From Acidimicrobiaceae bacterium (GTDB lineage: Bacteria > Actinomycetota > Acidimicrobiia > Acidimicrobiales > RAAP-2): 43,893 nucleotides of DNA. The stretch covers positions 1 through 43,893 of the forward strand of contig DAHXOA010000035.1 of the NCBI GenBank assembly GCA_027365145.1, in the 5' to 3' direction. Positions 1 to 43,893 of this stretch are shown here, piece by piece. The position numbers were made by a program, and so were the translations under genes. How positions within the stretch are numbered: position 1 is the stretch's first letter; each line of letters begins with the position of its first letter. The notes under the pieces were generated by a model that searched no databases, was not told the DNA's origin, and worked only from the letters and a program-made list of their open reading frames with translations.

Positions 1-38
1 CTCTGCCATGCCCGAGCGCGGACGCGCTCTCCGCAACT

Positions 39-209
39 TCAGGTTGCCTTCGTGCCGACTGGTGGGGCAAGAGCAGTGACGATCCATGTCGCCACCACAT
101 CCGGACGCTCCAGGGGGCCGAAGTGACCGAGGCCAGGCAGCGCGGAGATCGAGCAGTCGCCCAGACGGCTGGCGTAGCGCTCGAGGAACTCCGCGCTAGC
201 GCTCCGCAC
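39..209 (-). pseudogene. C-terminal fragment of an alpha/beta-hydrolase-fold protein (probable gene remnant)
   Basis: The minus-frame translation ...AEFLERYASRLGDCSISALPGLGHFGPLERPDVVATWIV... resembles the last ~55 aa of an alpha/beta hydrolase (GH catalytic-His strand plus terminal helix), and GC3 is high. The rest of ORF 39..701 is antisense to the CDF gene, so a full-length hydrolase cannot fit. Confidence 0.3.
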
Positions 210-272
210 GTCCGCCGCCTCTTCCTCCCGGTCCCTGGCACCGGGGCCAGTACACTGGGAAGAGGTGACTCC

Positions 273-1193
273 GTGACCCGAACCCGACGCCTGACCGTTA
301 CCCTGGTTCTCAACCTGGCGTTGGTCGTCGCCCAGGTCGTCTTCGGGGTGGTTGCCCGATCCACGGCGCTGATGTCCGACGCCGGTCACAACCTGACCGA
401 CGTGGCAGCCCTCCTGTTGTCTCTGGTGGCCGTCCGCATGGCGTTGCGCCCGCGCAGCGCCGCCCGCTCCTACGGCAATCACCGGGCCACAATCCTCGCC
501 GCTCTCGCCACTGCCGGGATGATCACAGCCGTAACCGTGGTGATCGTGGTCCTGAGCATCGAGCGGCTCACCCATCCCCAACCGGTCCGTGCCGGGATGG
601 TCATCGTCGTGGCGGCGGTGGCGCTCGTCGTCAATGCCGCCGCCGCGCTTTTCTTGCGCGACCGGTCCATCGACCTGAACATGCGCTCCGGAATGGTCCA
701 CATGGCAGGTGATGCCCTTTCATCGGCCATGGTGCTCGGGTCGGGTGCGGTCGTCGCAGCGTTCCCCGCCGCCACGTGGGTTGACCCCGTCGCGGCGCTG
801 GCCGTGGCGGCGTTGATCGTGGTGCAGGCGGGCGCCATCTTCAAGAGCAGCGTGGCGGTGCTCCTGGAGTCGACGCCACCCGACGTCGACCTCGGTGCGC
901 TCACCCGGGAGATGGCAGGCGTGGGCGGGGTGAGTGAGGTCCACGACCTCCACGTGTGGAGCCTCTCCAGCGAGGTGCGGGTGCTGTCGGCCCACCTCGT
1001 CCTGAGCGGACATCCCACCCTCGAGCAGGCACAGGCCATCGGCGACGTGGTCAAGCACGTTATCGCCCAGCCGTTCGCCATCAGCCACTCGACGCTGGAG
1101 CTTGAGTGCGAACGGTGTGTCGACGGCGAGGACGACCCGTGCCTCATGGACGGCGAGCTACCAGGCCGCGACCCGGCCCACATCCACCACTGA
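273..1193 (+). CDS. cation diffusion facilitator (CDF) family divalent-metal efflux transporter
   Basis: Multiple hydrophobic helices are present, with HxxxD motifs in SDAGHNLTDV and VHMAGDALSS. The cytoplasmic domain carries VHDLHVWSLS and the tail is His-rich (DPAHIHH). The start was moved from ORF-track GTG 123 to in-frame GTG 273, preceded by GGGAAGAGG, giving a typical ~306 aa. Confidence 0.85.
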   Translation: MTRTRRLTVTLVLNLALVVAQVVFGVVARSTALMSDAGHNLTDVAALLLSLVAVRMALRPRSAARSYGNHRATILAALATAGMITAVTVVIVVLSIERLTHPQPVRAGMVIVVAAVALVVNAAAALFLRDRSIDLNMRSGMVHMAGDALSSAMVLGSGAVVAAFPAATWVDPVAALAVAALIVVQAGAIFKSSVAVLLESTPPDVDLGALTREMAGVGGVSEVHDLHVWSLSSEVRVLSAHLVLSGHPTLEQAQAIGDVVKHVIAQPFAISHSTLELECERCVDGEDDPCLMDGELPGRDPAHIHH

Positions 1194-1825
1194 CACGGAC
1201 AACGGCACCCATCGTACCGTCAGAAGCAGAACGAGCTGAGGGCCGACGGCTTCTGTCGGGGGACCGTCGGGGGACCGTCGGGGAGCCGCCGCCACCGGCA
1301 ACCCGGGCGCGGCATGGCCCCGAGCAACCGGGGGGCTCTCACCCCCCGAGCTTCTCGGGGCCACACGCTCAGCACCCGGCGCTCCCGGCGTCGGGTCGTG
1401 TCGGGCGACCCTCCAACCGCGCACACGCCTAGACCCGGGGGTCCACGGCGCGCTGCCGAGTACCTGTCCAGGCCTGCGACGGGCCACCTGCGCCCGAGGA
1501 CGGCGACACGAAGGCCACCTGGTCCTGGTCGCCGACACCGCAGAGCGCCACCGGGCCACGGCCCGAGGGCCGCACCGGGGCGCTCCGAGCCTCCGGCGAC
1601 CCGTGCACACCTGAACTCCCCCAAGCGTGCGCTCAGCCGGTCCCAAGGTCAAGAGGAGCCGCAGTAATCCCGAGGTTGTCCCCAGAGGTTGCCGTTCCGT
1701 CCCCAGGTCGCGCCGGGAAACGGGCAGTTGTCCGCAGTTCGTCCACCGGCTCTCCACCAGCTCTCCACAACGCCGGTCCCTTCCCGCGATCAAGTTCGCC
1801 GTGCATCACGTCGATTCCTCTACCG

Positions 1826-4036
1826 ATGGGCCCCGAGCATGTAGACGAAGAGACGAGCGGTGCCCCGGCCCCGCCGGCCACGTCGGGCCGGGATCTGTCC
1901 AACACCATGTGCGGTGCGCTCCTCAGCCACGTCCGTGACGTCGGCGGCAACGAGGCCATCGGGAAGGTCCTGGCCCGGGCCGGAGAGGAACGACCGGTCG
2001 AGGTGCTCGTCGACCAGGGCGGATGGAGCACGCTCGGCCAGATGAGCCGGCTGTTCTACGCGGCTGGAGACGTCCTCGACGACCCCGACATCGGTCTGCA
2101 CGCTGGCGAGGCACTCCTTCGCTTCGATGCGGCCAGCGAGACCCTCGAGCTCATGCGGTCGCTCGGCTCGCCCCGTGAGCTCTACGCCGTCGTGGCCCAG
2201 ATCTCGAACAAGCAGACCATGATCACCCACAACGAGTTGGTGGACCTCGGTGACGACCGGGCGGTGATCACCTCGGTCGTCCGCCCACCTCACGTCCGGG
2301 AAAAGGTGTTCTGCGACTATAGCGCCGGCGTCTTCTCCCAGTTCCCGGTGGTCTTCGGCTTCCGACCAGCGAGGGTCGTCGAGACGGCCTGCGTCACCCG
2401 AGGCGATCCGGCCTGCGTCTTCGAGATCTCCTGGGACGCCACGTCGGCCACCCAGTTGGACGCCGATGAGAAGATCCGGCTCCTCGAGGAGCAGGTGGCA
2501 GCGTTCTCCCAGCGTTTCGAGGCGTTGGAGGCGATGGCCACGGAGTTGGTCGCCGGCGACGTCGACGAGGTACTGGAGACCATCACCCAGAAGGCGGGGA
2601 TCGCCGTGCGGGCACCGCGACACCTGCTCACCGTCCAGCTTCCAGGTGATCTCGTCCCCCGCGTTCACCACGTCGGATTCGACGATGCGGTGGCAGCCCG
2701 CCTGAGCCGGGAGATACACGCAACGGTGGCGGGGTCACCTGACCCCCCGGACCGGATTGTGGTCGAGGTGGCGTCGCCCCGGTGGCACTACGGCTATCTT
2801 GCCGTCTTCTACTCCGACGGGTACGCGTTCTTCCCCCAAGAACGCCGGCTGCTCGTCGCCTACGCCGGGCACGCCGCGGCCGCGCTCGAGAGTGCGTCGG
2901 CCCTGGCCGAGACGAGAGCCCTGTTGCACCTGACCACCGAGCTATCAGAGACCGAAATGCCCGACGAGATGGCCGAGCGCATTGTCCGGTCTGTTCCCCG
3001 CATGGTCGGGTGCACCGCTGCAGTCGTGCTCCTGTGGGACCCCCGAGCCGGCATCTTGACGCCCTCGGCCCGCTGGGTCAGACCCACCGAGCGCCCCGAT
3101 GTCCGGTCGGCAGTGGCGCCCGACGAGAATCGCCGGCCGGAGGAGACGACTCCCGAGCTGACCGGTTCCGAGCTGACCGGTTCTGGTCAGCTCGGACACA
3201 CCGGCGGGGTGGACGACACGCTCCTCCTCTCCCGCCTGGCGAAGCGTTTCGTGGCAGACCCCACGCCCGTGACCGCGGGCGACGACCCGGAGCTCGCCCC
3301 GATCTGCCACCTCTCCAGCCTCGACCGGCACCACGTCGGCGTCGCCGTCCCCATCGTCGCCCAGGGGGAGTTCTACGGCCTCCTCGTCCTCACGCTCCCC
3401 GATCATGCATTCGAGGGCGGGGACACGGCAGGCAGGATCCACCCCATCCACCGGGTCCAGATCAGGTTGACCGGCGTGGCGAGCCTCGCCGCCACCGCTC
3501 TCCGGGGCGCCCGGCTACTCGGCCAGGTCCGCCACCAGGCCCACCACGACACGCTGACGGGACTGCCTAACGCCCGACTTCTGGAGGACCGCGTGTCGGT
3601 CGCTCTCGCCGTCGCCGAACGGCATCACGGAGCGCTTGCAATCTTCTTCGTCGATCTCGACCGGTTCAAGGCGGTCAACGACTCCCTGGGCCACGCCGCC
3701 GGGGACGCCGTGCTCCGCGAGGTCGCGCTCCGTCTCGAAGGGGCCCTGCGCAAACAGGACACGGTGGCACGGATCGGTGGCGACGAGTTCGCCGTGCTCG
3801 TGACCAACCTGGCCGAGCCTGGCCTTGCCGGGCGACTCGCCGATCGCATCCTGGCGGCGTTGCGCGCCCCGATCACCATCGACGGGAAGACCATGACGGT
3901 GAGCGCCACCATCGGCATCGCCTGCGCACCCAAGAGCGGCACCACCTACGACGCGCTCCTCAGCCACGCCGATGCCGCGATGTACCAAGCAAAGCTGGAG
4001 GGCCGCGATCGCCGTGTCACCTACGCCGGGCCATAA
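1826..4036 (+). CDS. sensor diguanylate cyclase (N-terminal sensory region, GAF-like middle, C-terminal GGDEF domain)
   Basis: The C-terminus reads DTLTGLPNARLL...FFVDLDRFKAVNDSLGHAAGD...RIGGDEFAVL, with an RKQD (RxxD I-site) five residues before GGDEF. The first ATG with coding-like sequence is at 1826. The ORF-track start at 1676 lies in low-complexity sequence. Confidence 0.85.
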   Translation: MGPEHVDEETSGAPAPPATSGRDLSNTMCGALLSHVRDVGGNEAIGKVLARAGEERPVEVLVDQGGWSTLGQMSRLFYAAGDVLDDPDIGLHAGEALLRFDAASETLELMRSLGSPRELYAVVAQISNKQTMITHNELVDLGDDRAVITSVVRPPHVREKVFCDYSAGVFSQFPVVFGFRPARVVETACVTRGDPACVFEISWDATSATQLDADEKIRLLEEQVAAFSQRFEALEAMATELVAGDVDEVLETITQKAGIAVRAPRHLLTVQLPGDLVPRVHHVGFDDAVAARLSREIHATVAGSPDPPDRIVVEVASPRWHYGYLAVFYSDGYAFFPQERRLLVAYAGHAAAALESASALAETRALLHLTTELSETEMPDEMAERIVRSVPRMVGCTAAVVLLWDPRAGILTPSARWVRPTERPDVRSAVAPDENRRPEETTPELTGSELTGSGQLGHTGGVDDTLLLSRLAKRFVADPTPVTAGDDPELAPICHLSSLDRHHVGVAVPIVAQGEFYGLLVLTLPDHAFEGGDTAGRIHPIHRVQIRLTGVASLAATALRGARLLGQVRHQAHHDTLTGLPNARLLEDRVSVALAVAERHHGALAIFFVDLDRFKAVNDSLGHAAGDAVLREVALRLEGALRKQDTVARIGGDEFAVLVTNLAEPGLAGRLADRILAALRAPITIDGKTMTVSATIGIACAPKSGTTYDALLSHADAAMYQAKLEGRDRRVTYAGP

Positions 4037-4058
4037 TGCCGACCGTTCCGGCCTTGGG

Positions 4059-5594
4059 CTATTCGCGCGCCAGGCGTTCGAGCTCGGCGACGACACCCTT
4101 CCCGTTGGCCTGGCCACGTGTGGCCTTCATCACCTGGCCGACGAAGAACTGAGCCAGCTTCTCCTCACCGTCCCGGTAGCGGACCCATTCGGCGGGATGA
4201 GCGTCTACGGCCTCGCGCACCACTGTCACGAGTGCCGCGTCCGCCATCGCCTCGAAGCCACGTGCCCGGGCGAGCTCGACGGGATCTCCCCCACCGTGGG
4301 CGAGGAGGTCGGACAGGATCGCTTTCACCTGGGTGGCACTGAGCGTGCCCGCCACCTCCATACCTAGCAGTGTCGTGTACGCACCGGGATCGAGACTGGC
4401 CGCCGCACCGGCGTCGGTCGCCGCCTCGTTGGCCGTCCGGGCCAGGGCCAGGCGGGCCGGTACGCCACCCGCCACTGCCGCCACGACCAGCCCGTCGAGG
4501 CCCAGGTCGACGACCGTCAAGATCTGCTCGCGCTCGGCATCGCTCACGCCCGGGGATCCCTCCGCGTCCACCCCGACGTCAGGATCGGGAAACCCTTCGC
4601 CGACGGCAGGCACCGCGCCGGCGAGCAGGGCTACCAGCCGGGCTCGGCGCTCGGCCGGCAGCGGACCCAGGGCGGCGCCGACGGCGGTGATCCAGGCCGG
4701 ATCGGGCACGACGGGGACGAGGTCAGGCTCGAGGAAGTACCGGTAATCGTAGGCCTCCTCCTTCGAGCGGAGAGCGACCGTTCGACCCTCACCCTCGTCC
4801 CAGTGCCGGGTCTGTTGGACCACCGCATCACCCGATTCGAGCAGTGCGATCTGGCGTTGGGCCTCGTAGTCCACCGCCCGTCCAAGGGAGCGCAGCGAGT
4901 TCAGGTTCTTGATCTCACAGCGGGTACCGAAGGGAGCGCCGGGCCCCGGGCGCACCGAGACGTTGGCGTCCACCCGCATCGAGCCCTCCTCCATCTTCCC
5001 GTCGGAGGCGCCGCACGCTATGAGGATGGCCCGCAGCTCGGTGGCGTAGGCACGGGCCTCCGTCGACGAGCGCATGTCCGGGGCGCTCACGATCTCGACG
5101 AGCGGCACCCCGGACCGGTTGTAGTCGACCAGGGAGTACTCGGCACCTTGGATCCGCCCCGATGATCCGGCGTGCGCCGTCTTGCCAGTGTCCTCCTCCA
5201 GGTGCGCCCGCTCGATCCCGATCCGCCGACCACCGGGGAGCTGGAGCCAGCCCGAGACGTTGATCGGCTCGTCGTACTGGCTGATCTGGTAGTCCTTCGG
5301 CATGTCCGGGTAGAAGTAGTTCTTCCGGTGGAACGTCGACGGCCGGATCTCGCAGTGCAGGGCGGTGCCGATAGCCATCGCCAGCTCGACCGCCCGCTGG
5401 TTCAGGACCGGGAGCGAGCCCGGTAGGCCCAGGCACACCGGGCACACGTGGGTGTTCGGCTCGTCACCAAAAAGGTTGGCACACCCGCAGAAGAGCTTCG
5501 TCGCCGTTCTCAGCTCGGTGTGCACCTCGAGCCCGACGACCATCTCCCAGGCGCCACCGGCATCCTCCGGGACGACCCGTCCGACGTCGGTCAT
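4059..5594 (-). CDS. gatB: Asp-tRNA(Asn)/Glu-tRNA(Gln) amidotransferase subunit B
   Basis: [65 protein letters not shown]... is a canonical GatB N-terminus. The ATG at 5594 overlaps the gatA stop (ATGA). The upstream 400 aa of the 911-aa ORF are an alternative frame of gatA. Confidence 0.95.
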
Positions 5595-7060
5595 GATCCG
5601 GCACCGACTGCGGGAGCTCCCGCCTCGAGGACGGCAGCAACCTTGAACATGGTGGCCTCCGCCAGCGCCGGGGCCAGCACCTGGGCGCCCACCGGGAGTC
5701 CGTCCGCGCCGGTGCCGAACGGGACGCTGATGGCCGGATGCCCGGCCAGGTTGGTCGGGATCGTGCAGACGTCCGACAGGTACATCGAGAGCGGATCGTC
5801 CAGCTTGGCCCCTAACGCGAAGGCGGTGGTGGGAGCGGTCGGGCCCAGCAAAGCGTCGCATCGCTCGTAGGCGGCGGCGAAGCCGTCGATGATCCTGGTG
5901 CGAACCCTGAGAGCCTGGCCGTAGTAGGCATCCACGTACCCGGCCGACAGGGCGTAGGTGCCGAGCATGATCCGGCGCTTCACTTCGGCGCCGAACCCGG
6001 CAGATCGGGTGGCCACGTTCATCGCCGCCGTGTCCTCGGCGTCGACGCGCAACCCGTAGCGGACCCCGTCGTACCGGGCGAGGGTCGACGACGCCTCGGC
6101 CGGCGCGATGAGGTAGTACGCCGACAGGCCGAGGCGCACCTCGGGAACCGACACCTCCTCCACGCGGGCGCCCGCCGCGGCAAGAACCTCGGCGGCCTGG
6201 GCGATCCGACCGGCCACCGCTGGGTCCGCCCCCTCCAAATACTCGGCCAGGACCCCGATGGTCATGCCTTCGACACCCTGGCCCACCACCGAGGCCAGCC
6301 TCGGAGCCGGACGGTCGAGCGAGGTGGTGTCGCGTTCGTCCCGCCCCCCGATGACGTCGAACAGGAGCGCGGCGTCCGCCACCGTGGTGGCGAGGGGTCC
6401 GACCTGGTCGAGGGAGCTGGCGAACGCCACGAGCCCGTAGCGGGAGACGGTGCCGTAGGTCGGCTTCATCCCGACCACGCCGCACAGGGCAGCTGGCTGA
6501 CGGATCGACCCGCCGGTGTCCGAACCGAGGGCGACCGGCGTGAACCCGGCCGCCACAGCGGCAGCCGACCCTCCGGACGACCCACCGGGTACCCGGCTGG
6601 TGTCCCGGGGGTTGCGCGTCGGACCGAAGGCGGACGTCTCCGTCGACGAGCCCATGGCGAACTCGTCCATGTTCGACTTCCCCACCACCACCGCCCCGGC
6701 GGCAGCGAGGCGCTTGACGACCGTGGCGTCGTAGGGGGGAAGCCATCCCTCGAGGATCCGGGAGCAGCACGTCGTGGGCACACCCCGTGTGCACAGGTTG
6801 TCCTTCAACGCCACCGGCACCCCGGCCAGCGGTCCGGGGTCTTGCCCTGCCGCCACCTGGGCGTCGATCTCCTCCGCCCGACGCCTGGCGCCGTCGGCCA
6901 ACACCAGTGCGAAGGCGTGGATCTCTCCCTCCCCGGCGGCGATGGCGGCCAGGGATGCCTCGGTCACCGTCGCCGCCCGCCGCTCACCTGACCGGACGGC
7001 AGCGGCGATGGCAGCGGCGGTCACCGTCGGGCCTGGATCCGGTCCGGAGGCTCCGGTCAC
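5591..7060 (-). CDS. gatA: Asp-tRNA(Asn)/Glu-tRNA(Gln) amidotransferase subunit A (amidase signature)
   Basis: [29 protein letters not shown]..., [14 protein letters not shown] and [13 protein letters not shown] are amidase-signature motifs. The GTG start overlaps the gatC stop (GTGA). Confidence 0.95.
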
Positions 7061-7356
7061 GGTGCGTCGCCGAGGATCCGGGGGACCCGGAAGCGGTTGG
7101 CCTCCACGGCCGGCGCCGACCGGAGGACCTCCTCCCGGTCGAGAGACGGCCGCGGCTCGTCGGGACGCAAGACGTTGGTCACGGCCATGGCGTGGGCCGT
7201 CCGGGGCACGCCGGCCAGGTCGAGAGAGGCGACGTCGGCGGCGTGGTCAAGCACGGTGCCGAGCTGCTCGGTGAACCGCTCCAGCTCGTCGTCGGTGAGG
7301 CGGAGCCGGGCGAGACCGGCGACGTGGGCGACCTCATCCCTGGTGATCCGGGCCAT
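7057..7356 (-). CDS. gatC: Asp-tRNA(Asn)/Glu-tRNA(Gln) amidotransferase subunit C
   Basis: The 99-aa product [39 protein letters not shown]...NRFRVPRIL is a typical GatC. The ATG is at 7356. The longer 291-aa ORF is read-through into the esterase gene in another frame. Confidence 0.93.
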
Positions 7357-7361
7357 CCCGG

Positions 7362-8159
7362 TCACCGGGCGCCGGACGCCGGTCCAAGGACACGGGCGGC
7401 GAACGCCACCACCTGGGCCGTTACCACTTCGGCATCCCAGTCGAGCGTGGCGACGTGGTAGCTCCGCTCCAACCAGACCCGCTCGATCGGACCACCCACC
7501 GCTCGCTCCAAGAGATCGCCCGATGGCGGCGCGACAACGTGGTCCTCCCTGGAGTTCAAGAGGAGGACGGGACAGCGGATCTCGGCGACGCGCGCCGCCA
7601 CCTCGTCCGCCGCGTCGAACAGAGACAGGACAGCACGGAGCGGGGACCCGGCATAGGCCGACTCCACCGCCCCCTCCTTTGCGATGTCCGAGCCGATGCC
7701 GGGGGCAACCTCGGTGCCGGAGTCGAGCAACTGGGTGACGGCGTCCCGGAACGCCTGGTCCGGCGGCTCGACCAGCGGGTTCACGAGCGCCAGGCCGGCG
7801 ATCTCCGGGTGCTCGATTGCCAGTCGGCAGCTCAGCGTCCCGCCCATCGAGAGTCCGGCGACGACCACCCCATCGCACCGGGCGGCCAGGTCCCGGTAGG
7901 CACCGTCCGCCGCGCCCCACCAGTCGGACCACCGGGTGGGCACCATGTCCTCGATCGCCGTGCCGTGCCCGGGGAGCAACGGCATCTCCACGGTGTAGCC
8001 GGCGTCGGCCAGGGCGGTGGCCAACGGGCGCATCGACTGGGGGTTGCCGGTGAACCCGTGGAGCACGAGGGCTCCTTCGGGTCCGCCGTCGACCGCGAGG
8101 GGCTCTGCACCGGGGAGCACGGGAGACGTCACGACGGGCATGCTAGCGGGAGCAGCCAC
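7362..8159 (-). CDS. alpha/beta hydrolase (carboxylesterase / lysophospholipase-like)
   Basis: ALVLHGFTGNPQSMRPLA resembles an oxyanion region, and GLSMGG is the nucleophile elbow. It lies 5 bp upstream of gatC on the same strand. The start is either GTG 8159 or ATG 8141. Confidence 0.85.
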   Translation of the reverse strand: MAAPASMPVVTSPVLPGAEPLAVDGGPEGALVLHGFTGNPQSMRPLATALADAGYTVEMPLLPGHGTAIEDMVPTRWSDWWGAADGAYRDLAARCDGVVVAGLSMGGTLSCRLAIEHPEIAGLALVNPLVEPPDQAFRDAVTQLLDSGTEVAPGIGSDIAKEGAVESAYAGSPLRAVLSLFDAADEVAARVAEIRCPVLLLNSREDHVVAPPSGDLLERAVGGPIERVWLERSYHVATLDWDAEVVTAQVVAFAARVLGPASGAR

Positions 8160-8245
8160 GGTAGGGTTACCGGCGCATGAGCCCGAGCGCCGGTAACCGC
8201 ACCGTGTCGCCTCCGCCGAAGTCGAAGTCGAAGGAGACTGTCACC

Positions 8246-8665
8246 ATGGCCACCTATCCATTCCTGAGCGACGCGTGGCTCGCAGAGGCGCGGGCCATCC
8301 GGGCAGAGCTCGACAACCAGGCCCCGTCTGCCACCCAACCGGTCACCCAACCGGTCCGCATCAACCTGGTCGTCACCGACGTCCCCTTCGACGAGGACAC
8401 CGTCCACGCCCACCTCGATACTTCGTCGGGTGAGCTCCACCTCGACGTCGGGCACATCGACCCGGTGGACCTCACCGTGACGCTCGGCTACGACGTTGCC
8501 CGGGCAATCCTCGTGGAGGGCAACCCCCAGGCCGCCATGCAGGCCTTCATGGCCGGGAAGATCCGCGTGGACGGGGACATCGCGAAGCTCATGGTCCTCC
8601 AGGCCAGCACGCCGGCACCGACGGCCGCGGAAGCGGCGGCCCGCATCCGCTCCATCACCGAGTAG
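8246..8665 (+). CDS. SCP2 sterol/lipid-carrier domain protein
   Basis: MATYPFLSDAWLAEARAI...VRINLVVTD...DVARAILVEGNPQAAMQAFMAGKIRVDGDIAKLMVLQ shows the SCP2 C-terminal pattern. The ATG at 8246 is preceded by AAGGAG at 8231-8236. Confidence 0.8.
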   Translation: MATYPFLSDAWLAEARAIRAELDNQAPSATQPVTQPVRINLVVTDVPFDEDTVHAHLDTSSGELHLDVGHIDPVDLTVTLGYDVARAILVEGNPQAAMQAFMAGKIRVDGDIAKLMVLQASTPAPTAAEAAARIRSITE

Positions 8666-8705
8666 GGCGGCAGAGCGACCCGGCAGGCACCCACCCCGAC
8701 CCAGG

Positions 8706-9584
8706 TCATCCCCCGAGCCGGTGCATCTCGGCCTGGAGCTCGGCGACAGTCCAGCGATCGTCCTTCTCCAGCGTGTCGGTCATCGTCCACGGTTGGAACA
8801 GCCGGATCTGGCCACCCTGGATGAAGTAGACCTTCCCCGTGGCCGGGCATCCCTCGGTCGCCAGGTAGGCGACCAGGGGGGAGACGTTGGCCGGATCCCA
8901 GCTGTCGAAGACCGAGGCGTCGGCCGGCGCGGACACGATGTCGGAAAGCCCTGGCGTCTGCTCGGTCATCCGGGTCCGCGCCGCCGGAGCGATGGCGTTC
9001 ACCCGTACCCCGTAACGCACGAGCTCGTCGGCCGCGATGGTGGTGAACGCCGCGATCCCTGCCTTCGCCGCCCCATAGTTGCTCTGCCCAGGATTGCCGA
9101 GGAGCCCCGAGGTGGACGAGGTGTTGACGACCGAGGCATGCACCTCCCTGCCTGCTTTCGTCTGCTCCCGCCAGTAGGCAGCCGCGTGGCGGGTCGGCAC
9201 GAAATGACCCTTCAGGTGAACCTTGATCACGGAGTCCCAGTCCTCTTCGGAGAGGTTCACGAGCACCCGGTCCCGAAGGATCCCGGCGTTGTTGACGAGG
9301 ACGTGGAGGTCCCCGAAGGTCTCGACGGCCAGGTCGACCAGCCGCTTCCCACCATCCCAGCTGGTGATGTCGTCCGTGCTGGCGACCGCCTCCCCGCCGG
9401 ATGCCACGATCTCGTCGACGACCTGGGCTGCCGGGGACCGGTCATCCCCCGATCCGTCGATGGCGCCACCGAGGTCGTTCACGACCACCCTGGCTCCCTC
9501 GGCGGCGAACAGCAGGGCATGTTCCCGGCCGATCCCCCTCCCGGCCCCGGTGATGATCGCGACCCGTCCGTCCAGTGCACCCAT
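8706..9584 (-). CDS. SDR family oxidoreductase (MFE-2 / 3-hydroxyacyl-CoA dehydrogenase-like subgroup)
   Basis: It has a TGAGRGIG Rossmann motif, NNAG, and the catalytic S...YGAAK. The ATG at 9584 gives MGALDGRVAIITGAGRGIGREHALLFA... Confidence 0.88.
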   Translation of the reverse strand: MGALDGRVAIITGAGRGIGREHALLFAAEGARVVVNDLGGAIDGSGDDRSPAAQVVDEIVASGGEAVASTDDITSWDGGKRLVDLAVETFGDLHVLVNNAGILRDRVLVNLSEEDWDSVIKVHLKGHFVPTRHAAAYWREQTKAGREVHASVVNTSSTSGLLGNPGQSNYGAAKAGIAAFTTIAADELVRYGVRVNAIAPAARTRMTEQTPGLSDIVSAPADASVFDSWDPANVSPLVAYLATEGCPATGKVYFIQGGQIRLFQPWTMTDTLEKDDRWTVAELQAEMHRLGG

Positions 9585-9768
9585 CTCCACCCTCCTTGCG
9601 CTCGTACCCGCCGACGGACGACAGTCCCGGCGCCGACGGGCGGACCCGGTGGACGCCACAGCAGGGCGTCGCGCCGAACGGGGTCGACATCCACCCTGTC
9701 AGGACACGGCGGCGGCGGTCAAACCTGCGTCCCGCTCCGAACAGGACTGGGGCCAGTTCGCGCCGAGC

Positions 9769-10278
9769 TCAGTGCGCGTCGACGAGCTCGTCGATCGCGT
9801 CCAGCTCGACGCGAGGACGTACGTGGAAGATCCGGTTGTAGAGGAGGAACTTCAGCCCCCAGAACACGGCGAACGACACGATGTTCGCGCCGAGCACCAA
9901 CACTGTCTGCACCCCGTGACCGAGCTGGTAGGTGTCGCTCAGGTGACGAGCGATGGTGGCCCCGCCGATCGAGACGGTGATCCCCATCGCCGCCATCGTC
10001 CAGAACGGCAGGATCTCCTTGGTCAGGTGGGAGCGGCCCCCCTTCCCCCACACCCACCGGCGATGGAGGTGGTACGAGGGGACGGTGGCGATGCCGTTGG
10101 CCACGACCGTGCTGACCACCTGCCCCCACAACCGGAACACCCCGAAGATGAGAAGCAGGCCAAGGAACGAGACCGCCGTCGACGTCACTGACACAAGGGT
10201 GTACTTCACGAGGCGCTTGACCTGTGGGGTGTCCCGTTGCTCCCAGAGGACCGCCAGCCGGTCGAGGATCGTGCTCAC
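9769..10278 (-). CDS. GtrA-family membrane protein (polyisoprenol-linked sugar translocation-like)
   Basis: The 169-aa product has four hydrophobic helices. KRLVKYTLVSVTSTAVSFLGL and SYHLHRRWVW(G) match the GtrA pattern. The start is a GTG. Confidence 0.75.
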   Translation of the reverse strand: MSTILDRLAVLWEQRDTPQVKRLVKYTLVSVTSTAVSFLGLLLIFGVFRLWGQVVSTVVANGIATVPSYHLHRRWVWGKGGRSHLTKEILPFWTMAAMGITVSIGGATIARHLSDTYQLGHGVQTVLVLGANIVSFAVFWGLKFLLYNRIFHVRPRVELDAIDELVDAH

Positions 10279-10382
10279 GGTCGCCCATCCTAGTTGTAAT
10301 GATTCCGTAACAGGGAGTCGCCGTGCCGATACCCTCGCGGTGGCGGCAAGACTCCGCCACTCCGGTCATCACCGTCCGGTCA

Positions 10383-11114
10383 TCAGGAGGACGCGGCGTC
10401 TGTGGACGCCGGGTCGGTTCCCGCCGAACCCGGGTCGGCACGCAGGTCTTCCGGCAGGTATCGATCGACCGAGTTCGGCATGGCTCGGAGGTGGTCCCAC
10501 CCTGTGTGCACCCGCTCAACGGGACCAATCCGCTCGTAGAAGTGCGGGCCGTTCGGGTTCGGGTGCATCGGAGCATGACGGCGGACCGTTTCCGCCCGGG
10601 ACAGCAGCCGGCGACGTTCGTCGGGCGCCAGCGCGTCCACCAGGTCGGGGATCACCGTGTTGAGCTCCTCTGCGATCTCGTCGGCCGCCATCACGCATGC
10701 CTGGGCCAGCACGGTCCCGAAGTCCTGCCCCAGGTCGAGCTCGTAGGCGGCAACGCCTCTGGACATGGCGTCCAGCCGGTCGAGGACCTCCCGCCACTCA
10801 GTGTCGTCACGGGCCAACGCCGATACCGACAAACCGGCCCGCTCGTGGCCCGACACCTCACGCACCAGGCACTCCCGGGCAGCCAGACGGACGGCAAAGT
10901 GCTCGAGGAGGAACTTTTCGATGTTGCCGCGATCCCGGGCCGCGTCTATGCCTCGCCGTTGCGCGTCCGGATCGCCGGGCCGACCGGGGCCGGGATCGTG
11001 GAAGGCGTCGAGGTCGGCGATCGCCTTCATCACCAGCTCGTCCTCGTGGGCCAGGAGATCGAGCACATCGGGGTCCGCGCCAGTACCGGAGGGGTCAGTG
11101 CCTGAGACGGCCAT
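10383..11114 (-). CDS. hypothetical protein, hemerythrin-like (HHE cation-binding) candidate
   Basis: GC3 is high throughout. DVLDLLAHEDELV near the N-terminus and RRHAPMHPNPNGPH near the C-terminus resemble actinobacterial hemerythrin-like proteins. The family call is from memory only. Confidence 0.45.
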   Translation of the reverse strand: MAVSGTDPSGTGADPDVLDLLAHEDELVMKAIADLDAFHDPGPGRPGDPDAQRRGIDAARDRGNIEKFLLEHFAVRLAARECLVREVSGHERAGLSVSALARDDTEWREVLDRLDAMSRGVAAYELDLGQDFGTVLAQACVMAADEIAEELNTVIPDLVDALAPDERRRLLSRAETVRRHAPMHPNPNGPHFYERIGPVERVHTGWDHLRAMPNSVDRYLPEDLRADPGSAGTDPASTDAASS

Positions 11115-11197
11115 GCTGCGACCCTACCCAGGCCGTCTCGTCGACACACGTCGCCAGGCCGACACACGTCGGCCATCCGAAGCGCGACAGCGCAACT

Positions 11198-11521
11198 TCA
11201 GCGACCGCCGAACCTCCTCGACCACCACTGTGGGTCCCGGGCATGGGCATGGAAGTGGTCAGGGATCTGGCGCATCACCCGGTCGTAGGACCAGTTCCCC
11301 TCGCCGAGCCGGCGGTCTGCCACCACCGCCAACCTGTCGAGCATGTGGTCGACGTCGGCCTCGGGCGGCTCGTTCCCGTGATGCCGCCAGACCACCATGG
11401 GCACGTCGCACACTTCGCACTCCGCGATCCAACACACGTCGTCCTCGAAGAACCACTCCGTCATGCGGGCGGCCTCACACAGGTCGCACCCGGGGACGGG
11501 ACCAGGGATGTCCTTGGTCAC
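11198..11521 (-). CDS. HIT (histidine triad)-like small protein
   Basis: PGCDLCEAA...FFEDDVCWIAECEVCDVPMVVWRHH plus DHFHAHAR (an HxHxHxx histidine-triad-like motif). The GTG at 11521 overlaps the kinase stop (GTGA) and retains the N-terminal CxxC. An alternative ATG lies at 11464. Confidence 0.55.
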   Translation of the reverse strand: MTKDIPGPVPGCDLCEAARMTEWFFEDDVCWIAECEVCDVPMVVWRHHGNEPPEADVDHMLDRLAVVADRRLGEGNWSYDRVMRQIPDHFHAHARDPQWWSRRFGGR

Positions 11522-13530
11522 AGCTTGTAGAGGTTGACGGTCGTCCCGGGAAGCACCTGGGTGCCGGTCGGGGGGTACGAGTAGAGGACGATGTCTGGGC
11601 CCGATGAGGGGAACGGGCCCCCGACGACCAGCCCACGGGCGTTGAGGGCGGTGGTGGCCTGGGCCACGGTGTCGCCGATGACGTTCGGCACCGCCACCGG
11701 CTGGGGCCCCAGAGAGACCTCCACTGTCACCGACGACCCGTAGGGCTGCGGACCGGCGCCGGGGGCCGGGGCCGTGCCCACGACCTCTCCGGCGGTCACC
11801 GAGGCGTCGTACTCCTTCGCCTCTTTCGGGACGAACCCGTCCGCCCGCAGGGCCGCAGCGGCGCTGGCGTAGCTGGAACCGGCCCCCGTCACATCGGGAA
11901 CCGTGACCGGGGCCCGACCCAGGGAGAGCTCGATGGTGACCGTCGACCCGTAGAGGGCTTGGCCCGCCGGGACGGAGCCCACCACCCCGCCGGCGTGGAC
12001 CGACGAGCTGTAGCGAGCTGCAGACGGTGGGCACACCCCGACGAGGTGGAGCGCGGCGAGGGCGGCTTCGGCGTCGCTACAGCTCGTGAACGTCGTGAGG
12101 GGTGGGAACGCCACCGGAGGCGGTCCCCGCGAGATCGTGACGTCGATCACCGCTCCCTGCTTGGCCGTCGTCGGGTGGCCGTGGGACCTGCCGCTCCCGG
12201 GTCGTTGGCTCACGATCGCTCCCTTCGGGACGCCGACGTCATAGACAGTCGCCGTCTGGCGGACCGAGAAGTCGTCGATCCCGACCACCTGCCGGGCCCG
12301 AACCAGGGTATCGCCGACCAGGGTCGGAATCGGATGACTGGGGACGAAGAGCCGGTCACGCACGGCGACGACGGCACCGGCCCCGATCACCAGCGCCAGC
12401 ACGAGCACGACCGCGACAACCCACCGCCAGCGATGACGCCGGCGGGCAGGGGCGGCGGTCGCTCCGGCCGGAGCCCGAGGCGAGGTGGGCTCGGGCAGTC
12501 TCGCCGACGGACCACCGCGGTAGCCACCGGCGCTCGCTCCCTTTGCGCCACCGGCGCCGGCTCCCCGATCGGTGATCGGTCCGATCTGCGTGCGGTCCCG
12601 GTCGTCGTCGAGCCACGTCGGTGCACCGTCCAGCGGACCGTAGGGCACGGTCCCGTCGGTCCACGCCTCCCGCCCTCCGGGGAGGACAGGGATCGGATCG
12701 GGAGCAGGTAGGGCGACAGCCAGCGCCTCCAGCCGAAGCCCGAAGGCGCCGGCGTCGTAGCGCTCGGAGAGATCCGGCGCCGCCGCCCACAAAAGTACGT
12801 CGTTGAGCGGCCCGAGGTCGTCGTGCTCGGGGAGGAGCACGCCCACCCGGGCCATGAGCGTGGCCACGGTCGTGTCGGCAGCGAACGGGACCATCCCGGT
12901 GACGGCCTCGAAGAGGACAAGCGCCAGCGCGTAGACGTCGGCCCGTCCGTCGACCGGCTTGCCCTCCACCTGTTCGGGCGCGGCGTACCGGGCCGTGCCG
13001 AGCACGGCACCGGCCGGTTCCGTCCAGGTCGCCTCGGCCAGCGCCCGTGCCAGGCCGAAGTCGGCGATGCGGAGGCGGCCGTCGGTGTCGAAGAGGAGGT
13101 TCGCCGGCTTCACGTCCCGATGGACCAAGCCTCGCCGGTGGGCGTAGTCGAGGCCGGCGACCGCGGCCCGTCCCACGGCAACGGCCTGGGACGGGGTGAG
13201 ACGGACCCCGGCATCGAGCAGCTGCCGGAGGCTGCCACCACCCAGGAACTCCAGTACCAGGTAGGGAGCGTCCCCTTCTTCACCCCAGTCGTAGACCTGG
13301 AGGATGTTGGGGTGATTGAGGGCGGCGGCGACCCGGGCCTCGGCCCGGAACCGTTTCAGGAACCCGGCATCAGCTGACAGGGCCGGATGGAGGACCTTGA
13401 TCGCGACCCGGCGATCGAGGGACACGTCGTCGGCCAGGTACACGAAGGCGGACGCGCCGGCACCGATGGCGGTGACGAGTCGGTAGCGGTCGCCGAGGAC
13501 CCGCCCGATGGAGTCGGTGATGCTCGGCAT
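11518..13530 (-). CDS. Ser/Thr protein kinase with one TM helix and about four extracellular PASTA repeats (PknB-like)
   Basis: GAGASAFVY...AIKVL, HRDVKPANLL and IADFGLARA are Hanks kinase motifs. The TM segment is WRWVVAVVLVLALVIGAGAVVAV. C-terminal repeats such as VTVPDVTG... and VAVPNVIGDTVAQATTALNARGL are PASTA-like. Confidence 0.92.
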   Translation of the reverse strand: MPSITDSIGRVLGDRYRLVTAIGAGASAFVYLADDVSLDRRVAIKVLHPALSADAGFLKRFRAEARVAAALNHPNILQVYDWGEEGDAPYLVLEFLGGGSLRQLLDAGVRLTPSQAVAVGRAAVAGLDYAHRRGLVHRDVKPANLLFDTDGRLRIADFGLARALAEATWTEPAGAVLGTARYAAPEQVEGKPVDGRADVYALALVLFEAVTGMVPFAADTTVATLMARVGVLLPEHDDLGPLNDVLLWAAAPDLSERYDAGAFGLRLEALAVALPAPDPIPVLPGGREAWTDGTVPYGPLDGAPTWLDDDRDRTQIGPITDRGAGAGGAKGASAGGYRGGPSARLPEPTSPRAPAGATAAPARRRHRWRWVVAVVLVLALVIGAGAVVAVRDRLFVPSHPIPTLVGDTLVRARQVVGIDDFSVRQTATVYDVGVPKGAIVSQRPGSGRSHGHPTTAKQGAVIDVTISRGPPPVAFPPLTTFTSCSDAEAALAALHLVGVCPPSAARYSSSVHAGGVVGSVPAGQALYGSTVTIELSLGRAPVTVPDVTGAGSSYASAAAALRADGFVPKEAKEYDASVTAGEVVGTAPAPGAGPQPYGSSVTVEVSLGPQPVAVPNVIGDTVAQATTALNARGLVVGGPFPSSGPDIVLYSYPPTGTQVLPGTTVNLYKL

Positions 13531-13582
13531 CGTTGATCGACACCAGGGTACCGAGTGTGGACAGTCGCATGGTGGACGGTCC

Positions 13583-16890
<3,308 letters not shown>

Positions 16891-17218
16891 GACGCCATTC
16901 TCGCAGCCACATCGGCAACCGGGGGACGACGTCGATCACGAGGCCGACCCAGGGGGATCTCCGGTCGCTCCGACGCCCTTCGGCTCCCCTCGAACGACGA
17001 CGGCGACCCTCTTCTGCAGGCGACACCGGTGCTGTCGCGTCATGCGAATTGCCACCGCCGTGAGGAACGTGCCCCCACCATGTCCGGGACGATCCCACCG
17101 ACGCACGTGTCGACGCACGGTCGATCCTGGCCGGGCGGGACGCCGACCGGGTGGTTCAGACCCATGCCGGCCCAGGTGACCTCCCTCGACGTCTGCGGTC
17201 GGGGTCGCCACCGCGATG

Positions 17219-18505
17219 TCAAGCCCGGAGCCGCGCCACCGACCGGGGGACGGCGTCGAGGACGTGGTCGACCTCGGCATCCGTCGTCGTCCACCCGAGG
17301 GAGAAACGGATCCCCGACGATGCGTCGGCCCGGCTCATCCCCATGGATGACAGGACGTGGCTGGGTTGCGTCGCTCCCGACGCGCAGGACGCACCGGCAG
17401 AGACGGCAACGCCAGCGGCATCGAGGAGGACGACCAGCGCCTCGCCCTCCACCCCGGCGAAGCACAGGTGAGCGATGCCCGGCACCTTCAGCTCGCGGGC
17501 GCCGGTCTCGGTCGCACCGGGCACCGACGCCAGCAGGCCATCCGTCAGGCGATCGCGCAGGGCGGACACGCGTGTGCCCTCCGTCTCGCGCCGCGCGGCC
17601 GAGGACCGGAGAGCAGCGGCCATGGCGACGGCGCCGGCCACGTTGGGCGTACCGCTGCGCCGCTCCCGCTCCTGGCCGCCTCCGACCACCACCGGCGCCA
17701 CCGGGCATCGGGCCATCAGCACGCCGATCCCCTTGGGCCCCCCGAATTTGTGGCCGCTGACCGACACCAGGTCGTAGCCGGCAGCCAACTCCCCAACCGC
17801 CATCCACGGTGCCGCTTGCACGGCGTCCGTGTGGAGGAGCGCACCGGGAGCTCGCTCGCGCGCCAGCGCCGCCACCTCCGCCAGCGGCTGGACCGTCCCG
17901 ATCTCGTTGTTGACGGTCATCACAGAGACGAACGCCACCTCGTGAGTCAGGTAGGCGGCCAGCGCGTCGAGGTCGACCGTGCCATCCCCGCGAGTCGGCA
18001 CTGTGACAACCGGGTGTCCGAGGTGTCGCCGGGCGGCTGCCACCGCTTCCAGGACGGCGTGGTGCTCCATGGCCGCCACCACGATCGTGCCGGGTTGCCG
18101 GTGCGGACCAGATGGAGCAGATGGAGCAGGTGGGGCGGGTGGATCGAGAAGATCGGGTCGGACGGCGGGATCGGGTGCGATATCGGCACCGGGTCGGGAG
18201 GTGAGACCGACGCCGGTCCGTCCCGGCACGGTCGCCCGGGCCGCCAGCGCTCCCAGGACCGCCAGATTGGCCGCCTCGGTACCGCCACTGGTGAAGATCA
18301 CCTGTCCAGGGTCGGCGCCGAGATCGGCTGCGATCGACTCCCGGGCGTCGTCGAGTGCGAGCCTGGCTGCGCGGGCGGCGCCGTGCGCGCCCGACGGGTT
18401 CCCCGGACAGCCCGTGAGGACGTCCGCCATGACGGCCAACGCCTCCGGGCGCATCGGCGTCGACGCGGCGTGGTCGAGGTAGGCGTGCACCGGTCCATTG
18501 TGCAT
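17219..18505 (-). CDS. cysteine desulfurase (class V aminotransferase, NifS/IscS-like) with a Pro-rich insertion
   Basis: YLDHAASTPMRPEAL, FTSGGTEAANLA, the SVSGHKFGGPKGIG PLP-lysine motif, and the SAGASCASG catalytic-Cys loop. It sits upstream of mnmA as in many bacteria. Confidence 0.9.
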   Translation of the reverse strand: MHNGPVHAYLDHAASTPMRPEALAVMADVLTGCPGNPSGAHGAARAARLALDDARESIAADLGADPGQVIFTSGGTEAANLAVLGALAARATVPGRTGVGLTSRPGADIAPDPAVRPDLLDPPAPPAPSAPSGPHRQPGTIVVAAMEHHAVLEAVAAARRHLGHPVVTVPTRGDGTVDLDALAAYLTHEVAFVSVMTVNNEIGTVQPLAEVAALARERAPGALLHTDAVQAAPWMAVGELAAGYDLVSVSGHKFGGPKGIGVLMARCPVAPVVVGGGQERERRSGTPNVAGAVAMAAALRSSAARRETEGTRVSALRDRLTDGLLASVPGATETGARELKVPGIAHLCFAGVEGEALVVLLDAAGVAVSAGASCASGATQPSHVLSSMGMSRADASSGIRFSLGWTTTDAEVDHVLDAVPRSVARLRA

Positions 18506-18698
18506 TGTGCTTTGTGCCGCCGCTCGGGAGCCCCTGAACGCGCTCCCGAGCGGGCGAGGGCCGCCATGTGCAGGTGCACCGCTGTCCCCTCGACGTCGTT
18601 GGGCGGGAGGCGCGTGGCGCCTGTCGCGGAACTGCCGTCACCATCCCCATGGTCCCGATCCGCACCCAGCCCGGCTCGACTTCGGGGACACGCCTAAC

Positions 18699-18726
18699 GA
18701 ACGGGGAACGGGGAACGGGGAACGGG
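18699..18726. repeat. heptamer tandem repeat (GAACGGG)x4
   Basis: Read directly from the sequence, in the gap between the TetR stop (18771) and the cysteine desulfurase start (18505). A second heptamer triplet, CATTGTG CATTGTG CTTTGTG (18496-18516), overlaps the desulfurase start codon. Confidence 0.9.
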
Positions 18727-18770
18727 GCCGCGGCCACACCGGAGCGCCGCCCCGCCGGTGGAGCCTCACC

Positions 18771-19361
18771 TCATGGCAACGGCCGGAGCCACCCGGTGCC
18801 GAGCAGCTCCATGACCGCTCGCATCGCGTCCTCCGGCGAGATGCGCCCTGCGACCAGGTGACGGCGAACGGCGCCCAGCATGCCCAGCACCAGGTCGGCG
18901 GCCAGGTCCGGAGCCACACGCTCCTCGATCCTCCCCTGGGCCTGCGCCTCGGTGACGGTGTCGGCCAGCAGGTGCCGGAGCGGGGCCATCCGTTCCTCCA
19001 CCTCCCGCCGCACGCCAGGGGATCCCGCCTCGGACTCGAAGTGCTCCGCCGACAGCCGGTGGCTCTGGCTGGCGAAGGTCTGCACCTGAGTCTCGACCAG
19101 GTAGCGGAGCCGGTCGACCGGGTCGGAGACGGCCCGCGCCCCGGCCACCATCGTTGCCACCGAACGCTCGATCTCCTGACCGACCCATGCCGCCAGCACG
19201 GCATCCACGTCGGGGAAGTAGTGGTACAACGTGGCCCGCGACATCCGGGCCCGCTCGGCGAGCGCAGACATGGTGAGAGCCGCCATACCCTTCTCCCTGA
19301 GGAGCTCGAGCGCAGCGCCCAGAATCTGGTCCCGCTGGTGGGCCCGATGCCCGTCGAGCAC
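18771..19361 (-). CDS. TetR/AcrR family transcriptional regulator
   Basis: RDQILGAALELLREKGMAALTMSALAERARMSRATLYHYFPDVDAVL is a TetR HTH. The start was moved to GTG 19361, because the 23 codons upstream (to ATG 19430) have low GC3 in an otherwise high-GC3 genome. Confidence 0.85.
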   Translation of the reverse strand: MLDGHRAHQRDQILGAALELLREKGMAALTMSALAERARMSRATLYHYFPDVDAVLAAWVGQEIERSVATMVAGARAVSDPVDRLRYLVETQVQTFASQSHRLSAEHFESEAGSPGVRREVEERMAPLRHLLADTVTEAQAQGRIEERVAPDLAADLVLGMLGAVRRHLVAGRISPEDAMRAVMELLGTGWLRPLP

Positions 19362-19428
19362 CTCAGACCAGCGGGACGGCGCTGGATGCTTTACAGGTTG
19401 TCGATGCTTCGGCGTAGTGTTGTCTGCC
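19362..19428. promoter_or_regulatory. divergent TetR / MMPL control region (putative promoters and operator)
   Basis: This is a locally AT-richer stretch, GGATGCTTTACAGGTTGTCGATGCTTCGGCGTAGTGTTGTCTGCC. It contains a direct repeat GATGCTT (19385-19391 and 19403-19409). It lies between divergently oriented regulator and transporter genes. Confidence 0.4.
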
Positions 19429-21588
19429 ATGACGGATCGGACGGAACGCTACAGGGACGGCGGGCAGCGGAGGCGGTCGGCCGGGGACCTGCTCGTCGGG
19501 TGCATCACCGGGCGTAAGACGAAGTGGCTCATCCTGGTCGCCGGAGTCGTGGCCGTGGCGGTGGCCGGTCCGCTGGCCGGGAAGCTGGTACCCCTGGAGA
19601 ACAACTCCCCCAACAGCTTCCTCCCCGGATCGGCGGCCTCGACCCGGGTGCTCGACGCCGAGGAGTCCCACGCCCGGACGGCGACCACGCCGGCCGTCGT
19701 GGTCTACCAGCGTTCCCAGGGCCTGACCGCCTCCGACCGCATGACAGTCTCCCAGGCCCGGCACCAGATCGCCGACGGCCACCTCCCCGGAACGACCGCA
19801 GCCGGACCGGTGTCGCTGTCGGCCAACGGCAACGCCGCGTCGTTCTCGGTGCCCATCAGCACGGCAATCGCCCAGGAGACCCTGGGCAAAGACATCGCGG
19901 CCATCCGGGAGATCGTCCACCGGGGAGCCGTCCCGACCACGACCCACCCGGCACCGGACATCCTCCAGGTGGCCGTGGGTGGACCGGCCGGCTCCGCCGC
20001 CGACGCGCTCGGTGCGTTCTCGGGGATCGACGGGAAGCTCCTCGGCGTCACGGTGGTCATCGTCGCCGTCCTCTTGCTGCTGATCTACCGCAGTCCCGTC
20101 CTGTGGCTCGTTCCGCTGGTATCGGTCGTCTTCGCCGCCGGCTGGTCGGAGGGGTTCGCCTACCTCCTCGCCAAGAGCGGGTTCGTCGTCAGCGGAATGA
20201 GCGTCGGCATCCTCACCGTCCTCGTCTTCGGGGCGGGAACGGACTACGCACTGCTGCTGACCGCCCGCTACCGGGAGGAGCTCCGACGCCACCACGACCA
20301 CCACGACGCCATGGCGGCAGCCCTGCGCCGGGCCGGGCCGGCCATCGCCACCTCCGGAGCGACCGTGATCCTGGCCCTGCTGTGCCTCCTCGCCGCCCAG
20401 CTGAACGACATCTCCGCCCTGGGCCCGACGTGCGCGGCAGGCATCCTCTGCGCCCTGGTCGCCCAGCTCGTCTTCCTCCCGGCCCTCCTCCTGGCCCTGG
20501 GTCGCCGGGTGTTCTGGCCGCTCGTTCCCCACAACGGCGATCAGCTGGCAGTGGGATCCGGGCCGTGGGGCCGGTTCGGCCGGCTGCTCCTGCGGCGGCG
20601 GCGAACGGCGTGGATCGGCCTCACGGTCGTGCTCGGGATCTGCTCCCTGGGCCTCTTCGCCTACCGGGGCGGCGTCAACCAGCAAAACGGCTTCCGTGGC
20701 CCCGTGGGGTCGGTGGCGGCACAACGGCTCCTGGCGGCGAACTTCCCCGCCGGGTCGGGTGCCCCGGCGACGGTGCTCGTCCGGCCGGCGAGCCGAGCAC
20801 CCCAGGCCGAGGCGGTCGCCCGTTCGACCCCTGGCGTCGCCGCCGTCTCGCCCGCCGCTCCGCTCGGCCACGCCGCCATCGTCGAGGTCACCTTGGCGGC
20901 CGCACCGACCAGCCAATCTGCAGTGCGCACGGTGGACACCCTGCGCAGCCGACTCTCCGCCACCGTCGGGCCCGGGACCCTGGTGGGAGGCGAGACCGCC
21001 ACCAACGTGGACCTGACTGCCGCCGCCGCCCATGACCTCGACCTGATCATCCCCCTGGTCCTGGTCGTTGTCCTGGCCATGCTGGCACTCCTGTTGAGGA
21101 GCGTCATCGCTCCCCTGGTGCTGGTGGCGACGGTGGTGCTCTCCTACCTCGGTTCGCTCGGGGTGAGCGCCGTGGTGTTCAGGGGCGTCTTCGGGTTCCC
21201 CGGCTTCGACCCGACGGTTCCCATCCTCGGCTTCCTCTTCCTGGTGGCCCTGGGGGTCGACTACAACATCTTCCTCATGACCCGTGTCCGCGAGGAGACG
21301 ACCGCCGGTGCATCCCACGGCGTGGTGGCCGGCCTGGCATCCACGGGGACGGTGATCACCTCCGCCGGGATCGTGCTGGCCGCCACGTTCGCCGTGCTCG
21401 GCGTCCTGCCCTTGATCGCCCTGACGGAGGTCGGCTTCCTCGTCGCTTTCGGCGTCCTGGTCGACACCGTGCTGGTCCGGACTGCGCTCGTCCCGGCGCT
21501 CGCCATCGACATCGGCCCCCGTCTGTGGTGGCCGAGCCGGCTGGCCGACCGGAGCCGGGAGGCCGACGCCGGGCGGCCGGTGGTCTGA
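19429..21588 (+). CDS. MMPL/RND-superfamily membrane transporter
   Basis: The 719-aa product has two blocks of TM helices, each followed by a soluble loop. Characteristic motifs are GTDYALLLTARYREEL and GVDYNIFLMTRVREE. The ATG at 19429 is the only canonical in-frame start before TM1. Confidence 0.9.
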   Translation: MTDRTERYRDGGQRRRSAGDLLVGCITGRKTKWLILVAGVVAVAVAGPLAGKLVPLENNSPNSFLPGSAASTRVLDAEESHARTATTPAVVVYQRSQGLTASDRMTVSQARHQIADGHLPGTTAAGPVSLSANGNAASFSVPISTAIAQETLGKDIAAIREIVHRGAVPTTTHPAPDILQVAVGGPAGSAADALGAFSGIDGKLLGVTVVIVAVLLLLIYRSPVLWLVPLVSVVFAAGWSEGFAYLLAKSGFVVSGMSVGILTVLVFGAGTDYALLLTARYREELRRHHDHHDAMAAALRRAGPAIATSGATVILALLCLLAAQLNDISALGPTCAAGILCALVAQLVFLPALLLALGRRVFWPLVPHNGDQLAVGSGPWGRFGRLLLRRRRTAWIGLTVVLGICSLGLFAYRGGVNQQNGFRGPVGSVAAQRLLAANFPAGSGAPATVLVRPASRAPQAEAVARSTPGVAAVSPAAPLGHAAIVEVTLAAAPTSQSAVRTVDTLRSRLSATVGPGTLVGGETATNVDLTAAAAHDLDLIIPLVLVVVLAMLALLLRSVIAPLVLVATVVLSYLGSLGVSAVVFRGVFGFPGFDPTVPILGFLFLVALGVDYNIFLMTRVREETTAGASHGVVAGLASTGTVITSAGIVLAATFAVLGVLPLIALTEVGFLVAFGVLVDTVLVRTALVPALAIDIGPRLWWPSRLADRSREADAGRPVV

Positions 21589-21640
21589 GGGAGAACCTCC
21601 CGAACGCGTCAGGAGAACCGGACCTCGACGCCGCCGTCGA

Positions 21641-23074
21641 TCAGGCCGGCGCCCCGGCGGTCCACACGGTCTTCACGTTGCAGAACTCGTGGATCCCGTA
21701 TGAGGAGAGCTCGCGGCCGTGACCCGACGACTTCACCCCGCCGAAGGGGAGCTGGGGCATCGACGCCGTCATCCCGTTCACGAACACCTGACCGGCTTCG
21801 AGCTGCTCGGTGAAGAGGCGCTGCTCGTCACGGTCTTCCGTCCACACGCTCGACCCGAGCCCGAACTCGGTCCCGTTGGCGACGTCCAGCGCCTCTCGGG
21901 CACTGGCCACCCGGAAGAGCAGGGCAACAGGCCCGAAGACCTCCTCGGTCGCCACCCGCATGCCCTCGCCGATACCGGTGATCACCGTGGGACGGTAGTA
22001 GAAGCCGCCGGCGTCGAGCGTCGCCGACGCCTCCGGTCGGCCACCTCCGCAGAGAATGGCGGCGCCCTGGGCCCGGGCGTCGTCGACCTGGGCCTCGATC
22101 GTGGCACGAGCGGCCACCGTGACCAGGGGGCCGACCTCGGTGGCCGGGTCGAAGGGATCCCCCACCTGCAGGGCCTCCATCGCCGCCACGAACCCCTCGG
22201 TGAACCGATCGGCGACGGCATCGTGGACGATGAACCGCTTGGCCGCGATACACGACTGGCCGTTGTTCTGGATGCGGGCCTGGACGGCCACGGCGATCGC
22301 CCGGTCGAGGTTCGCCGACGGCAGGACGACGAAGGGATCGCTGCCGCCCAGCTCCAAGACGACCTTCTTGCCCACCGCTCCGGCCTGGGCCGCCACTGCC
22401 CGCCCCGCCCCGACACTCCCCGTCAGCGTCACCGCCCTCACCCGGGGGTCGGCGATGACGGCAGGCACCTGGTCGACGCCGATCAGGAGCGCCTGGAACA
22501 CGCCGGTGGGCGCGCCCGCCCGCCGGAACAGGTCCTCCAAGAGGAGCGCGGTGCGCGACACGTTGGGGGCGTGCTTCAACAGTCCGACGTTGCCCGCCAT
22601 GACCGCCGGGGCGGCGAACCGGATCACCTGCCAGAGCGGGAAGTTCCACGGCATGACGGCCAGCACGGGGCCGACCGGCTGGAATGCCACCGCCGCGGTC
22701 GCACCGTCGACGGCCACCGGTCGGGTGGCTAGGAGCGCTGGAGCGTGCTCGGCGAACCACCGGCACGCCGCCGCGCACTTGGCCACCTCCGCCTTCGCCT
22801 GGGCGAACGGCTTGCCCATCTCGGTCGTGAGGAGGTTGGCGATGTCGGGCAGCTCCGCCTCGAAGAGGTCGGCCACGCCGACAAGCACCCGACCGCGGTC
22901 ACCGATCGGGGTCGTCGCCCACGCACGCGCCGCCGTGGTGGCCGTGGCCAGGCGTGCTTCCACCGCTCCGGCGCTCAGCGCCGTGAACGTCTCGATGGTC
23001 TGACCCGTCGCCGGGTTGACGCTGACGAGCGGGGGTCCGAACGAGGACGGCAGAGCGGTGGCGGTCGGTGGCAT
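21641..23074 (-). CDS. NAD(P)+-dependent aldehyde dehydrogenase (succinate-semialdehyde dehydrogenase-like)
   Basis: VMPWNFPLWQV, LELGGSDP and NNGQSCIAAKRF (catalytic Cys) are present, along with EEVFGPV. The length is 477 aa. Confidence 0.9.
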   Translation of the reverse strand: MPPTATALPSSFGPPLVSVNPATGQTIETFTALSAGAVEARLATATTAARAWATTPIGDRGRVLVGVADLFEAELPDIANLLTTEMGKPFAQAKAEVAKCAAACRWFAEHAPALLATRPVAVDGATAAVAFQPVGPVLAVMPWNFPLWQVIRFAAPAVMAGNVGLLKHAPNVSRTALLLEDLFRRAGAPTGVFQALLIGVDQVPAVIADPRVRAVTLTGSVGAGRAVAAQAGAVGKKVVLELGGSDPFVVLPSANLDRAIAVAVQARIQNNGQSCIAAKRFIVHDAVADRFTEGFVAAMEALQVGDPFDPATEVGPLVTVAARATIEAQVDDARAQGAAILCGGGRPEASATLDAGGFYYRPTVITGIGEGMRVATEEVFGPVALLFRVASAREALDVANGTEFGLGSSVWTEDRDEQRLFTEQLEAGQVFVNGMTASMPQLPFGGVKSSGHGRELSSYGIHEFCNVKTVWTAGAPA

Positions 23075-23089
23075 GGCACCGATTCTTCC

Positions 23090-24727
23090 TCATCCAGCCG
23101 GCCGGTGGGCAGCCCCGTCCCTGCCAGGTCCTCCCGTTCCCTCCACGTCTCCCTCCACGTCTCCCTCCAAGCCCAGGAACGCCGGAAGCGCACGGCGGCG
23201 GACCTTCCCGGTCGGCGTCATGGGCAACGAGCTCGTGACCACGTAGCGCTTCGGGCGCTTGTGCGGAGCCAGGCGGGCCTCGGCCGCCAGGCGGGCCGCG
23301 TCGACCAGGCTGTCGGGACCGGGTTGCACACGAGGACCGGCGCCGGGAGCAGAGCCAGGGCCGCGTCGACCGGGTGCCGACGGCCCTGGAACCAGGGCGG
23401 CGCACACTGCCTGGCCCCACCGGTCGTCGGGCAAGGCGAAGACCGCCACCTGGGCGACGCCGGGAGCTTCGGCCAGCGCTGCCTCGATCTCCGCCGGGTA
23501 GACGTTGACACCGCCGGTGATGATGAGGTCGTCCCGGCGGCCGTCCAGGAACAGGTAGCCGTCCCCGTCGATCCGGCCCAGGTCCCCGACCGTGAACGCG
23601 CCGTCGCGCCACGCCCGTGCAGTCTTCTCCGAGTCACGCCAGTAGGAGAACCGAGCGAAGGCGGGTGGCTCGCACCAGATGGTCCCGTCGCCGTCGACCT
23701 GGAGCCGGCGCCCGGGGCGGGCCCGCCCGACCGTGCCGGGGCGCTCCAGCCATTCGTCGGGCCCGCACACGGTGAACTGGCCTTCGGTGGAACCGTAGAA
23801 CTCCCACAGGACGCCGGGACCGACGAGGTCCATGGCCGCCCGCTTCAGGGCCGGAGGACAGGCGGATCCGGCATGCACGAGCAGCCGGAGCGCATCGAAG
23901 GGATCGGGGTCGGCACCGGTCGCGTCGATCAGACGCTGGAGCGCGGTGGGGGCCATGAAGGCCGTGGTCGGCCGCGGACCCACTCGTCCTCGTCCGGTCA
24001 GGGCCGCGACCGCCTCGGCGGCATCGAACCGGTCGAGCACCAGGCAGGTGCCTCCCCGGAGCAGCGTTCCTCCGGCGAACCGCGTGGAGACGGAGTGGTA
24101 CATCGGCGAGCACACCAGGTGGACGTCACCGGCGTCGAAGCCCCAGAGATCGGCCTCGTCGACGAAGGCTGCCTCGGCTGCACGGTCGTCCCAGATCCCC
24201 GTCCAGACGCCCTTGGAGCGGCCCGTGGTCCCCGACGTGTAGTGCATCGGCCGCGCCAGCGGGTAGGGCGCCAGCTCCACCGGGTCCCCGGCGTCGAGGA
24301 CGGCGAGATCCCCGGCGTCGAGGACGGTGAGGCTCGGGTCGGCGTCCGCCACCAGCTCGTCACGCTCGGGGGGGAGCAAGGCGGCATGGAGGAGCACGGG
24401 GACGACCCCGGTGCGCAGCGCCCCGAGCACGGCGCACAGGAGCAGGGCTGACGACGGGAGGGCGAAGACCACCCGGTCGCCGGCTCGGACGCCCCGAGCG
24501 GCCAGGGCGCCGGCGACGCGACGCTGCCGGACCTCGGCGTCGGCCGCCGTCAGGACCTCGATCACTCCGCGGTCGGGCGTCCCCCGGAGCTCCGTCCCTT
24601 CGCCCGCCACGGCTTCAGGGCGAACCACCAGATGCTGGCCATCGTCGCCACCACCCCGAGCGCGGCTGCGGGCTTCACCAGCTTGCGTGAACGTGCCATA
24701 CCCCGACCCTATCCCCCGGCGTGACAT
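23090..24727 (-). CDS. AMP-dependent acyl-CoA synthetase/ligase (ANL superfamily)
   Basis: MHYTSGTTGRSKGV is an AMP-binding P-loop, followed by YGSTEG, DGYLFLDGRRDDLIITGGVNVYPAEIE and PMTPTGKVRR. It lies 15 bp upstream of the ALDH on the same strand. The N-terminal start is uncertain. Confidence 0.88.
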   Translation of the reverse strand: MSRRGIGSGYGTFTQAGEARSRARGGGDDGQHLVVRPEAVAGEGTELRGTPDRGVIEVLTAADAEVRQRRVAGALAARGVRAGDRVVFALPSSALLLCAVLGALRTGVVPVLLHAALLPPERDELVADADPSLTVLDAGDLAVLDAGDPVELAPYPLARPMHYTSGTTGRSKGVWTGIWDDRAAEAAFVDEADLWGFDAGDVHLVCSPMYHSVSTRFAGGTLLRGGTCLVLDRFDAAEAVAALTGRGRVGPRPTTAFMAPTALQRLIDATGADPDPFDALRLLVHAGSACPPALKRAAMDLVGPGVLWEFYGSTEGQFTVCGPDEWLERPGTVGRARPGRRLQVDGDGTIWCEPPAFARFSYWRDSEKTARAWRDGAFTVGDLGRIDGDGYLFLDGRRDDLIITGGVNVYPAEIEAALAEAPGVAQVAVFALPDDRWGQAVCAALVPGPSAPGRRGPGSAPGAGPRVQPGPDSLVDAARLAAEARLAPHKRPKRYVVTSSLPMTPTGKVRRRALPAFLGLEGDVEGDVEGTGGPGRDGAAHRPAG

Positions 24728-24867
24728 CGCGGTCCCCGAGGTCCGGGCGCTCGTCCACCGGGTGGCCGGGAACGTCTCCGGGCCGAGATTCTTCGTGGTC
24801 TTTGAGGTTCTTCACACACTCCTTTTAGGTTCGACCGCCATGATGGGCACATGACCGATGCACCAGA

Positions 24868-24900
24868 CCAGTACCGGGATCGCCCAGTCTCCGGTACTGG
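24868..24900. repeat. perfect 10-bp inverted repeat CCAGTACCGG-N13-CCGGTACTGG
   Basis: Read directly from the sequence. It lies in the 430-bp non-coding gap between the acyl-CoA synthetase start and the ileS stop. Confidence 0.85.
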
Positions 24901-25156
24901 TGATACCTCCGGAGAGCTCCCGGAACCTCCCCCTCCCGGTCGCAGCCCGGAGGCGGTGCATCCGGTCGAGGCGGCAGCCGTGCGGGTCGCGCCCGACTGG
25001 CGCCTCGTCAGGCGCACCCCGGGAGGGGCGGGTCGCAACGGCCCTCCCGGGGTGACCAGCCCAGCGGGACGACGCAGGTTCGGCGCGGCGCTGGCCCGCC
25101 GGCGGCTCCTCAGACGGCAGCCGACCGCCTGACCCGATCGGGGCGGAGGAGCCCGG

Positions 25157-28100
25157 TCATGCCCGGGTGATCCACATGCGGGCGTGATGGACCGCCCCGG
25201 TGCCGTCCTCGACGTCGAGCGGTGTCCCGCGGTCCGGGTCCGGATCGCTGTCGGCGTCACCCGTTGTCCCCGATACGCCCGGCGATCCGAAAGCCACCGA
25301 GTCGGCGAGCACCTCACGCCCGATGGCCTCACGGAGGGGTGCCACCCTGTCGAGACCGTCCAACCGGAGGTGGATCGCGTCGGAGACGGAGAAGCCGGCC
25401 GCCTTCCGGGCGTCCTGGACGTGACGCACCACCTCGCGCGCCAGTCCCCGGGTCACGAGGTCGTCGTCGAGCGTCAGGTCCAGCGCGACCACCTCCGCCC
25501 CGTCCCGGGACACGGCGAACCCCCCCTGCCCCTGGACGCGGAGCTCGAGCTCCTCGGGTCCGAGCTCGACGCGGTCACCGGCCACCTCGACGGTCACCGT
25601 GTGGCCGCCTGCCAGCTCGGCAGCCACCGCCGCCGCGTCGAGACCAGCCAACGCCGACCGGAGCGCTTGGACCCGCGGCCCCAGGCGGGGACCGAGCAGC
25701 TTGAAATTGGGGACCAGCTCGTAGGCGAGCACGTCGCCCAGGTCCGAGGTCACCTCGACGGCGTCGACGTTCAACTCGTCGGCCACCATGTCCTCCAGGA
25801 AGGAGGACGCCCCGGGAGGCAGATGGACGAGCGCCCGGGCCAGCGGCTGGCGCACCCGGACCCCGGCGTCGGCCCGGGCGGCCCGGCCCAGGGAGGCGAG
25901 CCGCCGGGACAGCGCCATCGCCTGTTCGAGGTCGGGGTCGGCCACCTCGGGTCGCGGGAGCGGCCAGTCCTCCAGGTGGATCGAGTCCGCCTCGGCCGCC
26001 CCGGTGAGGTCGCGCCACAGGCGATCGGCGAGGAACGGGCACAGGGGGGCGAGCAGCTGGGCCACGGTCACCAGCGCGTCGTGCAACGTGGCCTGGGCCG
26101 CCAGGCCGTCGGCCGGGTCCATGCCCGGATCGGTCCGCCAGAACCGACGGCGGCTGCGCCGGACGTACCAGTTGGATAGATCGTCGACGAGCTCTGCGAT
26201 GGCCGTCGCGGCCGGGTAGGGCTCGTAGCCGTCGAGCGCGCCGGTGACGATGTCGATCGTGGCGGCCAGCCGGGACGCCAGCCATCGGTCGAGCACGGGA
26301 CGGTCGGGCACCCGGGGGATCAGCGGATCGGCGGGGTCGAACCCGTTCAGCGACGCGTACGTGGTGAAGAACGCCCACGTGTTCCAGAGCGTGAGCATCG
26401 TGTCACGGAGGGACGCGTCGATGGCAGCCAGGCTGACCCTGGTCGGCGTCCACGGCGAGCCCTGGGAGAACATCCACCAGCGCAGGGCGTCGACCCCCCG
26501 GGAGTCGATGATCTCCCACGGGTCGATGACGTTGCCCACGCTCTTCGACATCTTCCGGCCGTCGACGTCGACGATGTGCCCCAGGCACAGCACGTTCCGG
26601 TACGGGGAGCGTCCGTAGACGAGGGTGTTCACCGCCAGGAGGGAGTAGAACCAGCCACGGGTCTGGTCGATCGCCTCGCAGATGAAGTCGGCGGGGTACG
26701 GCGTCGGCGGGGATCCGGCGGTGCGATCGGCCTCGGTCACGAGGTGACCCCACTGGGCCGTCGGCATGGAGCCCGAGTCGAACCAGGCGTCGATGACCGG
26801 CTCCACCCGGGACATGATCGACGCCGGCCCCGGCGGCCCGTCGCCGGGAGGGCAGTCGGGGCAGGGAAAGGTCACGTCGTCGATCGTCGGCCGGTGGGGA
26901 TCGATTCCGGTGACGTCACGCCCGGCCAGCTCGGAGAGCTCGGCCAGCGAACCGACGCACCGGGTGTGCCCGTGCCGCTCGCACTCCCACACCGGGAGCG
27001 GCGTCCCCCAGTACCGGTCACGGGAGAGCGCCCAGTCGATGTTGTTGAGGAGCCACTCCCCCATACGGCCGTCGCGGATGTGCTCCGGGTGCCAGCCGAT
27101 GCCTCGGTTCTCCCCGACCAGCGCCTCCTTCCGGGCCGACGTCCGGATGTACCAGCTCGGCTTGCCCCAGTAGATGAGGGCGGTGCCACATCGCCAGCAG
27201 TGGGGGTAGGCGTGGGTGTAGGGATGGCGCCGAACCAGCAGCCCCCGGGCCTCAAGTGCGTCGTTCACCTCGGCAGTGGTCTCCCGGACGGTCCGACCTG
27301 CCAACCACGGAACCGCCGGCGTGAACCTCCCGTCCGGCCCGACCGGGTTCAGAGTCGGGAGGCTCGCCTCGACCCCGATCTGCCGGTCGATCTCACCGAA
27401 GGCGGGGGCGAGGTGCACGATCCCGGTGCCCTCGTCGGCCTCTACGAAGGCACCCGGCACCACCCGCCACCCGACCCCGCCCCGGGGGTCGACGGACAGA
27501 TCATCGAAGGGGCGGCGGTAGCGCAGGCCGACCAGGTCGGCGCCCTTCACACGATGCGTCACGGTGGCCTCGTCGCCGAAGACGCTGCCCACCAGGTCGA
27601 CAGCGACGATCTCGTCGCCCACCAGCCCGTAGTCCAGATCGGGACCCACGGCCGCGCCGGTGTTGGACAGGAGCGTCCAAGGGGTAGTGGTCCACGCCAC
27701 GAGCGAGATGCCCTCGACCCGGTCGCGCCCGAGGAGCGCGGCCAGGTGACGGGCCCGGGCGACCGGACCGTCGCCGGACGGGCTCTCCCCGGACGCGTCC
27801 CCTCCGTCCCCTCCGTCCCCGTCGATCAGGGGCAGGCGGACGTAGGCGGACTCGTCGACCACCGGCTGGTAGACGTCGGGCTGGCCCAGCTCGTGGCTGG
27901 AGAGGGCCGTGCCGCACCGGGGACAGTAGGGGACGACCTTGATGTCCCGGTAGAGCAGGCCCGCGTCCCAGATCCCCTTCAGCTGGGACCACACGGACTC
28001 CACGTAGCGGGGATCGAAGGTCCAGTAGGCGTCGTCGAAGTCGATCCAGTACCCGATCCGCTCGCTGAGGCGCTGCCAGTCCTCCACGTAGGCACGGACC

Positions 28101-28471
28101 GACTCCCGGCAGAGCCGGGTGAACTCGGCGATCCCGACCTCGTCTTCGATCTGGCTCTTCGTGGTGATGCCCAGGCGCTTCTCCACCTCCACCTCGACCG
28201 GCAGGCCGTGGGTGTCCCACCCTGCCTTCCGCCGGACCTGGAACCCCCGCATCGTCCGATACCGGCAGAACAGGTCCTTGTAGATACGGGCCCAGACGTG
28301 GTGGAGCCCGGGCTTGCCGTTCGCCGTCGGGGGGCCCTCGTAGAAGATCCAGGGCTCGCCACCTTCACGGAGCTCGACCGAGCGCTCGAACACGCGGTGG
28401 TCGCGCCAGCGGGCCAGCTCCTCGGCCTCGAGCGCGGTGAGATCGATGTCGGCGGGAACCGGGCGGAACAA
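25157..28471 (-). CDS. ileS: isoleucine--tRNA ligase (long, type-2-like form)
   Basis: FYEGPPTANGKPGLHHVWARIYKD carries the HIGH-type motif, KMSKSVGN is KMSKS, and there are CP1 editing and C-terminal domains. The start is proposed at TTG 28471 (...GAGAGGGAGTGCCCG TTG TTC CGC CCG), giving MFRPVPADIDL. The 66 codons upstream, to GTG 28669, are low-complexity and run through a hexamer repeat. Confidence 0.9.
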   Translation of the reverse strand: MFRPVPADIDLTALEAEELARWRDHRVFERSVELREGGEPWIFYEGPPTANGKPGLHHVWARIYKDLFCRYRTMRGFQVRRKAGWDTHGLPVEVEVEKRLGITTKSQIEDEVGIAEFTRLCRESVRAYVEDWQRLSERIGYWIDFDDAYWTFDPRYVESVWSQLKGIWDAGLLYRDIKVVPYCPRCGTALSSHELGQPDVYQPVVDESAYVRLPLIDGDGGDGGDASGESPSGDGPVARARHLAALLGRDRVEGISLVAWTTTPWTLLSNTGAAVGPDLDYGLVGDEIVAVDLVGSVFGDEATVTHRVKGADLVGLRYRRPFDDLSVDPRGGVGWRVVPGAFVEADEGTGIVHLAPAFGEIDRQIGVEASLPTLNPVGPDGRFTPAVPWLAGRTVRETTAEVNDALEARGLLVRRHPYTHAYPHCWRCGTALIYWGKPSWYIRTSARKEALVGENRGIGWHPEHIRDGRMGEWLLNNIDWALSRDRYWGTPLPVWECERHGHTRCVGSLAELSELAGRDVTGIDPHRPTIDDVTFPCPDCPPGDGPPGPASIMSRVEPVIDAWFDSGSMPTAQWGHLVTEADRTAGSPPTPYPADFICEAIDQTRGWFYSLLAVNTLVYGRSPYRNVLCLGHIVDVDGRKMSKSVGNVIDPWEIIDSRGVDALRWWMFSQGSPWTPTRVSLAAIDASLRDTMLTLWNTWAFFTTYASLNGFDPADPLIPRVPDRPVLDRWLASRLAATIDIVTGALDGYEPYPAATAIAELVDDLSNWYVRRSRRRFWRTDPGMDPADGLAAQATLHDALVTVAQLLAPLCPFLADRLWRDLTGAAEADSIHLEDWPLPRPEVADPDLEQAMALSRRLASLGRAARADAGVRVRQPLARALVHLPPGASSFLEDMVADELNVDAVEVTSDLGDVLAYELVPNFKLLGPRLGPRVQALRSALAGLDAAAVAAELAGGHTVTVEVAGDRVELGPEELELRVQGQGGFAVSRDGAEVVALDLTLDDDLVTRGLAREVVRHVQDARKAAGFSVSDAIHLRLDGLDRVAPLREAIGREVLADSVAFGSPGVSGTTGDADSDPDPDRGTPLDVEDGTGAVHHARMWITRA

Positions 28472-28506
28472 CGGGCACTCCCTCTCGTGGTCGGAGCGTG
28501 GGTGGT

Positions 28507-28542
28507 CAGGTTCAGGGTCAGGTGCAGGTGCAGGTGCAGGTG
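28507..28542. repeat. hexamer tandem repeat CAGGTT CAGGGT (CAGGTG)x4 in the ileS leader
   Basis: Read directly from the sequence. It is flanked by a 13-bp direct repeat GTGGGTGGTCAGG (about 28497-28510 and 28557-28570). Confidence 0.9.
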
Positions 28543-28702
28543 GACAGTTGGAGCCGGGTGGGTGGTCAGGTCCGGTCCGCCTGGACCAGCTGAGCCGGTC
28601 TGGCCAGGACGGGGCGGAAATGGTGGAACGAGGCAGGTTGGGCAGGTCGGCACCAGATACTACGGGCACCAGCCGCCGTGACTGTTCACGCAGGGCACGC
28701 GC

Positions 28703-30040
28703 TCAGTCCACCCATCGTCCTTGCACCAGCAGGACGCTCCAGAGGGCGAGCACAACGCCCTCGACGACGACGATCCCGCCCAGGAGGTAGCGCCGGGTGA
28801 CGAGCTGGCGGCGAACCCAGGGGTGGAGGGAGAGCGCCACCCACAGCGGGTACGACAGCCGGGTGATGGAGTAGGGATAGCCGTACTCGGCGGCCTGGAC
28901 CAGGAGTGGCACCAGCCCCACGACGAGGATCGCCACCTCCCACCCGAACCCGCCTCGCCACCAGACCAGTGCGACGACGGCCAGGAGGGCCACGGCGACG
29001 ATCCCGTCCAGGGTGTAGCTGAACGCCCTCGCCCCCGTCTGGGTGAAGAACGCCTCCAACCCCCGGCCGACCGCCCGGGACGTCACGAGCGCATCGAGGA
29101 TCTGACCGAGTGTGCGGTGCGGGAACCAGGCCTGGCCGGCCTGGAACTTTGCCAGCGGGTCGTGGAAACGGACACCCAGGTAGGCCATGTCGGCCAGGAA
29201 GCCGCCGACGCCGAGCAGCTCCCGCCCGAGCACCCGGGGCTTCACGGGATGAACGAGCGACCGGGACGCCACCCACTCGTAGATGGCGTAGCCGATGGGG
29301 GCGGCCAGCGCGGAAGGGTCGGCCGCCGTGGCCAGGCCGAAGAAGACCGCAGCCATCGTCAACCGGTCCCGCCGGACCATGAGGAACGCGGCCGCCACCA
29401 GGAGGACGGTCAGCGACGTCCCGTAGCCCTGGATCCCGAAGATCGACGCCGGGTACACGGCGGCCAACACGACGACGGCGAGCCCCGCCTGGTCCCAACG
29501 GGTACCGGACGTGGCGGCGGCAGTGGCGGCGGTAGTGCTGGTGGGTGAGGGATCTCCGGCGAGAACAGCATGCCGTGGCTGCACCGGCAGGGCCACCAGC
29601 ACCGCCAGGACGACCAGGAAGGCTCCCTGGAAGGCCACGCTCGCCACGAACCCCGAGGCCGTATAGGAGAGCCCGGTCAGCAGGTGGACAGCCCGTTCTG
29701 CCAACGGGAAGAGTGGGAGGAAGGCCGGGTTCTGACCGGTGCTCGCGTTGCCGTTCCATGCATACCCGTGCTCGGCGATCGACCGCAGCCAGCCTGCATC
29801 CCAGGTCCCGACCACCGAGCGGAACGCCGTCGACCACGACCGCGCCGGATAGAGCAGGCGGGACTCGACCGTGACAAGGACGCAGACGCCCACCAGCCAC
29901 ATCCCGAAGACCGCCAGTCCCTGGCCGGCGGCTCGCAGCGTCGCCCCCCGGCACCGGCGCCTGGCCGGACCGGCACGGTAGGCGGCCGACGGACCGGCCG
30001 GCTTCGGGGGTCGGGCCACACTCGACCGCTGCCGATCCAC
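28703..30040 (-). CDS. integral-membrane glycosyl/mannosyltransferase (PIG-V / GT-C-like)
   Basis: It has about 9-10 hydrophobic helices. The N-terminal luminal motif WDAGWLRSIAEHGY...NPAFLPLFPL matches the PIG-V-type WD..W...IA..GY....AFFPL.P pattern. The start is a GTG. Confidence 0.7.
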   Translation of the reverse strand: MDRQRSSVARPPKPAGPSAAYRAGPARRRCRGATLRAAGQGLAVFGMWLVGVCVLVTVESRLLYPARSWSTAFRSVVGTWDAGWLRSIAEHGYAWNGNASTGQNPAFLPLFPLAERAVHLLTGLSYTASGFVASVAFQGAFLVVLAVLVALPVQPRHAVLAGDPSPTSTTAATAAATSGTRWDQAGLAVVVLAAVYPASIFGIQGYGTSLTVLLVAAAFLMVRRDRLTMAAVFFGLATAADPSALAAPIGYAIYEWVASRSLVHPVKPRVLGRELLGVGGFLADMAYLGVRFHDPLAKFQAGQAWFPHRTLGQILDALVTSRAVGRGLEAFFTQTGARAFSYTLDGIVAVALLAVVALVWWRGGFGWEVAILVVGLVPLLVQAAEYGYPYSITRLSYPLWVALSLHPWVRRQLVTRRYLLGGIVVVEGVVLALWSVLLVQGRWVD

Positions 30041-30056
30041 CGAAACAACCTATCTG

Positions 30057-30136
30057 CACCATCACGGTGGACTGCGCACCATCACGGTGGACTGCACCCC
30101 ATCACGGTGGACTGCACCCCATGGCGGTCGATGCAA
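30057..30136. repeat. 20-bp tandem repeat x4 (CACCATCACGGTGGACTGCG and variants)
   Basis: Read directly from the sequence. There are three near-identical units plus one degenerate unit, starting 17 bp upstream of the glycosyltransferase start codon. Each unit contains the mini-palindrome CACC-N6-GGTG. Confidence 0.92.
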
Positions 30137-30524
30137 CCGAGCAAGGAAGCGCCGGGAACACGGGTTCAGACTGGACCGCCCCAAGGCCGCTGCCGTGGTG
30201 CGTACGTCCGTCTGCGTCGGCACACTCGGCATCACCCGCGACGAAGTCCTCCTCCACGCGGTCCTGGGGTGGCCAACTGCTGTCGCACCAGGTGACCGAA
30301 GACCGTTCGCAGTCACCGCCTGGCCGGGACTCACTCCTGACCAGTGTTCGGGAACGGTTCTCGAGTCACTGCGAACGCTCGCGTTCCCCATGCATGACCG
30401 TCTTCACGGGAACCGAGGACCCCGCCCCCACCCCCGGCCGGAGCCGGGAACGATCCGGAAGTCTCCCGGGACGGCTGGCACTCCACACACCGGGCAGCAC
30501 ACACCGGGCAGCGCCCGGGAGCGC

Positions 30525-31187
30525 CTAGGCGTCAGACCACAACGGCTCGTTCACCTCGACCCCCAGCGCCGTGCCCCACCGGTTACGGTACGACACCTCG
30601 TGGACCGGGTGCCGGGCGGCCACACCCCACGTGCCGGACGGGTAGCCGAAGCTCACGCAGCAGGCCATGACCCACCCCTTCCCCTCCGGCACGCCCAGGA
30701 TGGCAAGCGTCTCTTTGGGGTGGAACGCGCCGAGCACGGCGGTGAGCGAGCTCCCGACTCCCTCGGCACGGGCGGCGAGCTGGGCACTCCAGACGGCCGG
30801 GAAGATCGAGCCGCCGCTCGGATCGCCCTGGGCGAACGCGAACAGGTAGAGCGGCACGTCTTCGAAGTGGTCGGCGAGCCACTGCGCCGAACGCTGGACC
30901 TTCAGCATCGAGATGCTGGCCTCCGACTCCGGGTCCGCTGCCGCCGCCGCCAGCCGATCGGCGTAGGCCGTCTGCCACAACCGGTCGATGCTGTCTCGGT
31001 AGAGCGGCCCGATCTCCGCCTTCACCGCCGGATCGTCGACGAGCAGGAACCGCCAGTTCTGGGAGTTCCCGCCGCTCGGCGCCCGGATGGCCGCATCGAG
31101 GATCCGGGCCTGGACGTCCATCGGGACCGGGTCGGGTCGCACCCGCCGCATCGCCCGGGTGGTGTACAGCGCTTCCCTCACGTCCAT
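30525..31187 (-). CDS. nitroreductase family protein
   Basis: MDVREALYTTRAMRRVRPDPVPMDVQARILDAAIRAPSGGNSQNWRFLLV is a classic nitroreductase N-terminus. The ATG at 31187 is preceded by GGGAGG. Confidence 0.88.
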   Translation of the reverse strand: MDVREALYTTRAMRRVRPDPVPMDVQARILDAAIRAPSGGNSQNWRFLLVDDPAVKAEIGPLYRDSIDRLWQTAYADRLAAAAADPESEASISMLKVQRSAQWLADHFEDVPLYLFAFAQGDPSGGSIFPAVWSAQLAARAEGVGSSLTAVLGAFHPKETLAILGVPEGKGWVMACCVSFGYPSGTWGVAARHPVHEVSYRNRWGTALGVEVNEPLWSDA

Positions 31188-31558
31188 GCTGCCTCCCGGA
31201 GATCTCGGTGCCAACGCTGGCACCCTACCTCGGCCCGTGCTCCAGCCGGCCGGAGCACGGGCTCGCGGGTGCCCGGCGCCATCGGGCACCCCTCCCGACC
31301 GGAGCGGTCAGTCGCTCGGAGCTCCGAGTCCGTCGCCAGCTCCGGTCGCTCGGGCCCGTGGGGGATGTCGATGCCCGTCTCCCCGATCCGCAACGCGCGC
31401 AGGATCACGCTCCCCACGTAGGCGGGGTGATGGGGGACCATCCCCGGACGCACCTCCTGGCCCAGCTCAAAAGCAGCAGTCGGCGCGGCGGGGTCGAGAC
31501 CGTCGAGCGGCGCGTGGAGGCTGGCACCGGCGAGATCCATCCGCCTCACGTCCACCAC
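31178..31558 (-). CDS. hypothetical protein (possibly the 3' part of a frameshifted gene)
   Basis: There is strong GC3 bias in this frame (VDVRRMDLAGASLHAPLDGLDPAAPTAAFELGQEVRPGMVPHHPAYVGSVILRALRIGETG...). No family was recognised. Coding-like signal continues upstream in two other frames. Confidence 0.3.
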   Translation of the reverse strand: MVDVRRMDLAGASLHAPLDGLDPAAPTAAFELGQEVRPGMVPHHPAYVGSVILRALRIGETGIDIPHGPERPELATDSELRATDRSGREGCPMAPGTREPVLRPAGARAEVGCQRWHRDLREAAWT

Positions 31559-31830
31559 CCTGACGTTGCTCGCGACGCGTCGCTCACGATCCGGGTCGCG
31601 GGCCCGCCGGTGGTCATGCCGGCGGTCAGAACGACCGCACCGCCGGCCGCCAGAACGCTCCCGGCTGCCCGCTGGGCCATCCGTCCGACTCGGTGCCTGT
31701 GGGAGTCCACCGCGCCTCGGTGGACGCGGCGCGATGCCTCTGGGCGCAGGTCACCGCAGCCATCCCGTGCGTCCCGATCCTTTGTCGTCGTCGGCACCCC
31801 GGGCGCCACACCCCGAGCCGCGCCCTCGTC

Positions 31831-31890
31831 CTCAGGCGTCCTCAGGCGTCCTCAGGCGCCCTCAGGCGTCCTCAGGCGTCCTCAGGCGCC
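31831..31890. repeat. decamer tandem repeat (CTCAGGCGYC)x6, organised as 2 x 30 bp (T,T,C)
   Basis: Read directly from the sequence, about 100 bp downstream of the thioesterase stop. It shares the TCAGGCGTC core with the heptamer array at 13583. Confidence 0.95.
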
Positions 31891-31993
31891 CCAGTAGGCG
31901 ATCCCGAGTGCCCAGGCCGAGATGCCACGCGTCTGGCCCAACCCCGACAGCGGGGCGTCGGGCCGGACGCGTGCGCCCCGTCGATCGGCCACG

Positions 31994-32878
31994 TCACGCC
32001 TCGGGTAGGAGTACCCGCTCGACGAGGAGGCTCTGCATCGAACGGCCGATCCGTCCGTCCCCATCCCACAGTGCGGACTCTGCCCAGCCGATGCCCGGAC
32101 CACCGAACCGGGTGCGCGCGTCCAGGCCGACCCACGGACCGGCGGGCGGGCGTACCAGCTCGACCGTGAGATCGGGGTTGATGAACGTCGCCGACCCGAA
32201 CGGGATCTGGGCCGAGATCCCGTTGCCGAAGTCAGCGGCCGCCGCGGCACGCTGCCACGGAGACGGCTCCTCTCCGGGGATGACCGGGTAGCGCAGGCGG
32301 AACCACGCCACCGCCGGACCGGGTAGGTGGAACCCTCCGTCGACGAAGCGGATCTCCATGGCTCCGTTGTGGAACCCCCGGTAGTCAGCTCGGATCGGGT
32401 CCACCGCCACGCCGTGGTCGGGACCGGCCGGCGCCCGCTCCTCGACCGCTGGGAGGGCCGCCGCCTGTGCTCCCGGTGGTGGCGCCACCCTCATGCGCAA
32501 GGCGCGTGCCCATGCCACGGCGACGCCTCCGGCCTCGACGGTCACGTCGACGAGCTGGACCCGCCGTCCTGGGCGCACGAGGCGGGCTCCGACCGACAGT
32601 CTCGACAGCGGGACGGGACGGAGCAGCTCCAGCGTCAGCCTGACCAGTTGGAGTCCACCCTCGGGCTCGCACGCCTCGGCTGCCCGAACGGCCAGGGCGG
32701 CCACGGGTCCCCCGTGCAACGCCTCGGGCGACCACGGTCCCCGCGCCAGCTCGCCCGGGAGGAACCCGTCACCGTCCGGGATGAAGAGGGCCTCCCCTGC
32801 CCCGGGGGCGGCCGCCAAGCCGTCCCCGGCGACCTCCCCACCAGGTGAGGTCGAGTGCGTCCCGTCGGCTGGGTCCAT
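31994..32878 (-). CDS. acyl-CoA thioesterase (TesB-like double hot-dog family)
   Basis: PGELARGPWSPEALHGGPVAALAVRAAE..., VRLTLELLRPVP and INPDLTVELVRPP...WVGLDARTRFGGPGIGWAESALWD show the typical thioesterase-like superfamily pattern. Confidence 0.75.
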   Translation of the reverse strand: MDPADGTHSTSPGGEVAGDGLAAAPGAGEALFIPDGDGFLPGELARGPWSPEALHGGPVAALAVRAAEACEPEGGLQLVRLTLELLRPVPLSRLSVGARLVRPGRRVQLVDVTVEAGGVAVAWARALRMRVAPPPGAQAAALPAVEERAPAGPDHGVAVDPIRADYRGFHNGAMEIRFVDGGFHLPGPAVAWFRLRYPVIPGEEPSPWQRAAAAADFGNGISAQIPFGSATFINPDLTVELVRPPAGPWVGLDARTRFGGPGIGWAESALWDGDGRIGRSMQSLLVERVLLPEA

Positions 32879-33017
32879 GGCGAACGACGCTACGGGAGGT
32901 GCCGACCGCGCTGCCAGGTGGGCTCAGACGGCCACCGTGTGCGCCGACCTCGACGGGCGCGAATCCGTGCCATGCCCTACCATCGGCCGCGTCCGCACGG
33001 GGGTGGCTCGCGGCGGC

Positions 33018-33422
33018 ATGACGAAGGGGATGGACGACGTGGGACACGCGCAGGCCGCAATAGACATCGAGGGGTCGGTCGACGCCGTCTGGGCGCTCGT
33101 GGGGGACTTCGGCGGCATCGACTCGTGGATGCCCGGCATCGAGTCGTGCCGTGTCGACGGCGCCAACCGGATCCTGGCCATGCGGGGGATGGAGATCACC
33201 GAGGCGCTCGTCTCGAAGGACGACGCCACCCGGACGCTCACCTACGCCATCGTCGACGGCGTGCCCGTCGAACACCACCAGGGCATGGTCACGGTAACGC
33301 CACAGGGGGAAGGATCCCACGTCACCTGGGACGTCGACGTCACTCCCGAGGAGATGGTCAGCGTCATGGTCGGTCTCTACCAACAGGGGCTGGGGGCGCT
33401 GAAGAAGCACGTCGAAGGCTGA
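33018..33422 (+). CDS. SRPBCC (polyketide cyclase/dehydrase, START-like) family protein
   Basis: AAIDIEGSVDAVWALVGDFGGIDSWMPGIESCRVDG...TLTYAIVDG is the typical SRPBCC pattern. The start is ATG 33018 (alternative 33030). Confidence 0.75.
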   Translation: MTKGMDDVGHAQAAIDIEGSVDAVWALVGDFGGIDSWMPGIESCRVDGANRILAMRGMEITEALVSKDDATRTLTYAIVDGVPVEHHQGMVTVTPQGEGSHVTWDVDVTPEEMVSVMVGLYQQGLGALKKHVEG

Positions 33423-33447
33423 ACGCCAGGAACGCCAGGAACGCCAG
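33421..33447. repeat. 9-bp tandem repeat (GAACGCCAG)x3
   Basis: Read directly from the sequence. It begins inside the stop codon of the SRPBCC gene and is followed by CCAGGCGGGG x2 at about 33461-33482. Confidence 0.9.
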
Positions 33448-33527
33448 GCACACCGTCGAGCCCAGGCGGGGTCCAGGCGGGGAGCCGAGGCTGCAGATGG
33501 GCATGGTGGCTCCGGGACCGGCATGAT

Positions 33528-34361
33528 GTGGACATGCCCGCGTGGATCTGTGCCACCTGCGCCGTGCAGTACCCGGACACCGACGAGCCGCCCGCGCACT
33601 GCCCGATCTGCGAGGACGAGCGCCAGTACGTCGGCTGGCACGGCCAGCGGTGGACCACCCGAGCAGAGCTGGCCGGCGCACACGCCACCGAGCTGCGCGA
33701 AGAGGAGCCCGGTCTGCTCGGCATCGGCGTCGTACCTACCGTCGGGATCGGCCAACGGGCGCTCCTCGTGCAGACCGACGGCGGCAACGTGCTCTGGGAC
33801 TGCGTCGCCCTGCTCGACGACGCCGCACGAGACCGGATCGCGGAGCTGGGCGGGATCGACGCGATCTGCCTGTCACATCCCCACTTCTACGGTGCCGACA
33901 TCGACGTCGCCGATGCATTCGGCGCCCGGGTGCTGATCCCCCGGGCAGACCAGGAGTGGATCCAGCGACACTCCCCGAGGATCGAACTCTTCGACGACGA
34001 GGTCGAACCGGTACCTGGCGTCACCCTGGCACGGATCGGTGGCCACTTCGACGGTGCGGCGGTGCTCCACTGGCCGGCCGGGTCCGGGGGTCGCGGTGCG
34101 CTCCTCACCGGAGACACCATCACCGTCGTACAGGATCGGGAATGGGTCAGCTTCATGTGGAGCTATCCCAACCTCATCCCTCTCGACGAACGCACCGTGC
34201 TCGACATCGCCGCCCGGGTGGAGCGGTTCCGCTTCGACCGCGTGTACGGCGGCTGGTGGGGGCGGGTCGTCGTCGAGGACGGTGCCGGAGCCATCCGGCG
34301 TTCGGCGGACCGCTACGTCGCCCGGCTCCGCGGTACCCGTCCGGGCAGCACCGCAACCTGA
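33528..34361 (+). CDS. MBL-fold metallo-hydrolase
   Basis: The N-terminus has a Zn-ribbon-like segment, WICATCAVQYP...HCPICEDERQY. It is followed by DAICLSHPHFYG (degenerate HxHxDH region) and GGHFDGAAVLHWP. The start is GTG 33528 or ATG 33534. Confidence 0.75.
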   Translation: MDMPAWICATCAVQYPDTDEPPAHCPICEDERQYVGWHGQRWTTRAELAGAHATELREEEPGLLGIGVVPTVGIGQRALLVQTDGGNVLWDCVALLDDAARDRIAELGGIDAICLSHPHFYGADIDVADAFGARVLIPRADQEWIQRHSPRIELFDDEVEPVPGVTLARIGGHFDGAAVLHWPAGSGGRGALLTGDTITVVQDREWVSFMWSYPNLIPLDERTVLDIAARVERFRFDRVYGGWWGRVVVEDGAGAIRRSADRYVARLRGTRPGSTAT

Positions 34362-34437
34362 ACCTGGCGTCCCAGCCGGTTCGCGCGGCACCCGATCGGC
34401 GAACGGCACCACCGGACGACGGCGCTACGCTCGGTCG

Positions 34438-35406
34438 ATGACCCGGGTCGTCTTCCTCGATGACTATCAGGACGCGGTAGCCCGTCTGGCTCCCACCGGC
34501 CGCCTGGCCGGCGTGGAGTGGGTCGCCGTCCACGAGCACCTCACCGACGACGCGCTGCTCACCGCCGTCTCAGGGGCGAGCGTCATCGTGGCCATGCGAG
34601 AGCGGACGGCCTTCGACCGGGCACTCCTCGCTCGCCTGACGACCCTCGAGCTCCTCGTGACGACCGGTCCCGGCAACGCCGCCATCGACCTCGTGGCCGC
34701 CGGCGATCTGGGGATCACGGTGTGCGCCACGAGCGCCAAGTCGAGCGGGAGCACCGCCGAGCTCACCTGGGGCCTGATCCTCTCGGTGCTCAGGCACCTC
34801 CCCGACGAGGTGGCGGCGTTCCGGCAGGGCGGGTGGCAGCACACCCTCGGCACCGACCTGGCCGGGGCGACGCTAGGCGTGGTCGGCCTGGGGCGGATCG
34901 GGAGCCGGATGGCCCGCATCGGCCAGGCCTTCGACATGGAGGTGCTGGCGTGGAGCCAGCGCCTCGACCCGGAACGGGCGCGCGGGCTCGGCGTGGAGCC
35001 GGTCGGGAAGGAGGCGCTCTTCGCCCGGTCGGACGTGGTGACCGTCCATATGGTGTTGTCGGACCGGAGCCGGGGAGTGGTGGGCGCCGCGGAGCTGGGC
35101 GCGATGAAGCCCACGGCGGTGCTGGTCAACACGTCACGTGGACCGATCGTGGACGAAACCGCGCTGGTGGACGCGCTGGCGACCGGATCGATCGCCGGTG
35201 CCGGCCTCGACGTCTTCGGAGACGAGCCGCTCCCTGCCGACCATCCGCTCCGTTCGCTGCCCCAGGCGGTGTGCACGCCCCACCTGGGCTACGTGACGGA
35301 GACCACGCTGGCCCAGTGGTTCGACGACGCCGTCGAGGACATCGAGGCGTGGATGGCCGGCACGCCGATCCGCGTGATCACCGCGTCCTCACCGGTGGCC
35401 CGCTGA
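34438..35406 (+). CDS. D-isomer-specific 2-hydroxyacid dehydrogenase family protein
   Basis: GATLGVVGLGRIGSRMARI is a GxGxxG NAD site. VLVNTSRGPIVDE and TPHLGYVT carry the catalytic His. The upstream part of ORF 34039.. overlaps the MBL gene. Confidence 0.88.
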   Translation: MTRVVFLDDYQDAVARLAPTGRLAGVEWVAVHEHLTDDALLTAVSGASVIVAMRERTAFDRALLARLTTLELLVTTGPGNAAIDLVAAGDLGITVCATSAKSSGSTAELTWGLILSVLRHLPDEVAAFRQGGWQHTLGTDLAGATLGVVGLGRIGSRMARIGQAFDMEVLAWSQRLDPERARGLGVEPVGKEALFARSDVVTVHMVLSDRSRGVVGAAELGAMKPTAVLVNTSRGPIVDETALVDALATGSIAGAGLDVFGDEPLPADHPLRSLPQAVCTPHLGYVTETTLAQWFDDAVEDIEAWMAGTPIRVITASSPVAR

Positions 35407-35433
35407 CCGTGCCGTACTGATCCCGGCCACGCG

Positions 35434-35742
35434 TTACCGGTCGGGCTCCAGCCACGTCCGGCTCACACCGATCACGTCCAGCTCGGGATGGGCCCAGACG
35501 AACCGCTCGACGGCGTCCAGCACCTCTTCCACGTGCCCGGGCGACGCCGCCACCGCCGCGAACGCCAGCTCCGACCGCTGCCACTGGTCCTGGTAGCCGG
35601 TCTCGGCGGCGGCGACGTCGAAACGTGACCGGGCCGTGGCGGCAAGGTGCTTCACGACGGCCCGTTTCGCCTTCAGCGACGTGGACTCCGTGACGTGGAG
35701 CTCCATGGTGAGGACGCAGGCATGGACCGTCGACCCAGACAC
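35434..35742 (-). CDS. DUF503 (YlxP-like) domain protein
   Basis: The 102-aa product has CVLTMELHVTESTSLKAKRAVVKHL...FDVAAAETGYQDQWQRSELAFAAV, the signature pattern of DUF503. The start is a GTG. Confidence 0.8.
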   Translation of the reverse strand: MSGSTVHACVLTMELHVTESTSLKAKRAVVKHLAATARSRFDVAAAETGYQDQWQRSELAFAAVAASPGHVEEVLDAVERFVWAHPELDVIGVSRTWLEPDR

Positions 35743-35779
35743 GCTCGGAGAGCCGGACGGCGGGAGGGACGCGACCCGG

Positions 35780-36931
35780 TCAGACGTCGAACTTCACCAC
35801 GCCCCGGACGTTCGTCCCGGCCGCCAGGTCGTCGTAGCCGTTCTGGACCTGGTCGAGGCTGTACTCCTGGGTCACCAACCCGTCGACGTCCAGGATCCCG
35901 GCCTGGTAGAGCCGGAGCAGGTTCGGGATCTGGACCCGGGGGCTGCACGATCCGAAGACCGTGCCCAGCAGGGACTGGTTGAACATGGCGAAGCCGAAGA
36001 GGTTGAGCTTCACGTCGAGCTGGCTGGAGGGAGCGATGGCCGTGGTCACGACGCGGCCGTCCTTGGACGCCAGGGTCATCGCCGGCGCGATGAGGTCGCC
36101 GGTCAGCACACCGGGGGTCAGGATCACGGCATCGGCCATCCTGCCCTCGGTCAGCTCGGGCAGCAGGAAGGCCGCTTCTTCCATCGAGGCCGCCCCGTGG
36201 GTGGCGCCGATGGCCTTGGCCCGCTCGACCTTGAACGGGAGCAGGTCCACGGCGACGATGACGCGTGCCCCGGCGATCCTGGCCCCCTGGATGGCGCCCG
36301 AGCCCACACCACCGCAGCCGACGACGACCACGGTCTCCCCCGGCTTCACCTTCGCCCGATCGACCACCGAACCGAACCCCGTCGAGATGCCGCAACTGAT
36401 GAGGGCGGCCGCCCGCAGGGAGACGTTCGGGTCGATCTTCACGACCGATGCCTCGTTCACCACCATCTCGTCAGCGAACGTCCCGAGCTGCGTCATCCGG
36501 TTGAGGGGTGCTCCGTCGAGGTGGTAGCGCCACTGCCCGTCGCTGATCATGGGTCCGGCCAGCGTGGTCATGCCCAGGTCGCAGAGGTACTGGCGGCCGG
36601 ACGCACACCAGTGACAGACCCCGCACGCCGGGATGAAGGCCATCGCCACGTGGTCCCCCACCGCCACGTGCTGGACCTCCGGTCCGACCTCGGTGACGAT
36701 CCCTGCTCCCTCGTGGCCACCGACGACCGGGAACATGGAGGACACACCGATCATCTCCAGGACCTCGGGGGAGGCACCCATGTCGCCGGTCCGGAGGTGC
36801 TCGTCCGAGTGGCACATCCCTGCGTAGGCCATCTGCACCTTGATCTCGTGGGCGACCGGCGGGTCGATGTCGACCTCCTCGATCTTCCACGGCTCTTCCA
36901 ACCCTGTACACACTGCGGCCCGGACCTTCAT
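35780..36931 (-). CDS. Zn-dependent alcohol dehydrogenase, NDMA-dependent (nicotinoprotein) type associated with mycofactocin loci
   Basis: MKVRAAVCTGLEEPWKIEEVDIDPP..., the catalytic-Zn motifs GMCHSDEH and GGHEGAG, the structural Zn site CGVCHWCASGRQYLC, and VVVGCGGVGSGAI. The ATG at 36931 is preceded by GGGGAGGG. The subfamily call rests on similarity recalled from the Rxyl_3153-type family and on position next to mftR. Confidence 0.85.
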   Translation of the reverse strand: MKVRAAVCTGLEEPWKIEEVDIDPPVAHEIKVQMAYAGMCHSDEHLRTGDMGASPEVLEMIGVSSMFPVVGGHEGAGIVTEVGPEVQHVAVGDHVAMAFIPACGVCHWCASGRQYLCDLGMTTLAGPMISDGQWRYHLDGAPLNRMTQLGTFADEMVVNEASVVKIDPNVSLRAAALISCGISTGFGSVVDRAKVKPGETVVVVGCGGVGSGAIQGARIAGARVIVAVDLLPFKVERAKAIGATHGAASMEEAAFLLPELTEGRMADAVILTPGVLTGDLIAPAMTLASKDGRVVTTAIAPSSQLDVKLNLFGFAMFNQSLLGTVFGSCSPRVQIPNLLRLYQAGILDVDGLVTQEYSLDQVQNGYDDLAAGTNVRGVVKFDV

Positions 36932-36957
36932 GGCGGTGACCCTCCCCTTCGCTGATA

Positions 36958-36984
36958 CTGGTCGATCTGGTCGATCTGGTCGTC
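36958..36984. repeat. 9-bp tandem repeat (CTGGTCGAT)x2 plus a degenerate copy
   Basis: Read directly from the sequence, in the 121-bp gap between mftR and the ADH, about 27 bp upstream of the ADH start. Confidence 0.85.
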
Positions 36985-37052
36985 GCTTCGCCGACGCCAG
37001 CCAGCATCGCGCTCCCACGGGTGCGGCGTCGAGCCACGACCACCGACCTCGG

Positions 37053-37751
37053 TCACCCCGATCCCGATCGCCCGGGTCGCGGATCGGTGGTGGCGAAGCC
37101 GTGAGCCAGCAGATCGAAGGCCCGGTCCAGATCGTCGGAGAGGTCGTCGTCCCCCCGCCGCACCCAGCACGTGAACGCCGCCGTCGCCGCCCCGAGCGCG
37201 GCTCGCGACAAGGTCTCGGCGGGGAGGTCGTCCGGTGCGCCTCCCAGGCGGCGGGCAGCGAACGCCGCCACCACCCGGCGCCACTCCCCGTACCGCACGG
37301 CCGAGTGGGCCACGAGCGCGTCGACCGAGTCGATGAGGCGGATCCGGACGCGGAGCTCACCGAGCTCGCCGGCGCCGAAGTGGTTCGTGCCCACCACCGC
37401 CTGCCGGAGGGAGTCGAAGAGCGCCTCGCCGTCCGGGGCTGCCCGCAGGTGACGGTCGAGGCGTGCCAGCTCGGCGTCGAACTCTCCCCAGACGATGTCC
37501 GCCTTCGAGGCGAAGTACCGGAACACGGTCCGGCGGCCGATCCCCAGCGCCGCCGCGATGTCGCCGACCGTGGTCGCGTCGTAGCCGTCGCGATCGAAGA
37601 GCACCATGGCCACCCGGGTGATCGCCGCTCTAGAGGTGGTCGGACGCCGACCCCGGCCCCGGCCCGGGTACGCCGGTTCACCGCCCGGCACGGGACGCCC
37701 GGGTACCGGGCCGACACGATCAGCGGAGGATGCGTCCGGTGCGCGCGCCAT
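37053..37751 (-). CDS. mftR: mycofactocin system transcriptional regulator (TetR family)
   Basis: GRGRRPTTSRAAITRVAMVLFDRDGYDATTVGDIAAALGIGRRTVFRYFASKADIVW is a TetR HTH. It is transcribed divergently from mftA, which is the conserved arrangement. ATG 37751 is taken as the start; a GTG alternative lies about 20 codons downstream. Confidence 0.85.
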   Translation of the reverse strand: MARAPDASSADRVGPVPGRPVPGGEPAYPGRGRGRRPTTSRAAITRVAMVLFDRDGYDATTVGDIAAALGIGRRTVFRYFASKADIVWGEFDAELARLDRHLRAAPDGEALFDSLRQAVVGTNHFGAGELGELRVRIRLIDSVDALVAHSAVRYGEWRRVVAAFAARRLGGAPDDLPAETLSRAALGAATAAFTCWVRRGDDDLSDDLDRAFDLLAHGFATTDPRPGRSGSG

Positions 37752-37756
37752 CAGGC

Positions 37757-37789
37757 TTCCATTTTGGCATCGAGTGTTATAAATTGGAA
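37757..37789. promoter_or_regulatory. AT-rich island with imperfect inverted repeat TTCCATTTTGG-N11-ATAAATTGGAA (candidate MftR operator / mftA promoter)
   Basis: This is the only strongly AT-rich stretch in the locus (TTCCATTTTGGCATCGAGTGTTATAAATTGGAA), with 8/11 complementary arms and a TATAAA -10-like element. It lies between the divergent mftR and mftA. Confidence 0.45.
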
Positions 37790-37819
37790 CCCTCGGGGTC
37801 GCCCCTGGGGTCGGCACAG

Positions 37820-37873
37820 TCGGCGGTCGCGGAATCGGCGGTCGCGGAATCGGCGGTCGCACAGTCGGCAGTC
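37820..37873. repeat. 15-bp tandem repeat (TCGGCGGTCGCGGAA) about 3.5 copies in the mftA 5' leader
   Basis: Read directly from the sequence. It is bracketed by CACAGTCGGC at 37815-37824 and 37860-37869, and lies about 50 bp upstream of the mftA ATG. Confidence 0.9.
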
Positions 37874-37925
37874 TCGCTCCGGGCGACGGGTCCCGACCTC
37901 CGACCACCACCACGAGGAGCCGACG

Positions 37926-38078
37926 ATGCCTGCCACTTCCGACGATCGAGCCACCGTTGCCCCCGGCCCGGGCACCCCACCGGCCGAGACCGAAACCGGG
38001 GAACGCTCCGCCGACCTGGTCGAGAGCGACCTTCTGGTCGAGGACGTCTCCATCGACGGCATGTGCGGCGTCTACTGA
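37926..38078 (+). CDS. mftA: mycofactocin precursor peptide
   Basis: The 50-aa ORF is MPATSDDRATVAPGPGTPPAETETGERSADLVESDLLVEDVSIDGMCGVY*. The C-terminal LVEDVSIDGMCGVY is the hallmark MftA core. GAGGAG lies about 9 nt upstream of the ATG. It is hidden at the end of the 412-aa ORF 36840..38078. Confidence 0.92.
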   Translation: MPATSDDRATVAPGPGTPPAETETGERSADLVESDLLVEDVSIDGMCGVY

Positions 38079-38080
38079 CC

Positions 38081-38494
38081 GTGCCGGTCACCGCGTCACC
38101 GGCCACCGGACGGCGTGAGCGCACGGCGGGCGGGCGACCGGGTGCACCCACACCGGGGGCGCCGGCGGGCTTCGATCCCGGGCTGCCCTGGGAGCTGGCG
38201 CCCCAGGTGTCGTTGCGGCCGGAGTCGTTCGGGGCCCTGGCGTACCACTTCGGGACCCGCCGCCTGTCGTTCCTGAAGAGCCCGACTCTGCTGCGCGTGG
38301 TGGAGATGCTCGGCTCGGCCCCGAACGCCCGGGAGGCGTGTCGACGTGCCGGCGTCGTGCCCGGGGAGATGGACCACTACACCGAGGCACTGGCGACGTT
38401 GGCGGCGACCGGGATGATCGTCGGACAGCTGGAGCTCCGAACCGCCGGAGGCCGGGAGCCGGGTGGTCGGGCCACCGGGGAGGCCTCCCGATGA
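38081..38494 (+). CDS. mftB: mycofactocin biosynthesis chaperone (RRE/PqqD-like peptide-binding protein)
   Basis: WELAPQVSLRPESFGALAYHFGTRRLSFLKSPTLLRVVEML is the MftB signature. The GTG at 38081 is 2 nt after the mftA stop, and the stop overlaps the mftC ATG (ATGA). The N-terminal ~35 aa are low-complexity, so the true start is uncertain. Confidence 0.85.
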   Translation: MPVTASPATGRRERTAGGRPGAPTPGAPAGFDPGLPWELAPQVSLRPESFGALAYHFGTRRLSFLKSPTLLRVVEMLGSAPNAREACRRAGVVPGEMDHYTEALATLAATGMIVGQLELRTAGGREPGGRATGEASR

Positions 38495-39720
38495 CGGGTA
38501 CCGCTCCCACCTCTCTCGTCGACCGGTTCCAGCTGGGGCTCGACGCCCCGATCTGCCTGACCTGGGAGCTCACCTACGCCTGCAACCTGGCCTGCGTGCA
38601 CTGCCTGTCGAGCTCGGGCCGCCGCGACCCCCGGGAGCTCTCGACCGAGGAGTGCATGGCCGTCGTCGACCAGCTCGAGGCGATGCAGGTCTTCTACGTG
38701 AACGTCGGCGGGGGGGAGCCGACCATCCGCGCCGACTTCTTCGACCTGGTCGACTACGCCACCAGCCACCACGTAGGGGTGAAGTTCTCCACGAACGGGT
38801 CCCGGATCACCGCCCCGGTGGCCCGACGGCTGGCCGCCAACGACTACGTCGACGTGCAGCTGTCCCTGGACGGCGCCACCGCCTCGGTCAACGACGCGCT
38901 GCGCGGGACGGGCTCGTACGCCACGGTGCTCCAGGCCATGGAGCACCTGGCTGGAGCCGGCATCTCCGGTTTCAAGCTGTCGGTCGTCGTCACGCGGGAG
39001 AACGCCTCGCAGCTCGACGAGCTGGCCGCGCTGGCCGACCGCTTCGGTGCCCAGCTCCGGCTGACGCGGCTCCGCCCATCGGGCCGCGGCGCCGACGTCT
39101 GGGACCAGCTCCACCCCACGGCTGCGCAGCAGCGGGCGCTCTACGACTGGTTGGTGGCGCACGGCGAGCACGTCCTCACCGGCGACTCCTTCTTCCACCT
39201 GGGTGCGTACGGGGATCCGCTCCCGGGTCTCAACCTGTGTGGCGCAGGGCGGGTCGTGTGCCTCATCGACCCGGTGGGGGACGTCTACGCCTGCCCGTTC
39301 ACCATCCATGACGACTTCCGGGCCGGCAACGTCCGCCAACCCGGAGGGTTCCCGGAGATCTGGAGGCACGCCGAGCTCTTCGCCGGCCTCCGCCGGCCGC
39401 TCTCGGCTGGGGCATGTGCGTCCTGCGGCCAGTTCGACTCGTGCCGGGGTGGCTGCATGGCGGCGAAGTTCTTCACCGGTCTCCCCCTGGACGGTCCCGA
39501 CCCCGAGTGTGTCAGAGGGTTCGGCGAGGCGTCCCTCGCCCATGCCGACCCCGTGCCGCCCCGTCCGTCGGCTGACCACTCCCGGAGACGGGGTGGAACC
39601 GGTGGTGCGCCGTCGGTTCCCGTGACGCTCATCTCCCCCCGGCGGTCCCGGCCCTGCGACGAGGACGCACTGGCCGCCTCCCGGCCAGCGGCGGCCGGAC
39701 CCTCTCCGTGCCCCTCCTGA
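38491..39720 (+). CDS. mftC: mycofactocin radical SAM maturase (rSAM-SPASM)
   Basis: The CX3CX2C motif is at 38581-38604 (YACNLACVHC), followed by the GGGEPT SAM motif. SPASM cysteines occur in CGAGRVVCLIDPVGDVYACPF and CASCGQFDSCRGGC. It lies immediately after mftA and mftB. Confidence 0.93.
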   Translation: MTGTAPTSLVDRFQLGLDAPICLTWELTYACNLACVHCLSSSGRRDPRELSTEECMAVVDQLEAMQVFYVNVGGGEPTIRADFFDLVDYATSHHVGVKFSTNGSRITAPVARRLAANDYVDVQLSLDGATASVNDALRGTGSYATVLQAMEHLAGAGISGFKLSVVVTRENASQLDELAALADRFGAQLRLTRLRPSGRGADVWDQLHPTAAQQRALYDWLVAHGEHVLTGDSFFHLGAYGDPLPGLNLCGAGRVVCLIDPVGDVYACPFTIHDDFRAGNVRQPGGFPEIWRHAELFAGLRRPLSAGACASCGQFDSCRGGCMAAKFFTGLPLDGPDPECVRGFGEASLAHADPVPPRPSADHSRRRGGTGGAPSVPVTLISPRRSRPCDEDALAASRPAAAGPSPCPS

Positions 39721-41912
39721 CCGAACCGGTCGTCCTGGCCGGGAGGCGGGCGCCGGCACGGGTCGTCTTCGGACCCCACCCGACGAACCTGGGGGACGGG
39801 CGCGCCTTCTCCCCACGCCACGTGGCCTACTACCGACGCCGGGCCGCCGGTGGGACCGGCGTGCTCGTCACCGAGACGGCGTCGGTCCATCCCTCTGACT
39901 GGCCCTACGAGCGCGCTCCCCTGGCGACGGCGTGCGGGGAGGGGTGGTCGGCCATCGCCGCTGCATGCCACCCGGAGGGCACCGTGGTGCTGGCCGGGAT
40001 CGGCCACACCGGCGGCCAAGGATCCAGCGCCTACTCGCAGTCGTGCTTGTGGGCGCCGAGCCGGGTGGCCGACGCCGTCAGCCGGGAGCTCCCCTACGAG
40101 ATGGAGCAGACCGAGATAGACCAGCTCGTCGCCGGGTTCGCCGCCGCCGCCGCCGTGGCTCGCGACGCCGGCTTGGACGGCGTCGAGGTCGACATGGGGG
40201 CGACGGCGCTCCTCCGCCAGTTCCACAGCGGCCTCACCAACCACCGCACCGACGACTATGGGTCCGACCGGCTGAAGCTGTCACGCGACGTCCTTACCGC
40301 CGTCCGGGCGGCGCTGCCTGGCGGGGCGGTCCTGGCCGTCCGGCTGTCCTGCGACGAGCTGGCGCCGTGGGCCGGCATCACCCCCGAGCAGGCTGCCGGC
40401 CACGTGGCCGAGCTGGCGCCACTCGTCGACCTGCTGACCGTCGTGCGCGGAGGGCCCTACTCGGCCTCCGCATACCGCCCCGACGGCCACGGAGCCCCGG
40501 GGGCGAACTCCGAGCTCTGCCGGCAGATGCGGGTAGCCATCGCTGCGGGCGCCCCGGGCGCCGCGGACCTCGGATGCGGGGGCACGGGCGGGGGCACGGG
40601 CGGGGGCGGCCCGGCCGTCGTCCTCCAGGGGAGCGTGGTCGACCCGCAGGATGCCCAGCGCTACCTCGACGGCGGCGTGGCGGACCTGGTGGAGATGACC
40701 CGGGCCCAGGTCGCGGAGGCCAGGCTCGTCACGCTGGTCCGTGACGGGCGCGCTCCGGAAGCCCGCCCGTGCATCCTGTGCAACCAGACCTGCATGGTCC
40801 GTGACGCCAGGAACCCGGTGGTCACGTGTATCGGAGACCCTCGCAGCGGCCACGAGCTGGAGGATCCCGCAGTCGAGGGCACCGACGCCGTGGCGCGCGA
40901 CGTGGTGGTCGTCGGAGGCGGCCCCGCCGGGCTCGAAGCGGCCCGGGTGGCAGCGGCCCGGGGGCATCGGGTACGGCTGGTCGAGCAGCGCACCCGGGTG
41001 GGCGGTGCGCTCCGGCTGGCGGCGCTCGGCGCCGGACGGTCCCGACTAGCAGTCCTCGTCGACTGGCTGGAGGCCGAGTGCTCCCGGCTCGGCGTCCTGG
41101 TCGAGACAGAGACCTCGTTCACGTCGGAGGACGTCACCGGCGCATTGGAGGCGGGCGCGTCGGTCGTGATCGCCACCGGGTCGAGACGGCGGCCCCATCT
41201 CCTGGACGGGGAGCACGGGGCCGCCCGCGACGGGGGCGCCCACGACGGGGTCACGGTGGTCGACGTGGCCGATCTCCTCGGACGCGCGGCCGATCTCCTC
41301 GGACGCGACGCCGCCGGGTCTCGGAGTGAGGACGCCGGGCCGGAGGCCATCAACGCCGCTCTCGGCGTGGACGGCCCGGTCGTCGTCGACGACCCGATCG
41401 GCGGACCCATCGGCATCTCCATCGCCGAGGCGCTGGCGGCGACGGGCCGGGACACCCGCATCGTGACCCCCGATCCCGTGGCCGGGACGCTCCTGTCGCG
41501 CACCGGCGATCTCGCCGACGCGAACGTGCGCCTGCAGCGGGTCGGCATCCGCCGCGAGCTGCGGGCCCGGCTCATGGGTAGTGCCCCGGACATCGAGAGG
41601 TCGGCAGACCCCGGCGACACGCCAGGCGCCGAGGGGGAGAGCGGGACCGTCGTGGTGGAAGACGTGTGGAGCGGAGCGATCCGCTCCATCGCCTGCAGGG
41701 TCGTCGTCGACTGTGGCTACCGCCTTCCGGAGGACGCGCTGTCGGCTGGCATGGGCCATCCCCGCCTCTCCCGAGCCGGGGACTGCGTGGCCCCCCGGAC
41801 CGTCCACGAGGCGATCCTCGAGGGTCGGCGCGCCGGGATCGGGATCGGGATCGGGATCGGGGCACCATCCCGGGTGGCTGCGACAGCGGGAGACCCGGGG
41901 GATCGGCCATGA
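39708..41912 (+). CDS. mycofactocin-system FadH/OYE-family oxidoreductase, paralog 1 (TIM-barrel flavin domain, 4Fe-4S motif, FAD/NAD(P) domain)
   Basis: RVVFGPHPTN...GGTGVLVTE is an OYE-like barrel, CILCNQTCMVRDARNPVVTC is CX2CX3CX11C, and VVVVGGGPAGLEAA is a Rossmann motif. The GTG start overlaps the mftC end by 13 nt, and the stop overlaps the next ATG (ATGA). Confidence 0.82.
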   Translation: MPLLTEPVVLAGRRAPARVVFGPHPTNLGDGRAFSPRHVAYYRRRAAGGTGVLVTETASVHPSDWPYERAPLATACGEGWSAIAAACHPEGTVVLAGIGHTGGQGSSAYSQSCLWAPSRVADAVSRELPYEMEQTEIDQLVAGFAAAAAVARDAGLDGVEVDMGATALLRQFHSGLTNHRTDDYGSDRLKLSRDVLTAVRAALPGGAVLAVRLSCDELAPWAGITPEQAAGHVAELAPLVDLLTVVRGGPYSASAYRPDGHGAPGANSELCRQMRVAIAAGAPGAADLGCGGTGGGTGGGGPAVVLQGSVVDPQDAQRYLDGGVADLVEMTRAQVAEARLVTLVRDGRAPEARPCILCNQTCMVRDARNPVVTCIGDPRSGHELEDPAVEGTDAVARDVVVVGGGPAGLEAARVAAARGHRVRLVEQRTRVGGALRLAALGAGRSRLAVLVDWLEAECSRLGVLVETETSFTSEDVTGALEAGASVVIATGSRRRPHLLDGEHGAARDGGAHDGVTVVDVADLLGRAADLLGRDAAGSRSEDAGPEAINAALGVDGPVVVDDPIGGPIGISIAEALAATGRDTRIVTPDPVAGTLLSRTGDLADANVRLQRVGIRRELRARLMGSAPDIERSADPGDTPGAEGESGTVVVEDVWSGAIRSIACRVVVDCGYRLPEDALSAGMGHPRLSRAGDCVAPRTVHEAILEGRRAGIGIGIGIGAPSRVAATAGDPGDRP

Positions 41913-43891
41913 GCGGTGCAACGACGTTCCGGTACCTCTTCAGCCCGCTGCGGATCGGACCGGTCACGGTGGCCAACCGGGTCGTCTTCTCGGCCCATCT
42001 CACCAACTACGCCCAAGACGGCTTGCCCACCGGGCAGCACGCCGCCTACTACGCCGCCCGCGCCGCCGGGGGGGCGGGCCTCATCGTCACCGAGGAGCAA
42101 TCCGTCCACGAGACGGACTGGCCCTACGAGAAGCTCATCCACGGCTACCGGGAGGCCGTCATTCCCGGGTACCGCCGGATCACCGATGCGGTCCATGCCC
42201 ACGGCGTGCCGATCCTCGCCCAGATCAACCACAACGGCGGTCAGGCGTCGTCGATGTTCTCGCGGCTCCCGGTGTGGGCGCCGAGCCCCATTGCCGACCC
42301 GCTCTTCCGGGAGGTGCCCAAGGCGGTCGACCGCCGGGAGATCGCCGAGATCGTGGCCGGGTACGCCACCGTTGCCGAGCACTGCATGGCCGGGGGGTTC
42401 GACGGCGTGGAGCTCCAGTGCTCTCATTCGTCGATCGTCCGCGGGTTCCTCTCACCCGCCACGAACCACCGGGACGACGACTACGGGGGCTCGTTGGAGA
42501 ACCGGTCCCGGCTCCTCGTCGAGATCGTGGACGCCGTAGCCGAGGTGCTCAGAGGCCGCGGGGCGCTGGGCGTCCGTCTCTGCGGCGACGAGCTCATCGA
42601 GGGCGGCACGACGATCGACGAAGCCGTGGCCGTCGCCCGCATCGTCGAGGCGACCGGGAAGGTGGACTACATCAACCCCTCGATCGGGGTGGCGACCGCC
42701 ACGCTCTTCATGATCGAGGCCAGCATGCAGGTACCGCCCGGGTACGCGCTGTTCATCCCGAGCGCCATCCGGGACGCCGTGTCGTTGCCGGTGGTCGGCG
42801 TCGGCCGGTTCAAGGACGCCGTGCAGGCCGAACGGGCGCTGGCCGACGGACACTGCGACCTGGTCGGAGTGGTGCGGGGACAGATCGCCGACCCCGACTT
42901 CACGGCGAAAGCCCGATCGGGCAACGCCGGCGCCGTCCGGACCTGCCTGTCGTGCAACCAGGAGTGCGTGGGGAGGATGGGGCTCAACCGGTGGCTCGGC
43001 TGCATCGAGAACCCACGAGCCGGGCGCGAGTCCGTGTCACTCCCACCACCGGTCCGGCGCCGCTCCAGGGTGGTGGTCGTGGGTGGCGGTCCGGGCGGAC
43101 TCCAGGCGGCGGTGGCGGCAACCGAGCGGGGCCACCAGGTGGTCGTGTTCGAACAGGCGGCGCAGCTCGGCGGCCAGGTGCTGGCGGCGGCCAGCGTGCC
43201 CAGCCGGGCGGAGTTCTTCGACATCGTCCGCAATCTCATTGCCCACGCCCGACGACTGGGGATCGACGTGCGCACCGGACACGAGGCCGACCATGCCACG
43301 GTGCTGGCCGAACGGCCCGACGTGGTGATCCTCGCCACCGGGGCTCTCCCCGAGCGCCCGTGGTGGGCCGGCGACCACCCCCGGATCGTCGACGTCCGCG
43401 ACGTCCTCGAAGGGCGGGCGGAGCCGTCGGGGGACGTCGTCGTCTACGACGAGCTGGGCTTCCACCAGGCCACCTCGACGGCGGAGCTCCTCGCCGACCG
43501 GGGCTGCCGCGTCGAGCTCGCCACCAACGGGATGGTCGTCGGCCAGGACCTGGGGATCACGCTCGACCTGGAGACCTGGAACCTGCGGGCCGGGGCAAGG
43601 GGCATCGTCCAGACCGTCGACGTCGTGCCGATGGGCGCGACCACGGGAGACGGGAGTGGGGGCACGGACGAGCGCAGAGTGCAGATCACCTTCCAGCACC
43701 ACCCGACGGGCGCCGACCACGTGGTCACCTGCGACTGGGTCGTCGCCTCCGTCCACCAGCGCCCGAACGACGGGCTGTGGCAGGCATTACGTGGTGCCCC
43801 GTTCCCGGTCCACCGGATCGGCGACTGTCTCACGCCGCGCCGGGCCCACGCCGCGGTGATCGAGGGTCATCGAGTGGCGGTCTCCCTGTGA
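41909..43891 (+). CDS. mycofactocin-system FadH/OYE-family oxidoreductase, paralog 2
   Basis: FSPLRIGPVTVANRVVFSAHLTNYA...AGGAGLIVTEE...QINHNGGQ...NHRDDDYGGSLENRSRLLVEIV is an OYE/FadH barrel. CLSCNQECVGRMGLNRWLGC is the Fe-S motif and VVVVGGGPGGLQAA is a Rossmann motif. The stop is at 43889-43891, two bases before the window end. Confidence 0.85.
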   Translation: MSGATTFRYLFSPLRIGPVTVANRVVFSAHLTNYAQDGLPTGQHAAYYAARAAGGAGLIVTEEQSVHETDWPYEKLIHGYREAVIPGYRRITDAVHAHGVPILAQINHNGGQASSMFSRLPVWAPSPIADPLFREVPKAVDRREIAEIVAGYATVAEHCMAGGFDGVELQCSHSSIVRGFLSPATNHRDDDYGGSLENRSRLLVEIVDAVAEVLRGRGALGVRLCGDELIEGGTTIDEAVAVARIVEATGKVDYINPSIGVATATLFMIEASMQVPPGYALFIPSAIRDAVSLPVVGVGRFKDAVQAERALADGHCDLVGVVRGQIADPDFTAKARSGNAGAVRTCLSCNQECVGRMGLNRWLGCIENPRAGRESVSLPPPVRRRSRVVVVGGGPGGLQAAVAATERGHQVVVFEQAAQLGGQVLAAASVPSRAEFFDIVRNLIAHARRLGIDVRTGHEADHATVLAERPDVVILATGALPERPWWAGDHPRIVDVRDVLEGRAEPSGDVVVYDELGFHQATSTAELLADRGCRVELATNGMVVGQDLGITLDLETWNLRAGARGIVQTVDVVPMGATTGDGSGGTDERRVQITFQHHPTGADHVVTCDWVVASVHQRPNDGLWQALRGAPFPVHRIGDCLTPRRAHAAVIEGHRVAVSL

Positions 43892-43893
43892 CC

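Follow-up and report, generated by a model that had tools for sequence, protein, structure and literature searches.

A mycofactocin locus, very probably of the OYE/ETF class, in DNA of an uncultured high-GC actinobacterium

A group of genes closing a 43.9-kb stretch of DNA (the whole stretch analysed, hereafter the window) had been read in an earlier note as a mycofactocin (MFT) locus of atypical layout, in which two flavoenzymes stand where further biosynthesis genes were expected. This raises the question of whether the locus is a genuine mycofactocin system, whether its layout is exceptional, and what the two flavoenzymes could contribute. The cluster is a genuine mycofactocin locus, its layout is common and already catalogued, and the window cuts it in half. 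More specifically, the region, which comes from an uncultured high-GC actinobacterium, is very probably the upstream half of a cluster for making and using MFT, with an architecture of the OYE/ETF class.

The reference for membership was the mycofactocin system of Haft 2011 together with the curated cut-offs of the NCBIfam TIGR0396x models. Six of the seven proteins encoded by the locus (Table 1) score above these cut-offs, namely ADH, MftA, MftB, MftC, OYE1 and OYE2, and MftR falls 5 bits short. E-values across all seven lie between 8e-13 and 6.5e-293, well outside what chance would give. This profile comparison, which the earlier note had proposed, upholds its mycofactocin call, and all of the sequence features it had listed were located where it had placed them. 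The scores also bear on whether the peptide and the radical SAM enzyme could belong to another SPASM RiPP system with a superficial likeness to mycofactocin. Generic SPASM families do match MftC, but at far lower scores: MftC reaches 632.1 bits on its equivalog model (cut-off 265), and no other radical SAM family gives it more than 158 bits. Moreover, MftA (48 bits, cut-off 25) and MftB (103.5 bits on TIGR03967, cut-off 33) exceed their equivalog cut-offs, and in 101 of 104 related loci mftB is preceded by an ORF with the constant C-terminus IDGMCGVY. A different SPASM system is effectively refuted by the profile scores and hardly conceivable.

Table 1 Features of the mycofactocin locus, with positions in the window
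Feature	Coordinates	Strand	Remarks
ADH, Zn-dependent alcohol dehydrogenase, NDMA-dependent (nicotinoprotein) family	35780-36931	-	383 aa; TIGR03989
mftR, TetR-family regulator	37053-37751	-	232 aa from ATG 37751; divergent from mftA
AT-rich conserved block CTTCCATTTTGGCATCGAGTGTTATAAATTGGAA	37754-37792		directly 5' of mftR start; predicted MftR operator
mftA, precursor peptide	37926-38078	+	50 aa, ends LVEDVSIDGMCGVY before the stop; TIGR03969
mftB, RRE-type peptide chaperone	38081-38494	+	137 aa, N-terminal extension ~32 aa; contains LRPESFGALAYHFGTRRLSFLK
mftC, radical SAM/SPASM maturase	38491-39720	+	409 aa; ~60-aa tail beyond profile; TIGR03962
OYE1, mycofactocin-system FadH/OYE family oxidoreductase 1	39708-41912	+	734 aa; TIGR03996
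OYE2, mycofactocin-system FadH/OYE family oxidoreductase 2	41909-43891	+	660 aa; TIGR03997; ATGA overlap with OYE1

Model scores show mftA to encode the precursor, MftB to be the RRE chaperone and MftC the radical-SAM/SPASM enzyme. The 50-residue ORF singled out in the earlier note carries the IDGMCGVY terminus and is preceded by a Shine-Dalgarno-like GAGGAG motif 7-12 nt upstream; across related loci conservation covers its last ~20 residues, whereas the leader varies. The precursor indeed sits at the end of a spurious 412-aa ORF (36840-38078), as had been described. The expectation that ORF callers would miss it does not always hold, however: the public gene call for a related locus, L162 (MAG GCA_021841105.1, contig JAKBVV010000002.1, "Actinomycetota bacterium"), includes a 55-aa MftA that matches Pfam PF23709. 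The small RRE-like protein that had been noticed next to the precursor starts at a GTG 2 nt past the mftA stop, and the stretch from that stop to the beginning of the profile match contains no alternative in-frame start codon. The mftC start ATG overlaps the mftB stop as ATGA, and the translation contains both the CX3CX2C motif (C-NLA-C-VH-C) and the C-terminal SPASM cysteines recognised before. From mftA through OYE2 the five genes are connected by 2-nt spacing or start/stop overlaps, and no terminator-like site was found between them, so that they make up a single operon. As chaperone, MftB presents the MftA precursor to MftC, which in characterised systems removes the carboxyl group of the C-terminal Tyr and forms the Val-Tyr cross-link.

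On the opposite strand, the two genes that had been noted as a divergent TetR regulator followed by a nicotinoprotein-type Zn-ADH are both present as described. The ADH, of which the JGI contig L081 carries an identical copy, scores 481.7 bits on its family model (cut-off 440). It is predicted to be an MFT-dependent client dehydrogenase; by family assignment, its bound NADH would be re-oxidised by MFT. The divergent TetR gene is assigned as mftR, with a product formally below the curated cut-off, just under it at 219.8 bits on TIGR03968 (224.9); the L162 orthologue likewise falls below it, at 208 bits. The position and orientation of mftR and the adjoining operator-like motif are kept in 62 loci, and the motif occurs in all 62 loci having an mftR-mftA spacer. 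In the window it lies in the lowest-GC part of this spacer (37754-37792), with the core T-TT-GGCA-TCGAG-TGTT-AT-A at 37763-37781. This predicted operator fits the footprinted mycobacterial MftR consensus, T-N2-GGCA-N5-TGCC-N2-A (PMC8728441), with TGTT replacing TGCC. On the basis of the mycobacterial footprint, MftR probably represses the operon and its own gene through this GGCA-N5-TGYY block.

OYE1 and OYE2 directly follow mftC and exceed their family cut-offs (826.7 bits against 627.9 and 973 bits against 793, respectively); both the position and the FadH/OYE family names given in the earlier note were right. Its description of the layout as atypical does not stand, as mftC-OYE1-OYE2 is the normal order in ~160 related loci. 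The arrangement mftABC-OYE1-OYE2-etfA-fixC-fixX-etfB-mftE-SDR-mftF recurs in Acidimicrobiia, Frankiales, Pseudonocardiaceae and Streptomycetaceae. In 93 of 114 loci the gene directly 5' of OYE1 is mftC, and in the other 21 the OYE-ETF module lies apart from mftABC; a mycofactocin-associated EtfA is encoded directly 3' of OYE2 in 143 of 144. Where at least 8 kb of downstream flank is available (84 loci), MftE and MftF are each found in 59, and every Acidimicrobiales-type locus with enough flank has mftE-SDR-mftF. The downstream products of related loci (mft_etfA, mft_etfB, MftE, MftF and the mycofactocin-coupled SDR) exceed their NCBIfam cut-offs.

None of mftD, mftE, mftF and mftG occurs anywhere in the window, in keeping with the remark that the first three do not follow mftC. 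For mftE and mftF this absence is most likely explained by the end of the window, which comes 2 nt past the OYE2 stop codon. The operon continues beyond this point: contig L165, 99.9% identical to positions 41774-43893, reaches 229 bp further and contains the start of etfA (~69 codons), its peptide being 67% identical to the start of the L162 etfA product (tblastx E = 8e-31). The contig extension suggested earlier gained these 229 bp and no more. After etfA, synteny with relatives whose OYE2 is 88-89% identical suggests that fixC, fixX, etfB, mftE, the mycofactocin-coupled SDR gene and mftF would follow here as well. A truncated or non-canonical pathway, truly devoid of mftE and mftF and yielding a modified MftA peptide as its only product, would account for a 43.9-kb window without mftD, mftE and mftF; the earlier note had named this reading as the alternative. 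Such a pathway is very improbable in view of where the window stops and of the run-on into etfA; moreover, MftE is encoded downstream in the collinear loci L162-L164 and in a 6.7-kb JGI contig, and MftF in L162-L164, in line with every sufficiently flanked Acidimicrobiales-type locus.

The nearest solved structures to the OYE proteins are E. coli FadH (1PS9), the 2-naphthoyl-CoA reductase NCR (6QKG), histamine dehydrogenase (3K30) and TMADH (2TMD), the last of which hands electrons to an ETF. OYE2 aligns over its full length with FadH, NCR and histamine dehydrogenase (E = 1e-44 to 1e-76 for the three-domain flavoenzymes), and shares with them the order of FMN TIM barrel, CxxCxxxC...C 4Fe-4S site and ADP/FAD-binding Rossmann domain, the third domain resembling that of histamine dehydrogenase. 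Across 159 orthologues Q170, H173, S175, the four Fe-S cysteines and a DELGFHQA motif are invariant. The catalytic residues differ from those of the known enzymes. E164, Y166 and H252 of FadH are replaced by His, Ser (Ser175) and Ala (Ala262), all invariant in the 159 orthologues, and a second GxGxxG nucleotide-binding motif for NAD(P)H is absent from OYE1 and OYE2. OYE2 was consequently rejected as FadH proper, lacking the proton donors Tyr166/His252 as well as this motif. The Cys that forms 6-S-cysteinyl-FMN in TMADH and histamine dehydrogenase is the equally invariant Leu31, and His (H173) alone is kept from the TMADH triad Tyr169-His172-Asp267, Tyr169 being replaced by the invariant Gln170; without the flavinylation Cys and with the triad reduced to His, OYE2 was also rejected as a trimethylamine/histamine dehydrogenase proper. 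OYE1, the divergent paralogue of the two Fe-S flavoproteins, contains low-complexity insertions and has diverged further than OYE2 at the FadH/TMADH catalytic positions (Ala at that of Tyr166). Its 129 orthologues all keep the Fe-S cysteines and the first GxGxxG, but vary where FadH has its catalytic residues.

From synteny, fold and co-occurrence at the level of genera, we tentatively favour, at somewhat less than an even chance, a role of OYE1 and OYE2 in electron exchange linking the MFT pool to the dedicated ETF. FixCX would then pass the ETF electrons on to the quinone pool, so that the OYE/ETF/FixCX route would do the job done by MftG in mycobacteria. With a validated bait, no GMC-family gene and no mftG was found in the window or in any related locus or neighbourhood. 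The eLife 2025 table lists Saccharopolyspora, Amycolatopsis, Frankia and Acidimicrobiia isolates as MftC-positive and MftG-negative, and that paper leaves the replacement of MftG open; the three named genera carry the OYE/ETF-type cluster. Conversely, OYE1 and OYE2 could be client enzymes rather than recyclers, i.e. substrate reductases or dehydrogenases coupled to the MFT/ETF pool in catabolism, acting for example on enoyl- or dienoyl-thioesters or on other compounds with an activated C=C or C-N bond. The best sequence matches, 2,4-dienoyl-CoA reductase and 2-naphthoyl-CoA reductase, agree with this, as do the dehydrogenase clients (ADH, SDRs) often embedded in mft clusters and the response of mycobacterial MftR to long-chain acyl-CoAs (PMC8728441), which suggests a tie to lipid metabolism. 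Still, both the client role and such substrates are possible but rather unlikely, given the loss of the FadH proton donors and of the second nucleotide-binding motif; in addition, where the client dehydrogenases vary, the OYE pair occurs in single copy at a fixed position and is joined to the ETF genes with near-constancy.

The electron-exchange role tentatively favoured here leaves mftD to be considered. A search with an MftD bait that had been validated at 711 bits on TIGR03966 found no bona fide mftD, either in the 35 kb of the window upstream of the cluster or at up to 10 kb from OYE2 in ~164 related loci, L162-L164 included. The sole candidate, in L159, was rejected: it reaches 281.8 bits against a TIGR03966 cut-off of 470.85 and is equally LldD-like. 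Unless mftD is encoded at another place in the genome, the step yielding the redox-active keto-amide has no assigned enzyme. One or both OYE proteins could themselves be biosynthetic and replace MftD, turning AHDP into premycofactocin by oxidative deamination, with the dedicated ETF accepting the electrons. This proposal, modelled on amine oxidation by TMADH and histamine dehydrogenase, is compatible with the electron-exchange role. It would fit the missing mftD and the fact that the OYE fold family includes ETF-reducing amine dehydrogenases, and unbiased clustering of neighbourhood genes gave no other conserved flavoenzyme candidate. The absence of mftD from an OYE-type cluster is, moreover, already on record in Saccharopolyspora, where TIGR03966 is missing from clusters of this type (PMC11162802), yet S. 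erythraea, which has such a cluster, makes the methylmycofactocins MMFT-2, MMFT-2H2 and MMFT-3 (PMC9679996). We nevertheless regard a replacement of MftD as unlikely. The search covered the window and the locus flanks, and mftD may lie elsewhere in the genome; OYE2 has neither the flavinylation Cys nor the equivalent of TMADH Tyr169; and the separation of the OYE-ETF module from mftABC in about a fifth of loci is a better fit for a user or recycler than for a maturase. Of the MftD family, Haft 2011, who found MftF always to co-occur with MftC, said only that it is "not universal" among MFT species.

In comparison with known systems, the mycobacterial cluster (M. tuberculosis Rv0691c-Rv0696, mftR/mftABCDEF plus mftG) has in common with the window the divergent mftR, the mftA-mftB-mftC core, nicotinoprotein ADH/SDR clients and a T-N2-GGCA-N5-TGCC-N2-A-type operator 5' of mftA, the last being a prediction in the window. 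In mycobacteria mftD directly follows mftC and mftG lies beside the cluster, whereas here mftC is followed by OYE1-OYE2 and then, by synteny, by ETF/FixCX genes, with no mftD or GMC gene nearby. The latter genes parallel the FixABCX and ETF plus ETF:quinone oxidoreductase modules: in relatives, EtfA, a FixC-like flavoprotein, a FixX-like ferredoxin and EtfB follow OYE2, the ETF subunits belonging to the dedicated mycofactocin-associated families NF038209 and TIGR04503 and the FixC/FixX matches lying below equivalog cut-offs. Here these genes are outside the window, the start of etfA alone being seen, in L165.

A closer resemblance is found in the mycofactocin-like BGCs of Saccharopolyspora described with BGCFlow (NAR 2024, PMC11162802), which contain an MftA ending in IDGMCGVY, MftB, MftC and a TIGR03997 OYE and lack a TIGR03966 mftD. 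The Saccharopolyspora loci among those compared here have the gene order MftB-MftC-OYE1-OYE2-EtfA-FixC-FixX-EtfB, that of the OYE/ETF class. Belonging to another order (Pseudonocardiales), the Saccharopolyspora clusters differ from the window in the side or the orientation of the ADH, in having SDR-MftF-MftE after etfB, and in an OYE2 that is only ~71-73% identical. Closest of all is L162, with the near-identical loci L163 and L164. It represents a different species-level lineage and is collinear with positions 33739-43893 at 82-85% DNA identity, in the common order 2-hydroxyacid DH, DUF503, ADH, MftR, MftA, MftB, MftC, OYE1, OYE2; amino acid identity is 96% for the syntenic ADH, 88% for MftC and OYE2, 81% for MftR and 72% for OYE1. 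Beyond the reach of the window, L162 goes on with mft_etfA, FixC, FixX, mft_etfB, MftE (274.3 bits on TIGR03964, cut-off 172), an SDR, MftF (309 bits on TIGR03965, cut-off 280), an Rpf-like protein and an acyl-CoA carboxylase. Save for the question of what the two Fe-S flavoenzymes do, the cluster is an ordinary one.

All features that the earlier note had listed for the last 8 kb are present in the sequence, as is the mechanical 412-aa ORF whose end is MftA (see table). The GC content of the window is 69–75%, and its edge lies two bases past the OYE2 stop codon.

Table. Coordinates of the mycofactocin genes and of further features of the window
Feature	Position	Strand	Remarks
SDR gene	8706-9659
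TetR regulator divergent from MMPL-family transporter, with adjoining aldehyde dehydrogenase (succinate-semialdehyde-type) and AMP-binding acyl-CoA synthetase	18771-24628
D-2-hydroxyacid dehydrogenase and DUF503 genes	34438-35742		flank ADH
Zn-ADH	35780-36931	-	383 aa
9-bp tandem repeat, perfect	36958-36982		CTGGTCGAT x 2.8, in the 121-bp spacer from ADH start to mftR stop
mftR	37053-37751	-	TetR gene
Operator-like block	37754-37792		CTTCCATTTTGGCATCGAGTGTTATAAATTGGAA
15-bp tandem repeat	37809-37873		TCGGCGGTCGCGGAA, about 4.3 copies
mftA	37926-38078	+	50 aa, C-terminal end LVEDVSIDGMCGVY
mftB	38081 (GTG start)	+	start two nt past mftA stop
mftC	38491 (ATG start)	+	ATGA overlap with mftB
OYE1	39708-41912	+	13-nt overlap with mftC
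In-frame tandem repeat in OYE1	40576-40607		12 bp x 2.7
In-frame tandem repeat in OYE1	41267-41307		21 bp x 2.0
In-frame tandem repeat in OYE1	41834-41861		6 bp x 4.7
OYE2	41909-43891	+	ATGA overlap with OYE1

Family calls were based on NCBIfam profiles with curated cut-offs. Scores above the cut-off were obtained for ADH (TIGR03989, 481.7 vs. 440), MftA (TIGR03969, 48 vs. 25), MftB (TIGR03967, 103.5 vs. 33), MftC (TIGR03962, 632 vs. 265), OYE1 (TIGR03996, 826.7 vs. 627.9) and OYE2 (TIGR03997, 973 vs. 793). MftR is a near miss (219.8 vs. 224.9), and its closest orthologue likewise falls under the cut-off (208). No rival SPASM family in NCBIfam gave a score near that of MftC. The refuting condition set by the earlier note, models without hits above cut-off, thus does not overturn the assignment to a mycofactocin locus. 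Both the observation and the main interpretation of the earlier note are correct. By family assignment, MftA, MftB and MftC form the core maturation machinery, with ADH as predicted client nicotinoprotein. The locus is an ordinary representative of a cluster class that is well populated and already modelled; standard annotation would give it its correct name.

The gene order was compared across 160 loci around OYE2 relatives from genome and metagenome collections. Onto these we mapped the proteins of the window together with the genes that lie downstream in one of the loci (L001). The commonest order is [ADH, MftR divergent] MftA-MftB-MftC-OYE1-[SDR]-OYE2-EtfA-FixC-FixX-EtfB-MftE-SDR-MftF. OYE1 lies directly downstream of MftC in 93 of the 114 loci with enough flank, OYE2 is followed by EtfA in 143/144, and an ORF ending in IDGMCGVY precedes mftB in 101/104. 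Where the downstream flank is 8 kb or longer (84 loci), MftE and MftF were each found in 59. Among the downstream genes, mft_etfA (NF038209), mft_etfB (TIGR04503), MftE, MftF and the mycofactocin-coupled SDRs score above their cut-offs. Hosts of this OYE/ETF class include Acidimicrobiales, Frankiales, Amycolatopsis, Saccharopolyspora, Kutzneria, Streptomyces and Kitasatospora. The mftC-OYE1-OYE2 order, which had been considered atypical, is thus the dominant one among related loci. In the remaining 21/114 loci, including L007, L011, L028, L040, L044, L050–L052 and L062, neither mftB nor mftC immediately precedes OYE1 in the OYE1-OYE2-EtfA-FixC-FixX-EtfB block; the OYE/ETF unit is therefore separable from the biosynthetic core. 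One subgroup (L006:729-5809 on the minus strand and about 17–33 similar loci) lacks MftR; here, the divergent operon adjoining mftB encodes an NDMA-dependent methanol dehydrogenase (TIGR04266), a MadB-like AAA ATPase, a MadC-like VWA protein and the methyltransferase MftM.

Exact look-up of the searchable collections returned no identical protein for OYE2 or MftC, and an identical ADH only on a 1.7-kb JGI contig. The exact 36-mer of the window end was absent from the metagenome contigs searched, and relatives found by pattern scan reached at most 78% identity. Only the protein search revealed a 100%-identical OYE2 and relatives at 88–89%. The identical copy is encoded on L165, a 2,347-bp Logan contig that matches window 41774-43893 at 99.9% identity and continues for another 229 bp. 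Because the peptide encoded by this extra stretch is 67% identical to the beginning of etfA in L162, the locus of the closest relative (tblastx 8e-31), etfA directly follows OYE2 either here or in a near-identical strain. L162 (113-kb MAG contig, GCA_021841105.1) carries an OYE2 orthologue of 88% identity and is collinear with window 33739-43893 at 82–85% DNA identity; the collinear stretch takes in the 2-hydroxyacid dehydrogenase and DUF503 genes on the flank. L162 continues with mft_etfA, FixC-like, FixX-like, mft_etfB, MftE, a mycofactocin-coupled SDR and MftF. Apart from FixC and FixX, these score above cut-off. A second relative on a 6.7-kb JGI contig (OYE2 89% identical) has MftE as well. 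Searches for MftE of the source organism itself matched the relatives' copies only. The reported absence of mftE and mftF is accurate inside the window; as an atypical trait it is not upheld and is attributed to the window edge, since L162 carries both genes downstream and the second relative carries MftE. MftE, MftF and the SDR would accordingly be expected downstream of the window. The D-2-hydroxyacid dehydrogenase and DUF503 genes also flank ADH in L162 (2316-3654) and do not occupy this position in more distant loci; they are therefore probably a matter of local synteny rather than system members.

The operator-like block in the mftR-mftA spacer adjoins the mftR start codon, is the lowest-GC segment of the region, and is kept in 62/62 loci having this spacer. 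Its version in Frankiales and Pseudonocardiales is a perfect palindrome, GGCAC-N3-GTGCC. The block fits the DNase-footprinted consensus of the mycobacterial MftR operator, T-N2-GGCA-N5-TGCC-N2-A (PMC8728441), with TGTT as second half-site. From this sequence match we infer that MftR would repress both divergent transcription units from the predicted operator. The promoter and terminator scan gave nothing relevant. Between the block and mftA lies the 15-bp tandem repeat; unrelated short tandem repeats occur in the same spacer/leader region of several relatives, such as L099 (15 bp x 5.3), L065 (18 bp x 4.4) and L027 (24 bp x 2.6). These repeats show no sequence conservation among the relatives compared, and the region seems prone to slippage.

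The upstream 35 kb are taken up by genes of housekeeping or otherwise unrelated function: a CDF transporter, a GGDEF protein, gatCAB, a PASTA kinase, ligA, mnmA, a cysteine desulfurase, the TetR-MMPL pair, the succinate-semialdehyde-type dehydrogenase, the acyl-CoA synthetase, ileS, a nitroreductase, a thioesterase and an SRPBCC protein. No tie was seen between the TetR-MMPL region and the mft locus. The upstream SDR was rejected as a mycofactocin-coupled SDR (TIGR03971, 147.5 vs. cut-off 300). Whole-window scans for tRNA genes and Rfam families were both negative.

Searching with an MftD bait (711 bits on TIGR03966; tblastn), no mftD was found in the window, in L162 and the near-identical L163 and L164, or in the other loci (about 160, within 10 kb of OYE2). 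The sole match, in the metagenomic L159 (1984-3135, minus strand), is an FMN-dependent alpha-hydroxyacid-dehydrogenase gene directly adjoining the ADH of that cluster. Its score against the MftD model, 281.8, is far below the cut-off of 470.85, and it reaches 291.9 on an L-lactate dehydrogenase model; the gene thus encodes either MftD in very divergent form or an LldD unrelated to it. Likewise, a BetA/GMC bait that detects the MftG model gave no mftG/GMC gene in the window or related loci (tblastn). Unbiased clustering of all neighbourhood genes revealed no further conserved flavoenzyme and yielded only the Mdo/MadB/MadC/MftM operon of one locus subgroup. MftD is not universal among mycofactocin species (Haft 2011), and Saccharopolyspora clusters have TIGR03997 in the absence of TIGR03966 (BGCFlow 2024, PMC11162802); methylmycofactocins are nevertheless made by S. 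erythraea (PMC9679996). MftG is missing from about 25% of MftC genomes, its replacement being left open (2025 MftG paper, eLife). The MftG-negative entries in the table of that paper comprise Saccharopolyspora, nearly all Amycolatopsis, Frankia and Acidimicrobiia isolates, and the three genera are represented by OYE/ETF clusters among the fetched loci. We found no literature on ETF or OYE function in mycofactocin systems, or on "lacks mftD". The matter of the OYE/ETF role and the missing mftD and mftG is a class-wide one and already flagged in print.

The oxidative deamination of AHDP to premycofactocin is normally catalysed by MftD, and OYE1/OYE2 may be biosynthetic in an MftD-like manner, one OYE paralogue deaminating AHDP. 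They may also be client reductases. By analogy, a third role appears most likely: OYE1/OYE2, the dedicated ETF and FixCX would connect the mycofactocin and quinone pools, similar to MftG. Electrons from mycofactocinol would pass via the OYE 4Fe-4S cluster to the ETF and on to a FixCX-type ETF:quinone oxidoreductase. For lineages of this kind, with neither mftD nor mftG close to the cluster, we tentatively entertain, at less than even likelihood, that the OYE pair is cofactor machinery rather than client, serving MftD-type deamination and/or mycofactocinol re-oxidation. If true, this would answer the published question of MftG replacement in about 25% of MftC-encoding genomes. An understanding of the OYE/ETF function would fill two gaps in mycofactocin biology outside mycobacteria, keto-amide formation and cofactor re-oxidation. 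The wider value lies in this class, of which the locus is one among hundreds of examples; in itself, it extends the range of known mycofactocin producers by another uncultured actinobacterial lineage that is probably related to Acidimicrobiia.

In translation, the OYE1 repeats give low-complexity stretches (GGTGGGTGGGG, a duplicated ADLLGR and GIGIGIG), and in part through them OYE1 is about 100 aa longer than the 633-position profile; OYE2 lacks such repeats. In one ENA protein of 1031 aa (P0016, 29.4-kb contig), about 390 aa from the N-terminus of an OYE1, comprising its FMN/Fe-S part, run straight into a full OYE2. The fusion could be natural or result from an assembly or deletion artefact; if real, it hints weakly that OYE1 and OYE2 work together as one complex.

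Both OYE proteins are three-domain Fe-S flavoproteins of the FadH/NCR/histamine-dehydrogenase/TMADH fold, to which OYE2 aligns over its full length. FadH residues E164, Y166 and H252 are replaced by His173, Ser175 and Ala262 in OYE2, and the covalent-FMN Cys of TMADH and histamine dehydrogenase by Leu31. Across 159 OYE2 orthologues there is no variation in these replacements, in the DELGFHQA motif, in the four cysteines of the Fe-S site or in the first GxGxxG motif; OYE1 keeps the cysteines and this motif, whereas its corresponding active-site positions vary. The third domain of OYE2 (DELGFHQA) aligns best with histamine dehydrogenase and lacks the second glycine-rich nucleotide motif. TMADH hands its electrons to an ETF, and this is the precedent for the MftG-like role proposed for the OYE/ETF module.
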